Shown here one piece after another: positions 1 to 64,000 of a stretch of 64,000 nt of DNA. The notes beneath the pieces are model-generated. The model worked only from the letters and a program-made list of their open reading frames with translations. It had not been told where the DNA came from and made no database searches. The position numbers and the translations under genes are program-made. Source of the DNA: a virus. The stretch is from the IMG/VR virus record IMGVR_UViG_3300022562_000354, positions 32,001-96,000 of that record; one strand, written 5' to 3'. Each line of letters opens with the position of its first letter. Positions within the stretch are counted from its first letter, which is position 1.

Positions 1-242
1 AAGACCCCAACCTTGTCATTCCACTCGGTAGACAGGTCAATAGCTCGCGTGGTGAGGATGTGCGTCTTACGGCCTGGGAGGGGGCGTCCAATCGAGTCCC
101 ACGTAGCTCGCCCCATGACGAGCGTTCCCCCCATCGTCGTAGCCTTGAACCTCTTGAGGTCCGCCTTCTTCCGCCAAGGAAGGTTGCCGTCCACGCCGAT
201 GAGTCCGTGTGGGCCAGAGGCCACGATGATCTTAGGTTTCAT
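1..242 (-). CDS. folA: Dihydrofolate reductase (runs off the window start; not in ORF track)
   Basis: Manual translation from ATG at 242: MKPKIIVASGPHGLIGVDGNLPWRKKADLKRFKATTMGGTLVMGRATWDSIGRPLPGRKTHILT... contains the DHFR motifs IG-x-GNLPW, DLKRFK, MGR-TW-SIGRPLPGR. Lies near thyA. Confidence 0.96.
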   Translation of the reverse strand, partial: MKPKIIVASGPHGLIGVDGNLPWRKKADLKRFKATTMGGTLVMGRATWDSIGRPLPGRKTHILTTRAIDLSTEWNDKVGV

Positions 243-771
243 CGTCTGTGATCCTTTCAAAGCGTGTTCTGGGCGGTCCCTCGGGTCGGTACGGAAGACC
301 CCCGCGCTCCCATAGGTCCGTATCCGGGATGTGCTTGAAAATCTCGCCTCGGATACCCCGTAGGGCATACTCGGAGGTCAAGCATCGGAACCGAATGAGC
401 CCGCCTCGCTTGATCTGAATGTCCCGGATCGTCTCGTGCTCCACGAGAACGTTGGGTATGGCCGAACGAGTCCGGTGCCTCAGCGTTTCAGCGTGTACGT
501 TGGTTTGAGCGGTGACGTAGACCTGCTCCCCTCCAACCGCCTTGGTGATGGCCTCGTGGATCATCTGAGCCTCGGATAGCAGGCCCTTGGTTCGGAAGAT
601 CAAGGCACCACCATCCTTGAAGATGATGTGCCCCTCTCGCTCTTTGACGATTACATCCGAGATAAAGGGCAGGCAGCGAGCCTGAGCGACAACAGGGTGG
701 TCGCATTCAACGACCACTTGTTCGCCCGCCTCGGCTCGGCGTACCAGCTCTTTTGCCTCGGCGTTGTTCAC
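232..771 (-). CDS. Hypothetical protein with an internal two-fold repeat (weakly resembles a terminase-ATPase segment)
   Basis: 179 aa, overlapping HU and DHFR. Repeats GEQVVV...IIFKDGGALIFR and GEQVYV...IQIKRGGLIRFR. Confidence 0.7.
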   Translation of the reverse strand: MNNAEAKELVRRAEAGEQVVVECDHPVVAQARCLPFISDVIVKEREGHIIFKDGGALIFRTKGLLSEAQMIHEAITKAVGGEQVYVTAQTNVHAETLRHRTRSAIPNVLVEHETIRDIQIKRGGLIRFRCLTSEYALRGIRGEIFKHIPDTDLWERGGLPYRPEGPPRTRFERITDDET

Positions 772-1064
772 GAGGGGATGACGGCCTTCTTCAAGTGGGC
801 GATGGGTCGGACCTTGACCTTCTTGGAGGCCGGCTTCGCGGCAACCTTCACCATCTGCTTGGTAAAGGGGTTCATTCGCTCACCCTCGGGCTGAGCCGGC
901 GTGTCCTTGAGTGTGATCTTCACGAGCCCTGGGAGCGTAACCTCCCCTTCTGCTCGAAGCGCCTCCACGACCGCCGCTGCATAGTGGTCGACGTACTTGG
1001 AGGCGTCCGCCTTGGTGACCCCAAGGCGGGTGGCGATGGCTTCGATGAACTTGGACTTCGACAT
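768..1064 (-). CDS. HU/IHF-family DNA-binding protein
   Basis: 98 aa. MSKSKFIEAIA...GEVTLPGLVKI...RMNPFTKQMVKVAAKPASKKVKVRP matches the HU fold and arm. Confidence 0.95.
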   Translation of the reverse strand: MSKSKFIEAIATRLGVTKADASKYVDHYAAAVVEALRAEGEVTLPGLVKITLKDTPAQPEGERMNPFTKQMVKVAAKPASKKVKVRPIAHLKKAVIPS

Positions 1065-1073
1065 GGGGTTTCT

Positions 1074-1253
1074 CTACACCGTTCTGTAGTTTTTCTGGAA
1101 GTTTCCTGCGTAGGATGGCGTCAGCTTGTGACACGGGACGCATAGAGTCCGCCCGTTTGCGATGTCCCACAGCGCTTCACAACGATAGGCGTCTTCGAGG
1201 GTTTGGATGTTGTGCTCCTTGAGCAGTAGGGCAAACGGCCTGAGATGGTCGGC
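1074..1253 (-). pseudogene. HNH endonuclease C-terminal remnant
   Basis: Reads (A)DHLRPFALLLKEHNIQTLEDAYRCEALWDIANGRTLCVPCHKLTPSYAGNFQKNYRTV* right after the thyA stop. Has DH...LWD..NG.TLCxxCH. No start codon; the frame is closed by a TGA a few codons upstream, inside thyA. Confidence 0.85.
1075..1081 (-). promoter_or_regulatory. CGGTGTA motif upstream of HU
   Basis: One of 7 exact copies just upstream of minus-strand starts; 10 nt before ATG 1064. Confidence 0.65.
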
Positions 1254-2086
1254 TAGACAGCTACCTCACCCCGAAGGGCTGGGTGACACTGGTACCCTTC
1301 GAGTTTGATTCCTTCGATGGTGAAGTCTTCGAGCTTTTCAGCCGAAGGGAGAACCAGTTTTGGTAGGGGGTAGGGGGCTCGGCTGATCTGCTCTCTGCAC
1401 TGAGGGATGTGATTCTCGTAGACGTGCAGGTCACCAAAGCTATGAACGAAGTGCCCAACACCCAAACCCGTGACTTGGGCGATCATGTGAGTGAGTAAGG
1501 CGTAGCTCGCGATGTTGAAAGGCACGCCAAGGAAGGCGTCAGCCGACCTCTGGTAGAGCAAGCACGAGAGCCTACCGTCCGTGACCGAGAACTGAAAGAG
1601 GGCGTGGCACGGAGGGAGGCCCATCTTCGGGATGTCCACAGGGTTCCAAGCGCTCACGATAAGCCGGCGACCCACGGACGCTGTAGGATCGGCCACCACC
1701 GCCCGAATGCCGTTCACCACCTGCTCGATTTGGTCGATAACTTGACCGTCTGGGGCGGACCAAGACCTCCACTGCTTTCCGTAGATCGGCCCGACATCCC
1801 CAGATTCAGGGTGAGCCCACTGGTCCCAAATGGTGACCCCTTGTGCTTGGAGACTCTTGGCGTTTGTATCCCCAGCCAAGAACCAAAGCAGCTCAGCCAC
1901 GATAGACTTCCAGGCGAGCTTCTTCGTCGTGACAGCGGGGAAGCCTTCATTCAGGTCGAACCGGGTCTGGTAACCAAAGACGCTGATAGCGTCGATGTTC
2001 TTGCCTGTTGACGCAAGTTTGGCCCGAGTCGGCTTGCGGGTGCCGGTCTCCAAGACGTGTCGAACGAGATCGCTGTACTGTTTCAA
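1253..2086 (-). CDS. thyA: Thymidylate synthase ThyA
   Basis: [35 protein letters not shown], catalytic [35 protein letters not shown] start with GGAGAGG RBS. Confidence 0.98.
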
Positions 2087-2149
2087 AGGTCACCTCTCCG
2101 GCATCCATACACCCAGGTAGCCACGCATACCCGCTGAATAATATGCAGT

Positions 2150-2869
2150 CTAGATCACGTCGTCCCGGTCGAACCGGCTGGGGATCCTGTTCCGATCGAT
2201 AGGCTCACTGGACACTCGGATGTCCTCGAACAACCCCTTGCCAGTGAACCGGATGATGCAGCTCGGGGGCTCAGCATGAACGATATCGCGTACGTCCTTG
2301 GTGACCTTGACCGAGATACCGTCCTCTTCGAGCCTTTCAAGCAAGAGGGACACTGAAGCCCCATGGCCGAGCGCCAGAGGTTCGCCGAAGTTGGCCGACT
2401 TCTTCGTGACGGCTCTCCGAAGCTGCCAGCCAATGAGGATCATCGTGTCTGGCCGGTCCTCCAAAGCTCTTAGAGCCTTGGGCATCCAGTTGGTGAGCAT
2501 CCCCGAAACGGAGGCTACCGACCCTCGGGAAGACCCTAGAATGTTGGGGGAGTCGAGAACGATGAGGTTGGCATCTGTTGTAGACACGCCGGAAAGGGCG
2601 GTTTTCAAGCAATCTTCCACGCTGGTCGGGTTGAGCAGATGGAACAGGTCTTGACCCAAACCCAGGTTGAAAGTGGTGTCACGGGTGATACCACCCTCGC
2701 AGTCAAGGTAGAGGATCTTCCGTCTTTGCCGGGCTGCCACAATGGAAGCGGACAGAGCTAGGGTCGTCCGTCCCGTCCCGACTTCACCCATGATCGTGGT
2801 GATAGCCCCACCGGGGTAACCCCCTTGGATGAGCCGGTCGAGGTTCTTGCTTCCGGTCTTGAAGTTCAC
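2150..2869 (-). CDS. RecA/RadB-fold ATPase core with Walker A K-to-R
   Basis: TGSKNLDRLIQGGYPGG, Walker A GEVGTGRT, YLDCE, Walker B LIVLDS. Likely GTG start at 2869 (GTGA overlap with the upstream stop) rather than 2908. Confidence 0.85.
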   Translation of the reverse strand: MNFKTGSKNLDRLIQGGYPGGAITTIMGEVGTGRTTLALSASIVAARQRRKILYLDCEGGITRDTTFNLGLGQDLFHLLNPTSVEDCLKTALSGVSTTDANLIVLDSPNILGSSRGSVASVSGMLTNWMPKALRALEDRPDTMILIGWQLRRAVTKKSANFGEPLALGHGASVSLLLERLEEDGISVKVTKDVRDIVHAEPPSCIIRFTGKGLFEDIRVSSEPIDRNRIPSRFDRDDVI

Positions 2870-3426
2870 GGGCGTCGAGCCTTCATCTTCTCGATGACCT
2901 CGGCCCATGAACGGACACGCAAGTCATCATGACCAAGGTTCCGGGTGTTCGGAATGTGCCATAGCATAGCCGTGCCCTTGGGGTGGTGATCCGCCCAAGC
3001 GCTGACGTGGTCAGGCTTGTCGTCGAGAAACCCGTCCCCTGTAACCCGGTACTTCGTGGACGTGTAGTGGATGTCTTTCTTGTCGAAGCCGAAGTGCTCT
3101 TTGAGCCACTCCGTCCGTTCGTAGGTCCAGTTGCGGGAGTGCTGGGGGGTTGTCACCGCAACCACGTGGACGAAGCCCCGAAGCTCCGCGATGGCGTCGA
3201 TCGCTTGCGGGTAGGGCTTGATGCCCATGCAGAAGCCGGGTCGCTCGAACATGGCGAAACACACCTTCTTCTGCTCGTCGTTGAGGATGGAGAAGATGTC
3301 CCAGACGTCGAAGTCCTCGGGCTGGTACCGTCTACCGAGGATGACAGCCATGATGTCCAAAGCCGGCGTCTGGAAGTCGCCTAGAACTTCGTCCACGTCT
3401 ACGAGGAGGACTTCACTTTTGAGCAT
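2866..3426 (-). CDS. HAD-family 5'(3')-deoxyribonucleotidase (NT5C-like)
   Basis: LLVDVDEVLGDF (DxD motif I), PYPQAIDAI, VTTP, EWLKEHF, FLDDKPDH (motif IV). Confidence 0.9.
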   Translation of the reverse strand: MLKSEVLLVDVDEVLGDFQTPALDIMAVILGRRYQPEDFDVWDIFSILNDEQKKVCFAMFERPGFCMGIKPYPQAIDAIAELRGFVHVVAVTTPQHSRNWTYERTEWLKEHFGFDKKDIHYTSTKYRVTGDGFLDDKPDHVSAWADHHPKGTAMLWHIPNTRNLGHDDLRVRSWAEVIEKMKARRP

Positions 3427-3713
3427 CCCAGGTCTACACCGTACTTGGCGATGACCTCTTTCAGCGAGGGCGGGTCGTCATCCTCGTCATCGTCATCGGC
3501 GTTCTGGAGTACCCGAGACATACGGTCGGTTCCCGTCTTCCACCCGTCGATGGCCGTGTGGACCGCCGCCGTGACCTGATCTTGCTCGGCTTCCGTACGA
3601 GCACGAGCGTACATGAGGCGAAAGGTCTCGACTTGCTCCGAGGTCAGCTCTTTAGCTAGTCCTCGTGCCCGTAGCGCCATGGTGAGTGAGTTTTTGCGCT
3701 GACGAAGACCCAT
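3399..3713 (-). CDS. Hypothetical protein
   Basis: 104 aa, helical with an acidic DDDDEDDD tract; fits gene packing and is preceded by CGGTGTA. Confidence 0.7.
   Translation of the reverse strand: MGLRQRKNSLTMALRARGLAKELTSEQVETFRLMYARARTEAEQDQVTAAVHTAIDGWKTGTDRMSRVLQNADDDDEDDDPPSLKEVIAKYGVDLGCSKVKSSS
3435..3441 (-). promoter_or_regulatory. CGGTGTA motif upstream of the nucleotidase
   Basis: Exact copy, 8 nt before ATG 3426. Confidence 0.6.
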
Positions 3714-3723
3714 ACCTTCGTCT

Positions 3724-3730
3724 TACACCG
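3724..3730 (-). promoter_or_regulatory. CGGTGTA motif
   Basis: Exact intergenic copy, 10 nt before ATG 3713. Confidence 0.65.
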
Positions 3731-3750
3731 GAAAATGCAGCGAAACCAGC

Positions 3751-3966
3751 TTACGCTTTCACGTAGGCGTGACGCACGCCCATGCCCCGTGCTTCCTCCG
3801 GGGTCATCAAGCGGATCAACCCCTCGGATTCTAGTTCGATGAGGTACCTCTCCGCATCATCGAGCGAGCACCTGCACATCGTAGCAACCCGGCCGATCAA
3901 GACGTACGGACGGTCCTCGAAGTACCGTAGAATCTCCTCTCGAAACTCGCTGGGTTTGCGGTACAT
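3751..3966 (-). CDS. Small winged-helix DNA-binding protein
   Basis: 71 aa. EILRYF...IGRVATMCRCSLDDAERYLIELESEGLIR follows a wHTH pattern. Confidence 0.7.
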   Translation of the reverse strand: MYRKPSEFREEILRYFEDRPYVLIGRVATMCRCSLDDAERYLIELESEGLIRLMTPEEARGMGVRHAYVKA

Positions 3967-3969
3967 CGA

Positions 3970-4203
3970 TCACTTGAGTAGGGGTAGATCATCACCGGGG
4001 AGGTACTTGGGGGCCGGGATCGGCTCAAGCCCGTCGAGCTGGTGAACTTCAAGGACGGTCACCCCTTCGGCCTTCAAGCGGGCCATGAAGGCATCGAGGT
4101 CCGGTACCGTTGCGTTGAACGTGTCGAGACCCTCCCCGATCACGAGCAAGTGCTCTTTGATCGGCACATCTCGTTCGGAACGAACCACGAACGAGTAGTA
4201 CAT
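3970..4203 (-). CDS. Hypothetical protein
   Basis: 77 aa, tightly packed between neighbours, protein-like composition. Confidence 0.7.
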   Translation of the reverse strand: MYYSFVVRSERDVPIKEHLLVIGEGLDTFNATVPDLDAFMARLKAEGVTVLEVHQLDGLEPIPAPKYLPGDDLPLLK

Positions 4204-4362
4204 TCAGCGGGTCCGGTCGTAGGAGTAGGACTTTTTCAAAGAGAGCGTCTTGGCCGCCTGTTGAGCGATCTTAGCCGGGTCCTGATCGTGCTTGTCTCGA
4301 AGCTCCTTCAATGCCTCGACGAGCTTACGGTAAGCACTGTCGAACGAACTATGGCGGTCCAT
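4204..4362 (-). CDS. Small hypothetical protein (52 aa; below the ORF-track cutoff)
   Basis: MDRHSSFDSAYRKLVEALKELRDKHDQDPAKIAQQAAKTLSLKKSYSYDRTR*. Fills the gap, and its stop abuts ATG 4203. Confidence 0.6.
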   Translation of the reverse strand: MDRHSSFDSAYRKLVEALKELRDKHDQDPAKIAQQAAKTLSLKKSYSYDRTR

Positions 4363-4385
4363 GCTTTAGGTGAAGCATCGAAGCA

Positions 4386-5564
4386 TTAGACGACCTCCAC
4401 GCTCACCCCTGTCATCGGGATGTCCGTCAGCTCTACAGCGTACAGCTTGGACCAGTCGACCCAAAGGTTCGCCGCAACCTCGGTCTCGACCGTCCACTTG
4501 TCGTGGGCTTCCTTCGTTCGGCACCAGTAGCCGTTCGGGTCCACCTCAAGGTACCCAGCGGGCTCGGTCAAGTAGATGGCGACTTCAACCGCCATGCCGG
4601 TTGCGGGCAACACGAGCACCCTGGCTTGACCCTGGATACGCCTCGCTGCATTCGGCGTAGCAAGCCAAAGACCACTCGTGCGACCCATCAGGGCCTCCAT
4701 CACCAGGGACGACTTGGTGCGCCGCTGCTTCACGGCCTCTTCCACGAGGTACCAGGCGAACCCCCGGACCCAGCTTGTAGCCGTCGAGGAAAGGATGCTC
4801 TGCCGGGTGTCGAACCGGACGTTACGGGCTAGCGGGTCTTGGAGAAGGTGTCGGGTGTTCCCAAACGTCTTCAAGTCCTTGATGCAGTCAAAGCCTCCCT
4901 CGCCAGGCTTCCCCAACGGGAAGAAGTCCAGAAACCCCCTGGCAAGCCCCGTAGAGGACTCTAGGAGCGTTGGGAGAGCGTTTTGGACTTGGGTTGCCAT
5001 GAGGCGCCGACCCGCCCTTGAGGCCATGAGAAGCCTCCCATCGCCTTCCGCACGGAGCAGTTCCGTCTGAGGTGGAAGGCGGTCGAGGAGCTTCTCTACA
5101 ACATCCCGCTCACGCCCTTGGTCGAAGGACCACTGGACGATGAAGCCCTCGATCTCCGGCCGAAGACGCTTGGCTGGCATCGCCATGTTCCCGCTCTCGC
5201 GGGGTACCGGAGCCGGCTGGTAGAGATCGTCTTCCGTGATACGGGCAAGGGCTCGCCCCGTCTCAGCCGAAACCAAGAGAATGGAGTCCCCGATCTGGCT
5301 GTACTCGTCGGCGAGGTAAGTAGCCTCTTGCTCGACACTCTCCTCGGGGAAGCACTTTTGAAGCTCCGGTACGAGCTTCTCTTTGAGCCACTCGGCGGGT
5401 CGACCCTCGGCCCGAGCCTGCTTGAAGAGGTCGCCGATCTCAGGGACCGTCTGGACAGCTACCCGAGCGAGGCGAAGAAGACCAGGGGCCGGGTTCGACT
5501 GCGAGAGGACTTTGACGTCCACCCGAGCGATCTCGGCTGCGGCTCCTTTCGTAAGGTCGCTCAT
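4386..5564 (-). CDS. Hypothetical protein, possible divergent HK97-fold capsid paralogue
   Basis: 392 aa. The coding call is solid (ATGA overlap); the capsid resemblance (SRAGRRLMATQVQNAL...GLARGFL; C-terminal IYLTEPAGYL...LWVDWSKLYAVEL) is tentative. Confidence 0.6.
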   Translation of the reverse strand: MSDLTKGAAAEIARVDVKVLSQSNPAPGLLRLARVAVQTVPEIGDLFKQARAEGRPAEWLKEKLVPELQKCFPEESVEQEATYLADEYSQIGDSILLVSAETGRALARITEDDLYQPAPVPRESGNMAMPAKRLRPEIEGFIVQWSFDQGRERDVVEKLLDRLPPQTELLRAEGDGRLLMASRAGRRLMATQVQNALPTLLESSTGLARGFLDFFPLGKPGEGGFDCIKDLKTFGNTRHLLQDPLARNVRFDTRQSILSSTATSWVRGFAWYLVEEAVKQRRTKSSLVMEALMGRTSGLWLATPNAARRIQGQARVLVLPATGMAVEVAIYLTEPAGYLEVDPNGYWCRTKEAHDKWTVETEVAANLWVDWSKLYAVELTDIPMTGVSVEVV

Positions 5565-5815
5565 GGCTTGGGGTAATGACGGAGAAACCGACTACAAGCC
5601 ATGCAGAACATGACCTGATCGCCCTTCTTGACCAGGCCACGGTTGACGGTCTGCGTGTCAACGTGGACCGTCTGGATGCTGGCGTGATCCTTCGGGTGAG
5701 GGCACTTCTGCTGGGACTCCTCAACCATGTTCAAGAGCCGGGCGTGCTCATCCGCACGCCCGGCCTTGCGGGCACGTTCACAGTCCCGGATGAGTTGCCA
5801 GTTACGCGTCCCCAA
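5561..5815 (-). CDS. Small Zn-finger protein
   Basis: 84 aa with CPH...FCMAC ligands; overlaps the downstream start. Confidence 0.7.
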   Translation of the reverse strand: MGTRNWQLIRDCERARKAGRADEHARLLNMVEESQQKCPHPKDHASIQTVHVDTQTVNRGLVKKGDQVMFCMACSRFLRHYPKP

Positions 5816-5821
5816 GGTGGC

Positions 5822-7393
5822 TCACTTACCACCAGAGATCATAAGGAAATGCTCGGAACGGTGGTTCGAGGCCAGACGGGCGCGGATCCCGTCGTCCGCC
5901 TCAGCGTCGTAGCCCACCCAATCGAGGATTTCCTTGATCTCGTCATTCATCGTCTTGATGATACGGGGGCGGCGGGCAAGCTCGTTTCCGAGGATCGCCT
6001 CATCGAGAGCAGGTTTTTTGGCGGCGAAGGAGTCGATCATAGCCGCCTTGATGGCCTGCTCGATCTCGCGTCCGACCAGGTTCTTGGCTCGGTCGGCGAG
6101 GTCGGCGAGGTTGAAGGACGACATGTCCTGGCTGGACTTCTTGGCATGGATCTTCAAGATGTCGATGCGGTCCTCTTCCGTGGGGAGGTCGAAGAAGAAT
6201 CGCTCGGGCATACGGTTGACCATCTCCACCGGAAGAGTCTTCAGGGAGTTGGCCGTCATGGCGATGCAGACTTGGGCCTTGGTTTCCTGAGACCACGTGG
6301 ACAGGATACCGAGGAGGCGGGACGTGGTACCTGCATCCGACTGCGCCGATGACTGGGTGCCTGCGAGGGACTTCTCAGCTTCATCGATCCACATGACGCA
6401 AGGCGAGATCCCCTCGATGATCTTGAGGGCTCGGTACATGTTGTTTTCCGAGTCGCCGACGCCGGAGGAGCGGAGCCGCCCCAACTCGAATTGTACCAGG
6501 GGGAGACCCCACTCTCGGGTCATCGCCTTGGCGCAGACGGACTTGCCGCACCCGTAGACGCCAACCAAGAGAACGCCTCGGGGCGGGGTAAGCCCGAAGG
6601 CTTGACCCTCTTTGGTCCAGCAAGCCTTGGACTTCCGTGCCCACTCTTTGAAGCGCTGGGCGCCGCCGATCGTGGCGAACGACTCATCGTCCGTGTTGGC
6701 GAACGAAACGAGGTCAGACTTACGGAGCTGGTTCCGCTTGTACTCGACGACGTGAGTAGGGTCGACACGGCGGGCATTGGTAGCCTCTTTCCGCGTACGG
6801 ACAACCGACTGCGTGATAGACGCCTCGATCTCGTACGAGGTCATCCCCTTGAAAAGATTGGTGACGTCCGGGGGCGGGGTGGCGCGGAGCTGCGTACAGA
6901 ACTGCTGGACGCATTGATTGATCTCCTCGCCCGTGAGCCCGGTGTCGTGGACGACCTCCATGTAGCGAGCGAGCTTTTCAGGTACCGACTTGCGGTGCCC
7001 CACGAAGATGAGGCACTTGACGATGCGGAGATCCTGATGGAGCTGGTGGATGATGTTGAGCGTACGCCGTACGACGTGCTCATCCTTGAACCAGCGCTCG
7101 GGGTCCGTGATGATGTAGAAGTTCTCGGTGTCCTTCGGATCATCTTGGTAAATCTTGATCATCGCATCGTTGATGCTCGCGGCATCCGAGGCGACGGAAT
7201 GGGCTCGGCTTGACCAGTCACGGACCATGTCCGCGATCGGCTTGAGCCCCATGGCGGCGTTGTACACCCACGTACGGGCCTCGTGCTTCTTCATGTGCTC
7301 GTGGAAGCGGACGATGAAGCGGTCCTCCTCATCCGTCACGAAGAAGATGGCTCGGGTCAGGGCGCGTAGTTGATGTACCAGTTCAGGCGTCAT
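5822..7393 (-). CDS. Ycf46-like AAA+ ATPase
   Basis: 523 aa. Inactive N-terminal AAA-like domain, then IGGAQRFKEW, PRGVLLVGVYGCGKS, WIDEAEK, MTANSL..LP.E, FFFDLP, GREIEQAI. Confidence 0.92.
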   Translation of the reverse strand: MTPELVHQLRALTRAIFFVTDEEDRFIVRFHEHMKKHEARTWVYNAAMGLKPIADMVRDWSSRAHSVASDAASINDAMIKIYQDDPKDTENFYIITDPERWFKDEHVVRRTLNIIHQLHQDLRIVKCLIFVGHRKSVPEKLARYMEVVHDTGLTGEEINQCVQQFCTQLRATPPPDVTNLFKGMTSYEIEASITQSVVRTRKEATNARRVDPTHVVEYKRNQLRKSDLVSFANTDDESFATIGGAQRFKEWARKSKACWTKEGQAFGLTPPRGVLLVGVYGCGKSVCAKAMTREWGLPLVQFELGRLRSSGVGDSENNMYRALKIIEGISPCVMWIDEAEKSLAGTQSSAQSDAGTTSRLLGILSTWSQETKAQVCIAMTANSLKTLPVEMVNRMPERFFFDLPTEEDRIDILKIHAKKSSQDMSSFNLADLADRAKNLVGREIEQAIKAAMIDSFAAKKPALDEAILGNELARRPRIIKTMNDEIKEILDWVGYDAEADDGIRARLASNHRSEHFLMISGGK

Positions 7394-7416
7394 TTGCTTG
7401 GGCTCCGAGATTAATC

Positions 7417-7423
7417 TACACCG
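7417..7423 (-). promoter_or_regulatory. CGGTGTA motif upstream of the AAA ATPase
   Basis: Exact intergenic copy, 23 nt before ATG 7393, just after the hairpin; followed by a GGAG RBS. Confidence 0.65.
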
Positions 7424-7435
7424 CTAGAAAGGCAA

Positions 7436-7468
7436 GAGGCCCACCCTTTTCAAAAAAGGGCGGGCCTC
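7436..7468 (-). terminator. 15-bp stem-loop, putative intrinsic terminator or processing stem
   Basis: Minus-strand RNA GAGGCCCGCCCUUUU-UUG-AAAAGGGUGGGCCUC, then UUGCCUUUCU. The single imperfect pair is G-U on the minus strand only. Confidence 0.7.
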
Positions 7469-7486
7469 AAGCTGCCCCTTCGGCGG

Positions 7487-7822
7487 TCACGCTCGCTGGA
7501 CGATCACGTAGGTATCGCCGTTCTTCTCCGTGCCGCTCTCGGTGATGATGTGACCTTCCTTGAAGGCCACAGCGCGGAACTCGGCTTCCGAGTACGCTTG
7601 GCGGAGAAGGCCGAGCTTGCTCGCGTCGGTGTTCCTGAAGTGGTCGACATCTCCACTCTGGATGCGCCCCGTGGCGAGGTTGATCGAAGCACCGTTGTAG
7701 GCGCCGGAGAGAAGATCGATAACGGTACCGTGCTCGCGGTACTCGATCTTCTGCTGCTTGAGAGCCGTGATGAGGTGCTCACGGTTCGTCATCTCCGACT
7801 CAATCGTAACTCGGTGAGACAT
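7487..7822 (-). CDS. DUF1257/Ycf35-like protein
   Basis: MSHRVTIESEMTNREHLITALKQQKI...LLRQAYSE...KEGHII matches the DUF1257 pattern. Start moved to ATG 7822 (GAAAGGA RBS). Next to a Ycf46-like ATPase. Confidence 0.8.
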   Translation of the reverse strand: MSHRVTIESEMTNREHLITALKQQKIEYREHGTVIDLLSGAYNGASINLATGRIQSGDVDHFRNTDASKLGLLRQAYSEAEFRAVAFKEGHIITESGTEKNGDTYVIVQRA

Positions 7823-7857
7823 AGTTCGTTCCTTTCGAGATGGCCGGGAGGTTGTTC

Positions 7858-8037
7858 TCAGCCGCCGCTGTTGACTTCGTGGACCGTGGGGCAATCCCCA
7901 TCGGGGATGTGCTCATCCGAGATGGTTCGCCCCAACTGCTGGGTGACCCTCGTGATTTCGTTGCAGTCGTGCTCCTGACGGTTGAGCACTTCCACAACCT
8001 TCTTCCCGTCCGTCTTGAATGAGACCTTGTAAAGCAT
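7858..8037 (-). CDS. DUF2997-like small protein (59 aa; missed by ORF track)
   Basis: MLYKVSFKTDGKKVVEVLNRQEHDCNEITRVTQQLGRTISDEHIPDGDCPTVHEVNSGG*. Has DG.V..EV.....C...T....LG; AAGGAAAGG RBS. Confidence 0.78.
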   Translation of the reverse strand: MLYKVSFKTDGKKVVEVLNRQEHDCNEITRVTQQLGRTISDEHIPDGDCPTVHEVNSGG

Positions 8038-8064
8038 CGTCGCGCCTTTCCTTGAGGGGCCTAC

Positions 8065-8733
8065 TCACTCTACACCGTTTCCACCTAGACGAACAGTAGC
8101 GCCACGTTTTACTACGACAACGCCTTGTTCTGTTTTTCGAGGCGGCTCGGGAGCGGCCCATGGGTCTTTGGGTGCCGTAGCGGGTTTTCCCGGCAACATT
8201 CGCCCACTTTGCTTGGGGGTGTTCATCTGAAGCAAGTCTGGGGACAACTTCGTCGTCGTAGCTTTCACCATAGGTTTGGTTGAAGCGGCGACGGGTTGTG
8301 GAGCCGGCTCGGGTGATTCTGGTACCTTGAGGGGCTCCTCGGGGATGGGAACAGGGGCGGGTTCCGTCTCCGGGATGGGCTCTTCCTCCTCTACGGCGGG
8401 GGGAGGCTCGCTATCTTGCGGCACCGGGTCCGGTTCTGCAAGGTCTCTTGGGTCCAACCATGCCGAGGGCGTCCCGATCGCCTGGACTGGAGGGTTGAAC
8501 ATCTTGAACTGTTTGGCTTGAATCTCACGGATCCTCGGGTCCGTAGGGTCCATTCTAGGTACCTTCGAGAAGAGGCGCTCCTCCCAGGTGGCGACCCGTT
8601 GGTCGAACTTGGTGGTACCATGCGCAGATCGGGTGCATTCCGGTTGAACGCAGCGAACGCAGAACGCCAACCGGAAGTCCTCAACCGGGACCTGTTGGTC
8701 GTTACATTCGCGGAGATAGTCCAGCCGTCGCAT
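8065..8733 (-). CDS. Hypothetical protein with an N-terminal Cys cluster and Pro/Glu-rich disordered tail
   Basis: 222 aa; EC...FCVRCVQPEC, then long PE/PA tracts. Confidence 0.75.
   Translation of the reverse strand: MRRLDYLRECNDQQVPVEDFRLAFCVRCVQPECTRSAHGTTKFDQRVATWEERLFSKVPRMDPTDPRIREIQAKQFKMFNPPVQAIGTPSAWLDPRDLAEPDPVPQDSEPPPAVEEEEPIPETEPAPVPIPEEPLKVPESPEPAPQPVAASTKPMVKATTTKLSPDLLQMNTPKQSGRMLPGKPATAPKDPWAAPEPPRKTEQGVVVVKRGATVRLGGNGVE
8071..8077 (-). promoter_or_regulatory. CGGTGTA motif upstream of the DUF2997-like gene
   Basis: Exact copy, 33 nt before ATG 8037, inside the 3' end of the upstream gene. Confidence 0.55.
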
Positions 8734-8758
8734 CTATCTTCTCGATCCCATAAGGACA

Positions 8759-11700
8759 CTAGAGGTTGTGGTCACGCATCCGACGCGCAAACTCATCCGG
8801 GTTGACCAAGAACCCTTCGCTTGGATCGATGAGGGTTTCATTGGAGATAGCGCAGATCAAATGTAGGGCTTTGCAGTCCCCATTGTCCATCGTGTTGACC
8901 AGAACACTCAGGACTTGGCGGGCGGATTGCTCTGAGAGCACGGGGAGTTGGTAGGTGAAGACTTCCCCCTTGACCACTACGTGCCCATTGGAGCCGTTTG
9001 GCTTGGCCACCGGGGGTGGCGGTGGAGTCGAAGGTACCGGAGTGGCTTGTGTCGGAGTGGCTTGTGCCGGAGTGGGGGCCGGGGATGGAGTCGCTACCGG
9101 CGCTTGAGGTTGAGCTGTGGGGGGCTTCGGAGCCTGAGTCGGAGCTGCTGTCTTGGAACCCCCAGTCGGGAACGGCTGCGCCAACCACTCGGCGAGACCA
9201 TCGGGCTGCGGCAGGTAGTCCGGGAAGATGACCCCTTCGAGCCACTGAGGTACCTTCGTGTAGACGCGGTCGCCGACCCGGATCTGGCTGTCCTTGAGCG
9301 GCTTGTCGCCTTCCTTCGGGGGCTTGTGCTCCCCCCGCATGACCTTGTGGTAGTCGATCTTGCAGTCCCAAGTCGTGTCGATGAGAGGCTCCACCTCAAG
9401 CGGTACCTCCCACTTCACGAGCCGACCAGGGAGCGTCATCAAAGCCTCGATGACGTGCATCGCCTTCTGGAAGAAGCCGGCCTCCACGCCCTCATGGCGG
9501 ATCTCGAAGACGATTTCGTCGTGAACCGTCATAAGCATCCGGATGAGATCCGCCTGGATCCACCCGAGCTTGTAGAACTCCTTGTGAAGTAGAACGAGCG
9601 CCATCTTCATGATGTCGGCGCCCGCCCCTTGGATCGGGTAGTTGATGGACCAACGCTCCGCCGCCGCGATGAGGGGCTTGTTCGGCGACCCGTCCGGGAG
9701 CTGCGAGTCGATCTCGGGGATGTAGATCCAACGGCCGAAAGGGGTCTTGATACCCTTCTTGGCCTTGACGAACGCCTTTTGCCCCTTCACCCACTGGGCG
9801 AAGACCGGCATCGCCTTGTCGAAGTTGGACTTCCTCCGAGCGCCTTCCTGCTGGCTGCACCCGGTCGCTCGCATGATGGCTTGAGCCCCGCCACCGTAAA
9901 CGAGCGAAAAGTTGGCGATTTTGCCTTGTTGTCGCTCTTGCTTCGTGATCTCCTGCTTGTTGAAGAACGCACGAGCCGTGATGCTGTGTAGGTCGCCTGT
10001 CCCCTCTTTGAACTCCTTGATCCACACGGGCTCTTTGGAGAGGTTGGTGACGATGCGAAGCTCCTCACCCGCGAAGTCGACCTTCGCCATCGTGTAGCCA
10101 GGTCGAGCCTTGAACGCTTGGCGGAGAGCTGTGGCGACCTTCGGCTTCTTCTCGTCGTAAGTACCGGGGATCCCGTGAGGTGGGAACCCGCAGAAGCCGT
10201 GCTCAGGCTTCCCAGCGGGAGCACTGATACGACCCGTAGCTGCTCCGTGCTGTTTGAACTGGATGCGAGCCTCATCGTTGGCATCGCAGTTCTTGGTCAT
10301 GCTTTCGAGGTAGGTCCCGATGACCTTCTCGACTTGCCGGTACTTGACGATGGTGAGGAGAACCGGGTTGACGTTGCTACCCTCGACGAGCCCCTCCAAG
10401 GTGTCCGCGTCCGTCTTGTGCCACCCAGACTTCTCGTTCACCTCGGGCTTCGGGGTGATGTTGAGACCGTTGGGGCTTGAGAAGAGAAACTCCGACAACT
10501 GCTGGGGAGACTGGGGGTCGAAGTTGTTGAAGCCGTGTTGCTCCGCCAACGTCACGATTTGGTAGCGGTACCCCTCGGCCTCCTTCTTGGCCGTCTCAAA
10601 CAACCCCTTCACATAAGGCAAGTCGAGAAACACCCGGTGCCGTTCCATGCCCCGAAGCGCCTGCGCCGCCTGCTTTTCAAGGCGGTACGTGTTGGCGTAC
10701 ATGGGGTCACGCACCATGGCCGCCATGACCGGGTTGTCACAGTGCATGAAGGTGCAGATGGCATCCGAGCACCCGTAACGTAGACCCTCCTCGGGGTGCA
10801 GTTCCGCAAACCGAATCTCACGTCGTTTACCGCTGGACGAGACGAACAGCTCTTTCAGCTCGATCATCTCGTAGGGGATCTCCATCCCCTTCTCGTCTTT
10901 GACGCGGTTCCCGTCGACCGTGACGAACAACTGTTTCGCCGACTTGGACTTGAGGTCGAGGTTCTTGTCGTTCGTGTACCGGCAGTAGTAGAGGAGCATC
11001 GCGTCCTCGAACGACTCCGGGTGCCACCAATCGATCCCCGTGACCGGGTATAGCATCTCTTGATCGTACTTCGCGTTCCAGAAGTACAACTTGACCTTGC
11101 CGGGCTCCTTGATCAGCGGACTGCTGAGAGGGTCTTGAACCAGACCCTCATCCGTGAGGACCGGCTGCGCTGCGAGGCAAAGCCGTTGAATAGCCTTGCC
11201 GGCTGCCACTACATCGAGGTTCGGTGAGTCCTCGGCCGTGTGGCGGACAGGAACGTAGTAGCCCGTCTGCCCGTCTGGGCTGAGGCAGTAGCCGACGATC
11301 TTGTGGACCGTCTGAGGGATGCGCTCGGGTGTCGGACCGTCCCAATACTCCTCGAATGCCCCTTTGATTTCCTCGGGCTTCTTCCAGTAGATGCGCGTAT
11401 CGAGCCCGTGTGTCTCCAGGTCGAGGGCGCACTTTCCGGTGATTAGGGCCTTTTCGATGACTTCGTAGAGCTGCTCGATGGTCTTGACGAGGACGAAGTC
11501 GTGGTACCGCATCCACGGCTTGGTGATATCGGGCACCTCTCGCTGTTGCTTGAGCCCCATGTCCGCCATGAAGCTGAGAGGATCGTCGTCCCCGTCTATG
11601 GCGCTAACCGCTGGGGCGGTCGGTGCATCGGGTAGGTCGATTTCGAGGTCACCTCCGGGATCAGGCGCCTCCTCAACCTTGGCCAGACCTACAAGCATAT

Positions 11701-11848
11701 CGAGGGGATCGTCGTCCTCCTCCTCCTCAACAACGGGGGGAGGAGGCAGGATTTCCTCGATAGGCACGGGGAAAATGCCGTCCTCCCGGATCCACTCGTG
11801 GAGCCGGAACAGTTCCCCCAAGGACACGAAATCGCTATTGTTCGGCAT
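8759..11848 (-). CDS. polA: Family A DNA polymerase with 3'-5' exonuclease
   Basis: ExoI ALDLETHG, ExoII NAKYD, ExoIII YGCSDA; ATGRIS; motif A VDFAGEELR; motif B RQQGKIANFSLVYG; NYPIQGAGADIMK; motif C VHDEIVFE. Likely start is ATG 11848 (MPNNSDF), not 11929. Confidence 0.96.
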   Translation of the reverse strand: MPNNSDFVSLGELFRLHEWIREDGIFPVPIEEILPPPPVVEEEEDDDPLDMLVGLAKVEEAPDPGGDLEIDLPDAPTAPAVSAIDGDDDPLSFMADMGLKQQREVPDITKPWMRYHDFVLVKTIEQLYEVIEKALITGKCALDLETHGLDTRIYWKKPEEIKGAFEEYWDGPTPERIPQTVHKIVGYCLSPDGQTGYYVPVRHTAEDSPNLDVVAAGKAIQRLCLAAQPVLTDEGLVQDPLSSPLIKEPGKVKLYFWNAKYDQEMLYPVTGIDWWHPESFEDAMLLYYCRYTNDKNLDLKSKSAKQLFVTVDGNRVKDEKGMEIPYEMIELKELFVSSSGKRREIRFAELHPEEGLRYGCSDAICTFMHCDNPVMAAMVRDPMYANTYRLEKQAAQALRGMERHRVFLDLPYVKGLFETAKKEAEGYRYQIVTLAEQHGFNNFDPQSPQQLSEFLFSSPNGLNITPKPEVNEKSGWHKTDADTLEGLVEGSNVNPVLLTIVKYRQVEKVIGTYLESMTKNCDANDEARIQFKQHGAATGRISAPAGKPEHGFCGFPPHGIPGTYDEKKPKVATALRQAFKARPGYTMAKVDFAGEELRIVTNLSKEPVWIKEFKEGTGDLHSITARAFFNKQEITKQERQQGKIANFSLVYGGGAQAIMRATGCSQQEGARRKSNFDKAMPVFAQWVKGQKAFVKAKKGIKTPFGRWIYIPEIDSQLPDGSPNKPLIAAAERWSINYPIQGAGADIMKMALVLLHKEFYKLGWIQADLIRMLMTVHDEIVFEIRHEGVEAGFFQKAMHVIEALMTLPGRLVKWEVPLEVEPLIDTTWDCKIDYHKVMRGEHKPPKEGDKPLKDSQIRVGDRVYTKVPQWLEGVIFPDYLPQPDGLAEWLAQPFPTGGSKTAAPTQAPKPPTAQPQAPVATPSPAPTPAQATPTQATPVPSTPPPPPVAKPNGSNGHVVVKGEVFTYQLPVLSEQSARQVLSVLVNTMDNGDCKALHLICAISNETLIDPSEGFLVNPDEFARRMRDHNL
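9038..9075. repeat. 15-nt tandem repeat, 2.5 copies, in the polymerase Pro-rich linker
   Basis: CGGAGTGGCTTGTGT-CGGAGTGGCTTGTGC-CGGAGTGG, encoding TPAQA-TPTQA-TP. Confidence 0.8.
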
Positions 11849-12269
11849 CGACCACCACGACTGTATACACCCCCTCACGCCAGAACTTGACCAGCTCCGC
11901 GATGAGCCGACGAGCATTGGGGTCTTCAATCCCAGATGGCTCGAAGCACCAAGGCATCTTGGAGTGCAGAGGTACGCACTCTTTCGGCCGATAGAAAGGA
12001 CATGGATCCCGCCGCTCGCACACCCGGTTGCCCACAGGGAGCTTCCGGAGGGCTCCCTCGGGTGGGATGCCGAGCGCCTTCACCAAGGGGGAGGACCAGC
12101 CGGCGAGAGCGTGGTCCATCACCGCCTTGTCTACGACCGTAAGCAGGTTGGTTGCCTCCAACCCCTGAGCCGGTACCCACGTCTCTTCCCAACGTTGGCC
12201 GTACTGATAGATGAGGTACAGCTCAAGGTCCCCCATCTCCGCCGTCTTGACCTTGAGTCGTCTAGGCAC
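11835..12269 (-). CDS. Hypothetical protein with a four-Cys cluster
   Basis: 144 aa; C-x5-C-x7-C-x9-C. Overlaps both neighbours. Confidence 0.75.
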   Translation of the reverse strand: MPRRLKVKTAEMGDLELYLIYQYGQRWEETWVPAQGLEATNLLTVVDKAVMDHALAGWSSPLVKALGIPPEGALRKLPVGNRVCERRDPCPFYRPKECVPLHSKMPWCFEPSGIEDPNARRLIAELVKFWREGVYTVVVVDAEQ

Positions 12270-12912
12270 CCCGGATCTTCTCCCCGATCTTGTCGAGGAT
12301 GAGCCGAGCCCTCTTGTCCGCCTCCTCGGGGTCGATCGTCCGGTTCGTGACGTTGAAGTGGAGCCCGTCGAGCAACTTCCCCACCGTCAAAAAACCCCGC
12401 ATATCGAAGTCAGACTTGGCTTGCCGCAAGCGGCTTTCACACACACGGAGGAGAGAAATTACGGCCTCTTCCTCCTCCGTAGGACCCGCTCGTCTCCGTG
12501 AAGACCAATCGACCTGCGGCCCCTCTGGGGTGATGATGCCAAACGCCTTCTCCAAACCGAGCAAGACAGCCGTAAATCGGGCATCCGTCTCGTTGTTGAA
12601 CTTCTTCCAAAGGGCGAAGATGTCCCACCGCTCTTGGCACACGAAGCACCAAACGTGAGACGCCGAGCGGGCACTCTCCGGATAGACGCGGGCAGAGGGG
12701 TCCGTGTCTCGTCCATGGAAGGGACACGAGATTTGCTCCTCCGCCTCCGAACCCCCATAACGAAGGTCTACCCCGAAGCGTCGAAGCACGTCATGAGCGG
12801 AAACGTTGGACTTCAGAGTGTCCGTGCGTTGACGCACCCACTCACGGTACTGCTCGTTACGCTCTGCATCACGTAGGGCGTCCTTGTAGTTCTCGCCGAA
12901 GTCGCGGGCCAT
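12262..12912 (-). CDS. Stand-alone CHC2 primase-type zinc-finger protein
   Basis: CPFHGRDTDPSARVY...WCFVCQERWDIFAL matches the DnaG zinc-binding domain; no TOPRIM domain follows. Confidence 0.88.
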   Translation of the reverse strand: MARDFGENYKDALRDAERNEQYREWVRQRTDTLKSNVSAHDVLRRFGVDLRYGGSEAEEQISCPFHGRDTDPSARVYPESARSASHVWCFVCQERWDIFALWKKFNNETDARFTAVLLGLEKAFGIITPEGPQVDWSSRRRAGPTEEEEAVISLLRVCESRLRQAKSDFDMRGFLTVGKLLDGLHFNVTNRTIDPEEADKRARLILDKIGEKIRGA

Positions 12913-13112
12913 CAAAGCTCCTCCGACTCCTCAACCACGGGGCTCCGGATGATCCGGCACTCACACGTCTCGTAAAGCGTAGAACCCCAGAAGACCCGAG
13001 TGTGATTGTCGTGAGGGTAGCCGGGAACGAGGTCCCCTTGCTGATGGACGACCCTCATCCCCGTACCCCCGCAAACGAAGCACTGGGTAGAGAACGTACA
13101 AGGGAGGTTCAC
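12912..13112 (-). CDS. Small Zn-ribbon protein (66 aa)
   Basis: GTG at 13112 overlaps the DnaB stop (GTGA); CFVCGGTG...TCEC. Confidence 0.65.
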   Translation of the reverse strand: MNLPCTFSTQCFVCGGTGMRVVHQQGDLVPGYPHDNHTRVFWGSTLYETCECRIIRSPVVEESEEL

Positions 13113-14590
13113 CCGAACATCCCTTGTACGGCCTTGTCGATCGAAAAGACAGAGGTGCGGTGGTCGTCGAGGCTCATACCCTTGTCCGACGTGGCCCCCG
13201 TGAGCTGGTCGTGGTTGAAGATGCGTCTCGTCTTCCAATCAACACCGGCCACGAAGTGAGGGAAAAACGGGCCGTCACGACGCTTCAGGCAGTCGAACAG
13301 CGTGGTACCCGCCGTCCGGTGCTCATCATTGAGGTACGTGGTCGTAACCACGTCGGCAGAACGCTCGGCTTCGTTGGCGTAGCTGAGCGCTCGGAGCTTG
13401 TAGCGACCTTCGTTCTTGTCCGCGTAGTCCTTGCCGTCACGGTTGATCTGGAAGAGCAACAAGACGGGGACCTTCTCGCCGTGATTGAAGTGAAGGGCCA
13501 GCTTTTTGGAGTCTCGGAGGACCGAGTTCAATTCGATCGTGTAGTCCTTACCGCGCTTCTTCTTGCGGGGCTCGACGAGTCCGCCGTGGTCGATGACGAG
13601 GAGGTGAACCTCGTTCTTCTGGTGCGACAGCTCGGCCGCCATCTTGATGTCGTCGGTCGTGACATCGTCGTCCGGGCTCCACACGTCGAACGAGCCGTAC
13701 TCCGGGTTGTTCACGAAGTCGTCGATGACGAGCTGGTAGAACTTCTCCTCTTCGGGGGTGAGCGTACCGGCGCAAATCCGGTCGTATTCGAGCGACTCGT
13801 AACCGAGGAGCTTGAACCTCGGGTTAGACGAGTGCATGGCGTAGATCATTGCCCGCACTTGCTCGTACGGCATCTCCAAGGTCACGTAGAAGACGTTGGA
13901 GCGGTACCGGGTCACGAGGTTGTAGGCCCAGTTGAGAGCGAAGCTGGTCTTCAACTCTCCGGTGAAGGCAGCGTGAAGCCAAAGCTCACCACGCTTGATG
14001 CCCCGGAGAACCTTGTCGATGTTGTTGAGGCCGCAGAACTTTCCCCAAGCGAGGCCCTTGTTGGCCTTGGCCTCTTGGTAGTTGTCCCAGACCTCTTGCC
14101 CATCCTCACGGATGTTGCCTTGGATCCGAGCGTTGTGCTGGTAGACGAGGAGCTTGTGGGCGTTCTGCGAGAAGTGAAGAACGCCATCCCGAAGACCTTG
14201 CTTCTTCTCTTGGCCGATGACCAGTCCCTTGGAGATGATCTCCTGCGACTCTTTGAGGATGGTGATCGCCTTGACCCGGTTCTGCTCCTCGACCGTGGTA
14301 GAGATCAGGTGGGCGTAGTTCGTACGGATGTACGGCTTTTGCCCCTCGTAGTCCTTGATACGCTCGACGACCTCTTGATCCCGCTTGGCCTCGAAGAAGT
14401 CTGCGAGGGTCTGCCTAGCTGGGATCTCCAGGCGTTGATGGAAGTAGTTGAGGACGAAGTCGTAGACCCGCTGGTCAGCCGGCTGCGTCCACTCAACATG
14501 GGAAGCGACGAGCTTCTGGAAGTTGGCGACGAGGTTCTCCTGAGAGACCCCACCATCCATGTCGATGACGGACCGTAGGAGGCCCTTCAT
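13109..14590 (-). CDS. dnaB: DnaB-like (SF4) replicative helicase
   Basis: GIKRGELWLHAAFTGELKTS (H1), YVTLEMP (H1a), LLVIDH (H2), FQINRDG (H3), AERSADVV, KRRDG (H4). Confidence 0.92.
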   Translation of the reverse strand: MKGLLRSVIDMDGGVSQENLVANFQKLVASHVEWTQPADQRVYDFVLNYFHQRLEIPARQTLADFFEAKRDQEVVERIKDYEGQKPYIRTNYAHLISTTVEEQNRVKAITILKESQEIISKGLVIGQEKKQGLRDGVLHFSQNAHKLLVYQHNARIQGNIREDGQEVWDNYQEAKANKGLAWGKFCGLNNIDKVLRGIKRGELWLHAAFTGELKTSFALNWAYNLVTRYRSNVFYVTLEMPYEQVRAMIYAMHSSNPRFKLLGYESLEYDRICAGTLTPEEEKFYQLVIDDFVNNPEYGSFDVWSPDDDVTTDDIKMAAELSHQKNEVHLLVIDHGGLVEPRKKKRGKDYTIELNSVLRDSKKLALHFNHGEKVPVLLLFQINRDGKDYADKNEGRYKLRALSYANEAERSADVVTTTYLNDEHRTAGTTLFDCLKRRDGPFFPHFVAGVDWKTRRIFNHDQLTGATSDKGMSLDDHRTSVFSIDKAVQGMFG

Positions 14591-15471
14591 ACTGGTCCGC
14601 CCCCCGACCGTCGCTTCTTGGGGTTGAACTTGGACCGCCCCCCGCCAAGCACGGGATCGAGAATTGGGTCCAGATCAACCTCCGGTTCAGGCTCCGGAGC
14701 CGCCCTCTTTGGGCGTTGCTTGGGTTCGGCTACAGCCACGGCCTTGGTGGTCTCGTCATCGACGGACAGCCCGACGTCATCGTCGGTAAGCCCTGGGCCG
14801 CCGCCTTCGATGGGGAAGACCTCAAAACGGTCACGGATGTAGTCGGCCACGTCCCGGCTCCACGTGTAGTGACCTTCCTCAAAGGGAGAATCGGGCTCCT
14901 CCACGAGCCACGTGGGTAGCCTCAACGCTTGCCGTACCATGAGGGCCTCTTTCAAGATGCCGCCCATGGCTTGGTTCTTCCACCCGAGGAACCCCAGCCG
15001 AATGATGGCGAGGGTGTGCATCGGGCCAATGAGGTCTTCGATCGTGTTGTAGGTGGCGATCTCATCCGCCCGTTGCTTCTTGCTGCGGGCTTGGTTCGAC
15101 TCCTTGCCGAACCAGACGTTGCGGAGCTTCTCGTCCGTCACGACCGTAAACGAGAAGCCCTCCAGACCCACCGTGTTGAACTTGCAGATGAACGTCCACT
15201 TGAAGTGGGAGAGTATGGCAGACCACCACCCCTTCAAGATGAGGTTGTTCTTCGTCCTGTCGATGACCGGGGGCTCCCCGTGCTCCACGGCCGGCTGGTA
15301 GAGCGGGCTCTCCTGTCCGAGCTTTGCCATGGCAATCTCAGGCCCCAGCCGAAGCACCACCCGCTTGTTGTAGACGCACACGCAGGACTGCATCCGGTCC
15401 GCCTCGACCTCGATGCGATGACCTAGCCCGTGGCAATGCGGGCAGTCGGGATCCGGTGTTACTGAAGCCAT
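14587..15471 (-). CDS. DnaC/IstB-like helicase-loader homologue with a degenerate P-loop
   Basis: N-terminal CPHCHGLG...CVC zinc finger; NNLILKG followed by WWSAIL instead of xxGxGKT; ILKEALMVRQALRLPTW. ATGA overlap with DnaB. Confidence 0.6.
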   Translation of the reverse strand: MASVTPDPDCPHCHGLGHRIEVEADRMQSCVCVYNKRVVLRLGPEIAMAKLGQESPLYQPAVEHGEPPVIDRTKNNLILKGWWSAILSHFKWTFICKFNTVGLEGFSFTVVTDEKLRNVWFGKESNQARSKKQRADEIATYNTIEDLIGPMHTLAIIRLGFLGWKNQAMGGILKEALMVRQALRLPTWLVEEPDSPFEEGHYTWSRDVADYIRDRFEVFPIEGGGPGLTDDDVGLSVDDETTKAVAVAEPKQRPKRAAPEPEPEVDLDPILDPVLGGGRSKFNPKKRRSGGGPV

Positions 15472-15482
15472 CCGGGAATGCT

Positions 15483-15489
15483 TACACCG
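15483..15489 (-). promoter_or_regulatory. CGGTGTA motif at the head of the replication operon
   Basis: Exact intergenic copy, 11 nt before ATG 15471. Confidence 0.65.
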
Positions 15490-15500
15490 ACACCAATTCC

Positions 15501-17213
15501 CTACTTTTCACGGAGCGCGAGAACAAGGTCCCGTAGCTCGCCTTCCCCACGGTCAAACTTGAGCGCCCCTACGGCCGCCTCTCCGATGACCTGGTCGATA
15601 AGCCCCTTCTTTTTCCTCAGTTTTTTCACGACCTTATGGTCGATAGTCTCGCGATCCTTACCCTTCTTACCGGGACGCTCTGCGATGAGGTGGATGGCGA
15701 GCACCTTCTGGTGAGGGCTGCCGATGCGGATCATGCGTCCGAGGAGCTGGACGTAGTTCCCCCAGGACCACGGGGAGTCGAAGAAGATCATCCCAACGGC
15801 CGCCTGGAGGTTGATGGCCTCGCTGCCGGCGTCGGTGATGAAGATGACCTTCACGTCGCTGTTGAGGTCTTGGAACTTGTCCTGAGCCTTCTTGCGGTCG
15901 GAGTCCTTGTTGATCTTCCCCGTGATGGCGACGCTCTTGATGCGCTCCGCCGTGAGGAGCTTCTGGAGCCTCCCTACGAGCTTCTCGAAGCGGGTGTAGA
16001 TGATGACCTTCTCGCCCTCAAACTCCTCTTTCAGAAGGTCGATGAGAGCCTGCTCCTTAGCGCTCTTGCCCTCGAAGTGCCCAACCCCGATGTCCCCCTC
16101 CTCGAACTTGAGGAGCCCGATCGAGTCGACGACCTCTTGCGTGTAGATGAGGCTCGTTAGCTCCTTCGTTTCCTTGTAGTCCCTCACGTCCCCGTCCCCA
16201 AATTCGAGGATGCCAGTGAGGGCCTCTTGGTACTTCTTGTCCTCCGCTGGGCTCAGCTCGCAAAGGACTTCGCGGGTCGTGAGGGAGGGTAGCTCGTCGC
16301 TAACCAAGTGCTTGGGTCTTCCGTAGAAGTAGGGGTCGATGGTCTCTCGAAAGTGGTTCAGGTTCTTGTACCCAACCACGATGGGGATCTTGGCGCCGCC
16401 CTTCACCCGCTGCATCTCGGTGACGCAGTAGACGTTGATGAAAGCGGTCTTGGACGAGAACGTACCCGGTCGGATGACTTGGTAGATTCCGAAGCCTTCC
16501 ATGAGGTTGTTCTTCAGGAGGGTCGCCGTCAGACCCCAACATCGGAACGAACGCTCCGAAAGAAACCTGCACGTCTGGTGCGTCTTCGTGCTCGGATTCT
16601 TGAAGGCGGTCGCCTCGTCGAAGATGGTGACGACCTTGGGGATCCGGTGAGTCAGAGCGTCCAGGTAGCCTCGGCCGGTCACCGCTTGCGTACCCGGCTT
16701 GGAGCCCGGCGCTGGGGGTGTCTTGGTGATGCCCTCGTCCCAGTCCTTGACCATCGAGTGGTAGTTCGTGATGAGGACCGAAGGACCCTCGCTCTTGAAC
16801 CATGCTTGGTAGGACTCTTTGCGTTGTTTTGGGGTGCCGGTCCCGATGTACGTCGTGATCCCGGTCGTGAACTTCTCGATCTCGCTGGCCCACTGGCGAA
16901 TGGCCGACTTGGGACAGACGACGATGACCTTGATCGAGGAGTCACGCTCCCAGAGATAGCAAAGGGCTCCGATGGCCTGGACGGTCTTGCCGAGTCCGGT
17001 GCCATCACCAAGGACCATCCGGTTGACCATGAGCAGGTGGAAAATCCCCTGGCACTGGTAGTACCGGAGCTTGAAAGGCTGCGGTGTCCCGTCGAGACCT
17101 ATGAACTCCTGACGAAACATCTTCGTCGGGTTCAAAGCCATGGTCTTGGAAGCTCGGACTTGCTTGAGCTGCTCGTAGACAGGGTTCGTTGTAACAGAGG
17201 CCGTCATGGTCAA
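15501..17213 (-). CDS. SNF2-family (SF2) helicase/translocase
   Basis: LRYYQ, LGDGTGLGKT, VVCPKS..QW..EI, IFDEA, LTATLLKNN, AINLQAA, QLLGRMIRIG. Confidence 0.94.
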   Translation of the reverse strand: MTMTASVTTNPVYEQLKQVRASKTMALNPTKMFRQEFIGLDGTPQPFKLRYYQCQGIFHLLMVNRMVLGDGTGLGKTVQAIGALCYLWERDSSIKVIVVCPKSAIRQWASEIEKFTTGITTYIGTGTPKQRKESYQAWFKSEGPSVLITNYHSMVKDWDEGITKTPPAPGSKPGTQAVTGRGYLDALTHRIPKVVTIFDEATAFKNPSTKTHQTCRFLSERSFRCWGLTATLLKNNLMEGFGIYQVIRPGTFSSKTAFINVYCVTEMQRVKGGAKIPIVVGYKNLNHFRETIDPYFYGRPKHLVSDELPSLTTREVLCELSPAEDKKYQEALTGILEFGDGDVRDYKETKELTSLIYTQEVVDSIGLLKFEEGDIGVGHFEGKSAKEQALIDLLKEEFEGEKVIIYTRFEKLVGRLQKLLTAERIKSVAITGKINKDSDRKKAQDKFQDLNSDVKVIFITDAGSEAINLQAAVGMIFFDSPWSWGNYVQLLGRMIRIGSPHQKVLAIHLIAERPGKKGKDRETIDHKVVKKLRKKKGLIDQVIGEAAVGALKFDRGEGELRDLVLALREK

Positions 17214-17746
17214 TCCCTGGTCCGCCAGAGGTCCGCCGAGATAGGTGGAAGCCGCTCGCCAGCCGCAATGGCTTCAAGCCGCTCAGCCTCCATTCTAGCC
17301 TCTATCTCCTGCATTCGCCTCAAGTCCTCTTCCGTGGGCTCAGGCTCCGCGAAGCGTCGGTCCTCATCGGCGAGTACCCGCTTCACGTGGTCGATGAAGG
17401 CTTGAGGGGGCTTGACGTTGTGGGCCTCGATGTAGTGAACGAACCCTTGCGGCCAAATGAAAGCCGCATCCCCTTGGCACGTAGAACCGTTGTGGGTGCC
17501 GCAAATACGGCAAGATGACCAACCACGCCATTGAATGAGGTCCGGCTGGTTCTTGACGTAGGACAGCACGATGGCCTTTTCTTCGGGATCCCAAGACGGG
17601 TCCACGAAGTCCCTTGGATCTGGAAGAAAGTCGTACCTCTTGTCATGGTACGACCCTTCTGCGGATCTCCAGTAGCCGAGCGCTTGACGACCCTGAGCTT
17701 CGCGGGGAGTGTTGGGGTGAGCGACGAACATGGAGGGAAGAGACAT
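17210..17746 (-). CDS. Hypothetical protein with CxxC
   Basis: 178 aa; WRGWSSCRICG...WPQGFVHYIEAHNVKPPQAF. Overlaps the SNF2 start. Confidence 0.8.
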   Translation of the reverse strand: MSLPSMFVAHPNTPREAQGRQALGYWRSAEGSYHDKRYDFLPDPRDFVDPSWDPEEKAIVLSYVKNQPDLIQWRGWSSCRICGTHNGSTCQGDAAFIWPQGFVHYIEAHNVKPPQAFIDHVKRVLADEDRRFAEPEPTEEDLRRMQEIEARMEAERLEAIAAGERLPPISADLWRTRD

Positions 17747-17757
17747 CCCTCGCTTAC

Positions 17758-17764
17758 TACACCG
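17758..17764 (-). promoter_or_regulatory. CGGTGTA motif at the late/replication module boundary
   Basis: Exact copy directly after the stop at 17765 and 11 nt before ATG 17746. Confidence 0.65.
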
Positions 17765-18376
17765 TCACCAGAAGGCGAAGTACAACCCAGCTTGGGGGTT
17801 GTGGAGGAGCGTCCACCACGAGAATGCGTAGCCACCGTACGCCCCGAAGTTCTTGGTGAGGTCTACCCCAACGCCAGCTCCGACCGAACGGAAGCCAGTC
17901 GCCACGTTCAGGTTGAACTGGCGGTAGTGAACGAAGTCCCAGAGGATGCCAACGTCCACGGCTTCTCCAGCCGTGTCCTGCTTGAAAGCATCGACGAAGA
18001 GGAAGCTCCCCGCGAACTTGGGTCGGAATCGGAAGCCCCAAACGGGAGGCTCTCGCTTGGCTACAGCTACATCGAGCTTCCCTTGAGCTTCGACTTCGTA
18101 GTTGCACCACGACATCTTCACGGTGTACGGACGTGGCTGCGCTCCCGAATAGTAGACGCGACCCTCTACGTCCGTGACGATGACAACCGGATCAAGCTGA
18201 AACTTCGGCTTTTCCGTCTGGAGGCACTTCTTCTCGCGGAGGACTTGGAGGAGGACTTCCATGTCCTCCTTGGGCACGCAGGTAGCTCCGTCAGGACAGG
18301 TCTCTTGGGCTTGCGCGTCCACGGGCAGCGTGAAGGGGGCGATCATCGACACGAGAAGAGCCCTCCAGCGCATCAC
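17765..18376 (-). CDS. Secreted protein with a C-terminal outer-membrane beta-barrel-like domain
   Basis: Signal peptide ending AQA, no lipobox, 4 Cys. Amphipathic strands VDVGILWDF, FNLNVATGF, VGAGVGVDL, FGAYGGYAF; aromatic C-terminus GLYFAFW. Confidence 0.7.
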   Translation of the reverse strand: MMRWRALLVSMIAPFTLPVDAQAQETCPDGATCVPKEDMEVLLQVLREKKCLQTEKPKFQLDPVVIVTDVEGRVYYSGAQPRPYTVKMSWCNYEVEAQGKLDVAVAKREPPVWGFRFRPKFAGSFLFVDAFKQDTAGEAVDVGILWDFVHYRQFNLNVATGFRSVGAGVGVDLTKNFGAYGGYAFSWWTLLHNPQAGLYFAFW

Positions 18377-18933
18377 CCACCGTACTTTGCAAGTAGGTCA
18401 TCAACCTTGGCGGCGGGGATGCCCGACTTGTCCTTGACCGTCACGATGTGGACATCCGGCTTGACCACGACGACTTGGTCCACGTCCTTGTTGGTGACCC
18501 CGTCAGGCAAGACGATCTCGGTAGGCTTGTCTTTGCCAGGCTCCGTGAAGACCACCTTCTTGGGGTCGGAGAAGAGCCCCGGCTCCGTGATGGGCACCAC
18601 GACCGCCTGAGTCATCCCCTTCGAGTCCGGGGTGCCTGGCTGGATGAGCTTTCCGTCTGGGCCAACACGGTCTGGATCGACCGTGTTGGCAACGTCTACG
18701 ACGGACCCTTCACCCTCCGGGTCCTTCTTCCCGAGGAGCTTCCCGATGAGCCCACCGATCTGAAGCTCCTTGAAGCCCATCGAAACGAGCACGATCGCCA
18801 CGATGACGAGCACCACCACGAGGATGGGACCGATCGCCTTCGAGGTGACCCACGAGAAGGACGACTTGATCGACTCCCAAGCACGGGAGCCCCAAGAGGG
18901 CTTCTCAGGGGCGGGAGCGGGGGACGGAGCCAT
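18373..18933 (-). CDS. Single-TM inner-membrane protein (i-spanin-like position)
   Basis: Start moved to ATG 18933 (GAGGA RBS, 2 nt after the holin stop). TM IGPILVVVLVIVAIVLVSMGF, then a soluble domain; ATGA overlap with the next gene. Confidence 0.7.
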   Translation of the reverse strand: MAPSPAPAPEKPSWGSRAWESIKSSFSWVTSKAIGPILVVVLVIVAIVLVSMGFKELQIGGLIGKLLGKKDPEGEGSVVDVANTVDPDRVGPDGKLIQPGTPDSKGMTQAVVVPITEPGLFSDPKKVVFTEPGKDKPTEIVLPDGVTNKDVDQVVVVKPDVHIVTVKDKSGIPAAKVDDLLAKYGG

Positions 18934-18935
18934 GC

Positions 18936-19418
18936 TCAGTCCTCGTTGCCAACCCCGCCGACCTTGGGCTCGTCCTTGGCCTCTTCCGCCTTGGGCTCTT
19001 CCTCTGCCACCGGGCCGGGGGGATCCGAGGTCATCGGAGGAATCGAGGGCGTCTCGACCTTCACTCCCTTCACGCCAACCTTCACCCCCTTCATGGGACC
19101 GCTCTGAACCCACGACCGAACACGGGCGTAGATCAAGGCGGAGAAAGCCCCGCAGATGGCTCCGTAGGCGATCCGACCCGAGAGCGAGCCATGAACCACG
19201 GCAGGCCACACAAAGGTCTTCATGACGACCCCGAGAATGGCGCCGTTGGCGATGGGGCCGATGGGGAGCCACACCTCTCGCCAGATCCGGTTCTGCTTGG
19301 CGTCCTTCCAGAAGCCCTCGACAACCTTACGGATTACGTAGGTCATCAAGTAGATGGCGAGGCAGAGAATGAGAGTCTGTGAATTGACGAAAGACTCTAC
19401 GATGTTGTCAAGGTCCAT
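18936..19418 (-). CDS. Holin-like membrane protein (about 3 TM segments)
   Basis: Hydrophobic segments LILCLAIYLMTYVI, VWLPIGPIANGAILGVVM, IAYGAICGAFSALIY; charged C-terminal tail; GAGGAGG RBS. Confidence 0.65.
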   Translation of the reverse strand: MDLDNIVESFVNSQTLILCLAIYLMTYVIRKVVEGFWKDAKQNRIWREVWLPIGPIANGAILGVVMKTFVWPAVVHGSLSGRIAYGAICGAFSALIYARVRSWVQSGPMKGVKVGVKGVKVETPSIPPMTSDPPGPVAEEEPKAEEAKDEPKVGGVGNED

Positions 19419-19442
19419 AAGACCCTCCTCAAGTGCCGAGCG

Positions 19443-19450
19443 TATAAAAA
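19443..19450 (-). promoter_or_regulatory. T-rich TTTTTATA element (candidate late promoter)
   Basis: AT-rich intergenic element about 25 nt upstream of ATG 19418. Confidence 0.45.
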
Positions 19451-19463
19451 CAAACCGGCGAAA

Positions 19464-19772
19464 CTACCCGGCCTTCACGTCTACCGAGAGGGTCTCTGCT
19501 AGCTCGACAGAGTGGTTTTGGGGCGTTCGAGCCGGTTGTGCAGGCGGAGCTGGCGGGGGAGGCGGGGCCTCGGGCTTCGGGCAGATGTCATCCACCTTCC
19601 CGGACTCCCACCGAGAGACCCAAGCCAGTCTCTCGTGGAGGTCTTTCCTCTGGGGCTCCGTAAGGTGCGGATTAGAGAGGAGGATGTGGAGTTGCTGCCT
19701 GGCTTGGGCCGCCCCCTTCGCTCGAATGTCCGCAGGGACCTCGTGAATGGTGATCCTACCCCTCGCCATCAC
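19464..19772 (-). CDS. Hypothetical protein
   Basis: 102 aa, overlaps the fibre-gene stop. Ends HSVELAETLSVDV, similar to the beta-strand repeats in 37974-39722. Confidence 0.7.
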   Translation of the reverse strand: MMARGRITIHEVPADIRAKGAAQARQQLHILLSNPHLTEPQRKDLHERLAWVSRWESGKVDDICPKPEAPPPPPAPPAQPARTPQNHSVELAETLSVDVKAG

Positions 19773-22700
19773 AAGCTCCCAGGCGGCAACTTGTTGGACA
19801 GCGTGATCGTGGCCGGGTCAACCTCGTACTTCACGTGGTTCATGACGAGAGGGTGGCCTTCGATGCGGTAAAGCTCGGCGGCTGAAACACCCTCGCCGGT
19901 CCCGTTCGTCCCGATGTACAGCGAGGACGAACGAGGAACGTTGGGTTCCAACGTGTGTGTCGTGGTCACGATCGCCATCATCAACTCATCACCAGCCGAA
20001 GCCTCGTTCCCACCCACGTTGGTAACCGAGTTGCGGACCAAGAAGGCGCGACCGACGATGACCCTGGACGAAGGGTTGATAACGTCGAGGTTGTCGTAGA
20101 CCGTGAAGACCTCACCGCCCGGCCGGTCCCCGCTAGCCGTGAAGGCCGACCCTCCTCGGAAGGTCCGGAAGTTGGTGAGGAGCGTGTAGTTGCCCGACTC
20201 CCCGTCCACTTGGACCATCACCTCACCCGCCTGACCCGACGAGAGCGAGGCAGGGAGGAGGTTGATCTCCTCTTGCTCCAAGAGCTTCGTCTTCGCCAAG
20301 CTCGTCGTACCGAAGCCCGCCCCTACCTTGTCGAGATAGGTGAGCGAAGCCTTGCTGACGTTGGTGAAGAAGCCTCCCCGGAAGTCCTTGTCCTTCCAGA
20401 AGCCACCGATGGGGAGTCGCTCCGAGCAACCGAGGTACTCAGGGTTGACCTCCGAAGCTGTCGCCCCGGTGAGAGCCCCCATGAGGATCCTTGGACGCGG
20501 ATCGATGCCGGTAACCGGGGGGTAAGCCCCTTGGTCCTCAAAGCCTACGTTTCGGATGTCGTAGGCGTTCGCAGGAACCACGTCCCCAGAGAGTCGGCCG
20601 GTCCCCAACGTCGTGATGAAGCCGACCGAGGCTAGGATCTCCAGAGCCTTTTGGTTCGGCCTGGTGAGGCTGGCTTCGTCGAGCTGTGCCGAGGCGAGTT
20701 GGTAGGCCGTCGTCGTTTGGAACGGACCGGGGCTGTACCCAAGGTCAAGGTACGTAGACTGGCTGCCCCACGGGTCGCCCATGTACGGCGTACGAGAGTA
20801 GTTGATGAGAGCCGTATCCGAGGCGCTCATCGGCCCCGGCAAGATCGACACGGGACCAAAGATGGCGACGTTCGTGTTCGTCGCCCGGACGCCCGTGTTG
20901 GCCTGCGTACGGTCTCGGGAGAGAATCAACCGGAAGGGTTTGTTGAGGTCGAACGACCCTCGGTCAAACCCGAACAGCGACGCCTCGATGACGTAGTGCT
21001 TCGACGAGAAGGTCGGGATCGGAACGGGAGACTTGCTGAGATCCAGAGCGTCCGCGTTGATGATGAACGTCGAGTCACCGTCGTCGTCGATCTCGATCCA
21101 GAAGGTCGGCCCCTTGAAGTTCTGCCGGAGCAAGTTGACCGCCCCGACACCCAGCGACTCACGGGTCGAGGCGTTGACCCCCGATCCGTTGGCCTTGTAG
21201 TCGCTGGCCTCGTACACGGCAAAGAGCCGGGCGATGCCGTAGAACGGCGGAAGCTCCAACCCTTGTCGACCAAGACCGCGAGAGTCCGTGAAGAACCGGG
21301 CGCCCGCGTGGGTGATACCGCCGAACGAGAACGTCGAGTTGTACGTCGCAGGAACGATGGTCAAACCGGAGAAGTTGCCGGTGGACATCGAGGCGTACGA
21401 GAGGGGGACGTTCGACGTGTAGTTGATGTACTGCTTGCAGTGGTCGGAGTCCGTGACCGACGTGTTCAAGCCTTCACGCGACTGAAGCATGAAGTTGAGT
21501 CCACGGTGGAACACCGTCCCGTTTTCAGGGAGAATGGGAGCGTGAACCGCACCCCAGCCGGGCACCAAGTGCCTTGGGAGGGTCACGTAGAAGTTCTTGC
21601 GCTCCGCATCGGAGTCCCCGGACCCGGAGAAGAGTCCAAGGGGGTCGACCGTTCCCCACTTGGCCGTCGTTCCGTCCAGCTTCTTCAAGGGCATGAGCCC
21701 TTGCGTGTGGTAGACGGAGTAGGTGATGTTCGTGTCGGTCGGGATGGGTCGATCGACGTCGATGGTTGTACCCGTGAAGCTCACGACTCGGTAGTGACCC
21801 TGAGCCACCCCACTTGGGATGTAGAGCAGGTCGTCTTCTACGATGCCCGCAGCGATGAAGCTGGCCGCACCGTCCGTGAACGTCGTGGACCCAACCGAAG
21901 ACCCCGTCGTACCCGTCGCGAACGAGGACGTGTAACGGTTCGTGTTGGACCCATCCTGAGTCCTGATGCCGGTTGGCGTCGCCGGGTAGGCGATACGACG
22001 GAACGGGGTGACGATGACCGTCTTGCTCCCCAAGTCCGCGTACGCCTCAGCCGTGACCGGGAGAAGACCCTTGAAAGTCTCGTTCCGGAACTTGCTCCAG
22101 AGAAGTGCCCACCCCGTACGCATCGGGAAGTTCGTAGAGGGCACCGCGCTCGGTTGAATCAGGAGGTCCGAGTTGGGGTTGAACAGGGTGATGTTGTGGA
22201 TCGAGTCCGGCCGCCTCGATAGACCACGCCCCGGCCCGTACTGGAGATGGGCCGTGATGTAGAGGGTCTGGGCGAAGGGGAAGGGTACACCCGCCCCCTT
22301 GAACTCGATCACGACGTCATCGACCGCATCCGGGTTGGACGGGGTGATGGAGTACCGATGGGGCGGGAGAGGCTCCTCGTACCCGTCGATCCGAATTTCA
22401 ATGGCCCCACGGCCCTTTCGGATGACGTACGTGCTCGTAGTGGCCGGAACGACTCGGTCTACAACGAGAGCATTTGCGTCAGTAACACTCTCGACGCGGT
22501 AGTCTCCCTTGGCGGCACCCGTGAAGATGACCAGCGTGTCACCCGGCTCTACCCCAGGAACGAGGAAGTCCACGGTGGAATCCGTGAACGTCGTAGACCC
22601 ATCAGAGATGCCGTTGGCACTCTCAGCGGGCACCTCGTTCAAGAAGCGGACTTGGTCGGCATCGGCGCCAGGGACCGTGTTCTTGAACTGAGAGACGGTG

Positions 22701-24334
22701 ACCTTGATGCGGTCACCAAGTCCATCCCCATCCGCCAGCTCAGTGTCCCACTGATTTGCGGCTCGCTGCCGCGTTGTGAGGGCGTTGATGCTGAGCGACC
22801 ACGAGGTACCGACCGGCTGTTGCGCCGGAATGACGACCGGGGCCGTGAACGGGGTGCAGAGGATCTCCACCTTCTGCTGGACCGCTGCATCGGAGAAGAC
22901 CATGCGGACGTTGTCGGGGGTATCGAGCCCCGTAACACCCAACCCGGCCGCCGAACTGCTGATCTTGTCCTCGTAGAAGACGATCGGACCTTGGGGGCCG
23001 ACACCTGAACGCTTCCAGTTGGACCTGAGCTGCCCCTTGAGGAGCTTGTCCAGGTTCGCCGACAGGAGCGTCTGGTAGTCGAAACCAGCCGGGTTGACGA
23101 TGTGCCGCAGGTCGAGAACGTCCGTGGCAGCGATCTGATCCGAGAAGAGCCCATCCGGACGGCCGGAGAGGATCTTGATGGTCGAGCCAGCCGCGTGAGC
23201 CTCGGCGATCGAGCCGTTTACCCCTCGTACGAGGCCCTGAACGGCGGTCCCGCTGATCGACGAGTACGTCATGTACTCGTCGTTGATCTGAATCAGGACC
23301 GGCGAGGCAGGAGCCAAGGGGAGGGCGATGTTGTCCGCTGAGATGAGAGCGAGGGCGGTCGAGCTTTCCGTGATGGAATTTAGAAGGGTCGGGACCGTAC
23401 TGAAGGTCTTGATCCCCGTCCTATCCGTCGCCGTTGGGTTACGGTTGAACGACCCGTTGAGATTCTGGCTGGGGTCACCGGCCCAAACGACCGAGTTGCG
23501 ACGGAACACGACGCAAAGGGGGATGGCGTACGAGTAACCATCCACGGTCCCAAGGTCGTTCGCCGTACCGTCACCAGCTCGCCAGAGACCGGGATCCCCC
23601 AATTCCTGACGCATGTTCGTGAACGTGTACGAGGTCGTAGCCGTAGCCGCCCCTTGAGCCTTCACGATCGTCGGGTCGAACCCGCTCGGGTACGTGGCAA
23701 GACCGATGAGGCCCTTCACGACTCGGATGCGATACTGGATCTGAACGCGCTGCGTCGTTTCGACCCCGATGGCCGGGTCTTGGATGTCGTCCGCGAGGAA
23801 GCTGAAACCACCCTCGACGTTGCCGTAGCGGTAGATGCCAGATGAGCTGGGCTTGTTGAGGCTGGAAGGCCCCGGTGGGATCCTCGCCTGCCAGACTTCG
23901 AGGAACACGAAGTCCGCTCGGAAGTCACCGCTGTTCGACGGGGGTGGGTCGAGTGCGATCTTGTTCCACGTGTCCGCGTTGTTTGGAGAGCCCGGAGGGG
24001 TGCCGGTCTTGGTGCCGGACACGGGGATGAGCCACCCGTTGACGTTGGCCCACATGATCGAACGGGTCTCACCCGTTCGTTGACGACCGAACTGGAACCA
24101 GTTTGACCAGATCGGGTTCGTGAGGAAGTCCTTGGACGGGTTGGTCTCGTTGCCGAGAAAGCCAGAAGGGCTCCCTCGGAGCACGAGCTGCTGGCGCCAG
24201 TCCTGCGAGAGCTGCTGTAGAAGGTTCAGCTCGCTGTCGAGCGGGGGCTTTCCTTGTTGCCACAAAACAAGCGAAAAGTTCGCTTGCTTCGGGTCCAAGA
24301 CCCGCGAAACCCCCGTGCCGAAGTTATCACCCAT
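19769..24334 (-). CDS. Large tail fibre/baseplate protein with a DUF6519/DUF4815-like N-terminus
   Basis: 1521 aa. VLWQQGKPPLDSELN, DFVFLEVWQ, DPAIGVETTQRVQIQYRIRV; paralogue of 34571-37210; two DFxxxGVxxGD modules. Confidence 0.75.
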   Translation of the reverse strand: MGDNFGTGVSRVLDPKQANFSLVLWQQGKPPLDSELNLLQQLSQDWRQQLVLRGSPSGFLGNETNPSKDFLTNPIWSNWFQFGRQRTGETRSIMWANVNGWLIPVSGTKTGTPPGSPNNADTWNKIALDPPPSNSGDFRADFVFLEVWQARIPPGPSSLNKPSSSGIYRYGNVEGGFSFLADDIQDPAIGVETTQRVQIQYRIRVVKGLIGLATYPSGFDPTIVKAQGAATATTSYTFTNMRQELGDPGLWRAGDGTANDLGTVDGYSYAIPLCVVFRRNSVVWAGDPSQNLNGSFNRNPTATDRTGIKTFSTVPTLLNSITESSTALALISADNIALPLAPASPVLIQINDEYMTYSSISGTAVQGLVRGVNGSIAEAHAAGSTIKILSGRPDGLFSDQIAATDVLDLRHIVNPAGFDYQTLLSANLDKLLKGQLRSNWKRSGVGPQGPIVFYEDKISSSAAGLGVTGLDTPDNVRMVFSDAAVQQKVEILCTPFTAPVVIPAQQPVGTSWSLSINALTTRQRAANQWDTELADGDGLGDRIKVTVSQFKNTVPGADADQVRFLNEVPAESANGISDGSTTFTDSTVDFLVPGVEPGDTLVIFTGAAKGDYRVESVTDANALVVDRVVPATTSTYVIRKGRGAIEIRIDGYEEPLPPHRYSITPSNPDAVDDVVIEFKGAGVPFPFAQTLYITAHLQYGPGRGLSRRPDSIHNITLFNPNSDLLIQPSAVPSTNFPMRTGWALLWSKFRNETFKGLLPVTAEAYADLGSKTVIVTPFRRIAYPATPTGIRTQDGSNTNRYTSSFATGTTGSSVGSTTFTDGAASFIAAGIVEDDLLYIPSGVAQGHYRVVSFTGTTIDVDRPIPTDTNITYSVYHTQGLMPLKKLDGTTAKWGTVDPLGLFSGSGDSDAERKNFYVTLPRHLVPGWGAVHAPILPENGTVFHRGLNFMLQSREGLNTSVTDSDHCKQYINYTSNVPLSYASMSTGNFSGLTIVPATYNSTFSFGGITHAGARFFTDSRGLGRQGLELPPFYGIARLFAVYEASDYKANGSGVNASTRESLGVGAVNLLRQNFKGPTFWIEIDDDGDSTFIINADALDLSKSPVPIPTFSSKHYVIEASLFGFDRGSFDLNKPFRLILSRDRTQANTGVRATNTNVAIFGPVSILPGPMSASDTALINYSRTPYMGDPWGSQSTYLDLGYSPGPFQTTTAYQLASAQLDEASLTRPNQKALEILASVGFITTLGTGRLSGDVVPANAYDIRNVGFEDQGAYPPVTGIDPRPRILMGALTGATASEVNPEYLGCSERLPIGGFWKDKDFRGGFFTNVSKASLTYLDKVGAGFGTTSLAKTKLLEQEEINLLPASLSSGQAGEVMVQVDGESGNYTLLTNFRTFRGGSAFTASGDRPGGEVFTVYDNLDVINPSSRVIVGRAFLVRNSVTNVGGNEASAGDELMMAIVTTTHTLEPNVPRSSSLYIGTNGTGEGVSAAELYRIEGHPLVMNHVKYEVDPATITLSNKLPPGSL

Positions 24335-24369
24335 TGGCGCTCATCTCCATCTCGTCTAGCCCTTGGGGT

Positions 24370-24378
24370 CTATCAAAA
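24370..24378 (-). promoter_or_regulatory. T-rich TTTTGATAG element (candidate late promoter)
   Basis: Intergenic, about 36 nt upstream of ATG 24334. Confidence 0.35.
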
Positions 24379-24388
24379 GAACCGGGGT

Positions 24389-25072
24389 TCAGAAGAGGAC
24401 CGCCCACGAGCCGATTAGGACCCGGTCAGGTACACCGCCTCCGTGAGCGGTCAGCCGTGTGAACCTCAAAACAACGCTGGTTCCACGACTGGGGATGGGA
24501 ACCGAGATGAGAGCCTTGTCGGTGGTGGCGACGAAAGAGCTACCTCCGTTGAAACTGACCTCGACGGAAACATCAACGTCGGGGGTCAGCTCCTTGTAGG
24601 AACGAACGTAGGCGGAGTCCTTGTCATCCGTATCGACGTACGTGAAAAGCTCGTACGTCAGGAGAGCCTGCGCAGGCCCCGGAGGGGCTCCGCCCCAGAT
24701 GATCGCCTCGGGCGTCGTGGTGAGCATGGGGGTATGAGGGGTTGGGTTCGAGAGGCTCGTGTGATAGAGCCCGATGGTCCCCTTGTCCCCAAGCGTGACG
24801 CCCGTGGTGAGAAGCTCGCTTGTATTGTCGACCCCGGTGGCGTCCAACATCGTATCGTAGACGACCTGCGTGAACGACCCGTACGTCCCAAGTATGCCTT
24901 GGTACTTCTTGGTGAGAAGGTTCGCGAGGCTCGTCGGGTTCTTGACGGACACGTCGTCGGGGATCCGAACAACGTAGTTGCCGGTGATGTCCGTCTGAGG
25001 GTTGACTCCCGTGGCGGCAACAACGCCGTTGATCTGGTCGTCGAAGTGACTGATGAGGTAGTGGGTCGACAT
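24389..25072 (-). CDS. Putative virion structural protein
   Basis: 227 aa, beta-rich, VEVSFNGGSSF Asp-box-like turn; within the tail module. Confidence 0.7.
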   Translation of the reverse strand: MSTHYLISHFDDQINGVVAATGVNPQTDITGNYVVRIPDDVSVKNPTSLANLLTKKYQGILGTYGSFTQVVYDTMLDATGVDNTSELLTTGVTLGDKGTIGLYHTSLSNPTPHTPMLTTTPEAIIWGGAPPGPAQALLTYELFTYVDTDDKDSAYVRSYKELTPDVDVSVEVSFNGGSSFVATTDKALISVPIPSRGTSVVLRFTRLTAHGGGVPDRVLIGSWAVLF

Positions 25073-25075
25073 AGC

Positions 25076-28000
25076 TCACTTCCTCTGGTTGGAGCTAGGT
25101 AGGATGTTTCGTTCTTGAGAGCCGTTTGGATTGAGCTTCCAACCGTACTTACCAAGTGCGGTCGAACGAACGTTCGTGAGCGTCAAGGTGTCTACCTTCC
25201 CAGCGGGGGTCGAGAGTTGGACCCCGACCTTCGGACGACGGATGTACCGGATGGCGGTTGCCGAGTCAGCCGTCACCTCCCCGATCTCAACACCCCCGCT
25301 CTTGTGAACCTGGCGTGCGAGGTTGATGTAGCACTCGGAGATGTCAGCAACACCGGAGAACCAGACGTTGTCGATCGACACCCCATCGGCGTCCAGAACC
25401 TCTACGGCAGGGAGTCCTGAAGAGAACGTGAGCAAGAAGGTGTCCTCGCGAGGAAGGATCCACTTCTTGAAGTCTGCTTGGTTCGAGATGAAGCCAGCAA
25501 CATCGCTGACCTCCGTAGAGTCAACATCCGTGAACGACTGATTGCCGCTCCGCGACAAGACGTTCCACCAGTAATACGTTTGCGGTCTGACAATCGTGTA
25601 GCTCTCGAACGTGACCGCCGTACCCGGTGGATCGTAGTAGGGGAGGTTGATCGAAAGGTGCGTGGCATCGCGCACCTTCTCAACGATCCGGTACATATCC
25701 CCCCAAGGACCGCTGAACCAGATGGAGTCCCCCACGGCGACGCTATCGGCGATGAAGTCGTCACCGGCAGCAAACATGGACATGTAGTTCGGGTTGGAAA
25801 AATCTGCCGTACCAGAGGTGATAGGTTCCTCCCAGGTGGCGACGTACCGAAGGCCAGCTATGTAGTCATTGGGAGACCCCGCTCCGTGGGTCATGGTTCG
25901 ACCAGACCACGCGGTCACGTCGTAGTTCCAGTAGGTGTACGGCGTGCCGGCGGTGCCGTATTCGTAGTTCTTCACCCAATCGAAGTAACCGCCGACCCAA
26001 CTGACCGATACCGACCACTTGTTGAGCTTGTCGTTCCAAACGACGTGAACACCGAAGCAGTCGGCCCAAATACCTGAACCATACTGCGGACCCGGCCACG
26101 TGCCGTTCGTGTTCCCGAGGAAGTGTGGGTTACCGTCGAACCAGATGTCTTCCCCGAAGTTATCGTTAGACAAGACCTGGAAGTCTCTCGTAACGTGATA
26201 AAAGGTGATGAAATTGTAGTTTGCCGTAACAACGAGGAAGGTGTCCCCGTTGAAGGCCATCGCGTGGCTGGCTCCCGTCCCTGAGAAGAACAGGGCCACG
26301 GGCTCCCGGCACCTCCCCTCGGGCAACGTGAAGGAGGTGATGTAGAGGTCGTCGAAGTAGCCATCGTGGTAGAGGATGATGTACTCGCCGGTCTTCCAGT
26401 CGTACTCCATCGCCACGATGCGGCTGACGTCGAGCGGTTGAGGGGCTCCGCTGATCCAACCCTTCCAGACGATAGGCTGAGCCATCGTCGCCAGCGCTGT
26501 AGCCGGAACGTCAACACCCGCAGGCAGAGGTAGCGACGTCTTGATGGAGGGGTTCAGAACTCCCCCAGAGGGACCTCCGATGGCTTGGTGACCAGCCGGC
26601 AACCCTCCGCTTTGGATGTGTCCGTACGCATCGATCGGACCCCCTTGGAGGTCCGTGGACAGGTATACCGTTCGGGTTCTCGGATTGAAGCTAACGATAC
26701 CGTAGGTACCAACGTTGAGGTTGGTACCCGTATCCTTCGTGATAACGAGAAGGTCCCCTGGTAGGGGGAGGGCGATGTTAACGTTGTCGAGAACGAGGGA
26801 GCTGTTGTTAATAACCCCCAAGCGCAGCTCGGAGCTGTCACCCATGTTCTTGATGACGTTATCCGCTCCGATCGCCTTGATTTGTTGCTTGTGACCAAAA
26901 CCCTCCTCGGGTACACACACGCACTTCGGGATGTTCCGACGCGTGGCCGTGGAGAGCCCCCCGTCCTCCAAGTTGTCCATATGGGCGAAGGTGATCACAA
27001 ATTGGTGACCATCCCAAACTACCTTCGGTGAGCTAAACACCGACTGGTCAGCGTAGGACGCATTGATCGCGTCAACGTCGATGGTGTGCGCTGGCACACC
27101 CATCCCCTTCACGGGATACAGGTCAGATGCGAACGTGGTGTCTGACGGAGGATTGGCTGCAACTGGGAAGAGGCTGTAGCCGATCATGGACCCACCAGCC
27201 GCTACCTGATAGTTGGTATGGTTGGTGTTCATCAGACCCATCGTCCAAACAACACAGAAGACCTTACCGCTGAAGGCCACGTCAATCAGGATCATCTGAC
27301 GAGCCTCTCCATCCCCAGACATGCTGTGGAGGATGGACGAGGCGACAACGCGAGGAGCGTTCGGCCTTGAAACCATAACGGCGGGAGTGGTGTTACCCTC
27401 AACCACGTTGATTCCAGTCAGCTCGTTCGGGATCCAATCCGTGCCTTCGCTTCCGGGGAAGCGAACCATGGAGACGACCCCACGGACCTTCGGTTGAACC
27501 TCAACGTTGTTTGCACCGATCCACGGAGTAGCGCCCGCGTGATCAGGGTCATGGGCGCATTGGATCACGTGGTGAGCGTAGAATGCGACGAAGTCCTTAC
27601 CATCCCAAATGACCCGTGGTGCATGCGCTTGGGCCGGGATGATGTAGTTTCGGTCTATGTTGTAACCCCATTGGTTCTGCGCGGGTTCTGTAGAAGGCGG
27701 GCCGGGGATGATCGGACCACGGATCCGAAGGGCGTCCGAACCAAGAGCGTTCGTGTAGACACCGTTTACCCCACCTCGGTACGAGGACTCCTCGTATGGG
27801 TTCGCCCTGGCGTAGCCAACGACCCCGGCTGTGTCATTGAACCCATCGAAGTTGATGTGAGCGAAGAAGTTGCGGAACCCGTCCGTAGCGAAGAAGGGGT
27901 TGCCTCCAGTGAGCCAACCGTGCCTCGTAAAGATGTGGTTTCGAGCTTCCAGCCGGAACTTCTGCTGTTGGGCGCCTCGGATCGCCATGTCCTTGAGGCC

Positions 28001-31000
28001 GCTACCCCAAGGACCAAAACTCTGACGGTAGAAGCACGTGAGGTTGTTGAGCGTGTTGAAGGGGGCGTTCACGCTTCCCGTCAGAACACGATCCACGAAG
28101 CCGTAGAAGTTGTCGCCCCACGAGATCGCCAGCATGGGGAACTCGTCCGGTCGAACTTCAGAGCACCCCTTGGGGGATCCGACAGCTACGCCTCGGTAGT
28201 GTAGATCGAGGTCAATTCGACTCCCAGGGATGAGGTCGTTCCAATTAATTTTGGAGCCGGGTGTGGTGCGATCATCCCCAAAGAGGAGGGTACCGCCCCC
28301 GCTCTTGTCGTCGTCACCCCACATACCCGCTCGATAGATGACTTCCGAGCTTCGATAGAATGCGGGGTACGTGTCTGGGGCGATGACGGCAACGTCTCGG
28401 GGCTCCTCCGCAAACGTCCAGAAGTTGGTGGAAACGGTGACTTCACCGTCTGGGTTGACACGGTAACCGGGGTTCTTGATCCCGCCCTTCGTCACGTTGT
28501 AGGACTGCTCCGGGGTGCCGGAACCGCCCATGACCAACCGCCACGTATAGACGTTCCCGATGGTAAGACCGGGAACCGCACCCGAGAGCTGGATGACGTG
28601 CTCCGAGTGCGTATTGGACGCATTGGTGACGATCGACGCGTATTGGTCGACCGCTGGGAAGTAGGCGTACCCTCCGGCAACGGTACCAGGGAGCGGAGTC
28701 CCGTCGATCCCATTGTCTTGGAAGGTGGTCCCACCCCAGATCATCGTGGGGTCCGAGAGATAGTAGTTACCGCCCGTGAAGATGTACTGCCCCGTGTCCG
28801 ATTCAATTCGGTTGACGGAGGGGCTCACCACCGTCCAGTCCTGACCGGACCACGTGACATCCGGGATGAACGAGCACGGGCGGGTTTCGGACCAAGGGAT
28901 CGAGTAGAACCTAGCTCCGATCGACATCTCCCAGTTTTCGGCCGTGGAGACCGTGATGCCGTTGTTGTTGGGGAGCGCCATGACCCGACCACCCAAAGCT
29001 CGCTGGGAGGTCGTGGAATCGGACGCAGCACGCGTGTAGAAGTGGTTGGGGGTTGTTACGAAGTTGGTAGACAGACCCGAGTACCCGGTGTTCTGCCAGC
29101 CACCAAGATTGGTGGCTCCCGGACCCTTGATGTAACCCTGCGCTCCGATCAATACGAAGCAGGTACTCAAGTGCAACCGATGAGCCGACTGGCTGAGGGC
29201 AACCCCGCCCGTCTGGTCGATGAGGTTCGTATTGAAACCCCCGTCCCAGTTCTTGATCGTGTTCTTGGACAAGAACGTGTTTGTGTCGAACGACTGGTAC
29301 ACGAGGATCCAGCCGTCATCCCCCTTCGAGAGCCTCGGGAAGTCCGGCTCTCGGATATCGTTGAGGTAGACGTTGGCCAAGGTGGTAGCAGGGACCGTCT
29401 TGGGAGTTCCTCGTCCTCCAACCGCCGCACGAGGAACTTGGGCAGTCGCTCCATTGTGCCAGATCGTATAGATCGTTGAACGTGGGATGATGTAGTAGTC
29501 GAACGTACCTACCACATTGGAGAGGGTTTCGTTGTTGTCCCATCGAACGTTCAAGGTGCCTACAGAGACCGCCTGAACGACACCTCGGTACCCACGATCC
29601 GCTGCCGTTGGTCCAACGACCAAGACCCGAGATCCAACGGCCACACCCACTGCGGCGAAATCCGGGTAGGCTGGGTCCGTCAACGTGCAGTTCGGGGAGC
29701 CGTGAATGTACACTCCGGTCGTACCGTGAATCACGGCATGGCGGCGAGCGGACCAGCAGAAGAGGAACCCGGATTCCCCATCTTCGGAAACATCCGAGCC
29801 TGAAATGACATGCCCACCGCTAAGTCCGAGGTCCCCGCTGTAAGTCTCGGTACCTGTTGTGGCGTCGAAGATGCGCCACCGGCCGGACATGTTCGTCCCG
29901 CCTGGCGTGAACGAATTTGAGGAGGAGATTCCGATCGTGTACACACCCCCCGAAACTTGAGGACTTGACGCAATCGAAGGTTGCGTCGTGAGACCCCCTG
30001 GGGCCACGTCGATCGAGTTGGGGAACCGCGTGGCGAACGAGACGGCTCCTTGGGCGAAGGTGGGGACAACGACATTCCAATGGACCGCAGGGCCGTCCGG
30101 AGCAGATCGCTCCTCTACCCATACGACGGCGTACTCGTCCGTGAAGGGTTGGTGCGAGATACGAGGGTAGTGAGCCGGAGTGTACTCCGCCACATTGGTC
30201 AAGGCGCCCGTAGCGTACGTGAACAGATTGGCAGATCCGTCCTTGACGTTGAGCATGTTAGGGCCGAGGACCGAAGTACCGTCCGGGTTGATCTCGTCGA
30301 ACCAAATTGAATTGGTATCGAGATCCGCGTAAACAACACCCCACACTCGACGAGTCGGGTTCCAGACGCAATCGAGCCCTTCCAGGTTTCCGGTTGAGCC
30401 CCAGTCGCGGTAAGGAGCCGTACACTGCGGCGTGGACCCCTGAACGAACGGGGTCTCCACAGCGGCCGGGCTTGCCCCAACTTCGTCCGTGTCGAAGTCG
30501 TAGACACCCCAGGACGTGTTCGGCCCGAACTTGAAAACGGTAGGCCAGTAGAAGTGGTAACCGCTGATGAACTTGGATTCGAGCTGGGTGGCCCGTCCTT
30601 CACCTTCCACCATGACGCCGGGGGGCACGTTCACGGTCTTGGCGATGAAATACTTACCCTTGCGGAGATGGACCGTACCGTAGCCTTCGATGGCCGACGC
30701 GATGAAGGCCGCCCGAAGTGTCTGGGCTTGCTCCGTGGTATCCCCAACGAAGCCGATGTACTTGGCGGTCGGGTTGTAGTCACCGCCAGGGCTCTGCGCG
30801 GGGGTCTCACCGCCGCCGACCGTGATTGCCGTCTTGTCGGCAATCACAAGCTCCCTTGCACTGGTTGGGTGGCCTCCACCCAACCCACGACCCTGACGGA
30901 TCATGGTGGGGGTGACTTGAGGCTCCCCGCTAGAGGTCCCGTCCTCTTTCAGACGGAAGCCTCGGAAGGGGTTGGAGCTGCCGAAGTAGTCGTGCTTGAA

Positions 31001-32341
31001 GCCGAACCCGAGCTTGGTTCCGGGATCCCATGACGGCCAGTTGGAGCTGTCACCGAGGGCTTCGAGAGCCATCGAATAGGTCTTGTCCGCGTCGAGCGTA
31101 CCAACCTGACCCATTCGCCAGACATCGTAGACGGGGTCGTAGAGGATCGCTGCGCCGAGCTTTGTCGCCTCTCCCGTGGTTCGCTGGTCATAGAGCGCTC
31201 GAACCGCACCGGCCGGGGTGAGGTCCCCAGCCAAGATGTCTACGATCTGAAAGAAGACCGCGTAGAGCTGGAGGCGGCCCGTAGACGGGTTGACCCCTTC
31301 GATACCCCCGGTGGGTTTGAAGTCGTCACCGGCTCGGGGGGCGACCGAAAGGCGGAGAATCCCGGCCTTGTAGTCGATCGTCATTCGTTGGTCGCCGATA
31401 TCGATCGTTGAGTCGATGATCGGGTTCAACGTGGCGATCGGAGACAACAGGTCCGGGTCGGTTCCCGCAGCGTTGCTCCGGTAGAAAATGGGGCGGTACC
31501 CGAGTTGTTCGAGGTTGCCCGCAGGACCCGCTCCTCGAAAGACCGCATCCGCACGGTCTGCGACCGAGGTAAAGCTGTCGACCTTGTTGATTCGAGGGTG
31601 GGCTACGTTTTTGACATGCCCGTAGTAGACATCGTTCGCATTGGGAACCGTCGCATCGTGCGTGGTGACCCCAGCGAACCAATCGTCGAAGAACAGGAAG
31701 CTCTGCTCCTGCCCGAGCGGTCCCGAACCGGGGATCGCGAAAAGTTGGACAGGCCGTGGCCGAACAACCGTGAACCTGTAGTAGTAGCTATCGACGGTGA
31801 GTTGGGTGGTAGGAGACCCGTACGGAGCGTTGATAGACGACAGAGTCAACGTCGTGGCGGTCGCCGAATCGACAACCGCCGTTGTCCAACGGTTGGAGGC
31901 GAACCCAACCGAGGACGCGACGATGAGGAGGATGTCGCCAGGTAGGACGCTACCGAACCCGGAATTTGCGTCCTCAAAGGTCGTCGCAGTCGCAGCGTAA
32001 CCAACGAGCCCGGCGCTGTTGTAGATGGTATCGACCCCGTGCCAACGAACGGACTCGGCGGTATTGAGGTCATCCCAAACACGGCAAGCGGATGTCCCGA
32101 CGAACTTCCCAGGGGCGGACGGGGGCACAAGCCCAACCACCTCGTCGATCGTGATGTGCGGACCAGTATCGTACTGCTCCGCGTTGATCGACCCGACACC
32201 AACCACAGATTCAGGGGCGAGCCCCGAATCTCCAACGGTCAGTGCCTTCCCACCTGCGTAGAAGTCAGACTTCCTGAGCTGCTCCAGCTCCAGGCGGGTG
32301 AGGTTCGAGTAGCTGCCGGTTGACGTGAATGTTCCAGCCAT
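25076..32341 (-). CDS. Giant tailspike/adhesin: beta-helix cap plus beta-propeller repeats
   Basis: 2421 aa. Pectate-lyase-3-like cap GTVHLRKGKYFIAKTVNVPPGVMVEGEG; about 14 repeats of P-x-V-x-W-D-G-x-x-F-x-V type. Confidence 0.75.
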   Translation of the reverse strand: MAGTFTSTGSYSNLTRLELEQLRKSDFYAGGKALTVGDSGLAPESVVGVGSINAEQYDTGPHITIDEVVGLVPPSAPGKFVGTSACRVWDDLNTAESVRWHGVDTIYNSAGLVGYAATATTFEDANSGFGSVLPGDILLIVASSVGFASNRWTTAVVDSATATTLTLSSINAPYGSPTTQLTVDSYYYRFTVVRPRPVQLFAIPGSGPLGQEQSFLFFDDWFAGVTTHDATVPNANDVYYGHVKNVAHPRINKVDSFTSVADRADAVFRGAGPAGNLEQLGYRPIFYRSNAAGTDPDLLSPIATLNPIIDSTIDIGDQRMTIDYKAGILRLSVAPRAGDDFKPTGGIEGVNPSTGRLQLYAVFFQIVDILAGDLTPAGAVRALYDQRTTGEATKLGAAILYDPVYDVWRMGQVGTLDADKTYSMALEALGDSSNWPSWDPGTKLGFGFKHDYFGSSNPFRGFRLKEDGTSSGEPQVTPTMIRQGRGLGGGHPTSARELVIADKTAITVGGGETPAQSPGGDYNPTAKYIGFVGDTTEQAQTLRAAFIASAIEGYGTVHLRKGKYFIAKTVNVPPGVMVEGEGRATQLESKFISGYHFYWPTVFKFGPNTSWGVYDFDTDEVGASPAAVETPFVQGSTPQCTAPYRDWGSTGNLEGLDCVWNPTRRVWGVVYADLDTNSIWFDEINPDGTSVLGPNMLNVKDGSANLFTYATGALTNVAEYTPAHYPRISHQPFTDEYAVVWVEERSAPDGPAVHWNVVVPTFAQGAVSFATRFPNSIDVAPGGLTTQPSIASSPQVSGGVYTIGISSSNSFTPGGTNMSGRWRIFDATTGTETYSGDLGLSGGHVISGSDVSEDGESGFLFCWSARRHAVIHGTTGVYIHGSPNCTLTDPAYPDFAAVGVAVGSRVLVVGPTAADRGYRGVVQAVSVGTLNVRWDNNETLSNVVGTFDYYIIPRSTIYTIWHNGATAQVPRAAVGGRGTPKTVPATTLANVYLNDIREPDFPRLSKGDDGWILVYQSFDTNTFLSKNTIKNWDGGFNTNLIDQTGGVALSQSAHRLHLSTCFVLIGAQGYIKGPGATNLGGWQNTGYSGLSTNFVTTPNHFYTRAASDSTTSQRALGGRVMALPNNNGITVSTAENWEMSIGARFYSIPWSETRPCSFIPDVTWSGQDWTVVSPSVNRIESDTGQYIFTGGNYYLSDPTMIWGGTTFQDNGIDGTPLPGTVAGGYAYFPAVDQYASIVTNASNTHSEHVIQLSGAVPGLTIGNVYTWRLVMGGSGTPEQSYNVTKGGIKNPGYRVNPDGEVTVSTNFWTFAEEPRDVAVIAPDTYPAFYRSSEVIYRAGMWGDDDKSGGGTLLFGDDRTTPGSKINWNDLIPGSRIDLDLHYRGVAVGSPKGCSEVRPDEFPMLAISWGDNFYGFVDRVLTGSVNAPFNTLNNLTCFYRQSFGPWGSGLKDMAIRGAQQQKFRLEARNHIFTRHGWLTGGNPFFATDGFRNFFAHINFDGFNDTAGVVGYARANPYEESSYRGGVNGVYTNALGSDALRIRGPIIPGPPSTEPAQNQWGYNIDRNYIIPAQAHAPRVIWDGKDFVAFYAHHVIQCAHDPDHAGATPWIGANNVEVQPKVRGVVSMVRFPGSEGTDWIPNELTGINVVEGNTTPAVMVSRPNAPRVVASSILHSMSGDGEARQMILIDVAFSGKVFCVVWTMGLMNTNHTNYQVAAGGSMIGYSLFPVAANPPSDTTFASDLYPVKGMGVPAHTIDVDAINASYADQSVFSSPKVVWDGHQFVITFAHMDNLEDGGLSTATRRNIPKCVCVPEEGFGHKQQIKAIGADNVIKNMGDSSELRLGVINNSSLVLDNVNIALPLPGDLLVITKDTGTNLNVGTYGIVSFNPRTRTVYLSTDLQGGPIDAYGHIQSGGLPAGHQAIGGPSGGVLNPSIKTSLPLPAGVDVPATALATMAQPIVWKGWISGAPQPLDVSRIVAMEYDWKTGEYIILYHDGYFDDLYITSFTLPEGRCREPVALFFSGTGASHAMAFNGDTFLVVTANYNFITFYHVTRDFQVLSNDNFGEDIWFDGNPHFLGNTNGTWPGPQYGSGIWADCFGVHVVWNDKLNKWSVSVSWVGGYFDWVKNYEYGTAGTPYTYWNYDVTAWSGRTMTHGAGSPNDYIAGLRYVATWEEPITSGTADFSNPNYMSMFAAGDDFIADSVAVGDSIWFSGPWGDMYRIVEKVRDATHLSINLPYYDPPGTAVTFESYTIVRPQTYYWWNVLSRSGNQSFTDVDSTEVSDVAGFISNQADFKKWILPREDTFLLTFSSGLPAVEVLDADGVSIDNVWFSGVADISECYINLARQVHKSGGVEIGEVTADSATAIRYIRRPKVGVQLSTPAGKVDTLTLTNVRSTALGKYGWKLNPNGSQERNILPSSNQRK

Positions 32342-32365
32342 AGGTTCCCTGCGCTAGTCCAACAG

Positions 32366-32375
32366 CATAAAAGGG
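32366..32375 (-). promoter_or_regulatory. T-rich CCCTTTTATG element (candidate late promoter)
   Basis: Intergenic, about 25 nt upstream of ATG 32341. Confidence 0.45.
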
Positions 32376-32397
32376 TTCGTCTCGATCAGAGGCATCG

Positions 32398-34569
32398 TCA
32401 CGGCGGGAGCCACTCGATCTCGTCGAGGTAGATGTTCGTGTTGGGGTTGATGATCGTCACACGGACGAACAACAGGTACTCACCGCTGCCGTTGTCAGCC
32501 GTGAAAAACTGCGTGTCGTACGAGAAGATCATCTCAGGCGTGCTGTCCCCCGAGACAGCCGTACGGCAACCTCGGAAGTCGCTGCTCTTGACCAAGTCCG
32601 GTACACCGTTGGCTCGTCCAAGATCGAGCCACCCGGATTGCTGCGGAACCTTGATCTGAATGATCATGCCGCCCGCGTGGTCCGTGACCTCCGCAGGGTC
32701 GATGACAGGAGAGCCCGCAAACTGGGATAGAAACAGGTTGGTCTGCGGACCCGGCTGGTTGATTTTGATGCGGATCCGACCAGTGTTTCGAGCGATCCCT
32801 GTGTTGAAAGCTCGGACCCAACGACGCTTATGGTTGGCCGAATCCCCAGCCTGAACCGCTGCGTAGTCGGACCCTCCAGCTTGGACTGGGCGGATGGCAG
32901 CGGCAGAGAAATCGACGCTTGGGTAGATGAGGCGGCCACCGTGGCACTGAAGACCCCCATCATCGGCAACGAGCTTCGCCGTCGAATCGTAGATATCCCC
33001 ACCAGAGGGTAGGAGCGAGGTACCAGCCCAGGTCGCCCCAAAACTGTTGATGTGGCGGTAATCCTCCAAGACGAAGTGGTCTTGGGTCTCCGTCTGCTTG
33101 TTGTCCGTGAGGGCGTTGGCCGTGTCCCACGTATTGTAGAGGATGTTTAGGTCGCTGGTGCCCGTAGCTGCGGTCGAACCAGGGTTACGCCAGAGGGCGA
33201 GGTAGTTGGAGTAAGGCCAGTAGGTGAAGCGAGAGGCCCCAGCCACCACGAGCCCGGTCTGTGTAAGTCGAGCGGTTTGACCGATCGCTGGAGGAGACCC
33301 AAGCGAGTAGTCGAGCGCCGTCCCGTGATTCAAGATCGTGGGGGTGCCTTCGTCGTAGAGTTGGTAGTCCACCAACGGACCGCCGAACTGGCTCAAGTCC
33401 CCTTGGACGATCGGGTAAGGTGCCTCGAAGCCTACCGGAACACTCGCCGAAGCGACCGTGTTCGTGTAGTAACCGTCGAAAAGGTCCCCGCAGACCCCAA
33501 CCACATCCACCGCAAAGCTCGGAGAATCGTAGTATTCGATGCCGGAGACAAGTTGGGTAGTCAACGTTCCAGCCGGGGTCGTCGTTACCGCCGTAGGCGT
33601 CGGCGCGATAACGGAGGTCTTGTAGACGTTGAGGCGTTCGACGTTCTCGTACTCGGGACCGGAGGACGCGGAGTAGAGGTTGTCTGCGGTGAAAGAAGCC
33701 GCCAAACCAGCCGGTTGGATGGCCGTGAGGGTGTTGGCGTACTGCTCTCGCCAGTGAACGAGGAGGAAGCTGTCCGCATCCCCAGCCGCAGCGATCGTGT
33801 ACGGGATGTTGAACTTCGCGAGCTGGTAGAGCGAGAAGTCTTGCCCATACGGGCTGTACTCCGAGCCCGGATAGTTGGCGAGGTAGGGGAACCGATCCGC
33901 CAAGCTGATCCAGTCGATACCGGAGTTGGAGGCCGTGTAGTCCGTCTGGCCGGTAGACCGTGTCAGCTCATCGAAGGCCGACCCTGGGATGCCGGGAGGG
34001 GGTGGGTTCTGCGCCAACCAAATGGCTGCGATGAGGGTTGTTTGGGCGGCGTTGGTGAAGTCCCCATCGGTCGTGCTGTAGAGAGCCAACACACCTCGGT
34101 CGGCCGGATACAAAGTCCCCGACAGAGAAACGGACGTGTCCGTGTTGACCGATACGTACTTGGTGACAACCCCGACCCCGCCGTCCGTCCAGCCTCCGTG
34201 GTACGCATCCTCCCCAACCGTGAGGACGTTGTTCCAGTAGGGAACACCATCGTTGGGGATGTTCAGGTTATCGTACCCAATCCGGTCGGGACGAGCAGGA
34301 AAGAGCTGAGCCAGGGCCGCGAGCGCATCGGAAACCGACTCACCGTCGTACGGACCCCCAGCGGATCCAAGGAGCGGAGAACCCGAGTTGGGGTCCGTCT
34401 CCGGAACGCCGATGGCCGAGGCCATGTGAGCGTCGATGGGGTCGCCGATGTGCGCAGCGAGGTCCCCGGAACCAGAGAACGGGAAGGCGAGCGCAGACGC
34501 CGGGACCTGACCAGCCGCCAGCTTGCCGGGGCCGGGTTGAACGACGGACGGGTCATTGTTGCTCGGCAT
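32398..34569 (-). CDS. Putative tail fibre-associated virion protein
   Basis: 723 aa. LAAHIGDPIDAHMASAIG...VSDALAAL is a motif type common in phage fibres. Confidence 0.7.
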   Translation of the reverse strand: MPSNNDPSVVQPGPGKLAAGQVPASALAFPFSGSGDLAAHIGDPIDAHMASAIGVPETDPNSGSPLLGSAGGPYDGESVSDALAALAQLFPARPDRIGYDNLNIPNDGVPYWNNVLTVGEDAYHGGWTDGGVGVVTKYVSVNTDTSVSLSGTLYPADRGVLALYSTTDGDFTNAAQTTLIAAIWLAQNPPPPGIPGSAFDELTRSTGQTDYTASNSGIDWISLADRFPYLANYPGSEYSPYGQDFSLYQLAKFNIPYTIAAAGDADSFLLVHWREQYANTLTAIQPAGLAASFTADNLYSASSGPEYENVERLNVYKTSVIAPTPTAVTTTPAGTLTTQLVSGIEYYDSPSFAVDVVGVCGDLFDGYYTNTVASASVPVGFEAPYPIVQGDLSQFGGPLVDYQLYDEGTPTILNHGTALDYSLGSPPAIGQTARLTQTGLVVAGASRFTYWPYSNYLALWRNPGSTAATGTSDLNILYNTWDTANALTDNKQTETQDHFVLEDYRHINSFGATWAGTSLLPSGGDIYDSTAKLVADDGGLQCHGGRLIYPSVDFSAAAIRPVQAGGSDYAAVQAGDSANHKRRWVRAFNTGIARNTGRIRIKINQPGPQTNLFLSQFAGSPVIDPAEVTDHAGGMIIQIKVPQQSGWLDLGRANGVPDLVKSSDFRGCRTAVSGDSTPEMIFSYDTQFFTADNGSGEYLLFVRVTIINPNTNIYLDEIEWLPP

Positions 34570-34570
34570 C

Positions 34571-37210
34571 TCAGCTTCTCCTGTTGAGGAGGTTCCCGGA
34601 CAGCCGGAATACGCTCGCTACGGTCGTGTTATCGAGAGCCAAGAATTTGATGCTGTTCTCAGCGTCAAATTCAGCCCACCGGACGAAGAGCACCAAGAAG
34701 AGTGTCCCCTTCTTCGCGAGAACGGAATCCGAGGTCGTCTCCATGACGGTTGGCATCACGACCTTGTGGATCCGCTCGTCAGAGAGCGGTTGACCAAAGG
34801 CGTTGGGCTTGTAGTCCGTTGGGACGCTCGGGAAGTAGGTCCGGTTTTCAATGTCCGCGTCGATGAGCGCACGGCCGAAGGTAACCGACTCTGGGTTCGG
34901 AACGTACGGAACCACGGAGGTCGTCCTCAAGAGGCCGGTCGTCGCGTTGAAGTCTGCCACGAAGACCCCAAGGTCTCCGTCCAGCTCATGCTCCCCAGAG
35001 AACCCGCCACCGACCTTGATGATGCCGCCCGTCTGTACGTACGCGAACGGGTACGGGTAGCCCTCGCCTTGAGAACCTGAACCCGTGGTGATCGAGTAGA
35101 GGAAGGGGGAGATCCAACGAGGGATCAACGTGAGGCTTGTACCAAGAAGGGCCGAGCGCACTGTTTGAGCGGCTCTCGCTTGGTAGTAGATCGTCATCTG
35201 AACGCCGGACTGAGGCATCGGACGGATGGCCTCATAGTCCACGTCGATGATCTGACCGGGCGCCGCACCAGGGGCGTTGAGCGTCAAGTAGCGCCCGTCA
35301 GCCGTAAGGGAGCCACCCGAACCAGCCAAGGGGACACCATCCACGCGGACTTGGGTGAGCGACTGAACCCTCTCCGGCAGGATGTACTTGTCCGAGCTTC
35401 CCTCGGTCGACTCCGATGATATCGACACGCTCTGCCCAAGCGTCCTGTACTGGAGCTGGACCTCGCGATGAGCTTTGTCGATCGCTTGGGTCTGCATCAT
35501 GCTCCACGCCACGGGATCGGTTCCGGGGAGAGCAGGGAGACCTGGGTTGTTGATGTAGAAGCTGTCCGCCCCGAAGTCGTCCGTTGGCGTCTTGGTGAGC
35601 CCGTTTCCGGGCGGGTAGCCGATGAGCAAGTCAATGTACATCGGCTCGATCGTCAAGCCAGGAATCGGAGGCTCCCCGAGCGTGATGGTGATGGTGCCAG
35701 GGGGGTACGTCCCAAGACCCTCGATGCTCACAATGGGGAAGGGTTGGCGTCCTGTCAGCGTGGTCGCCTGCGTAAAACCGACCTCCAACGCTTTCTGAAC
35801 CGCAAGGGTGCCGTGGATGCGAGCCCCAAGAACGTCTACGATTCTCGTGCCGGTTGGCGCACGGGAGATGAATCCGATGGTCCCTGGGAACGGGAACTGA
35901 GAGATGGCAGCCGGATTGATCGTGACCGTTGTGCCCGTTTGCCAAAACGCATCGGAGACGCCTGGATCGCCAGGGGCGATCATGAACGTCATGACCTCGT
36001 AGATGACACGGTCCGAGAAGAACCGGCGCGAACAGTCGAACTGGCCGATGAACTCGGCCCCCGGCGTGTCACCCGTGAGGACACCGTCTCCAGGGAGGGA
36101 GCCTATCTCGTCCGCAAAGAAGACCGTGTGCCCGTGGACACCGCCTCCAAGCGACGTGACCTCCCATTCCGTCTTGAGGGCGTTGTCGAGGAGGTATTGA
36201 AAGTTCTTCTCCCCGACTTCGTTGTACGAGCCCCAGCCCGTAGGGGACACCGCCTGACGAAGATCCGCGATATCCTTGAGGACGAAGATGTCGTGGAAGA
36301 GACCGTCCGGACGATCTGAGGGGCCGGGGGTGGCCACCCCTCCGTTGTGGTTCAAGTTTCGGGAGAATGCCGTTGTGTTGCGCCGGAACACCCCGACAAG
36401 GGGGATGGCGTACATGTAGCCGTCGACAGTCCCCAAACCGTTGGCGGGGTTTCCGTCCCCAGCCACCCAAAGACCAGGATCCCCGTTGGCGCTCTGACTC
36501 GCGTACGTGAACGCCGTGGCGGCCCCGTCAGGGGTACCAGCGTTAGGCGGCACCGTGTTGGCGACAACCACGGGATCATCAATCCCAAAGGGATAGGCGA
36601 AAAGGTCGATCCCAGTGATGACCCTCAGACGGTATTGAATTTGAACACGTTTCGTGGTTTCGGAACCGACCACTCCGTCGAGGATGTCGTCGGCGTAGTT
36701 GAGAACCGCGTCATCCGCTGCCTGAATCTTGACGTTGCCGTTTCGCCAGATACGACCCGTCTGACTCTTGCCGTCCGTGTTCGGAGACGCGGAGAGCAGC
36801 ATCCGCCAGACTTCAAGGATGACGATGTCCGACCTCTTGGCGCCATCCCCCGAAGGTCCGGCTCCAAGGTTGAGCAAGTTCGTCGTCGTACTGCCCGTGT
36901 AGGCGACCGTGATAGGCCACCCGTTGACAAGAGCCTTGAGGTTGTTGGCAAGGACCAGCGTGTTCGCAACGACCGAAGGGACGAAAATGGCGTTGGCCGT
37001 GTCCGAGGTGTTGAGCGGGTCATGGGTCAACCACCCCGAAGGGGAGAGCCGCCTTACCGCTTCGAGGACTCCTCCGAGGTCGATGTCCTCGGAAAGATTC
37101 AGCTCCTTGTCGAGAACTGGCTTGCCGGCCTGAAAGGCAACGGTCTCGAAGGAACGGCCATCGGGATCGAGGTACCCTGAAACCGCAGGGCCGAAATTCT
37201 TAGAACCCAT
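34571..37210 (-). CDS. Tail fibre/baseplate protein with a DUF6519/DUF4815-like N-terminus
   Basis: 879 aa. VAFQAGKPVLDKELN, DIVILEVWR, ETTKRVQIQYRLRV, GDPGLWVAGDG...LGTVDGYMYAIPL; paralogue of 19769-24334. Confidence 0.75.
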   Translation of the reverse strand: MGSKNFGPAVSGYLDPDGRSFETVAFQAGKPVLDKELNLSEDIDLGGVLEAVRRLSPSGWLTHDPLNTSDTANAIFVPSVVANTLVLANNLKALVNGWPITVAYTGSTTTNLLNLGAGPSGDGAKRSDIVILEVWRMLLSASPNTDGKSQTGRIWRNGNVKIQAADDAVLNYADDILDGVVGSETTKRVQIQYRLRVITGIDLFAYPFGIDDPVVVANTVPPNAGTPDGAATAFTYASQSANGDPGLWVAGDGNPANGLGTVDGYMYAIPLVGVFRRNTTAFSRNLNHNGGVATPGPSDRPDGLFHDIFVLKDIADLRQAVSPTGWGSYNEVGEKNFQYLLDNALKTEWEVTSLGGGVHGHTVFFADEIGSLPGDGVLTGDTPGAEFIGQFDCSRRFFSDRVIYEVMTFMIAPGDPGVSDAFWQTGTTVTINPAAISQFPFPGTIGFISRAPTGTRIVDVLGARIHGTLAVQKALEVGFTQATTLTGRQPFPIVSIEGLGTYPPGTITITLGEPPIPGLTIEPMYIDLLIGYPPGNGLTKTPTDDFGADSFYINNPGLPALPGTDPVAWSMMQTQAIDKAHREVQLQYRTLGQSVSISSESTEGSSDKYILPERVQSLTQVRVDGVPLAGSGGSLTADGRYLTLNAPGAAPGQIIDVDYEAIRPMPQSGVQMTIYYQARAAQTVRSALLGTSLTLIPRWISPFLYSITTGSGSQGEGYPYPFAYVQTGGIIKVGGGFSGEHELDGDLGVFVADFNATTGLLRTTSVVPYVPNPESVTFGRALIDADIENRTYFPSVPTDYKPNAFGQPLSDERIHKVVMPTVMETTSDSVLAKKGTLFLVLFVRWAEFDAENSIKFLALDNTTVASVFRLSGNLLNRRS

Positions 37211-37259
37211 CTCAGAGGATCTCCTCGATTGAACGATTACCTACGGGGTGGGTCATGGC

Positions 37260-37931
37260 TCAGAAGCTCAGTCGCCAGACGATCTCCAGCGTCGAGGTGG
37301 CGGGCTTGTTAATGACGGGGAACGTGAGGTAGTTCACCAAGGTCTCTTTGGTGGTCAGGTCTTCCAGCGGGTCGTAGGGACCGTTCGGCGGGAGGACCGG
37401 GTTACGCACGGACATGTTGGTCGAGATGTTGCCCCCGATGAGGCCCATCTCGACCAGAGGGCCGACCGCCTCTGACTCCGTGTAGATGGTTGTGAAGTCC
37501 ACCACGGGGGTCGGGATAGCGGTCGGGACGCCGGCTGCGTCGATGAACTGGGTGTTGGCGAAGGTCTTGCGCGTCAGCTCGGAATAGAGAGAGCGTTGCG
37601 TCGTAGACGGAGCCGGTGGAGCCAAGGGGTTCCACCCGATGTCCCCAGTGCCCATGGCGAGAACGTAGATCCCTTGGGGCGGCTCCTCGTTGTCCTTCAT
37701 GAGCCGAGCGACGAGGATCGAAGCATCCTTGACGATGATGTTCCGTAGTTCCCGGCGATCTTGAAGAGCCCCCGTCTTACCGTCGCGCAGCGTCATGAAG
37801 ACGTCGCCACGAATACCAGGGGCTTTCTCCTCGAACCGCGACTTCAGATGCCCGAAGAAGCGGGAAGCTACGCGGGAAAACCTCTCGTCCAGTTTCATGT
37901 TCATCTTCTCCGGGTCTGCGTTGCAGCTCAC
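37260..37931 (-). CDS. Tail fibre attachment/baseplate protein (DUF3751-like)
   Basis: NIIVKDAS, LAMGTGD, LYSELTRK, EAVGPLVEMGLIG, LTFPVINK...LEIVWRLSF. Confidence 0.7.
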   Translation of the reverse strand: MSCNADPEKMNMKLDERFSRVASRFFGHLKSRFEEKAPGIRGDVFMTLRDGKTGALQDRRELRNIIVKDASILVARLMKDNEEPPQGIYVLAMGTGDIGWNPLAPPAPSTTQRSLYSELTRKTFANTQFIDAAGVPTAIPTPVVDFTTIYTESEAVGPLVEMGLIGGNISTNMSVRNPVLPPNGPYDPLEDLTTKETLVNYLTFPVINKPATSTLEIVWRLSF

Positions 37932-37958
37932 GAATGGAGCTTCAACACACCGGAGAAG

Positions 37959-37970
37959 CTATAAGAAAAA
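37959..37970 (-). promoter_or_regulatory. T-rich TTTTTCTTATAG element (candidate late promoter)
   Basis: Intergenic, about 28 nt upstream of start 37931. Confidence 0.45.
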
Positions 37971-37973
37971 CCG

Positions 37974-39722
37974 TCAGATGGTTTCCAGCTCCTCGGCAAG
38001 CCCCAAAGTCTCGGTCAGGTGAACACCAAGTGCAGTTTCAACACCCTCAGCGAAGCTCATTGCCTCAGCCAAATTGACCTGGACGACCGTTTCACCCGGT
38101 ACCAGGTCGAAGTCCTCCGTGAAGGCCATCGTCTCGCCGACGTCCGTACTCGTGCTAGCTACGGTCCCAAGACTCTCGGTGAGGTGGAGAATCTCGGCTG
38201 GGTTGATGTAGTGGCGCCGTAGCGTCGTGACAGACGGCGGGAACGGAGAGAGGTTGTCAGCCGTCGTGAAGGCGTAGGGCGGGGATGGATTGCCGTCGAA
38301 CAAGACCCACGTGGTCGCATTCAAGAGCGACACATCCTCGGGCAAGTGGACTTGCGTAAGGGTGAACGTGGCCCCAATGTCGATCGGCGGTGGGAGCGCA
38401 TCCTCTTCCGCATCGGATAGATTGAGCTTGGCTTCCCCGAGACGATAGAACCCAGCGAAAAGAATCGACGTATTGAGGTTCGTCGCAACAGGCGTGGGGA
38501 CCACGCCGCCGCCGTGAGTGAAGAGCGGGGGCGGGTCAACTGGTTGTGGGAACGTGTACTTGTCGAAGGCTTGCGTACACGTATCAACCTTGTCGACTTG
38601 AATCGACGAGGTAGCCGCTCCGCCCGTCTTGAGGGAGGGTGAGAAGAAGACCAACCCCTCGGGGTTCCCAAAGAGGCTGCGAACCCCAGGATCGACACTG
38701 GCAACAGGAAGATCCGGTAGAACATCCAACCCCTCTTGGAGTAGGACGGCTTCCGAAAGGCTCATCTCGACGGTCGAGCGCCCATCCGGGTTCTTGGTGA
38801 TGTTGAGCTTCTCGATGAAGGGGATCGTCTCGGTTAGCTGGACCGCGTGTTGGGTCTTGTTGTCAAACCCAGAGTTGGTGACCAGCAGATCCTCAGATAG
38901 AGTCAGGTACTCCGCCAAGGCGTTCGGATCTTCAGGTCCAAACCGTTGGGCATCGACGATGACCGAGACCGCCTCTTCAATGCGGACGATTTCGGATAGG
39001 TCAGGCCCTTTGGACTTGATCGCCCGTACTTCCCCAGTGAATAGGGTCAGGGGGACCGAAGTACGTAGCAGCGTCTTCGACCACGTGAATACTTTGGTCG
39101 GAGGGAGAACCACCAACCCATCGGATGTGGTGACATTGGAGGAAACCGTCACCACGTGCGGGATGCTGGGAACCAACGAATCGACGGTCAGAACCACGCG
39201 GGTAGCGTCCGACCCCTTGTTTGGAGTCGCATCCGTGACCGTCACGGACGTACCATCTACCGTTTGGACCGTGTAGTTGGACGGATCCGTCAAGGCGCTG
39301 TCCACCAACATGGGCTGGTGGAAGACGAGGTTGATTCGAGTAGCGCTGAGAGGGCGAGCTATGAAACGAGAGGCGACCGGGAAGCCAGTAAAGTCGGCCG
39401 TGTTGTAGAGGGGGTCGACCGTAACGAGGTCAAGACCTTCCACATCCGGCGATACCGTGACCGTGTAGGGCTCGAAATTCTGCTCGGTGGTGATGACCCG
39501 GATGGAGTTGGGGTCCGAGTCCGCAACGACACGGAGAGCCGTGAGACTGCCACTGAAGTCGTAATTGGCAACGTCCAGGGTGGCGGCGGCCGTCAGATCG
39601 ATGGGCGCCGTGAAGGTGATAACCACCGTGAAAGGGTTGATGGACGTGGCCCCGAGGACCGCGAAAAGAGTCCCTCCACCACCGAAGGGTCCACCACCGT
39701 AAGGGCCGCTACCGTAGGACAT
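37974..39722 (-). CDS. Virion protein with Ig-like domains and beta-strand repeats
   Basis: 582 aa. N-terminal YGSGPYGGGPFGG; two Ig-like domains; about 8 repeats such as LTETIPFIE, LAEAMSFAE, LTETLGLAE. Confidence 0.72.
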   Translation of the reverse strand: MSYGSGPYGGGPFGGGGTLFAVLGATSINPFTVVITFTAPIDLTAAATLDVANYDFSGSLTALRVVADSDPNSIRVITTEQNFEPYTVTVSPDVEGLDLVTVDPLYNTADFTGFPVASRFIARPLSATRINLVFHQPMLVDSALTDPSNYTVQTVDGTSVTVTDATPNKGSDATRVVLTVDSLVPSIPHVVTVSSNVTTSDGLVVLPPTKVFTWSKTLLRTSVPLTLFTGEVRAIKSKGPDLSEIVRIEEAVSVIVDAQRFGPEDPNALAEYLTLSEDLLVTNSGFDNKTQHAVQLTETIPFIEKLNITKNPDGRSTVEMSLSEAVLLQEGLDVLPDLPVASVDPGVRSLFGNPEGLVFFSPSLKTGGAATSSIQVDKVDTCTQAFDKYTFPQPVDPPPLFTHGGGVVPTPVATNLNTSILFAGFYRLGEAKLNLSDAEEDALPPPIDIGATFTLTQVHLPEDVSLLNATTWVLFDGNPSPPYAFTTADNLSPFPPSVTTLRRHYINPAEILHLTESLGTVASTSTDVGETMAFTEDFDLVPGETVVQVNLAEAMSFAEGVETALGVHLTETLGLAEELETI

Positions 39723-39728
39723 GCTTCA

Positions 39729-42700
39729 TCACGGGGTTGGATCGATCAAGAAGTCGACGTTCCCTGTCTCGACGTTCTTGATGAGTTGGTACACGTGGTA
39801 GTCCCCGTCGAGGAAGTCGAAGGGGATCGCTCCGAGAGTCGTGTTGGAATTGAGATCGAGGAGGCGCACCTCTCTGTCCCCAAGCGGGGTACTCACGAAG
39901 GCCAAGGCGGCGGTGAGCCCGAAGGCATTGAACCCGAAACGAACGCCCGTGTCTCCTGTCCCCGCTGTCGCATCGTTCAAGAGCTTGAGCCGGAAAGTGA
40001 CCTTGGTGCTCAGACCTACAGGGTCCGTAAGCGGCGTGTGGTTGCGGTAGATCGTGTTCGTCGAATTGGACGTGGAGTACGTCAAAATCGACGAGAAGGC
40101 ATTGGCCGAGACCCCACCGGGGTCATCGGACTCCAAAATCCAGGGCGTATGAAAGCCGGGGTCGTTCTCCGGGAGAACGTCGGCGTTGTAGACCGCACAG
40201 ACTTCCTTCGTCCAGTTGAGCTTGAGGACGATGGGGTTGTACTCGTCCGAGAACGGAGCCACATGGTCCTCTTCGCCCTCGGTCTGCTCGAAGACATCGA
40301 GGCAGTTGTAGAGGACATCATCCGGGACGATGAGACGGACCTTTGTGGTGGCGTCGTTCGTTACGAAGTCCCCATCGTTGTTGAGAACGTCCTCCGGCTT
40401 GTTCAAACCCGAGACGAACTCAAACGTGGGCGTCGGCCTCCGTACCTCATAGGTCTGGGTAGAGGGGACCAACGGGGTGCCCTCGTTGAGCCGCGTGAAG
40501 GCGATAGCCCCCACGTTCTCCACGTACTCGTTCCAAGGGTACGGGATGCCCGTAGAGGAGGAGCTGAATTGCGTGTGGTCGTGAGCGATGGACCCGAAGA
40601 GGTGCTCCGGGGACGACATGACGTTTCGCTGGTTCAGGAATTGGTGATGCGGAACGATGCGCATCTCTGTTGGGGACCTTGTCACTCCGTAGCGAACGAA
40701 GTCCCAGCTCGTCTGAGAGATGTTCGCGGGGTCAAAGGCTCCCCACGTGATCGAGGCTAGGCCGTTGTTGATGGCCCACGGGATCCCCAACTTGTTGGAC
40801 GGCAGTACCACTTCGCTGTAATCGACCCGGATGATCGGTGTGGGGTTCGTGTCAAAGAGGAGTGACACCGAACCCCCTGGGTCTTTCACGAGCCGATAGC
40901 GGTGGGGGGAGGTCCAATCGGTTTCGTCTGGGATGCGGTAGGCGACCTCACTCGGGATGGTCGGGAAGACCCCCGAGATCGTCAAGGTGGTGGACCCGAC
41001 ACCTACGACTTCGTAGACTCCCTTGTTGGAGCCAACGTCGATCACCAGGTCCGACCCGGCGACAACCCCCGCTGTTGCGAAGTCAGCCGTTGGGTCGGTC
41101 AGAACGTTACCGGCAACGGAGGCGTGCCCCGAAGCCAGCAAGGGAAGGTGGTACCCGATCAGAGAATCGGAGTCGGACCCCTTCCAGATGCCCACGTACT
41201 TACGCACCCCGCTCGTCGGCTGCGCTCGCCAGACGTTGAAGTAGTGCCAATCGACCACGGACTTCGCAGAAACGCTGGCCCCGGTAGAGGAACCAAACGA
41301 GATGGTCGGCGTCCCCAAAGATGCGATGAACGACGTGTAGGGGTAGTTCCCGAGCAGGTCATCGTCGATGAAGAGCGAGACCAGGTCCCCCGTTGTATTT
41401 TTGACGATTCGATAAACGTGAGCCTGCCCGTCGCCCCAGTTGAAAGTGAACTCCGAACCGGGACCAAGCAACGTGCCGTCTGAATGGAAGGCGACCTTCT
41501 TGACCCCGGCGTCCTCACGCAAAAGCAGACCGATGGCTCGATCCCCATCAAAGATGTCGATGGTCGCACCGCAGAACCCAACGGGTGTGGCGTCGTTGAC
41601 GAACGAGACCACCTGGAGCTTGAACTCCCCGTAGTAGTCGATCGCCGGAGCAACGATCCGGTCGGGGGACGCGAGCCCCTCCGTGTCCTCCACGTAGTAC
41701 ACCCGCCCGTCTGCGAGCGAGGTGTCCGAGATCCTCAAGATCCGACCCTGCATGGTCGCGGAGGCGTTCCCCAAAGAGGACCATGCGTCGGGGGTCGCGT
41801 CTCCAGGGAGGGACCGCCCAGGGTAGCTCACCTTTGGTTGCGCTAAAGTGGGGAAGAAGCTGAGTTGAATCAGCCGAACCCCATCGTCGATGGCGATCAT
41901 CACGGCATGCGGATCGATCCCATGCGTGTAGGTTCGCAGTTGGACATCCACGTCCAGAACCACGTCGGCGGAGATTTGGATCAGAGGTTCGATCCTCGTG
42001 AACCCCCGGAAGTCTCCCCCTACCAGCCCGGCATCTTGTGTCGTGGCCGAGGTTGAATCGAGGAGGAGTTGACCCCCTGATAGGAGCGTCTCGTTACCGT
42101 GGTACCCAATAGGCGTCCACGGGTAGATGGCGTCCTCGGGGGTGGCAGAACCCTCGTAGGAGACGAAGACCGAGGGCGTGGACTGGGTGGGGTTCGTGGG
42201 GAGAACGAGGTATCGGAATACGTCCCAGAGGCTCTCATTCTCCGCCTGGCGGTCGAGAGAGCCGAAGTAGACCCCTTGGAGCTGGTCGAAGGGGTCATTC
42301 AATTCCTCCAAGAAGGGAAGCTCGTCGTCAAAAATCCGAAGGGACTCGACGACTTCCCCATCTACAAAGAGCTTTACGATCCCATCCCGACCTCGGAAGA
42401 ATCGGTAGCTGTGTAGGACGGACCAGTCGAAGTCGAACGGAAGCCCCGAAGGGTCATCGTTCGCAAGGATCCCTCCCGACCACGCGGATAGATCCGCCAG
42501 TTTGTTCCCGAACCCCCGCTTTAGGAACCCGAGCTTGCGGGTGCCCCCGTCGTCCAAGTAGCCGAGCACGACCGCCTTCTGGTCGTCGCTCCAACCTACA
42601 GCGATGCCCGTGAAAACCCCGTTGGGGGTTGCCGTGTTGACCTTCATACGCCACGTAGCCGCGAACACGTGGGAGAAGGTCAGGTCGACGGCTCGGGTCC

Positions 42701-45143
42701 AGAAGATCGGGTTGCCCGTAGGGAACGGACCAGGGGCGTTGCTCTGAACCGTGAGGTTCCCATCCAACACGCTCGCCGTCCCAACCCCAAGACGCTGCCA
42801 GGGTGCCGTCAGGTCGTTCTCAGGGAGCGTGTCGGCCGTGTACGCCACGGTCGTAGATTCGAGGGTGCGTTGTAGCGGCGGGTAAGCGATCCGGTGGATC
42901 GGGGTGTTGAGAACGAGCAGGTTGGGGTCATTGAGGGCAACCGAATAGGCCCGCTCGTACGCCTTGTAGTGCAGCTCCCGGAGAAGCGGTTGAACGAGGT
43001 CGGCGCGATTGTCGTCAGGCTCGAAGGTCGCCGGCTGTACCGTGACATTGCGGTAGCGATACGTATGCTGCGTCGGGTTCTTTCGCCCAACGTCGTTCGT
43101 CCAGTTGTTGAGCCTGAACTCCTTGGAATTGAGACGGCGAAACTCGATCGTAGGGTCTTTGATCCAATGGTAGTCGATCTTGACGTCGTCGTCTGAGCTG
43201 GGGGCGGTGTAGAGAACGACCTGCCCTAGCAAGCCGATGACCGACTGCGCGGGGGTAACCACGTTGTTGACCCGAACGACAACGTCAACGGGGTCGTCGG
43301 CAATCTCTCCTGTTCGTGGGTCGATGAGCGCCCACGACAACGCCCCATTGTTTGGATCTGGGAGGCTGAAACTGGCCTGAAGACGTACCCGCTGGGCGGA
43401 CACGTACCCCGTGATGAGGTAGCTGCCTCCGTTGATCGTGGAGTTTCCAAGCTCGATACGAAGACCGACGTGGCTAGCGTTGAACGAGCTGTTGGGGAAG
43501 TAGACTTCCGTGGAGGTGAACTCGGTCGTCCCAAAAACGCTGACAGTGAAGGTTTGGATCTCCGCGTTGATTCCGCTCTGGAGAGTCAACGGGGGCTTCA
43601 CGATAGGCCCCTTGTCCGTGAAGATAGACCGGCTCACGAGGGGCGTAGCAGCGGAGAAGACGGCCTCGTTGAAGATGGGGTCGATGGGGTTACCGGCCGC
43701 GTCCTTGGGGGTTCCCGTCGCGTTCACGGTGAGCGTGTAAGACCCGTCAATGAATCCGGCTGTCTCAAGGGCGACGGTACGCTCATCGATCGCCTTGACC
43801 GAACGGATGGCGATGTCCGAAGGTCCCGTGAACGAATACTCGTCCACCGAGAGCAAGTCATCGTCGATCCGCATGGGCTCGGTGAACGAGATGACGACGG
43901 CGCCGTCCTCGGGGAAGAACTGGACGCTCTCGATCTGGGGTTTGGAACCAAGAGCCGTGAAGTCTCGTTGCCCGGAGAACAAGATCCCGAGCGTCGTCCG
44001 CACGTTGATGATGCGGCCCGTGTAGACCTTGCTCCCCGTCGATTCAGTCGTGTGGAGGTACGCTGCGGTACATCCTCGTGCGAAAGTCCACGATAGCTGC
44101 CCGGTTCCGGGTGTGAAACCAACCCCAGGAACGTAGGTCCCATTCAACGGGTCGTTGGTGGGAAGGTCTCGGTCGAGGATGAGCTTAGAGCCGTCAATAC
44201 CTACGATTCGGTAGGGAAGGAGAGGCTCAAAGAACGCCGAGCCAGAACCCGTAATGAAGAGGTAGCGACCTACGGTGGCCGCCTGCAAGAAGCTCCCGGT
44301 GACCGTGTCGAACACTCGGGATTGGAACGAACCGATGAGGGTCTCGACAACTTGACCTGACGTACCCGTGAGGATTGTGTCAATGACCGGCTCAACCCGA
44401 CCCACCGTTACTGAGATCGCTCCGTCGCTCTTGGCTTCGATAGAGTAGTGGTTTGAGTCGTTGACATCGTCGATCCGCATTTCTTGCGGAAATTCAACGA
44501 AAACGGTCCTCTCATCGACACTCGTGAACCCAAGCGCACCGACTTGGAGATCCTCAGAGATGTTGAGGGTGTCTGCCTGAACATCGACAACGGGGCCGTA
44601 GACTTGTTCGAGTGCTTCGACGAGCGAAACGGAGTCGTTCGCGTTCGCGACGAACGGGGAGATGTACTCAACGAACGTCAGGGTTTCCGAGACGTTCGTG
44701 TGAAGCCCAAAGGACACGCTGTCGCTGAGCGTGACCGTGTCGGCGGCGTTGATCGTCGCCCCTGCGATGTTGACCGTGTACTGGACGGCCAGCGGCTCAC
44801 CGAAAAGGTCTAGGGCGGCGATGTCGATGACAAGAGGATTGCCGTCCGCGAACGTCGGGTGCGTGGTGACGTTGACGTAGAGGTCCGGGCCTTCAAAGAC
44901 GATCGAGCCGCCGAACCCAGCCAGGAACTCGGCGTTGCGGATGACCTGAGCCCCGTTGAAGAAGACCTCCAGGGTCCACTCGTCAAACTCGGCCGGGGCG
45001 TTGACCTGGAACTGGATCGGGTCGTCAGGTAGTACGCCCGTGCCATCCGGGGGCGGGGTGGCGGCGACGAGCGAGATCCCGCCCGAGACGACCGCTGAGC
45101 CGCCGAACGGGGTAGTGCCGAAAGGATTTGTTCCGAAGCTCAC
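39729..45143 (-). CDS. Giant virion adhesin: Ig-like plus four ConA/LamG-like domains
   Basis: 1804 aa, GTG start. N-terminal FGTNPFGTTPFGG; Ig-like domains; four Y-x-[AG]-x-x-[LT]P...W starts and four W/F...H-x-Y-R/Q motifs. Confidence 0.72.
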   Translation of the reverse strand: MSFGTNPFGTTPFGGSAVVSGGISLVAATPPPDGTGVLPDDPIQFQVNAPAEFDEWTLEVFFNGAQVIRNAEFLAGFGGSIVFEGPDLYVNVTTHPTFADGNPLVIDIAALDLFGEPLAVQYTVNIAGATINAADTVTLSDSVSFGLHTNVSETLTFVEYISPFVANANDSVSLVEALEQVYGPVVDVQADTLNISEDLQVGALGFTSVDERTVFVEFPQEMRIDDVNDSNHYSIEAKSDGAISVTVGRVEPVIDTILTGTSGQVVETLIGSFQSRVFDTVTGSFLQAATVGRYLFITGSGSAFFEPLLPYRIVGIDGSKLILDRDLPTNDPLNGTYVPGVGFTPGTGQLSWTFARGCTAAYLHTTESTGSKVYTGRIINVRTTLGILFSGQRDFTALGSKPQIESVQFFPEDGAVVISFTEPMRIDDDLLSVDEYSFTGPSDIAIRSVKAIDERTVALETAGFIDGSYTLTVNATGTPKDAAGNPIDPIFNEAVFSAATPLVSRSIFTDKGPIVKPPLTLQSGINAEIQTFTVSVFGTTEFTSTEVYFPNSSFNASHVGLRIELGNSTINGGSYLITGYVSAQRVRLQASFSLPDPNNGALSWALIDPRTGEIADDPVDVVVRVNNVVTPAQSVIGLLGQVVLYTAPSSDDDVKIDYHWIKDPTIEFRRLNSKEFRLNNWTNDVGRKNPTQHTYRYRNVTVQPATFEPDDNRADLVQPLLRELHYKAYERAYSVALNDPNLLVLNTPIHRIAYPPLQRTLESTTVAYTADTLPENDLTAPWQRLGVGTASVLDGNLTVQSNAPGPFPTGNPIFWTRAVDLTFSHVFAATWRMKVNTATPNGVFTGIAVGWSDDQKAVVLGYLDDGGTRKLGFLKRGFGNKLADLSAWSGGILANDDPSGLPFDFDWSVLHSYRFFRGRDGIVKLFVDGEVVESLRIFDDELPFLEELNDPFDQLQGVYFGSLDRQAENESLWDVFRYLVLPTNPTQSTPSVFVSYEGSATPEDAIYPWTPIGYHGNETLLSGGQLLLDSTSATTQDAGLVGGDFRGFTRIEPLIQISADVVLDVDVQLRTYTHGIDPHAVMIAIDDGVRLIQLSFFPTLAQPKVSYPGRSLPGDATPDAWSSLGNASATMQGRILRISDTSLADGRVYYVEDTEGLASPDRIVAPAIDYYGEFKLQVVSFVNDATPVGFCGATIDIFDGDRAIGLLLREDAGVKKVAFHSDGTLLGPGSEFTFNWGDGQAHVYRIVKNTTGDLVSLFIDDDLLGNYPYTSFIASLGTPTISFGSSTGASVSAKSVVDWHYFNVWRAQPTSGVRKYVGIWKGSDSDSLIGYHLPLLASGHASVAGNVLTDPTADFATAGVVAGSDLVIDVGSNKGVYEVVGVGSTTLTISGVFPTIPSEVAYRIPDETDWTSPHRYRLVKDPGGSVSLLFDTNPTPIIRVDYSEVVLPSNKLGIPWAINNGLASITWGAFDPANISQTSWDFVRYGVTRSPTEMRIVPHHQFLNQRNVMSSPEHLFGSIAHDHTQFSSSSTGIPYPWNEYVENVGAIAFTRLNEGTPLVPSTQTYEVRRPTPTFEFVSGLNKPEDVLNNDGDFVTNDATTKVRLIVPDDVLYNCLDVFEQTEGEEDHVAPFSDEYNPIVLKLNWTKEVCAVYNADVLPENDPGFHTPWILESDDPGGVSANAFSSILTYSTSNSTNTIYRNHTPLTDPVGLSTKVTFRLKLLNDATAGTGDTGVRFGFNAFGLTAALAFVSTPLGDREVRLLDLNSNTTLGAIPFDFLDGDYHVYQLIKNVETGNVDFLIDPTP

Positions 45144-45186
45144 GCGACCACCTGGCTTAGCTTCGCGATAGGTAGGTCACCGAGCC

Positions 45187-45492
45187 TCAAACCACCCACT
45201 GTTCGGCGATGACTACATCCACAAGAGGGTTGGCTCCACACTTGGGGCCAGCGTACTCCGTCGCGGTCGGATCTGGAGCATCTTGTACGACCCACGTTCG
45301 ATAGGTCACGGTTGGAAGGCAATCGACGTCCAGCCCCCGCATTTTGAAGTAAAGGGTGAGTGTGACGCCGCTTGATAGGAAGGCGGCCTCTACCCCATCC
45401 TTGGTGACAAAACGGCCCTTCTCCGTGCCGTTGGCAAACAGCCCTGGGCTTACGGTGACAAGGTCAGTGAGGTAGCCGTCTCGTTCCGCCAT
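45187..45492 (-). CDS. Small two-Cys virion protein (paralogue of 46489-46833)
   Basis: LYFKMRGLDVDCLPTVTYRTWV...YAGPKCGANPLVDVVIAEQW. Confidence 0.75.
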   Translation of the reverse strand: MAERDGYLTDLVTVSPGLFANGTEKGRFVTKDGVEAAFLSSGVTLTLYFKMRGLDVDCLPTVTYRTWVVQDAPDPTATEYAGPKCGANPLVDVVIAEQWVV

Positions 45493-45495
45493 GCT

Positions 45496-46479
45496 TCAGA
45501 CCAACAACATCTGCGTGGAATCCCCAAGCCAGGGGAAAATGAAGCCTCCCGCTGCCACAAATTGACGGGTGCTAGCGTTGTTGGGGAAAGTGTCTCCATC
45601 CAAGACTGCATTGGCTTTCCACCATAGGTCAGGGACGACACCCAAACGAGAAGTATCCGGCGAGGTGAAGGTGGTAGCCCCTACTGGATAGAACGGCCAC
45701 TCCCCGCTGAATGCGCTTGCCGCGTTCATCGAGATGACAGCCAGATTCCCGCCTGTTGTTGCGGCCTCCCCTCCGAAATTGACGTTGATCGTGCCAACCG
45801 AACCTCTCGCCCGGACAGGGGGGCTACCAGCCGAAGCCCAAAACGTAGTGAGAGGGGCGGAAATACCCCCTCCGTTGTTCCCTAGGGCAACGCTGAGACT
45901 GGGGTTAGACCATCCCGTAGGTGGGTCGTTTGGCTTGACAAACATGAGGAAAGTGGGTTGCGCCGAACCCCCGCGCCAAACTTGAACAATGGTGCAAGCC
46001 CCATCCGTGGACTGCCAGGCGTGGACTTGATGCTGCGTGTCCGCGTTTGAAGACCATGTGGTTGTGGAAATGAGGACGATTTCATCCGTTGCGGTAGGGC
46101 GAGCGGTTGTCGTACCTCCCGTGAACCCAGCCGAGGGGGATACGATGATCGAACCGATGTACGCAACAGGGTGGTTCGCGTCGATGCAAAGCTCAAAGTT
46201 GGTCGCGATACCCGTCTGACGTAGGACAATCCACGAATGAGGGCTACCTGACGTTGCCTTGACGATGTTGGCGGAGGTGGTCCAACGGTCCACCGCATCC
46301 AAACCAGCCGTCGAGCTGTTACTGCTCCCTCGTACCACCCAAGGCAGCGTCCCGAACCCAATAAGCAGGTTCTTGATAACCCACCAAATGTATTGGTCCG
46401 TCGCTGCGGCAGTTCCTTGCGCAGTAACGGTGTTGTTTGCGCTGATCTGCCAGGTCTTTGAGAGGGTGGGTAGAGCCAT
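45496..46479 (-). CDS. Putative virion/receptor-binding protein
   Basis: 327 aa, rich in Thr/Ser/Gly/Trp; ends FIFPW like the adjacent ~405-aa family. Confidence 0.7.
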   Translation of the reverse strand: MALPTLSKTWQISANNTVTAQGTAAATDQYIWWVIKNLLIGFGTLPWVVRGSSNSSTAGLDAVDRWTTSANIVKATSGSPHSWIVLRQTGIATNFELCIDANHPVAYIGSIIVSPSAGFTGGTTTARPTATDEIVLISTTTWSSNADTQHQVHAWQSTDGACTIVQVWRGGSAQPTFLMFVKPNDPPTGWSNPSLSVALGNNGGGISAPLTTFWASAGSPPVRARGSVGTINVNFGGEAATTGGNLAVISMNAASAFSGEWPFYPVGATTFTSPDTSRLGVVPDLWWKANAVLDGDTFPNNASTRQFVAAGGFIFPWLGDSTQMLLV

Positions 46480-46488
46480 GGTCGTCTT

Positions 46489-46833
46489 TCAGAGCTGCCA
46501 GAGGTCCGCTATGATCTCTTCCACCAAAGGACCACCGCAAGGCAGGGCTCCGGGGTAGGATTGACTGGAGTTTGTTGTCACCCACGTCACGTATGTTGGG
46601 GAGCCGCAAGCGGAATCCCGAGCCCGCTTTTTGTAGTAGGTCGTCACGGATACACCATCGCTGGCGACACCGATGGTAGCTTGCGGGTGGTAGACACCCG
46701 CACGGTCCACAACACCCCCCGTCGTGTCGTCCAGAGCTTGCGTTGAACTTGCGTACGCCGCTTGGGCGTACGTTGCGACACCACCCGTGAGATCGTCGAG
46801 GTCGTTGTCCCCGTTGGTGTTCTGAGCCGTCAC
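46489..46833 (-). CDS. Small two-Cys virion protein (paralogue of 45187-45492)
   Basis: TYYKKRARDSACGSPTYVTWV...YPGALPCGGPLVEEIIADLW; GTGA overlap with the upstream gene. Confidence 0.75.
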   Translation of the reverse strand: MTAQNTNGDNDLDDLTGGVATYAQAAYASSTQALDDTTGGVVDRAGVYHPQATIGVASDGVSVTTYYKKRARDSACGSPTYVTWVTTNSSQSYPGALPCGGPLVEEIIADLWQL

Positions 46834-48056
46834 GGGAACGCTCCAGTGGTTCCTTCTCTAGTGACTCCAGAACCATGGGTCACCGTGTTGTTCCAAGGCA
46901 CGATGATCTTGGGTGTAGAGACCGTGGCCGTGTTCCCAAGGACAATCTTCCTAGCATCGGAGGAAGTGTCCAAGTTGGCGATGTTCGCCACCTCTCGGAT
47001 CCAAGGGAGCGAGCCCGCTAGACCCCCGTGGTAGTCATACGGACCCATAAGGATGGGCATCTCATCGTAGGTAGCCGGAGAGAACCATCGGTTTGGCTGG
47101 GCTGTCGTAGAGAGGACTTCATCGATCCGACCAAGGATGATCCCCCGGACGTCCGTGCCATAGGTCTCGACCGCAATGCCCCCCTGGATAGTCGAGTTCG
47201 TTCCGGCATAGTCTCCGTAGATGTTGCCCGTGCCCATACCTAGAGCCCCTTGCCCCTGCAACATAACGTATGGGTACGTTGGCGTGAGGCCCGCCCTTGG
47301 TGTGTAAATGCCGTGGTAATTGAAGGCGTAGAGACTGTTGTTGTAGTCCCAGTGGAACGAGAACCCATCGTAGTCCGCGACCATGTGGTAACGAACGGCG
47401 GTACCATCAAAGGCTCGATAGAATAGTTGAACCTGATTTTGCTGGCTGGTTACGTGAGACGGAGTTGAAGCTCCCGTCCCTACCACGGCGAGGGGTTGGT
47501 TGCTCCGGGGAAAGACGAACCGACCCGTCCCCCCGCTTGCAGGATTCTTCCAAACGGGATCGCCCTTGGCCGCCGCCCCAAGGTTGATGGTCCCGTTCCA
47601 TGGGTTGAAGTCGCCGCCAACCCCCACGGCCATTTGAATGCCAACCACCCCGGAGCCGCTGCTCAGACCCGTCCCTTGGATGACCCCGAAGATGGAGGCA
47701 GGGAGCCCGTTCGTACCGGAGTTGTAGGCTGCTCCTTGATCCGAGCGGGCGAACTGAACCAGTGTGTAGAAAGGCTGGGTACGAGGACCAGCGTAGGAGC
47801 CATTGGCGGGGCTGGTTGAAGCCGTCCTCCATTCCACGACGAAGAAGGCGTGGGTTTTGAATGGGGCGCCCCCATCATGGTAGTCCGTCCCGGTGCCCGC
47901 ACCATCCCCGTTCCAACGGGTGATGATCGTGACGACGTTTTGTGACTCCAGAAAGGTGAAGAAGTCGTAGACGGCTTTGAAGACTTCTTGGGCGTTCGTG
48001 TATTGAGTACCCGTGTTGGAGCGACACTCGACCTTGCCGTAGAAGGGACCGGACAT
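46830..48056 (-). CDS. Tandem-paralogue virion protein, copy 3
   Basis: 408 aa. GKVEC...AQEVFKAVYDFF, WNG....KGDPVW, VFPRSN, RYHMVADYD, GIYTPR.G..P.YP, IREVAN, VPW...TREG. Confidence 0.8.
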   Translation of the reverse strand: MSGPFYGKVECRSNTGTQYTNAQEVFKAVYDFFTFLESQNVVTIITRWNGDGAGTGTDYHDGGAPFKTHAFFVVEWRTASTSPANGSYAGPRTQPFYTLVQFARSDQGAAYNSGTNGLPASIFGVIQGTGLSSGSGVVGIQMAVGVGGDFNPWNGTINLGAAAKGDPVWKNPASGGTGRFVFPRSNQPLAVVGTGASTPSHVTSQQNQVQLFYRAFDGTAVRYHMVADYDGFSFHWDYNNSLYAFNYHGIYTPRAGLTPTYPYVMLQGQGALGMGTGNIYGDYAGTNSTIQGGIAVETYGTDVRGIILGRIDEVLSTTAQPNRWFSPATYDEMPILMGPYDYHGGLAGSLPWIREVANIANLDTSSDARKIVLGNTATVSTPKIIVPWNNTVTHGSGVTREGTTGAFP

Positions 48057-48067
48057 ACCTACATCTC

Positions 48068-49279
48068 CTAAAAGTTGATCCCCTCACGGAACAGACCTGA
48101 CCTGGGTTGGACCCCCTCGGGCCACGGAGCGCTGATTTTGATCGTGTTCCCAAGGTTGTTGGAACCACCGATGGTGATTCGCTTTCCGTCCGGACTCAGG
48201 GAGTAGGATTCTCGGTTCCCAACCTCACGGATGAAATCGATCTGACCGGCGTACCCGAAGTGAGTGGGCACCTCGTACATGAAGACAGGGATGGGAAACT
48301 CGTCCCACGTAGGGGTGGATGAGTATTGGTTGGGGTTGAGATAGGGGGACAAGGACTCCAAAGCCCCAACGTATCGATCGATGACGCAACCACGGACCTC
48401 ATCTACAGCCGGATTGGCGGACGGGATCCCCCCTCCATTGTTGGGGTTCGAGGTCATGCCTCCTGTACCAGCCGTGTTCCCAAAGACGTAACCTCTGGTG
48501 TACGGGAGAACGCTCGTGACCGTGCTTAGGCACACCATAGGGTAGTCCGGAGTGAAGCCGGGCCGTGGCGTGTAGAGACCGAAGTAGGTCATGGCGCAGT
48601 CGTCCGTCTCCCCACCTTCATAGAACATGACGATCGAATCATCGTCAGCCATGATGTGGTGCCGAGACACGGTGTGACTGAAGGCGTTGTAGTAGTGGGT
48701 AAAGCAGTTGTGGCGAAACGGACTCGCCCCACCAGGCCCATGTGTACCACCCGGCCCGTTGCTCCGAGGGAAGACCAAAACACCCGAACCCCCTGAAGGG
48801 GTTGCCCAAACGACCGCCCCCTTTGTGTTGGTTCCGAGCGTCCCACCCCCGTTCCATGGGTTCTGGTCTCCACCGATCCCGATGGCGAACTGAAGCCCTA
48901 CACGTGATTCGGATCCACCGCCTGCGGTGTTGTCAGCAAGACCTGGGTTACCAGGGGACGCCCCGAAAGTTCCGACATCTCCTCGATTCCACTGGATCAG
49001 GACGTACCAAGGAAACGTCCGAGGCCCCGTGTAAGAAGGGTTATCGGCCACCGTGTTCATTCGGAACACGGCGAAGGCGTTGTTCAAAAAGGGGTTCGCC
49101 TGATCCCAGTAGTTGACGTTCGCGGCACCCCCGCCCACCCCACCATGACGAGCGATCTCCGTCATGTTCGGATGAGAACTGAAGAAGTTGTACAGGTTCG
49201 TGAAGACCCCTTGGGCGATGGTATAGGAGCTGGAGACGTTGAATAGGCTCTCCACCTTGCCTTTGACTGTCCCCGCCAT
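48068..49279 (-). CDS. Tandem-paralogue virion protein, copy 2
   Basis: 403 aa; same motifs (HPNMTEIAR, GPRTFPWY, VFPRSNGPGG, GLYTPRPG, IDFIREV, REGINF). Confidence 0.8.
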   Translation of the reverse strand: MAGTVKGKVESLFNVSSSYTIAQGVFTNLYNFFSSHPNMTEIARHGGVGGGAANVNYWDQANPFLNNAFAVFRMNTVADNPSYTGPRTFPWYVLIQWNRGDVGTFGASPGNPGLADNTAGGGSESRVGLQFAIGIGGDQNPWNGGGTLGTNTKGAVVWATPSGGSGVLVFPRSNGPGGTHGPGGASPFRHNCFTHYYNAFSHTVSRHHIMADDDSIVMFYEGGETDDCAMTYFGLYTPRPGFTPDYPMVCLSTVTSVLPYTRGYVFGNTAGTGGMTSNPNNGGGIPSANPAVDEVRGCVIDRYVGALESLSPYLNPNQYSSTPTWDEFPIPVFMYEVPTHFGYAGQIDFIREVGNRESYSLSPDGKRITIGGSNNLGNTIKISAPWPEGVQPRSGLFREGINF

Positions 49280-49289
49280 CAGAACGACC

Positions 49290-50504
49290 TCACGGGAAAT
49301 TGATCCCCTGCCGAGTGAAGTTGCTCCGAGGAACGGCCGCCCCTACCGGGTTAGTCGCATCCGACTTCCACGGAACGGATAGCTTCGTCGCTTGGGAAGC
49401 GTTGGTCCCAAAAAAGACGCGGGAGCGGTCCGAGGTGCCGTCGTTGGTCCCCACGTCGTAGACCTCCCGAATGAAGTCGATGTGCCCCGCCAACCCGTAA
49501 TAGGAGGGAGTCTCCGATCCGATCACGGGGATGTTGTACTCGTCATACCTTTCATCGGAAAACATGTTGTTGGGGTGGGTGTAGATGTTGTGGAACTCAT
49601 CCGGACGACCGAAGATGACCCCCCTTACGTTGTTCGTGGCCACCGTGTTCCAAGCAACTCCACCGTTTCGGTTGGTGCCGTTCGTGGTCCCGTACAGCGT
49701 GTTCATCGCCAACGGGAGATTGTACTCCATGAGATGCACCATCGGGTAGTCGATGGTCAGCCCAGGACGAGGCGTATAGAGCCCGAAATACTGAGCCTGG
49801 TAGTTGTTGTCATCCGACTGGGAATTTAAGAACAGGATGCTATCGTCGTCGGCGAGGATGTGTAGTCGGGTTGGGGACTCAAAGCTGATCGGGTAAAACC
49901 CCGCCGAAGCCTCTCTGTTGGTGGCGTAGGAACCTCCAGGGCCGTTCGCTCGGGGGAAGACGTACGACCCCTGGAAGCCAGCCGGCGCCCCCGCCGTGGT
50001 CTTCCAAACGGGGGAAGCCTTGGTGTTCGTCCCAAGTGTACCGCCACCGTTCCAAGCGACCTCGCTGGTCCCTGGAGTCGTCCCCACCGGGATCGCAAAC
50101 TGCATCCCGAGGGTCGAGTAGGAGCCACCGTAGTTCGTGGAGTTGTCCACGACTCCAGGGGACGCTCCGGTTCCGTTCCAAGCCGACTGGTCGAACCTCG
50201 TCCACTGGACGTAGATGTACCAAGGGAACGTCCTTGAGCCTGCGTAACCGGAGGCCGCTCCGCTCTCCAACGTGGCGTCATTCATTCGGAAGACGCACCA
50301 GCAATTTGTCAGGAACGGGTTGGTTTCGTCGTGAAAGTTGACGCTGGCCGCCGTGCTACTGACCCCGCCGTAACGGGCGATTTGGGTCATGTTCGGATGG
50401 GAGTTGAGGAAATCGTAGATGCACTTGAACACGTTCTGGGCGTTGGTGTGCCGAGAACCCGTGTTGATGTAGCAGTCGATCTTCCCTCTAAGCGTTCCTC
50501 CCAT
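49290..50504 (-). CDS. Tandem-paralogue virion protein, copy 1
   Basis: 404 aa; same motifs (HPNMTQIAR, GSRTFPWY, VFPRANGPGG, GLYTPRPG, IDFIREV, RQGINFP). Confidence 0.8.
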   Translation of the reverse strand: MGGTLRGKIDCYINTGSRHTNAQNVFKCIYDFLNSHPNMTQIARYGGVSSTAASVNFHDETNPFLTNCWCVFRMNDATLESGAASGYAGSRTFPWYIYVQWTRFDQSAWNGTGASPGVVDNSTNYGGSYSTLGMQFAIPVGTTPGTSEVAWNGGGTLGTNTKASPVWKTTAGAPAGFQGSYVFPRANGPGGSYATNREASAGFYPISFESPTRLHILADDDSILFLNSQSDDNNYQAQYFGLYTPRPGLTIDYPMVHLMEYNLPLAMNTLYGTTNGTNRNGGVAWNTVATNNVRGVIFGRPDEFHNIYTHPNNMFSDERYDEYNIPVIGSETPSYYGLAGHIDFIREVYDVGTNDGTSDRSRVFFGTNASQATKLSVPWKSDATNPVGAAVPRSNFTRQGINFP

Positions 50505-50507
50505 CGA

Positions 50508-51680
50508 TCAACCCCATGTGAAGACGAGTCTGGCGTTGGTACACGTGACGCGATCCGTCGAGCCCCCCGTGGTCGTCATCCGAAGATGGACCTCGTAGTC
50601 CTTCACGTCTGCTGGGAGCGTGACGACTTGCTCCAACGTGTCCGGGATGGATGAGGCCGATGACAAGGGTGTCCCGACGTAACCCCCATCCGTCAAGTTG
50701 TAGAGTTGGATCTCAGCCACCTTGCCTACCGTGGCCTCAACCGCTGCGACGAACTTGATCTGCGTGTTGGAAGGGAACTGCGTGGGATCGGCTCGGCACG
50801 TACCGACCCGCGTGAAGATGTTTTGGTCCGTGGTTCGGTTGCCCGCTAGAAGCTCGATGATCTCGTACTTGCGGAGGTGTTGAGCTTCGGCGAGGTTGGC
50901 CCGAGCGGCTACCCAGTTGGTGCCGTCGTAAACAGCCTCAAGCTCGTACGTGATCGTACCGCTCGGGGGTGCCGAGATGGTGTTGATCGGAGATCCGCCA
51001 ACCCCGTTGTTGAGGATGAAGTCCCCAGCCCCAGCCGTCATGGCGACCAAGAAGCGGAAGCGCTTTCCGTCCGACAAGGCCGGGAGCGCCAGCTCCTCGG
51101 TCCTGTCCCCGGCCCCCGTCATCGCGATGACCCGATAGGGCTTCTCCGTACCATCCGTCAGGGTGACAGTGACGGGAGTGCCCGACGAATGGGTGACCGC
51201 TTGCGTATGCCCTACGTACCGACCAACCCGAGCCTTGAGGAACCGAAGATAGGCGTCGAGTTGGAAGTTCGTGGCGGCGTTCGCTCGGCCACCCCAACCC
51301 GCCTTCTGAGCCAAGGCGGTCTGGTTCGTCATGTTCCCCGTCTGCCCCGCAGACGGGAGAGTCAGAGCGTCCTCGTCTTCGACCCCGAAGAACTTGATGT
51401 CCGTCGTGGTCCCGTTGACGCCGTCCGTTCTCGTAAGGCGGACGATGTAGACCCCATCCGAGGTCGGGGTCACCGTCGCTACCTGCAACGTGTCGTTGGT
51501 GATGACCGGGGCCGACCCCACGGGAGCCGGCCAGGAGAGGATCTCCCAGAGGTAGGAGTCCGCGCCCGCACCCCCATCGTCCGTCAGCGTAACCGTCTGG
51601 TTCGGCTGAAAGCCGAACACGGACTGCCCGCTGCCGCCGATGACCGCACCTTGGGTGAACTGACACGTAGCTAGAGCCAT
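50508..51680 (-). CDS. Virion protein with an N-terminal PKD/Ig-like domain
   Basis: 390 aa; TVTLTD...SYLWEILSWP...TVTPTSDGVYIVRLT. Confidence 0.7.
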   Translation of the reverse strand: MALATCQFTQGAVIGGSGQSVFGFQPNQTVTLTDDGGAGADSYLWEILSWPAPVGSAPVITNDTLQVATVTPTSDGVYIVRLTRTDGVNGTTTDIKFFGVEDEDALTLPSAGQTGNMTNQTALAQKAGWGGRANAATNFQLDAYLRFLKARVGRYVGHTQAVTHSSGTPVTVTLTDGTEKPYRVIAMTGAGDRTEELALPALSDGKRFRFLVAMTAGAGDFILNNGVGGSPINTISAPPSGTITYELEAVYDGTNWVAARANLAEAQHLRKYEIIELLAGNRTTDQNIFTRVGTCRADPTQFPSNTQIKFVAAVEATVGKVAEIQLYNLTDGGYVGTPLSSASSIPDTLEQVVTLPADVKDYEVHLRMTTTGGSTDRVTCTNARLVFTWG

Positions 51681-51736
51681 CGGTTACGCCACCGCCCTCT
51701 CACACCTTGACACTTTACATGAGGACTCTCCGCTAA

Positions 51737-52270
51737 CTAGCTGAGAGTAATGGAAAAAGTCACGGTCAAAGTGTCGTTTGTGAACAAGGTACGGGGCGAG
51801 AACTGGATCTCGTGAGCCATGGTCCCGGCCGCCGCATCATCGAAGAGCGCCGTCTTCTGCACCTGCTGGGGTCCGGGGACGCCCGTGTAGGTAAAGATTT
51901 TTTGGAGGACCGACTGCGTCCCGGTACCCGTGGGGAGGGTCACGGTGGCGAGGGCTCGTTGAAGACCGGCTGTGCTCGGGGTGTTGGTGATCTCCCCAGC
52001 GAGGACCGTGTCCGCCTGGTCCGGCGCACCAGAGTCGTTGGTCAGGGCGATGTAGTTGAGCCCCGTCCCAAGACCCGTACGTTGCCCACCCGCACCATAG
52101 AGGTACGTGTGGATACGGACGCGGCCGGCGTCGGTCACGATGTTGGAGGACTCCTGCTCGTCGATGACTTTGCGGAGCCACAGGCCCTTCTTCTCGTCGT
52201 AGTCATACGGCCTCTCGTGCCGGATGACCGCCCGAGCCCGAGGTCCGCTCACAATTTCATTGATCAGCAT
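51737..52270 (-). CDS. Tail fibre attachment/baseplate protein (DUF3751-like)
   Basis: NIVTDAGR, YIALTND, DTVLAGEI, KTALFDDAAAGTM, DTLTVTFSITL; GGAGGAA RBS. Confidence 0.7.
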   Translation of the reverse strand: MLINEIVSGPRARAVIRHERPYDYDEKKGLWLRKVIDEQESSNIVTDAGRVRIHTYLYGAGGQRTGLGTGLNYIALTNDSGAPDQADTVLAGEITNTPSTAGLQRALATVTLPTGTGTQSVLQKIFTYTGVPGPQQVQKTALFDDAAAGTMAHEIQFSPRTLFTNDTLTVTFSITLS

Positions 52271-52293
52271 TCGTTCCTCCTACCGGGGGCGAA

Positions 52294-52302
52294 GATAAAA
52301 GG
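52294..52302 (-). promoter_or_regulatory. T-rich CCTTTTATC element (candidate late promoter)
   Basis: Intergenic, about 24 nt upstream of ATG 52270. Confidence 0.45.
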
Positions 52303-52312
52303 TTTCCACGCC

Positions 52313-53131
52313 CTAGAAGTCTCCACCGTGGTCCTCGTCCGTCACGGACTGGTTCTCTTTGACACCGAGACGGTCCCGGTCCTTCAAGCCTTGAGGGAAG
52401 ACCCGGAAGTCGTCGTAGTAGTAGTTGGACAAGCGCCACCGAGAGGAGTCGAGGATCTTGCCCCCGTCATCTTGGTTCGGGGTGTAGTCGTCCCGAAAGA
52501 GGTAGCGGATGCGGAAGAGCGTGTGAGCCGGTCGGATGATGTCAAGAATCAACCGAATGTTGGAGTCGAGCGTGAAGACATCCTCCGGGAAGCCCGCCCC
52601 ACCCAGAGCTTCAATGTCGATCTGGAAGCCGAACTGGTCGCTGATATCGAGCCCGGAGGCCCCCGCTCGAACGAGGAGGAAGTTCTCCGTGACCGACACC
52701 CCATCCGAAACGAACAGCTCGACACCGTCCCTCATGCTCGACGGGACCGATCCTTGAAAGTAGATCCGAATGACGTTGAGCAGGAAGGACTTGAATTCAA
52801 CGTCGTCGAAGGTGGTCTGCGGGAGCTTCCCGTTCAAGAAGACGAGGTACCCGATGATGCTGTAGAGAAAGTCCGAGCGGGTGTTGAGGAAGTTGGAGTC
52901 GAAGTCCACGTCCTCCAAGGCCAGCTCCAAGCGAGCCAGCTCGACCGCTACGGCCTTCACTTCGTTCGTGTAGTTCGGGCCTTGGATCGTGGAGACCCAG
53001 TTGGACGGGAGCAGGTTTAGGAGCGTGGTGAAGATGGACTGCGCTCGCTGAGCAAGGCGGAAGTTGTACTCCTTGCCCTTCTGCTGGATCGTGTAGTTGA
53101 CCCGAGTGAGCGAACGGTCGAACCTCGCCAT
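52313..53131 (-). CDS. Baseplate wedge subunit (P2 gpI/YmfQ-like position)
   Basis: Follows baseplate J; LLNLLPSNW, FLYSIIG, QGSVPSSM, LDIIRPAHT are typical wedge motifs. Confidence 0.72.
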   Translation of the reverse strand: MARFDRSLTRVNYTIQQKGKEYNFRLAQRAQSIFTTLLNLLPSNWVSTIQGPNYTNEVKAVAVELARLELALEDVDFDSNFLNTRSDFLYSIIGYLVFLNGKLPQTTFDDVEFKSFLLNVIRIYFQGSVPSSMRDGVELFVSDGVSVTENFLLVRAGASGLDISDQFGFQIDIEALGGAGFPEDVFTLDSNIRLILDIIRPAHTLFRIRYLFRDDYTPNQDDGGKILDSSRWRLSNYYYDDFRVFPQGLKDRDRLGVKENQSVTDEDHGGDF

Positions 53132-53133
53132 GC

Positions 53134-56100
53134 TTACTTCGCCTCGCGGAAGGTGATCGTGAACTTCCCGAGGTCCAAGAACTCGACGCCCGAAGCGGTC
53201 ATGTCCTTGGTGCCGACATCACCTCGAATGACGTAACTTACCGCGTAGTTATGGTTGGAGGGCTCATCCGGTGGAACACCGGCCCCCGACAGAGAGATCA
53301 CGATGTGGTTGGCCGTTCGGCGCAGAATCTCCGCATCCTGAGTAGCCGTCGTCAAGAAGCCGTCTGCTACGAGAGTGGGCGTGTCCGTGTAACCCAAGAT
53401 GACGGCGCCATCATTGCCGATGATGAAGGCTTGGTTCGCATCGGAACATACGGACGAGAGCGTATCGACGATGGTGAGAGGCTCATCGTCTTGGAAGACC
53501 CCCTTGTGTTCCGTAGGGAGCCCACCACCGTCCGTTGTGGGGAACTTGAGAGCGCTCGTTAGGATGAAGGCGACGTTGCCGCCGATGTCCAAGGTGGCGA
53601 GATGCTCACTGGCAGAGGTAAGCGTTTCACGCAGCTTTCTTGAGCCATCGGCGTAGGCCATACGCGCGAGGGGGATGACCTGGAAGTCGACTCCCTCCGA
53701 GGCATCAATCGAGTGGATCAGGTCGGACTGAGCGATCCCTTGGCCGATGAGGCGACGGTTCAACTCCAAGCTGACATTCGACCGGATCGTCGGGTCCGCC
53801 TTGTCACGGGTAGCGCCGGAGAGGAGCTGGACCGTGGTTTCGATCTCGACCGAATTTTGGACCGCTTGCTTGACGATAACGTCGGCAGTCGTATGGCGCC
53901 GCGAGTTGATCGTGCGTTGGAGCTGTTGGAGAAGGTCGTTGATGACGTACGAGACCGTGAAGTTCTCGTCGTGGACATAGTCGACCGAGACCGTAGCCCC
54001 GTTGGGGATGTCCGAGCTGCTTGTACGGACAAGTTTCACGGGGGTTGTAGGTGTACCCTCGATGATCTCGAAGTCTGGGACCGTCTCCTCCGGTCCGTCG
54101 TACTCCACCGTACGGTCGGCGTTGAAAACGCGGATGGTCTTGGTGTTGATACCGATCGAAAGGAGGGGCTCCTCGATGAAGCCGATAAGCACGTGTTGCT
54201 CATCGTTCACCGGAAGGCTGTCTCCAGACGGGATGCCTCCCACCTGGTTGATCGAGAGAAAGTCCGAGGCGATCGTGCTCTCCCCTTCAAGAAGAGGGTC
54301 CTCGGTCTTGTAGAGGTCGTAGCCAAGGGTGGGATCCAACGTGCCCGAGATTTCACCGACAACAGAAACGACGCGTCGGACAGGCTGGAAGGTGAACTTG
54401 AACTGGTTGAGCGCTCGGAATCGGTAGTCTGCCGTGACAACGTCGTCGATGTTCGTGACAGGCTGACTAACCAAGAGCGGGTTCAATTTGAACGTCTGGT
54501 AGTCGATGATCGTGACCCCGGTAAGGTCGTAATCGAGACCTTGGGTGACGTTTCGTACGCCGAGGCCATTCGCAGAGTCGTCGAGGATCTCCGTTACTGG
54601 GGTCGAGGGAGTGACGCGGCTGTCCTGAACACGGAAGATCAGGTTGGCAAGGTCAAGGATTTGGCACTGAACGTCACGGGCCACTGAGAAGGTGAAGGCG
54701 AACTTCTCCGTGACCTGACGCTCGCGAAGACCCTGAACCCACACGTCCACCTTGCCGCCGATGTGCTTGCGGCGGATGTCGTCGTAGTCCCGCATCATCA
54801 AGTCGTCCCCAGACTTGATGACCTTGGCCTTCAAGACGCCGATCTGCTCGGCAGTGGTGGAGGTGTACCCACCCTCCGTACCCGTATCGACCGAGACGAA
54901 GCCCAGCATGGCTCGGGTAGCCAAATCCGCGTTGGACTCCCGGTCGCTCCCAAAGACCGTCGCCTCCGTGTTGGTCACAAGGAGGCCCGTCACCCCTTGG
55001 GCACTCTTGATCTGCCCGGCCGGTCGGTTCCCATCGGCGCCAACTGTCTCTGCGACGATGTCTACCGTCAGCTCATAGCGCTTCGTGTCGAAGTTGTAGT
55101 AGGCGTCAGCATTGGCTGCGGACAGGATGAAGGTGCCACCTACGAGGAATCGAACAGAGGGGATACCAAGCGAAGCATCCGCATCCGTGGTCACAATCGT
55201 ACCGGAGGGGACCGGAAGGTCGAAGAGGGGCTTAGATGTCGTGTAGAAGACAGCCTGACCTACAGCCGGCCGACCTGGCAAACGCTTCTTGTTGGCGTTC
55301 CCGGCGAGCTTGTCAAAGGCGGAATCCACGAGGCTCTGAACCGCCGAGTTGCTCGTGAAGCCGAGGGCGGCCCGAAGCGCCGTCTTGTAGGCGCTCGCTT
55401 CTACGAAGTCCGACTCCCCGTCGTTGTTAGCGTCATCGATTTGGAGGAGCGTGAGGAAGCTCTGCGCCCGGTGGACGAAGTCCAAGAGGAAGTAGAGTCG
55501 CTCCGCCTCCGAGCTGAATGGATCGATCGACACGTCACGGGTTGTCGAGCCCGGAACCAAGCTGATCTCTTGGTTCACCCGTTGAATGGCGGTGATGAAT
55601 TGGTTGGTGATCTCGAACTGCGTCCGACCGGGTAGGTCTCGGATGGCCGTGTCGATGGTGAGCGGAGAGCCAAGTACCTCTTGAGAAAAAGGGCTCTCGA
55701 TCTCCGTGCTCGTCGAATCGTCGTAGTATACGGCCGTAACGACGTAATACAGCGGGTCCGTGTCGGCGACGTTAACGAACTGGTCGTCGTTCAGGATGCC
55801 GGGTCCTCCAGCTCGCGTATGCCGGAAGTAGACGAACTGCGTGAGGGTTCTGTCTTGGAGGGTGGAGGCGAACTTGAACTGGTTGGTGAAGGCGGTGATG
55901 TCGTAGGCGCGATCAAACCGAACTTCGGTCTCGTTTCCGAACTGGTCCTCCTCCGTGACGCGGATCCGAACCGACTGAGCGATGGACTCCTCCGAGGCGT
56001 CCCAGACCACGTTGTCCGTTCCAATGTCGAAGAGGTCTTCCTCGTAGACATCGGAGGCGGTGGTGACGAGGTTCTCATTGATGCGGAAATAACCGGCCGT

Positions 56101-56628
56101 CCCACCCGGAGAGACGGAAGCATAGTAGTGGAACCCGATGAACTTGGGGCCGCCGTTATCGGGCTCGGGGGTACCCACGATCGCCAGCGGGCTAAGGGTG
56201 TTCACAACCTGCGAGTCTGGAATCGCGGCGAGAACGTCAACCGCATCCCTACGGCGGCGGACCCGGATACCCGAGGGTGCCTCCGCCGTGGCGATATCCG
56301 CTGCCCTGACCTTGGTGATATTGACGATAGAGGCACCGCTCACGCCGCCGATGATGTCGATCGTGCGGATGAGGATGACGTTCTTACCGGGCTCCAAAAT
56401 GAAGCCGGTCGGGTAGTTGTCCGGGTTGGGAAGGGTGAAGTTGGGGAGGTCGAACTTCACCAGGGTCGGATCAGAGACGAACGGAGCCCCGTTGATCGAG
56501 ACTTGGATGTCCGCCGTGCTTACGTCAACCTGACCTTCGATGAAGATGGCCTCTTGGTTCGTGTTGAACGTCAACGTCTGGGTGTAACCAGAACCGTCTC
56601 TCAGGGCGATTTGCGGTGCGAAGGCCAT
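53134..56628 (-). CDS. Baseplate J-like wedge protein with extra domains
   Basis: 1164 aa; PGSTTRDVSIDP, AVGQAVFY, VPSGTIV, GADGNRPAGQI, GSDRESNADLATR, GGKVDVWV. Confidence 0.88.
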   Translation of the reverse strand: MAFAPQIALRDGSGYTQTLTFNTNQEAIFIEGQVDVSTADIQVSINGAPFVSDPTLVKFDLPNFTLPNPDNYPTGFILEPGKNVILIRTIDIIGGVSGASIVNITKVRAADIATAEAPSGIRVRRRRDAVDVLAAIPDSQVVNTLSPLAIVGTPEPDNGGPKFIGFHYYASVSPGGTAGYFRINENLVTTASDVYEEDLFDIGTDNVVWDASEESIAQSVRIRVTEEDQFGNETEVRFDRAYDITAFTNQFKFASTLQDRTLTQFVYFRHTRAGGPGILNDDQFVNVADTDPLYYVVTAVYYDDSTSTEIESPFSQEVLGSPLTIDTAIRDLPGRTQFEITNQFITAIQRVNQEISLVPGSTTRDVSIDPFSSEAERLYFLLDFVHRAQSFLTLLQIDDANNDGESDFVEASAYKTALRAALGFTSNSAVQSLVDSAFDKLAGNANKKRLPGRPAVGQAVFYTTSKPLFDLPVPSGTIVTTDADASLGIPSVRFLVGGTFILSAANADAYYNFDTKRYELTVDIVAETVGADGNRPAGQIKSAQGVTGLLVTNTEATVFGSDRESNADLATRAMLGFVSVDTGTEGGYTSTTAEQIGVLKAKVIKSGDDLMMRDYDDIRRKHIGGKVDVWVQGLRERQVTEKFAFTFSVARDVQCQILDLANLIFRVQDSRVTPSTPVTEILDDSANGLGVRNVTQGLDYDLTGVTIIDYQTFKLNPLLVSQPVTNIDDVVTADYRFRALNQFKFTFQPVRRVVSVVGEISGTLDPTLGYDLYKTEDPLLEGESTIASDFLSINQVGGIPSGDSLPVNDEQHVLIGFIEEPLLSIGINTKTIRVFNADRTVEYDGPEETVPDFEIIEGTPTTPVKLVRTSSSDIPNGATVSVDYVHDENFTVSYVINDLLQQLQRTINSRRHTTADVIVKQAVQNSVEIETTVQLLSGATRDKADPTIRSNVSLELNRRLIGQGIAQSDLIHSIDASEGVDFQVIPLARMAYADGSRKLRETLTSASEHLATLDIGGNVAFILTSALKFPTTDGGGLPTEHKGVFQDDEPLTIVDTLSSVCSDANQAFIIGNDGAVILGYTDTPTLVADGFLTTATQDAEILRRTANHIVISLSGAGVPPDEPSNHNYAVSYVIRGDVGTKDMTASGVEFLDLGKFTITFREAK

Positions 56629-56629
56629 G

Positions 56630-57763
56630 TCAGCTCACCAAACTGAAGTCACGTAGAGATTGACGGAACGCCCCTTGAGCGGAACCCCCTAGCAGGTCTT
56701 CTGGCTGCGGCAGTTTGACCCCACGCGTCAACAAGAGGGTCTGTCGGGACCGGCTTTGGATCTCGACGTTGACGAAGATGACCGTTGGGTCCTTCTGGCT
56801 CTGATCCAACTGGACGCTCGTAAGCCGGAAGGGGAACTCCCCGTCATCAAGGAACTGCCCCACATTCTCCTCTTGCTGCTTCTTGATCGACTGCCATCGG
56901 TTGAACGTTGTGTAAACGTCCGAAACAATAGCGTTTTGGACGATACCTCGCGTGGACAACTTCTGTCCAATTTGCTCAACGATGGTGGCCCCGTACCACG
57001 GGTGGAAGGGGTTGGACCCTCGAACCGTGTAGATGATCTTCTGAAGCTCTTGAATGAGCAGGGCTTCGGACCGAGCTTCCGCAATCGATCCATCCGTACC
57101 GTAACGCCAGTCGTTCTCAACTCCGACCCCACCACAACGACGGCACTCTTGACGGATCGTCGTGTAGTTGATCTCCACGTGGTCATCGAAGCCCCGCAGG
57201 GGGGAGTCGAAGACGATCATCCGGACAGGTCGATCGAGCAGAGTGTCGGGGTCGTTTACGAGTGTCCAGCCAGGAGCAACCTCCTGTCCTCGAAACACCC
57301 GATTCGCCTTCACACCCAACGTTGACGAAAGGGTGCTCGAAGGGTCGATGAAGACGGTGGAGTCTCGCCCCGACAACTCTGACCTGAAGATCATGAAGTT
57401 GCGGTCCGCCGAAAACCGAACCCCTTTGAGGCGTTGGTTGAGCTGGTCGGCGATCCTTGAGACGGGCATCCGCGTGCTCGTAGGGAGCGTTGCTGTCTGA
57501 AGCGCCCCTCCGTTGACCCGCACATGCAGAAGGTTGTTGACCCCCTCCACAATCGTAAACGGCCCTTCCTTGGTCCCGGTAGACCTGGCGGGGACGTGAA
57601 CTCCAGTGGATGGGACCATTAGCTCCCCGTTCAATCGAACGACCACGGAGTCGGCCGAGGAGATCGGTCGAACAGGAATCACGGCTTGCTGCTCCGTCAG
57701 AAGCAGAAGCTCGTCCACAACGAGATGTGGACATAGCTGGTCAATCTGACGGTCGTAACTCAT
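56630..57763 (-). CDS. gp25/GPW-like baseplate protein with N-terminal extension and CxxC
   Basis: C-terminal EALLIQELQKIIYTVRGSNPFHPWYGA (gp25 signature); ECRRCGGVG; directly upstream of baseplate J. Confidence 0.82.
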   Translation of the reverse strand: MSYDRQIDQLCPHLVVDELLLLTEQQAVIPVRPISSADSVVVRLNGELMVPSTGVHVPARSTGTKEGPFTIVEGVNNLLHVRVNGGALQTATLPTSTRMPVSRIADQLNQRLKGVRFSADRNFMIFRSELSGRDSTVFIDPSSTLSSTLGVKANRVFRGQEVAPGWTLVNDPDTLLDRPVRMIVFDSPLRGFDDHVEINYTTIRQECRRCGGVGVENDWRYGTDGSIAEARSEALLIQELQKIIYTVRGSNPFHPWYGATIVEQIGQKLSTRGIVQNAIVSDVYTTFNRWQSIKKQQEENVGQFLDDGEFPFRLTSVQLDQSQKDPTVIFVNVEIQSRSRQTLLLTRGVKLPQPEDLLGGSAQGAFRQSLRDFSLVS

Positions 57764-58515
57764 GACCCACTCTCCCCAGAGATGGCGTAGCCGCTACCGC
57801 TACGTTCAATCACAAGACCATCTGGGTTGTTACGAGTCGGGCCGGGGTCGTACTCCGACATCGGCGCGTGCGTGAGCTTGCCGAAGGGGTCTTTGCCCTT
57901 GTCGTCGATGATGGCCCGGTAGTTCTTGTTGGCGAACAGTTGGTTGACTTCCGTTACGATGTTCTCCAACGAGTTGGCCACATCGGCGGATTGCTTGATC
58001 TTTTTCAGCTCATCGATCTCGGCTTGGAGCTGGTCGCCGTAGTCCAGCATGCGCCGGATCTTCCGTTCCAACGCAGCTCGACGATCGAGCGTAGCCGCCA
58101 TGAACGACTTGAGCCGCTGGACGTACTGAGCCGTTGGAGCATCCGCGAGCCCTTGCGCCGTCAAGGGCTCTCCGTTCGACATCACCTTCGGAGCCGACAC
58201 TTCAGAGCCCGTGGGGAGGAAGACGCTTTGGTCGGCGAGGGATCGGGTCTGAAGCTCGTAAAAAGCGTCTCCCCCGAGAGCCTCGTACGCTTGCATGAGC
58301 TTGCCGATGTAGGTAGGGGATCCGCCCTCGGCCCCCGTCTTGTACTCCGTGGGTCGTCCGGCTGCGTCATACGTGAATCGTAGGTAGCCGACACGACCTT
58401 GCTCGACGGTGAGGTGCTTGATCCTCTCGTCGATGAGCAGAAGTTGCTTCCGCGCATACTCCGTGAGCCGCTCGAACTGGCTCTTGTTGAAGGTACCTCC
58501 AAAGTAGAACGGCAT
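57760..58515 (-). CDS. Hypothetical coiled-coil virion protein
   Basis: 251 aa; heptads LERKIRRMLDYGDQLQAEIDELKKIK; ATGA overlap with the gp25-like gene. Confidence 0.75.
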   Translation of the reverse strand: MPFYFGGTFNKSQFERLTEYARKQLLLIDERIKHLTVEQGRVGYLRFTYDAAGRPTEYKTGAEGGSPTYIGKLMQAYEALGGDAFYELQTRSLADQSVFLPTGSEVSAPKVMSNGEPLTAQGLADAPTAQYVQRLKSFMAATLDRRAALERKIRRMLDYGDQLQAEIDELKKIKQSADVANSLENIVTEVNQLFANKNYRAIIDDKGKDPFGKLTHAPMSEYDPGPTRNNPDGLVIERSGSGYAISGESGS

Positions 58516-58533
58516 CCTACCTAGCCCCTTCGT

Positions 58534-60687
58534 TCAGAAGATTAGCGAGAAGGCCGTGGCGAAGGCTTCAACGTTGGGTCCGGAGTAGGCCAGAGCCACC
58601 CCACCCGTGTAGCCACCCGGACCAGACGGGGGTTTCGTCCCTCCTGCTGTGTCGATAGCCTGGATCCAAGCCGGGATCCCACCGTCCGTGTCAGGAACCG
58701 ACAGGAAGTAGAAGCCCGCCGAGAAGCTGTCGAGATAGTTGAGGATTTCGATCAGGAACTTGATGAACCGCTCCAACACGTCAATTTTGCGGATGAGCAG
58801 GTCGATGAATGCTTTGATCTCGTCGAGAGCGCTCTTGAATGCCTCCAGAAGCGCGTCAATACGGGCGAGCAATTCGTAGATGAACTGCCCAGAAAACGGG
58901 ATGATGTCGCGGAGCAGGCTGATTGAAACCCAGTCGGGAGGGACACCTCCGAGCGTAAAGCTCTTGAGGAAACGCACCGCATTCAGAACGTTGAGACGTA
59001 CCTCCAAGCTCGTGTAAGCGAAGCTGTACGTCTGATAGACAAGACGATGGTACTTTTCTGGGAAGTCATCCGGTACCTTGGTGAAGTTGATCACCAGCTC
59101 CTCAATCGAGGAGACGCTCTCCAAGTACCCCTTGCCGCCTGAAATAGCCTTGGGGAGAGACTTGTAGAGGTCGCGGAGGGAGGTAAGCATCCCGCTATTT
59201 TCAAGCAGGGTGGCGGCGACTCCGTTCGTCAAACGAGCGGCCTGAGCCTTCACGGAGAAGTAGTTGTAGGTAACGTCCGGGTTGTCGACTGGGGTGTCAT
59301 CCGGCACGTCTGTACCTTGTCCACCTTGAACCCCACCAAGAGCCCCAAAGTTCAGGTTGGGTACGATGCGCCCTAGAGGCCCAGCGAGGTTCAACAGAGA
59401 GCCCCGACCAACTTGAGCGACCGGAGTATCCCCTGTGTTGACCCCTTCCTCATCGAAGGTGGCATCCGGGGATGCTTCAAGGTGGAACCCGAGCGCAAAC
59501 GCTGCCCGGAAGGTGGCATTTAGAACCGCGATCACGTCGAAGTCGGCTGGTACAGACTTCGGCACTCGTCCCGTGGTGATACCCGAAGGGCGACCCATGA
59601 TGGCCGGATCGTTTGTATCCGTGGAGGGCCACTTTTGGATCGACTCACCTCCGTTTTGCGGAGTCTCCGGATCCTTCAGGTTGAGGGAGGTCCCGGAAAC
59701 GTCCAGGGAGCCGCTAAACGCACGGACACGGTAATAGTAGGTCGTATCCTCGGTAACGTCCGTGTCGATGTACCGGAACTTGCCAAGCTGCCCGAGGAGA
59801 AACGTCGATGTATTTTGGGTCGGGTCGATGACGATGTACTGCTCAAACTCACGCCAGAAGTCGCCGTGCTCGTCCCGAATTTGCTTCTTCCGCTTGACCC
59901 GCTTCCCCTTCTTGTCCTCGAACCGGGTCTCGTCCTCGATGACCTTGGTGGGCGGCCCACCAGCCACACTGGTCTTCTCGATCAACCACTTCTGAGGGAT
60001 CAGCTCACTTGAGATCGTTGGGAGGATGTCGCTGAAACCAGGGTCGGGCGGAAACTGGTTCGTCGCCAAGGACCACTCGACCGCAAGCCCTTCCAGCTTC
60101 GCTCCGAAGACGCTCGCCACTTGTAGGATGGGATCGATGCTCTCTCCCCCCAAGGCCCCTGGCTTCTTACCAGCCGGGAACACCTTGAGGTTCGACGGTG
60201 CCGGATACTGAGGAGCGATCGAATCCTTGCCGAAGAACCGAAGGAGGATGGCGAGGAGCCTGAGCATCCCGAAGACCGACTCCGCGTCGGCCACGATGAT
60301 GACGAACCCGCTCTTGTTGATGCCGGGGGCGGGCTGCGGGCGGAACGGGTCCTTGCTGTCAAAGAGAGACGCCTTGAACCTCTCCGTGAACGCTTGGTAC
60401 CCACCTCTGAAACGATCGAAGTTGGGGTCTATGGTTGGATTGGGTACGTCGAAGTACCCGTACAGACCCGTTCTCTTTAGGGACTCGAACAGTTGAAGGA
60501 TGAGCTTGAGGAGAGCCTCGATAAGCGCCCGCAAGGGGTTACCGAAGTCGATGAGGAACATCTGGATCGTCTGGAGGATCGCCTTGAGAATCTCCAAGAA
60601 GATGAGGAGGGTCTCAAGAATGCCACGGACGGACTCAAGTAAGTCCTTCCCAGGGATCTTGATCTCAAAGGCTTTCCAATCCGACAC
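58534..60687 (-). CDS. Virion protein with duplicated amphipathic helical modules around an FN3-like domain
   Basis: 717 aa; FN3-like YIDTDVTEDTTYYYRVRAF; long hydrophobic helices at both ends. Confidence 0.75.
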   Translation of the reverse strand: MSDWKAFEIKIPGKDLLESVRGILETLLIFLEILKAILQTIQMFLIDFGNPLRALIEALLKLILQLFESLKRTGLYGYFDVPNPTIDPNFDRFRGGYQAFTERFKASLFDSKDPFRPQPAPGINKSGFVIIVADAESVFGMLRLLAILLRFFGKDSIAPQYPAPSNLKVFPAGKKPGALGGESIDPILQVASVFGAKLEGLAVEWSLATNQFPPDPGFSDILPTISSELIPQKWLIEKTSVAGGPPTKVIEDETRFEDKKGKRVKRKKQIRDEHGDFWREFEQYIVIDPTQNTSTFLLGQLGKFRYIDTDVTEDTTYYYRVRAFSGSLDVSGTSLNLKDPETPQNGGESIQKWPSTDTNDPAIMGRPSGITTGRVPKSVPADFDVIAVLNATFRAAFALGFHLEASPDATFDEEGVNTGDTPVAQVGRGSLLNLAGPLGRIVPNLNFGALGGVQGGQGTDVPDDTPVDNPDVTYNYFSVKAQAARLTNGVAATLLENSGMLTSLRDLYKSLPKAISGGKGYLESVSSIEELVINFTKVPDDFPEKYHRLVYQTYSFAYTSLEVRLNVLNAVRFLKSFTLGGVPPDWVSISLLRDIIPFSGQFIYELLARIDALLEAFKSALDEIKAFIDLLIRKIDVLERFIKFLIEILNYLDSFSAGFYFLSVPDTDGGIPAWIQAIDTAGGTKPPSGPGGYTGGVALAYSGPNVEAFATAFSLIF

Positions 60688-60688
60688 G

Positions 60689-60892
60689 TCAGCCCCCGTA
60701 CGTGAGGCGGTCGAGCTTCTTGCGGAGCATGTCCACCTCCATCTCCGAGACCTTGATGGTCTTCTGGATGATGTCCTTCATCTGGTCGTTGATCTTGAAG
60801 TTCGTCTTGTACTCCCACTCGGCCTTCGGGGGCTCTTTGGTCTCCTCAGTCGGCGTGGGGTCCTCGGCCGGCGTGTTGTTCTCTTCGGACAT
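60689..60892 (-). CDS. Small hypothetical protein
   Basis: 67 aa with 1-nt gaps to both neighbours; GGAGG RBS; C-terminal coiled coil. Confidence 0.75.
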   Translation of the reverse strand: MSEENNTPAEDPTPTEETKEPPKAEWEYKTNFKINDQMKDIIQKTIKVSEMEVDMLRKKLDRLTYGG

Positions 60893-60893
60893 G

Positions 60894-63800
60894 TCAGCCT
60901 CCCACCGCTAGGAGTTTGATTAGGTTTTTCACGACCTTCTCTTGGTTCTTGATCCGCTCGGAGACGGCACGACCCTGCTTGACCAAAATGCCCTTCTCCA
61001 AGTTGATCCGGGCATCGATCCACGTGAACCTCTTGTCGTAGAGGCGCTCTCCTGAAGCCGTGAGCTTGTCGATCGTAGGCAAACCAGTCGAGTTAACGTA
61101 GGTCTGTCGTGCGAGCACCGTGGTCTCTCGCCCCGTCACGTCCGAAGGTCCAAACCCGAGGGCGAAGTATGAAGAGTCGACGACACCCGGTGGGACCAAG
61201 ACATCTACGGGGGTCGAGAGCAGGTTGGCCCACGTCGAGATCGTCCCGTAGTATTCGTAGGTCGCTTTGCGGACAGCGAAGAGGTCTTTCAACGCCTTCG
61301 CGGACACTCCAAACGTCTTCACAACGCGGAAGGAAACGCCTGCTGGGAAGGCTGCGAACCCAGGGGAGTCGCTGATCTTCAACGTGGTCGCGTCCACGAC
61401 CTCGCTGATTGTGTAGAGCCCCTCGTTCGTTTGAACTTGAGGGAGGTAAACGAGGTCTCCGACCTTTACGCCAGAAGCCAGGAAGTCCACCGAGATCCCG
61501 ACAAGCGTGTCCGAGGCAGTTGCGTTTCCTGTGGCGACGGTCGGACTGAGCCGATCGGTGAACACCTCCGCAAACACACCATCGATCGAGTTGATTTCGC
61601 TGTTTGAGTTGGTGAAGAGGATGCCAGCTTGGGCGGTGGCCGAACCCGAGGAGAGCCCGCTGTAGGTGTTGAGCGAGTTGACGACACGGTAGGCGGCCGG
61701 TGTCGTGGCATCGGAGAAGGCGGCCGTGAGCGTGAGCTGAGTTGCAGAGATCACGGCGGCAACCTGTCGACGCTCAAGCTCCGCACCATGGGCGGGCTCG
61801 GTCAGAACAACCGTGTGCCCGGCCTGTACCCCGTTGCCCGTGAAGTTGGCTCCTGCATCGACGACCGTTGTTCCCGAGATGAACGAAAATGAGCCGGTTT
61901 GAAGCGGGGTGGCCGTCGTCACCAAGAAGTTGAAGCCCGTGTCTGTCACTGAAAACGGGACATCCACTGTGATTGTGCCGGCACCTACAGCCGAAATCCG
62001 CCTGAACTGCGTAAGCCCGTTCGCACCGTCAAGGATGCGAACCAAGTCCCCAACGAGGGGGAGCGGAGCGGCGAAGGTCGCCGTGATGATATCCGCCGTC
62101 CCATTCAACGAGCCTACGGCCGTGAACGGGGGCGTTGTGTACGTCTGAATAGACCCTCCCCCACCCACGTAGGACAGCTCGGTTTGGAGGAGGGTGGGTT
62201 TGGCTCCTGCCTCCGAGGTTGGAGCCACCTCCCTCGTGTACGTGGGGTTGATGAGGGGGAGCCTTTGGTCCCCGTCGTCATCGTAGGGCTGACCAAACAA
62301 CCCCGGTGGGCGAGCCGGCTCGGTGAGCTGGTTGTTGTAGGTGATCCCGGTTTGGAGAAGCTCCTCGCTGTTTGGCGTCTGGACGAGAAGCTCGGTCGCG
62401 ATACCCACAACGGACCCATCAAAGGGAGGGTACGGTGTGACGTAGAGCAGGAAGCCCTTGTCCGCTTCCAGGGAGAGGTCGAACCCAATGCGGTAGCTCT
62501 TGGCGTAGGCCGTGTCCGAGGACGCCAAGTGAACCGTCGCCCCAGCGGGCACGGACCCTGGCAACGGAGTGGTGAAGCCCAGGGTGTTCGCCCCCACGGA
62601 GTTGATCGTCAGAGGCGAGCCTTCGGTCACGATGTAGGACCCGTTCTCGTTCCGAACGACTACCTTCATGCCGGTCGTGAAGGCTTTGCGCAGAGGGCCG
62701 GGCTTCGTCTCTACGGCAGCGGTCGTGTCAACGGTCAGACTGAACGTCCCCGCACCCGCAGCGGTCGTCACACGGGCTCGTGGGAGGCGGCGGAAGGCCG
62801 TAGGGTCGGTTCCCGTGAGCTTCTTGGCCCCGAGGTCTAGGATCTCCGACTTGTCCTCGGCAGACGTGTCCAGACCCCCTGTCGTGTAGTTGTAGGTGAT
62901 CTTGGCGGTTGGGTAGAACCGGCTGGAAGCGCTCGCCTCGTAGGTCTTGAGATAGGTCCCCAGGTACTTAAAGGGGGTGAGAGGAGGGGTGTAGTCGATC
63001 GGAAAGTCCGAGATTTTGAAGCTGTCGTCGATCTGATTGTTCGCGACGGCGAACGAGGAGACGACGGACCCCGTGGTCCCGTCGAACTTGAACCGACCAT
63101 CCCAGTCCCCCACGATACGACCATCCATGTTCTGTAGGATGTCGTCGAGGAAGTTGGTCACATTGTTATAGAATTTCAGGTACTCCCGAGCGAGGAGGTC
63201 TTCGTTGGCGAGCCGCCCTTCAGGGAAGAATAGAGATTCAGCCCCTTTTTGGTAGAGCTTGGGGTCGGCCGAGTTTTCCGTGCGAGGCCCACCCCCACCA
63301 GACGAGGAGTCACTCTTGTACTGGTCCGCGACCTCGGCCTTGTAGTTCGTGATCGTCTCGATGCGGAAGTAGAAGGAATCCGGAGAGTAGGTGGAGAAGT
63401 TGGCGGCGAGCTTCTGGTTGACAAGCCCGTTAGCCTCGTTGGGGGTAACCGCACACGTGTAGGACGCTTTGAGCTGCCCCGGAGTGATGAACTCGTGCTT
63501 CGCGTAGAGGATGGAAAACTCCTCCATGGGGAGCAGCGGGCCTACGAAGGTGAGGTTCCCAGCGTCGTCGATGCTGTAGTCGTCCGGAGTCTTGAGGATG
63601 ACGCCAGGCTGCCCTTCGAGCTGTCGGAAGACCCGGACGTACTCTTGAATCGCCGTGTACGGCGGGGGGATGGCAGGGGACGCCGAGGTCTTGACCTTGA
63701 CTGGAGCGCTCTCGAAAACAGGTCGGACCGAACGTCGCAACACATGACCCGGAGACGTGTACTGACGCGCCGTGGCTTGCGTGAGAGTGACCTCAGTGCG

Positions 63801-64000
63801 GTTCAACGTAGCGTCGTAGGTCGACCCGGAGACGAGGTGAAAGTCATTGACCGTGGGTGACCCACCCGTGAGGTGGAGCACAATACCCGTTTGGTAGATG
63901 TTCGTCAGGTCACCCGCGAGCTTGATCTTGTTCATGCCTCGCGGGATGGGATCGAAGGCGGCCGACTCAACGATGAAGTAGGACGGCAGGAAAGGCAGGG
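60894..64000 (-). CDS. Giant virion/tail protein (5' end lies beyond the window)
   Basis: The frame stays open from ATG 63935 to the window end (LPFLPSYFIVESAAFDPIPRG-MNK), so it is longer than 1013 aa. Has several DFxxxGVxxGD-type modules. Confidence 0.8.
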   Translation of the reverse strand, partial: LPFLPSYFIVESAAFDPIPRGMNKIKLAGDLTNIYQTGIVLHLTGGSPTVNDFHLVSGSTYDATLNRTEVTLTQATARQYTSPGHVLRRSVRPVFESAPVKVKTSASPAIPPPYTAIQEYVRVFRQLEGQPGVILKTPDDYSIDDAGNLTFVGPLLPMEEFSILYAKHEFITPGQLKASYTCAVTPNEANGLVNQKLAANFSTYSPDSFYFRIETITNYKAEVADQYKSDSSSGGGGPRTENSADPKLYQKGAESLFFPEGRLANEDLLAREYLKFYNNVTNFLDDILQNMDGRIVGDWDGRFKFDGTTGSVVSSFAVANNQIDDSFKISDFPIDYTPPLTPFKYLGTYLKTYEASASSRFYPTAKITYNYTTGGLDTSAEDKSEILDLGAKKLTGTDPTAFRRLPRARVTTAAGAGTFSLTVDTTAAVETKPGPLRKAFTTGMKVVVRNENGSYIVTEGSPLTINSVGANTLGFTTPLPGSVPAGATVHLASSDTAYAKSYRIGFDLSLEADKGFLLYVTPYPPFDGSVVGIATELLVQTPNSEELLQTGITYNNQLTEPARPPGLFGQPYDDDGDQRLPLINPTYTREVAPTSEAGAKPTLLQTELSYVGGGGSIQTYTTPPFTAVGSLNGTADIITATFAAPLPLVGDLVRILDGANGLTQFRRISAVGAGTITVDVPFSVTDTGFNFLVTTATPLQTGSFSFISGTTVVDAGANFTGNGVQAGHTVVLTEPAHGAELERRQVAAVISATQLTLTAAFSDATTPAAYRVVNSLNTYSGLSSGSATAQAGILFTNSNSEINSIDGVFAEVFTDRLSPTVATGNATASDTLVGISVDFLASGVKVGDLVYLPQVQTNEGLYTISEVVDATTLKISDSPGFAAFPAGVSFRVVKTFGVSAKALKDLFAVRKATYEYYGTISTWANLLSTPVDVLVPPGVVDSSYFALGFGPSDVTGRETTVLARQTYVNSTGLPTIDKLTASGERLYDKRFTWIDARINLEKGILVKQGRAVSERIKNQEKVVKNLIKLLAVGG

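Follow-up and report, generated by a model that had tools for sequence, protein, structure and literature searches.

Two coupled genes of an uncultured jumbo phage encode an inner-membrane (IM) protein with a single transmembrane (TM) helix and an exported protein with a putative outer-membrane (OM) β-domain, and we suggest, with a probability of roughly 0.45, that the pair is a spanin analogue without a lipoprotein. The in silico analysis found export signals and an OMP-like domain in the exported protein, predicted docking of the two proteins, their fusion in relatives and, in one relative, their linkage to an endolysin. Somewhat more tentatively still, the pair may represent a new class of spanin, with a BAM-inserted, probably oligomeric six-strand anchor, a β-rich IM subunit and, in some lineages, a fused 'reverse' unimolecular form, which would be the OM-disruption device of the whole clade of 375–530-kb phages.

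Gene order and conservation of the locus

The window, the 64-kb stretch of DNA analysed here, is part of a 110-kb fragment of the phage genome; the record is about 23% complete, and the complete relatives of the phage are 375–530 kb in size. The features discussed below are as follows.

18936–19418, minus strand: holin-like gene, 160 aa (ORF and RBS)
18373–18933, minus strand: gene of the bitopic TM protein, 186 aa
17765–18376, minus strand: gene of the exported barrel-type protein, 203 aa if started at GTG, 202 aa if started at the ATG that follows
18308–18376, minus strand: signal peptide, residues 1–23 of the exported protein, with cleavage predicted after AQA
18047–18307, minus strand: N-terminal soluble domain, residues 24–110 of the exported protein (from the alignment, the AF2 model and the interface of the complex model)
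17768–18046, minus strand: predicted C-terminal OMP-like β-domain, residues 111–203 of the exported protein (from the AF2 model, strand faces and structure matches)
17757–17764, minus strand: CGGTGTAG motif, directly 3' of the stop codon of the barrel gene
19464–19772, minus strand: small soluble protein, 102 aa, between the giant fibre gene and the holin-like gene

The initial annotation had described a tightly coupled trio of a holin-like protein, a single-TM protein and a secreted protein at the end of the virion module. These are indeed three co-directional ORFs on the minus strand, preceded by the virion module and followed by the replication module. The stop codon of the holin-like gene lies 2 nt from the ATG of the TM gene, with GAGGA upstream. 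An ATGA overlap had been reported for the TM and barrel genes; the junction in the window is GTGATG, which can be read as a GTGA overlap or a TGATG abutment. ATGA is the junction in 13 of the 14 relatives in which the two genes are directly adjacent. The 102-aa protein upstream of the holin-like gene keeps its position in many relatives and has no family match in Pfam or PHROGs.

Synteny in related phages had been proposed as a check, and it shows that the TM/barrel pair belongs to the core of the clade, with 41 of 42 IMG/VR loci carrying it. The barrel family is 45–80% identical and tracks the helicase and the fibre, as a conserved core gene does and a variable moron does not. The giant fibre gene, rather than any lysis gene, is the one neighbour that the pair always has. 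In deep-branching relatives, variable Cys-rich lipoprotein genes cluster beside the pair. The CGGTGTAG motif has 8 matches where 2.9 are expected; as many as 8 occur in 1 of 100 shuffles. The copy behind the barrel gene is the first of seven on the minus strand, and since all seven are inside the non-structural gene block, the motif marks the end of the late/structural block. The TM/barrel pair is the last element ahead of the motif-marked block.

The position directly downstream of the giant fibre genes, which is invariant, would fit a different function for the exported protein, that of a Lom/Llp-like OMP for superinfection exclusion or receptor masking, encoded beside the receptor-binding fibre gene that it guards against. 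The llp gene of T5 likewise adjoins the T5 receptor-binding gene. Furthermore, receptor interference has already been proposed for OMPs of huge phages, with lambda Lom cited (2026 preprint, 10.64898/2026.10.24.761521). The initial annotation had offered a Lom-like protein as its alternative, but we found no sequence support for it: the barrel protein matches no Pfam family even at E ≤ 1, neither Ail_Lom nor any other OMP family, and no PHROG. Six strands with minimal loops, an obligatory and sometimes fused IM partner, and the behaviour of a conserved core gene are all at odds with such a role, as is the absence of the protein from all of the GenBank phage records searched (below). We consider this explanation unlikely.

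Neither the barrel protein, nor the TM protein, nor the fused proteins described below have a tblastn match in 50,697 GenBank phage records. The nearest GenBank relatives by the SNF2 helicase are the uncultured phage LR745208 (43% identity) and Tunturiibacter phage Tunturi_5 (31%), and neither of them has synteny at the site of the pair. A scan of GTDB genomes with the barrel pattern gave no match. The TM pattern gave two MAG contigs, labelled Lysinibacter sp. and Lentisphaeria, but both are phage contigs of the same synteny, so nothing about the host follows from these labels. From the predicted β-signal of the exported protein, the host can reasonably be expected to be diderm.

The exported protein

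The exported protein has the n-h-c layout of a signal peptide, by a rule-based reading of the sequence, with AQA before QETC, in agreement with the signal peptidase I-type site seen in the initial annotation. Across the family, positions −1 and −3 are small residues, and the first conserved Cys follows shortly, 2–4 residues past the AXA-type site. A lipobox-like motif is present in the first 45 residues of none of the 91 family members, so the absence of a lipobox holds for the family as a whole. Likewise, the four Cys are a family trait, with exactly four in 76 of the 91 members. The conserved Cys, at positions 27, 33, 51 and 91, are located in the N-terminal domain, together with one helix and short strands.

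The C-terminal domain consists of six long strands, and 22 of its 93 residues (24%) are aromatic. The amphipathic strands ending in GLYFAFW that had been noticed earlier are these six, and the aromatic end is kept in the family: the C-terminal residue is W or F in 78 of 91 members, and a polar-x-G-x-x-hydrophobic-x-aromatic motif occurs within the last 16 residues of 53 of 91. In the window, the end QAGLYFAFW fits the β-signal pattern polar-x-G-x-x-aromatic-x-aromatic. Over the 91 sequences, each of the six strands has one hydrophobic/aromatic face, which is 0.66–0.94 hydrophobic, with Gly and polar residues on the opposite face. The AF2 model has a pLDDT of 88.9 overall and about 95–98 in the β-domain, which as a monomer resembles a closed n = 6 barrel and not an 8-strand monomeric barrel. 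These features support the assignment of the protein as a Sec/signal peptidase I-type export substrate without a lipobox, with a predicted OMP-like C-terminal domain that ends in a BAM-type β-signal. Eight strands are the accepted minimum for a monomeric OM barrel, and we know of no natural monomeric OM barrel with six. In the outer membrane, the protein would probably be an oligomer, for which the 'possibly oligomeric' of the initial annotation is a fitting qualifier.

The best VIA match of the β-domain is a designed 6-strand barrel, 9xzt, with Z = 9.0, an rmsd of 2.5 and 80 aligned residues; OmpA, OprF, OmpW, NspA and PagL follow at Z = 4.3–5.2. Foldseek found no match to the barrel protein in the PDB at E ≤ 0.001, and the ESM Atlas gave unnamed clusters together with PagL at 0.85. 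A PagL-like catalytic His/Ser was considered and dropped, as the candidate His is not conserved.

The designed barrel 9xzt is a soluble protein. This match, together with the lack of a known natural six-strand monomer in the outer membrane, could mean that the C-terminal domain is a small soluble six-stranded barrel, in the periplasm or, in fused forms, in the cytoplasm, and that the terminal aromatic motif is coincidental. However, the high aromatic content is not what such a domain would lead one to expect, and the non-hydrophobic strand faces are rich in Gly, Asn, Asp and Arg, like the lumens of small OMPs, rather than in Lys, Glu and Thr. Moreover, the signal peptide, the four Cys and the terminal F/W are all conserved. 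A soluble barrel is thus very improbable in our judgement; the fused forms, which bear on it from both sides, are described below.

The inner-membrane protein

The residue numbers quoted for the TM protein are the true number plus one, because the query started one codon early, at 18936. The protein begins with a positive N-terminal tail, followed by a very hydrophobic TM helix of 22 residues, a short amphipathic helix (QIGGL.GKLLGKK), a low-confidence linker and a β-rich C-terminal domain with a terminal helix. The AF2 model, with a pLDDT of 80.5, shows the linker as disordered and the domain as five short strands and one terminal helix. There is no coiled coil in the periplasmic domain of this model, which counts against a role as a spanin. 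All 283 matches in the family are annotated as 'hypothetical', and the TM protein itself has no match in Pfam or PHROGs and none in the ESM Atlas. The flank N-terminal to the TM helix is the more positive one in 52 members and the C-terminal flank in 12, with 32 ties. This charge bias favours a predicted N-in topology. The best Z in the VIA and BFVD searches with the TM model was 4.4, and these matches are dominated by helices, so they barely probe the β-domain.

Predicted docking and natural fusions

Structure prediction of the two proteins together had been proposed as a check on their interaction. With TM residues 56–187 and barrel residues 24–203 as the input, the predictor places the TM protein, by its C-terminal domain, against the N-terminal domain of the barrel protein, with ipSAE = 0.61, 0.63 and 0.56, and 0.01 for the best of three controls. 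Of 80 solved complexes, 58 reach this ipSAE mark, as do 2 of 110 mismatched pairs. The runs have at least 84% of their contacts in common, and the pLDDT of the partners is at least 77. The modelled interface is formed by TM residues 78–116 and 152–185 with barrel residues 32–110, and includes an antiparallel pairing of TM 154–159 with barrel 107–102. The docked heterodimer looks compact, which we count against a spanin role.

The two proteins are also found in a single ORF of about 350 aa in about eight distant clusters, each less than 50% identical to the others. For one of these fusions the DNA was checked, and the ORF occupies the same syntenic position, flanked by the fibre gene and the SNF2 gene. 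All eight fused forms have an internal hydrophobic segment followed by an AXA-type site. The retained segment makes the topology of the fused form awkward, since with an N-in first helix the β-domain would be cytoplasmic. This is a point in favour of a soluble barrel; however, the AXA site behind the segment in all eight fused forms is a point against it. The fused ORF has a candidate internal start, a GTG with a weak GAG upstream. The score of the complex may itself draw on the fused homologues, so the evidence from docking and that from fusion are not independent.

The same architecture and the same predicted docking would be expected if the pair were an envelope-spanning complex with a nonlytic function during a long jumbo-phage infection, as a tether or stabiliser, as a conduit gate, or as a TonB-like puller on an OM barrel. 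TonB docks on the TonB box just N-terminal of the barrel of an OM transporter, and the modelled pairing of the IM protein with a strand N-terminal to the putative OM barrel resembles this geometry. The linkage of the pair to fibre genes, rather than to lysis genes, throughout the clade is in accord with this explanation, and the neighbouring Cys-rich lipoprotein genes suggest a general 'envelope' neighbourhood. However, searches of Pfam and PHROGs and structure searches with the TM model gave no TonB, TolA or other family signal for the pair, and a six-strand mini-domain with very short loops is unlikely to serve as a channel. The endolysin gene inserted in the pair in one relative and the adjacent holin-like gene point to lysis instead. 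We regard a nonlytic complex as possible, if doubtful.

Linkage to lysis genes

The holin-like protein has two clear hydrophobic segments and a weaker third one by hydropathy, and a charged C-terminal tail of Pro, Glu and Lys. The family matches are weak: E = 6.6e-5 to phrog_1299 'holin', and E = 0.018 (15.8 bits, below the cut-off of 22.4) to Pfam Phage_holin_5_1. Six of 21 members of the holin-like family match phrog_1299, and no other family was matched. The gene is directly upstream of the pair in the subclade of the window. In G004, a deep-branching complete genome, about 190 kb separate it from the pair, which we count against a spanin role. The 'cassette' is therefore confined to the subclade of the window.

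It had been noted that no endolysin is visible in the cassette, and this holds for the window and the whole 110-kb record. Profile searches found no Peptidase_M15_4, PG_binding_1 or SLT domain in the record, and tblastn with the endolysins of relatives found none, in a record that is only about 23% complete. In one relative, L034, an ORF with PG_binding_1 and Peptidase_M15_4 domains lies exactly between the TM and barrel genes, overlapping both; this is a single case of an endolysin inserted in the pair. In the other relatives the endolysin is located elsewhere; in G004, an M15 endolysin is about 25 kb from the pair. In a complete relative of 448 kb, a crude scan for lipoboxes gave no canonical i/o-spanin pair, only two isolated lipoprotein-like ORFs without a TM partner. 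Together, the docking, the fusions and the endolysin insertion tie the TM and barrel proteins to each other and to lysis.

Proposed mechanism

In the reading that we prefer, a spanin analogue anchored by a β-domain, the two coupled genes would give one envelope-spanning complex. The 186-aa protein would sit in the inner membrane by a single N-in helix, with its β-rich domain in the periplasm. The 203-aa protein would be exported by Sec, cleaved by signal peptidase I and cross-linked by disulfides from its four Cys, and its six-strand domain would then enter the outer membrane by means of the BAM-type β-signal, probably as an oligomer. In the periplasm, the β-rich domain may dock, strand to strand, on the N-terminal domain of the barrel protein, thus linking both membranes. 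Once holin and endolysin have cleared the peptidoglycan, the complex would destabilise or fuse the outer membrane. The topology of the pair, its oligomeric state, its timing and its membrane-disrupting activity are what we infer in this scheme. With respect to the undescribed spanin type put forward in the initial annotation, we find agreement in export, the putative β anchor, gene coupling, the predicted complex, the fusions and the endolysin in L034. The TM partner, however, is β-rich instead of a coiled-coil i-spanin, the holin assignment is weak, and the cassette is confined to the subclade of the window.

To our knowledge, all spanins described so far reach the outer membrane by a lipoprotein anchor. 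Annotation pipelines search for a lipobox to find spanins. No spanin can be recognised in about 13% of the phages that infect Gram-negative hosts (PMC6139136), and a barrel-anchored spanin, if real, would account for some of these phages. It would also mean that lysis can depend on the BAM machinery of the host, and that there is a second, structurally unrelated solution to the bridging and disruption of membranes. Even if the pair is nonlytic, a conserved, sometimes fused IM-to-OM bridge on a putative six-strand OM domain would be unusual for OMP biology.

Comparison with known systems

The exported protein resembles Lom, Ail and OmpX as a small putative OM β-protein with a signal peptide and a terminal aromatic residue. 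The structural resemblance is weak (Z = 4–5) and to small OM barrels as a class, with Lom, Ail and OmpX not among the matches listed. It differs from these proteins in that it has six strands instead of eight, hardly any external loops and a coupled IM partner. Like TonB, the IM protein is anchored at its N-terminus and has a flexible linker and a C-terminal domain that, in the model, adds a strand N-terminal of the OM barrel. However, the searches gave no sequence or fold match to TonB, there is no ExbBD-type partner or Pro-rich rod, and the barrel is tiny.

Six-strand OMP-like proteins of cyanophages and huge phages (IPR056410) have been modelled as a dimer that forms a 12-strand barrel, and some proteins of this type sit in conserved virion-assembly loci, with no lysis role proposed (10.64898/2026.10.24.761521). 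Like these, the exported protein is phage encoded, with a signal peptide and an incomplete six-strand OM-type barrel; the additional N-terminal domain with four Cys and the obligatory IM partner set it apart. The barrel protein has zero Pfam matches at E ≤ 1, in a library that may hold no IPR056410 model.

Unimolecular spanins differ in secondary structure from the coiled-coil type (PMC6139136). The fused relatives of about 350 aa are like the unimolecular spanin gp11 of T1 in that an IM helix and an OM anchor would be joined in one chain, and the stretch that joins the anchors does not belong to the coiled-coil type found in two-component spanins. They are unlike gp11 in their reversed polarity, with the TM helix N-terminal and the OM anchor C-terminal, in the nature of this anchor, a β-domain and not a lipid, and in the retained internal hydrophobic segment.

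No spanin family in Pfam or PHROGs is similar in sequence to the pair, which departs from lambda Rz/Rz1 in both partners. The OM partner has a signal peptidase I-type site and no lipobox, its putative anchor is a β-domain with a BAM β-signal, and its mature length is 180 aa, compared with about 40–130; the IM partner is β-rich and has neither coiled coils nor Cys. The likeness to Rz/Rz1 is in the overall design: two adjacent, coupled genes, the first for a bitopic IM protein and the second for an exported, OM-targeted protein, with predicted binding in the periplasm and conserved periplasmic Cys in the exported partner, at the end of the late genes and, in the subclade of the window, beside a holin-like gene.

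Results

The window covers bases 32001–96000 of an IMG/VR virus record 109,944 bp long (completeness 23% by CheckV), and the minus strand carries nearly all genes of the window. The three genes of interest are placed between a virion block beyond 19769, in which the tail, baseplate and fibre genes are very large, and a replication block below 17746, which encodes DUF7919, an SNF2 helicase, DnaB, a primase finger, a family-A polymerase, ThyA and a RecA-like protein.

Beyond 19769: gp6-like baseplate wedge (phrog_6, E = 3e-23)
Beyond 19769: fibre-like protein, 1521 aa
18936–19418, minus strand: holin-like protein, 160 aa, 2–3 hydrophobic segments and a charged tail
18373–18933, minus strand: TM protein, 186 aa, one 22-residue hydrophobic helix
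17765–18376, minus strand: exported protein, 203 aa

The three-gene locus noticed in the initial annotation is real and conserved. The gene order in the clade is fibre, (small protein), (holin-like), TM, exported, SNF2, DnaB, and of the 42 IMG/VR loci, 41 have the TM/exported pair, at identities as low as 25%. The holin-like and TM genes are 2 nt apart. An ATGA overlap had been claimed for the TM/exported junction; the window actually reads GTGATG, and ATGA occurs in 13 of the 14 relatives in which these genes touch. In many relatives of the window's subclade, the gene directly before the holin-like gene codes for a soluble protein of 102 aa (window 19464–19772); its position suggests a possible holin regulator of the kind described for phiKZ (PMC12894885).

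The motif CGGTGTAR has 8 matches in the whole window, with 2.9 expected. Seven minus-strand copies lie in front of genes at 1074–17764, all in the non-structural block, the first beginning one base after the stop of the exported protein gene, and the 46 kb taken up by structural genes has none on that strand. We regard the motif as a candidate promoter element through which the phage would express early or middle genes.

The exported protein has no match in Pfam or PHROG, even at E ≤ 1. A word-indexed search gave 188 relatives, all of about 200 aa and all 'hypothetical', and a full profile search gave only 118 clusters among 1.84 billion representatives; the family is small and closed. All 91 aligned members begin with a signal sequence of n-h-c layout and have a small −1/−3 site that precedes the first Cys by a few residues, and none has a lipobox-like motif. 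Exactly four Cys are found in 76 members and a C-terminal W or F in 78, and the tail of the window's protein, QAGLYFAFW, matches the beta-signal pattern.

The AlphaFold2 model of this protein (pLDDT 88.9 overall, >95 from residue 110 onward) has a Cys-containing N-domain of a helix and small strands, followed by six long strands. Family-wide, one face of each strand is 0.66–0.94 hydrophobic or aromatic and the other is rich in Gly, Asn, Asp and Arg, and aromatics make up 22 of the 93 positions of the beta domain. Because of these two-faced strands and this aromatic content, we read them as membrane-embedded strands around a polar lumen and not as the surface of a soluble barrel. The predicted complex described below leaves the beta domain free, as expected if it is membrane-seated. 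A beta domain lying outside the membrane appears improbable. The top structural match is 9xzt, a designed six-strand barrel (Z 9.0, rmsd 2.5 Å, 80 residues aligned), followed by OmpA, OprF, OmpW, NspA and PagL at Z 4.3–5.2, a range that the tool cautions is common; Foldseek gave no significant match. These results support calling the C-terminal part an OMP-like beta domain, but not a barrel of the customary eight strands: six are modelled, and an oligomeric barrel would be the natural way out.

The TM protein has 283 unnamed relatives, many sharing contigs with the exported family. In its AF2 model (pLDDT 80.5), an amphipathic helix at the N-terminus precedes the TM helix; a second, short amphipathic helix and a low-confidence linker follow, and the chain finishes in a small beta domain with a terminal helix. 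The model contains no coiled coils, and fold searches with it were uninformative. Positive charge is greater on the N-tail than on the C-flank in 52 family members and smaller in 12, with 32 ties; in some deep-branching members, the N-tail reaches a net charge of +7 to +8. This bias favours an N-in, C-out topology.

Complex prediction for the TM and exported proteins, with family alignments supplied, gave ipSAE values of 0.61, 0.63 and 0.56, while the best of three controls reached 0.01; among 80 solved complexes, 58 attained this mark, as did 2 of 110 mismatched pairs. At least 84% of contacts recur between the runs, with partner pLDDT of at least 77. The predicted interface joins TM residues 78–116 and 152–185 to exported-protein residues 32–110, and TM 154–159 would pair antiparallel with 107–102, the strand directly N-terminal of the beta domain (TM numbers are the true number +1, as queries started one codon early). 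The two proteins also occur as a single chain of about 350 aa in about 8 clusters of distant relatives; for one of them, the fused gene was confirmed in the DNA of a 113-kb viral contig (49% GC), in the same syntenic position. The score may draw on fused homologues, so these two lines are not independent; together, they make it likely that the proteins are physical partners.

In the fused forms, the former signal-peptide core persists as an internal hydrophobic segment. In all eight, an AXA-type site still precedes the first Cys, and there are basic residues 10–14 positions upstream. The segment looks like a working in-to-out signal, which would make the preceding domain cytoplasmic and clash with both an N-in first helix and the predicted docking. 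In fused cluster P0255, the segment is wholly missing. The conflict could be explained by internal initiation, by slippage of the segment through the translocon or by another topology.

Several observations speak for a lysis role. The holin-like gene is the only one of the three with a family signal, and that is 'holin' (phrog_1299, E = 6.6e-5), a family that 6 of 21 relatives match and that has no rival; the Pfam Phage_holin_5_1 match is under its cut-off. The late block closes with the TM/exported pair. At locus L034, a 279-aa PG_binding_1 and Peptidase_M15_4 protein is encoded exactly between the pair, overlapping both genes. However, the TM–exported intergenic space is an insertion hot spot, holding J-domain proteins, GIY-YIG-like ORFs, a SpoU methylase or a lipoprotein in different relatives, so this endolysin could be one more passenger. 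Its family lies 25–45 kb from the pair, beside unrelated genes, in two complete relatives, and in the deep-branching G004 about 190 kb separate the pair from the holin-like gene; both count against lysis, as does the constant neighbour of the pair, a fibre gene. A different envelope-bridging role for the pair is a possible but weaker candidate than a lysis role, and receptor masking or exclusion by the exported protein is unlikely.

Hot-spot inserts near the TM gene in related loci
L003: 4891–6189 and 6754–7938
L004: 6506–7588
L009: 1185–2084
L011: 3786–4202

Variable lipoprotein genes beside the pair in deep-branching relatives
L034: 5104–6621
L086: 7192–8175
L036: 9507–10664
L038: 8699–9268
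L043: 8655–8966

Unrelated inserts (the J-domain, 299-aa and 138-aa families) share an N-terminal motif of the type LNPLDQ(F/L)IAARV; it may serve all of them as a tag for targeting or interaction. The five lipoproteins each have a clear lipobox and a Cys-rich C-terminal part, and long low-complexity linkers rich in Gly, Ser and Thr occur in the three longest (L034, L086 and L036). None matches Pfam, and such pair-adjacent genes are absent from the window's record and the complete relative G005.

SNF2 matches in L004, L007, L008, L018, L020 and L028, and DnaB matches in L003, L025, L028, L033 and L035, are split by gaps of about 1.0–1.5 kb, and the SNF2 ORF of LR745208 (L078 7420–10413) encodes 997 aa with an inserted block. 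Such interruptions look like inteins or intron/homing-endonuclease insertions; the window's own SNF2 and DnaB are uninterrupted. In a 529-kb relative, the holin-like gene (G003:C1:211018-211431, locus L082) has one in-frame TGA, which could reflect a pseudogene, a sequencing error or stop-codon recoding. Outside the window, G000:C1:105502-108045 encodes a homologue of SLT-containing proteins of about 630 aa in G003 and G005. Its likely role is that of a virion-associated lysin; the SLT-domain portion did not align.

By tblastn, no phage among 50,697 GenBank records carries either family of the pair. Among cultured phages, the closest relative by helicase is a jumbo phage of Acidobacteriota (31% identity). 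Fibre-TM-exported-SNF2 synteny is found on MAG contigs of a Lysinibacter sp. (L085, JBBAQX010000001.1, 205 kb) and a Lentisphaeria bacterium (L086, JBAZJM010000003.1, 69 kb). Given this clade synteny, both are probably phage contigs binned with bacteria, and we rejected these labels as host assignments because they are not trustworthy.

Discussion

The initial annotation proposed that the pair may be a spanin with a barrel anchor in place of the lipoprotein, an interpretation that is partly supported. The export signal without a lipobox, the OMP-like beta domain and the predicted docking speak for that reading. We put the probability that the pair is a non-lipoprotein spanin analogue at roughly 0.45. 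In favour of it, a crude lipobox scan found no canonical spanin pair in a complete 448-kb relative. Our literature search found no paper on a barrel-anchored spanin.

Two further points count against a lysis role. Lambda Rz has coiled-coil fusion machinery, whereas the TM protein has nothing similar, and ordinary spanins are usable by jumbo phages, as in phiKZ (PMC12894885). A 2026 preprint describes six-strand OMP-like proteins in huge phages, with one cyanophage family modelled as a 12-strand dimer (10.64898/2026.10.24.761521). We found no sequence relation between these and the exported family.

Follow-up and report, generated by a model that had tools for sequence, protein, structure and literature searches.

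Two gene cassettes for candidate bead-like virion appendages in the baseplate operon of a huge phage

Introduction

The closest described system to the locus reported here is the baseplate arm of Pseudomonas phage JBD30, which is built from the tail-fibre-forming proteins gp47 and gp48. These globular paralogues pair as heterodimers, three of which stack to form each bent lateral arm, and the arm binds the type IV pilus of the host (PMC11445458). The same study classed gp47 as a nitrilase-superfamily hydrolase whose target may be the cell wall (PMC11445458). In the literature citing JBD30 we found nothing on relatives of gp47 or gp48.

The jumbo Bacillus myophages 0305phi8-36 and G each carry three tandem paralogues (gp158-160 and gp371-373, respectively), and the triplet of one phage is homologous to that of the other. 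A small gene follows the triplet in both phages (114-aa gp161 in 0305phi8-36 and 96-aa gp374 in phage G). According to their annotation, all four 0305phi8-36 products, gp158-161, were seen in virions by mass spectrometry; they are not discussed in the comparative paper on that phage. Small cognate genes immediately downstream of an appendage gene are also a feature of classical tail-fibre loci, including T4 gp37/gp38, Mu S/U, and lambda Stf/Tfa, and cassette-like variation among relatives at a single locus is common to these loci and the one described below.

Here we examine a stretch of 64,000 nucleotides (hereafter the window; positions 32,001 to 96,000 of IMG/VR record IMGVR_UViG_3300022562_000354), which is part of a 110-kb fragment of a huge myophage and represents an estimated ~23% of the genome. 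We propose, with a probability of roughly 0.6, that the window holds two cassettes for non-classical, bead-like virion appendages within a baseplate operon.

Results

The minus strand of the window carries, at the originally predicted coordinates, all six open reading frames of the set. They form one tight run on that strand downstream of a gene for a Baseplate J / wedge protein (53134..56628, minus strand; 1164 aa), and a search of the run for promoter- or terminator-like sites gave nothing beyond chance level. The Baseplate J protein matches Pfam Baseplate_J (E 1.2e-13) and PHROG 6, a baseplate wedge subunit (E 3e-23). It is 35% identical to its counterpart in a 485-kb uncultured phage, and phage G was matched as well. 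Because this gene lies nearby, we assign the locus to the baseplate module. The 0305phi8-36 genes gp158-161 have the same placement, downstream of a gpJ-like baseplate gene.

The immediate neighbours of the six genes are also conserved. Upstream is a 390-aa PKD-like protein (50508..51680, minus strand) with a weak PKD/Ig-like N-terminal domain (Pfam K319L-like_PKD, E 3.6e-5, 24.1 bits, below the Pfam cut-off of 27). Homologues with 58-66% identity lie directly upstream of the block, whichever its type, in related loci L004-L011, and the gene keeps this position despite rearrangement in L009-L011. Downstream is a giant protein of 1804 aa (39729..45143, minus strand). In L004-L006 and L008 the small gene is followed by a homologue of it (49-60% identical), and its first 134 aa recur as the N-terminus of the gene behind the small gene in L009-L011.

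Three of the four large genes encode proteins of about 405 aa, which we call classes A (49290..50504, 404 aa), B (48068..49279, 403 aa), and C (46830..48056, 408 aa), all on the minus strand. The original prediction that these are paralogues holds over their full length, with 36-45% identity end to end and E-values from 1e-59 to 1e-95 (class B against A, 41-45%; class C against A and B, 36-38%). Every motif that had been listed for them, from GK[IV][DE]..AQxVF..Y[DN]F to PW..R[EQ]G, is present in the alignment of the three. The 14-mer GTCATGTTCGGATG, noted as common to copies 1 and 2, occurs at exactly two sites, 49161 and 50386, where 0.01 occurrences would be expected.

A tree of 405-type proteins divides into three clades, one for each class, and every related genome is present in several of them. 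Class A is 55% identical to its orthologues in L005 and L006, class B is 52-54% identical to L5_434 and L6_411, and class C is 40-46% identical to the class C copies of L005 and L006. Judged from these sequences, A, B, and C are old orthologue classes conserved across relatives. Their identity to orthologues (~55%) is similar to that of the neighbouring PKD-like and giant proteins. Relatives carry three to five 405-type copies as a result of lineage-specific duplications. Orthologues are colinear in the alignment, with variable loops scattered along it and differing surface loops.

The fourth large gene encodes a 327-aa protein (45496..46479, minus strand) that belongs to a second family; L008-L011 have one copy each in the equivalent slot, and these are 48-51% identical to it. 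The claim that it is related to the 405-type trio stood in part. Pairwise sequence similarity was not found, with nothing significant against A, B, or C by BLASTP (E 0.6-2.4), and a narrow profile comparison of the two families was negative. A broad profile comparison gave a weak match (Prob 35%, E 4e-4) that is colinear over 278 columns, and the models described below have a fold in common. The relatedness of the two families is mainly visible through this predicted fold. Neighbours of the 327-aa protein in the ESM Atlas were unnamed viral clusters only.

Each block ends in a small gene. The 114-aa partner of the 405-type block (46489..46833, minus strand) has a GTG start that overlaps the class C stop (GTGA), and the 101-aa partner of the 327-type block lies at 45187..45492 on the same strand. 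As predicted, the two are paralogues (37% identity over 60 aa, E 4e-9). Their description as two-Cys proteins fared less well, as the Cys pair is not conserved and is missing in many members (L004-L006, L017). The pattern of one small gene closing each block is kept in twelve further loci, where a homologue of the small family lies directly 3' of the last large gene, for fourteen blocks altogether (L004-L006, L008-L011, L015, L016, L017, which has the arrangement three times, and L022). The small proteins also appear to be dedicated partners, since each groups with those of its own cassette type: the 114-aa protein is 45-55% identical to the proteins closing 405-type arrays in L004-L006, and the 101-aa protein is 52-59% identical to those after the 327-type gene in L008-L011. 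Neither has a Pfam match, and their PHROG matches are at noise level only. The profile of their family (A4) matched no PDB sequence. The ESM Atlas model of the 101-aa protein is poor (pTM 0.27) and its neighbours are uninformative.

Among related genomes, the two block types alternate. In the complete 407-kb genome G003 there are five genes of the 405 type and none of the 327 type. G002 (380 kb, with terminal repeats) and G001 (363 kb) show the reverse, with one 327-type gene apiece and the 405 type absent. The window phage has both blocks together. The flanking genes are identical in kind in all four phages. The modular layout of the original prediction is borne out to this extent, with either block type between the same two flanking genes in relatives and both here, and, judged by gene content, the two kinds of block act as cassettes that can replace one another in a single baseplate slot.

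Searches of Pfam and PHROGs gave no usable match for the six window proteins and no family for the 405- and 327-type groups, and class A had no tblastn match in 50,697 phage records. Structure prediction was more informative. The AF2 models of class A (pLDDT 83, pTM 0.89) and the 327-aa protein (pLDDT 91.6) each consist of one compact globular alpha/beta body. In VIA searches, both matched JBD30 gp47 (8rk3_c), with Z 18.0 and rmsd 3.8 over 261 aligned residues for class A and Z 17.8 and rmsd 3.6 over 259 residues for the 327-aa protein. This covers ~260 of the 317 residues of gp47, and the next match in either search had Z <5. Foldseek returned 8rk3 chains K and G (E 3e-5 and 1e-4), which we took as gp47 and gp48 from their lengths (317 and 305 residues). 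On the basis of these models, all four large proteins are predicted to be globular with the gp47/gp48 fold.

The BFVD neighbours of the two models are the same; among them are virion structural proteins from phages KL1 and FoX4, gp371 of phage G (G3MAB2), and the adjacent trio of 0305phi8-36 (A7KUT2-4, equated with gp158-160 by identical lengths and consecutive accession numbers, not by sequence alignment). The tandem triplets of 0305phi8-36 and phage G thus have the same predicted fold as the window proteins and, like them, are encoded by large myophages, but their members are shorter (267-293 aa) and have no sequence similarity to those of the window. Nor is there detectable sequence similarity between the small proteins gp161 and gp374 and the small family of the window.

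Discussion

The likeness to JBD30 goes beyond the fold match itself (Z ~18 over ~260 residues for both models). In both phages, adjacent paralogous genes lie in a tail or baseplate gene cluster and encode globular subunits rather than fibrous trimers. Sequence similarity is undetectable, however: HMMs of the 405- and 327-type families scored gp47 and gp48 at noise level, and PHROG 687, which matches gp47 and gp48 at E 1e-101 and 6e-97, was not among the PHROG matches of the window proteins at E up to 0.1. The ~405-aa proteins are also longer than gp47 and gp48 by ~80 residues, and arrays of the window type hold three to five paralogues where JBD30 has two. In the window a conserved small gene closes each block, whereas in JBD30 gp48 is followed by the gene for the 567-aa distal tail protein gp49. 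Finally, the window locus belongs to the myophage baseplate of a huge phage and JBD30 is a siphophage with a three-fold tip. Given the three-fold baseplate of the siphophage and its lack of a small partner gene, the geometry of assembly may differ between the two.

For the bead-like appendages that we propose, the two cassettes between the PKD-like protein and the giant fibre-like protein would work as follows. Cassette I comprises A, B, and C (~405 aa each) with the 114-aa partner, and each of the three large proteins would have its own fixed place in a hetero-oligomeric arm of bead-like build. Cassette II comprises the 327-aa protein and its 101-aa partner; the 327-aa protein would form another arm, which is probably homo-oligomeric. 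Each arm would need its small protein once, perhaps as a cassette-specific anchor, cap, or assembly factor. Carrying both cassettes would give the window phage two kinds of surface-binding appendage. We infer from analogy with the systems above how the large proteins assemble, that they are part of the virion, where they attach, and that they act as adhesins.

Alternatively, the large proteins may have a non-adhesive, structural place in the outer baseplate, for example at the wedge periphery or as struts or decoration, with the small protein as a structural clip and no role in host recognition. Their genes do lie within a baseplate gene run, the orthologue classes have been kept over long divergence with identities like those of neighbouring structural proteins, and the annotation of the 0305phi8-36 proteins of this fold goes no further than virion structural proteins. 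We nevertheless consider this reading unlikely. Complete relatives manage without one cassette or the other, as would be expected of accessory appendages more than of core architecture; the surface loops of orthologues vary; and the one relative by fold that has been characterised belongs to an arm that binds pili (PMC11445458).

The reading closest to the original prediction is of classical receptor-binding fibres or tips, with A, B, and C as a heterotrimer, the 327-aa protein as a homotrimer, the small proteins as dedicated adaptors or tail-fibre chaperones, and swapping of tips to change host range. Several features of the locus recall such a system: fibre genes are usually positioned after baseplate genes, as here; a small gene behind a fibre gene is reminiscent of tail-fibre assembly chaperones; three paralogue classes recur, with triplets also in phage G and 0305phi8-36; and the cassettes vary among relatives. 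The details, though, make trimeric fibres quite improbable. The models are globular, and their sole strong structural match, gp47, is from a family that makes heterodimers stacked into arms rather than trimers (PMC11445458). Fibre structures appear in the search lists of neither model, an absence that does not by itself exclude a family. A fixed heterotrimer does not fit the three to five distinct copies in relatives, some of which have four or five paralogues. Tip swapping is at odds with the age of the classes, whose orthologues are colinear at ~55% identity with scattered variable loops. The small proteins, unlike T4 gp38, Mu U, and lambda Tfa, match no known tail-fibre chaperone family in Pfam or PHROGs, and one small gene here serves one to five different large genes, in contrast to the classical pairs.

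That the large proteins are virion-borne enzymes, following the hydrolase statement made for gp47 (PMC11445458), is very improbable, as Pfam-A finds no family in gp47, gp48, or the window proteins (and no CN_hydrolase match in gp47 or the window proteins), the columns that are invariant or nearly so in the two families consist largely of Gly, Pro, Trp, and Asp with no conserved Glu-Lys-Cys set, and the structure search with both models returned no nitrilase chains.

Many of the large virion proteins of huge phages have no assigned role, and the locus described here can now be linked to a solved structure. Bead-like arms, so far described only in JBD30, may be widespread, as suggested by family sizes of 482 clusters for the 405-type and >822 proteins for the 327-type. 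Genes with the gp47/gp48 fold occur here as multi-paralogue sets with a dedicated small partner, and related huge phages appear to swap or stack entire cassettes at a single baseplate slot. We offer a broader hypothesis tentatively, as possible rather than probable: one to five paralogues of the gp47/gp48 fold plus one small cognate protein could constitute a widespread, unnamed class of bead-built appendages that spans siphophages as well as huge phages and is traded in complete cassettes at a constant baseplate slot, with the small protein as a new arm-anchoring or capping family. The findings offer a concrete and testable way into the host recognition of huge phages that are uncultured, and a rule by which two large orphan families can be annotated.

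Two smaller observations concern family membership. A 928-aa protein from L015 that had scored as a member of the small family was treated as spurious, since it disappeared once the profile was rebuilt from short members alone. In smaller phages, genes of the 327-type family can adjoin head genes, so this family is not tied to baseplates, which counts against the appendage reading.

A baseplate gene run with two cassettes

The 109,944-bp IMG/VR viral contig that supplies the window (its bases 32001-96000) represents an estimated 23 per cent of its genome. Its 1164-aa Baseplate J protein (53134-56628) matches proteins of a 485-kb uncultured phage (35 per cent identity), Tunturiibacter phage Tunturi_5, and Bacillus phage G; the window is thus a piece of a huge myophage genome. 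The genes of this region lie close together, all on the minus strand. In order of transcription, Baseplate J is followed by genes for two proteins of 272 and 177 aa, a 390-aa protein (50508-51680) with a weak match to a PKD-like domain (24.1 bits against a Pfam cut-off of 27), and three paralogues of 404, 403, and 408 aa (A, 49290-50504; B, 48068-49279; C, 46830-48056). Next come the 114-aa (46489-46833), 327-aa (45496-46479), and 101-aa (45187-45492) genes, and finally a 1804-aa giant (39729-45143). We refer to A, B, C, and the 114-aa gene, whose GTG start overlaps the stop of C, as cassette I, and to the 327-aa and 101-aa genes as cassette II. Promoter- and terminator-like sites in the region were no more frequent than expected by chance. 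Two genes upstream of Baseplate J, a 251-aa protein (57760-58515) has a weak, below-cut-off match to RHS repeats (E = 0.0012) and is conserved at 59-62 per cent in comparison loci L004-L008.

As originally predicted, the three ~405-aa proteins are end-to-end paralogues (36-45 per cent identity, E from 1e-59 to 1e-95). The motifs proposed for them are all present in their alignment, and the 14-mer cited for nucleotide identity between copies occurs exactly twice, 1225 bases apart. The 327-aa gene had also been called related to this set, which held for its fold and a weak broad-profile match, but not for BLASTP or a narrow profile. BLASTP gave no significant match to A, B, or C, and a profile of close 405-set homologues did not match the 327-family profile (Prob 0.5 per cent); a broader 75-sequence profile matched it colinearly across 278 columns (Prob 35 per cent, E = 4e-4). 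Neither family was found in Pfam or PHROGs, and the neighbours in the ESM Atlas are viral clusters without names. The 405-type family comprises 482 clusters at 50 per cent identity (E up to 1e-3), nearly all of 360-410 aa, and the 327-type family more than 822 proteins.

Predicted fold of the large proteins

An AlphaFold2 model of A (31-row alignment, pLDDT 83, pTM 0.89) was searched against some 48,000 representative PDB chains. The lone strong match was 8rk3_c, from the baseplate of Pseudomonas phage JBD30 (Z 18.0, rmsd 3.8, 261 of 317 residues aligned), with the runner-up only at Z 4.1; Foldseek returned chains K and G of 8rk3 at E = 3e-5 and 1e-4. The model of the 327-aa protein (pLDDT 91.6) again had 8rk3_c as its sole strong match (Z 17.8, rmsd 3.6, 259 residues aligned). 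Assigned by length, the 8rk3 chains of 317 and 305 residues are gp47 and gp48, which resemble each other in fold and pair as heterodimers; three bent arms, each of three such heterodimers, project sideways from the JBD30 baseplate and clasp the type IV pilus (PMC11445458). By these matches, the four large proteins have one common globular fold, known from a hetero-oligomeric, non-trimeric appendage. In PHROGs, gp47 and gp48 are members of PHROG 687 and the window proteins are not. BFVD neighbours common to both models include virion structural proteins of siphophages KL1 and FoX4, gp371 of phage G, two Atu_ph07 proteins, and A7KUT2-4. A Pfam-A scan of gp47 (L007:4083-5039) and gp48 found no family, and so does not reproduce the published nitrilase-superfamily hydrolase class of gp47 (PMC11445458).

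Paralogue classes and small partners

The baseplate module recurs on two related contigs: L005, from a complete 407-kb genome, has five 405-type genes (A, A', B, C, C'), whereas L006 has only A, B, C, and C'. Both sets precede genes for a small protein of 158-160 aa and a giant of roughly 1900 aa. Window paralogues are closest to the genes at the equal relative position (A 55 per cent, B 52-54 per cent, C 40-46 per cent), identity across classes is 31-46 per cent, and a tree with additional metagenomic homologues has three clades. This position-matched orthology and the three clades show that the triplication is old and that every class has been retained, which argues for distinct, non-interchangeable roles of A, B, and C. 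Orthologue identity of the 405-type proteins (about 55 per cent) resembles that of the PKD-like protein (58 per cent) and the giant (53 per cent) and is lower than that of Baseplate J (69 per cent). Variation lies mostly in several loop-sized segments (e.g. residues 106-135, 196-210, 256-270, and 376-390 of A); across relatives differing in copy number, the predicted loop variability was present, but there was no swapped tip.

Searching with an HMM of the small proteins, we found a homologue directly after the last large gene in 12 loci, in agreement with the prediction that a small gene closes each block. It follows 405-type arrays in L004-L006, a single 327-type gene in L008-L011, two in L016, and three in L015 and L022, and occurs three times in L017, each time after one or two 327-type genes. 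These blocks have a single small gene, always last, regardless of the number of large genes. Conservation is limited to about 55 C-terminal residues. The proposed paralogy of the two small proteins is borne out by 37 per cent identity across their C-terminal 60 residues (E = 4e-9), but both cysteines taken as their hallmark are absent from many homologues. The nearest relatives of the 114-aa protein are partners of 405-type arrays (45-55 per cent), and those of the 101-aa protein are partners of 327-type genes (52-59 per cent); on one 2186-bp contig, close homologues of the 327-aa (71 per cent) and 101-aa (74 per cent) proteins occur together.

Cassette content and interpretation

In the closest relative, L008 (Baseplate J 71 per cent, 272-aa protein 81 per cent, 177-aa protein 82 per cent, PKD-like protein 66 per cent, giant 60 per cent), the stretch bounded by the PKD-like gene and the giant contains just a single 327-type gene with its small partner. 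Whole-record searches found five 405-type and zero 327-type genes in the complete 407-kb genome, and one 327-type and zero 405-type genes in each of a 380-kb record (with terminal repeats) and a 363-kb record. In the window phage the two cassettes stand in tandem, with no extra copies elsewhere on its contig. Since relatives carry either cassette and the window phage both, the two act as modules that can be exchanged or stacked at one constant position among the baseplate genes.

In our best reading (probability roughly 0.6), cassette I would form a bead-like hetero-oligomeric baseplate arm with A, B, and C in separate positions, and cassette II a second arm of one subunit type; each small protein would be present once per arm, as anchor, cap, or assembly factor. 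The oligomeric state, virion presence, and adhesin role thus proposed for the large proteins are extrapolated from JBD30 and gene context. A purely architectural baseplate role is less probable, being hard to reconcile with complete relatives that lack one cassette or the other. The original prediction of a heterotrimer and a homotrimer with small adaptors appears doubtful, since it is at odds with both the gp47/gp48-like fold and the presence of 3 to 5 paralogues. An enzymatic role is very improbable, with no support from Pfam, conserved residues, or structure matches.

Related arrangements in other phages

Parallels to the proposed arm genes occur in cultured jumbo phages. In Bacillus phage 0305phi8-36 (L029:33676-36558), tandem paralogues gp158, gp159, and gp160 (293, 270, and 267 aa; equated by length with A7KUT2-4) are encoded downstream of the gpJ-like gp151, with the 114-aa gp161 next in line; according to the annotation, all four were detected in virions by mass spectrometry. 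Phage G (L031:10965-13870) has tandem paralogues gp371-373 (280-290 aa) with the same predicted fold, then a 96-aa gp374. The two triplets are mutually homologous (E down to 1e-16), their small genes have no detected similarity to the window's small family, and no function is annotated in either phage. Large myophages thus repeatedly carry a triplet with this gp47/gp48-like fold and a small gene behind it.

L009-L011 encode the giant upstream of the PKD-like protein. Their small partner is followed by a gene (L009:6257-8566, L010:9264-11573, L011:9264-11516) for a 750-769-aa fusion, in which the giant's first ~134 aa (window 44742-45143; 55-56 per cent identity) are joined to a homologue of the 582-aa protein encoded at 37974-39722 in the window. 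An N-terminal module common to both arrangements, possibly a docking domain, thus begins the gene that comes next after the small partner.

On two smaller phage contigs, a 327-family gene follows the terminase, portal, and putative major head protein genes (L019:896-13693) or lies between a tail-fibre-like gene and the major head protein gene (L016:6599-13572). This family thus has no fixed genomic position and is not confined to baseplates. On a 72-kb viral contig (L017:16-9011), a 9-kb segment holds at least seven genes of the 327 family together with three small-partner genes, mostly as large-gene pairs followed by one small gene. In L022 (4262-9658), the 327-family domain is the C-terminal part of 801-, 438-, and 443-aa proteins, which precede a 107-aa small partner, so the family includes members with N-terminal extensions.
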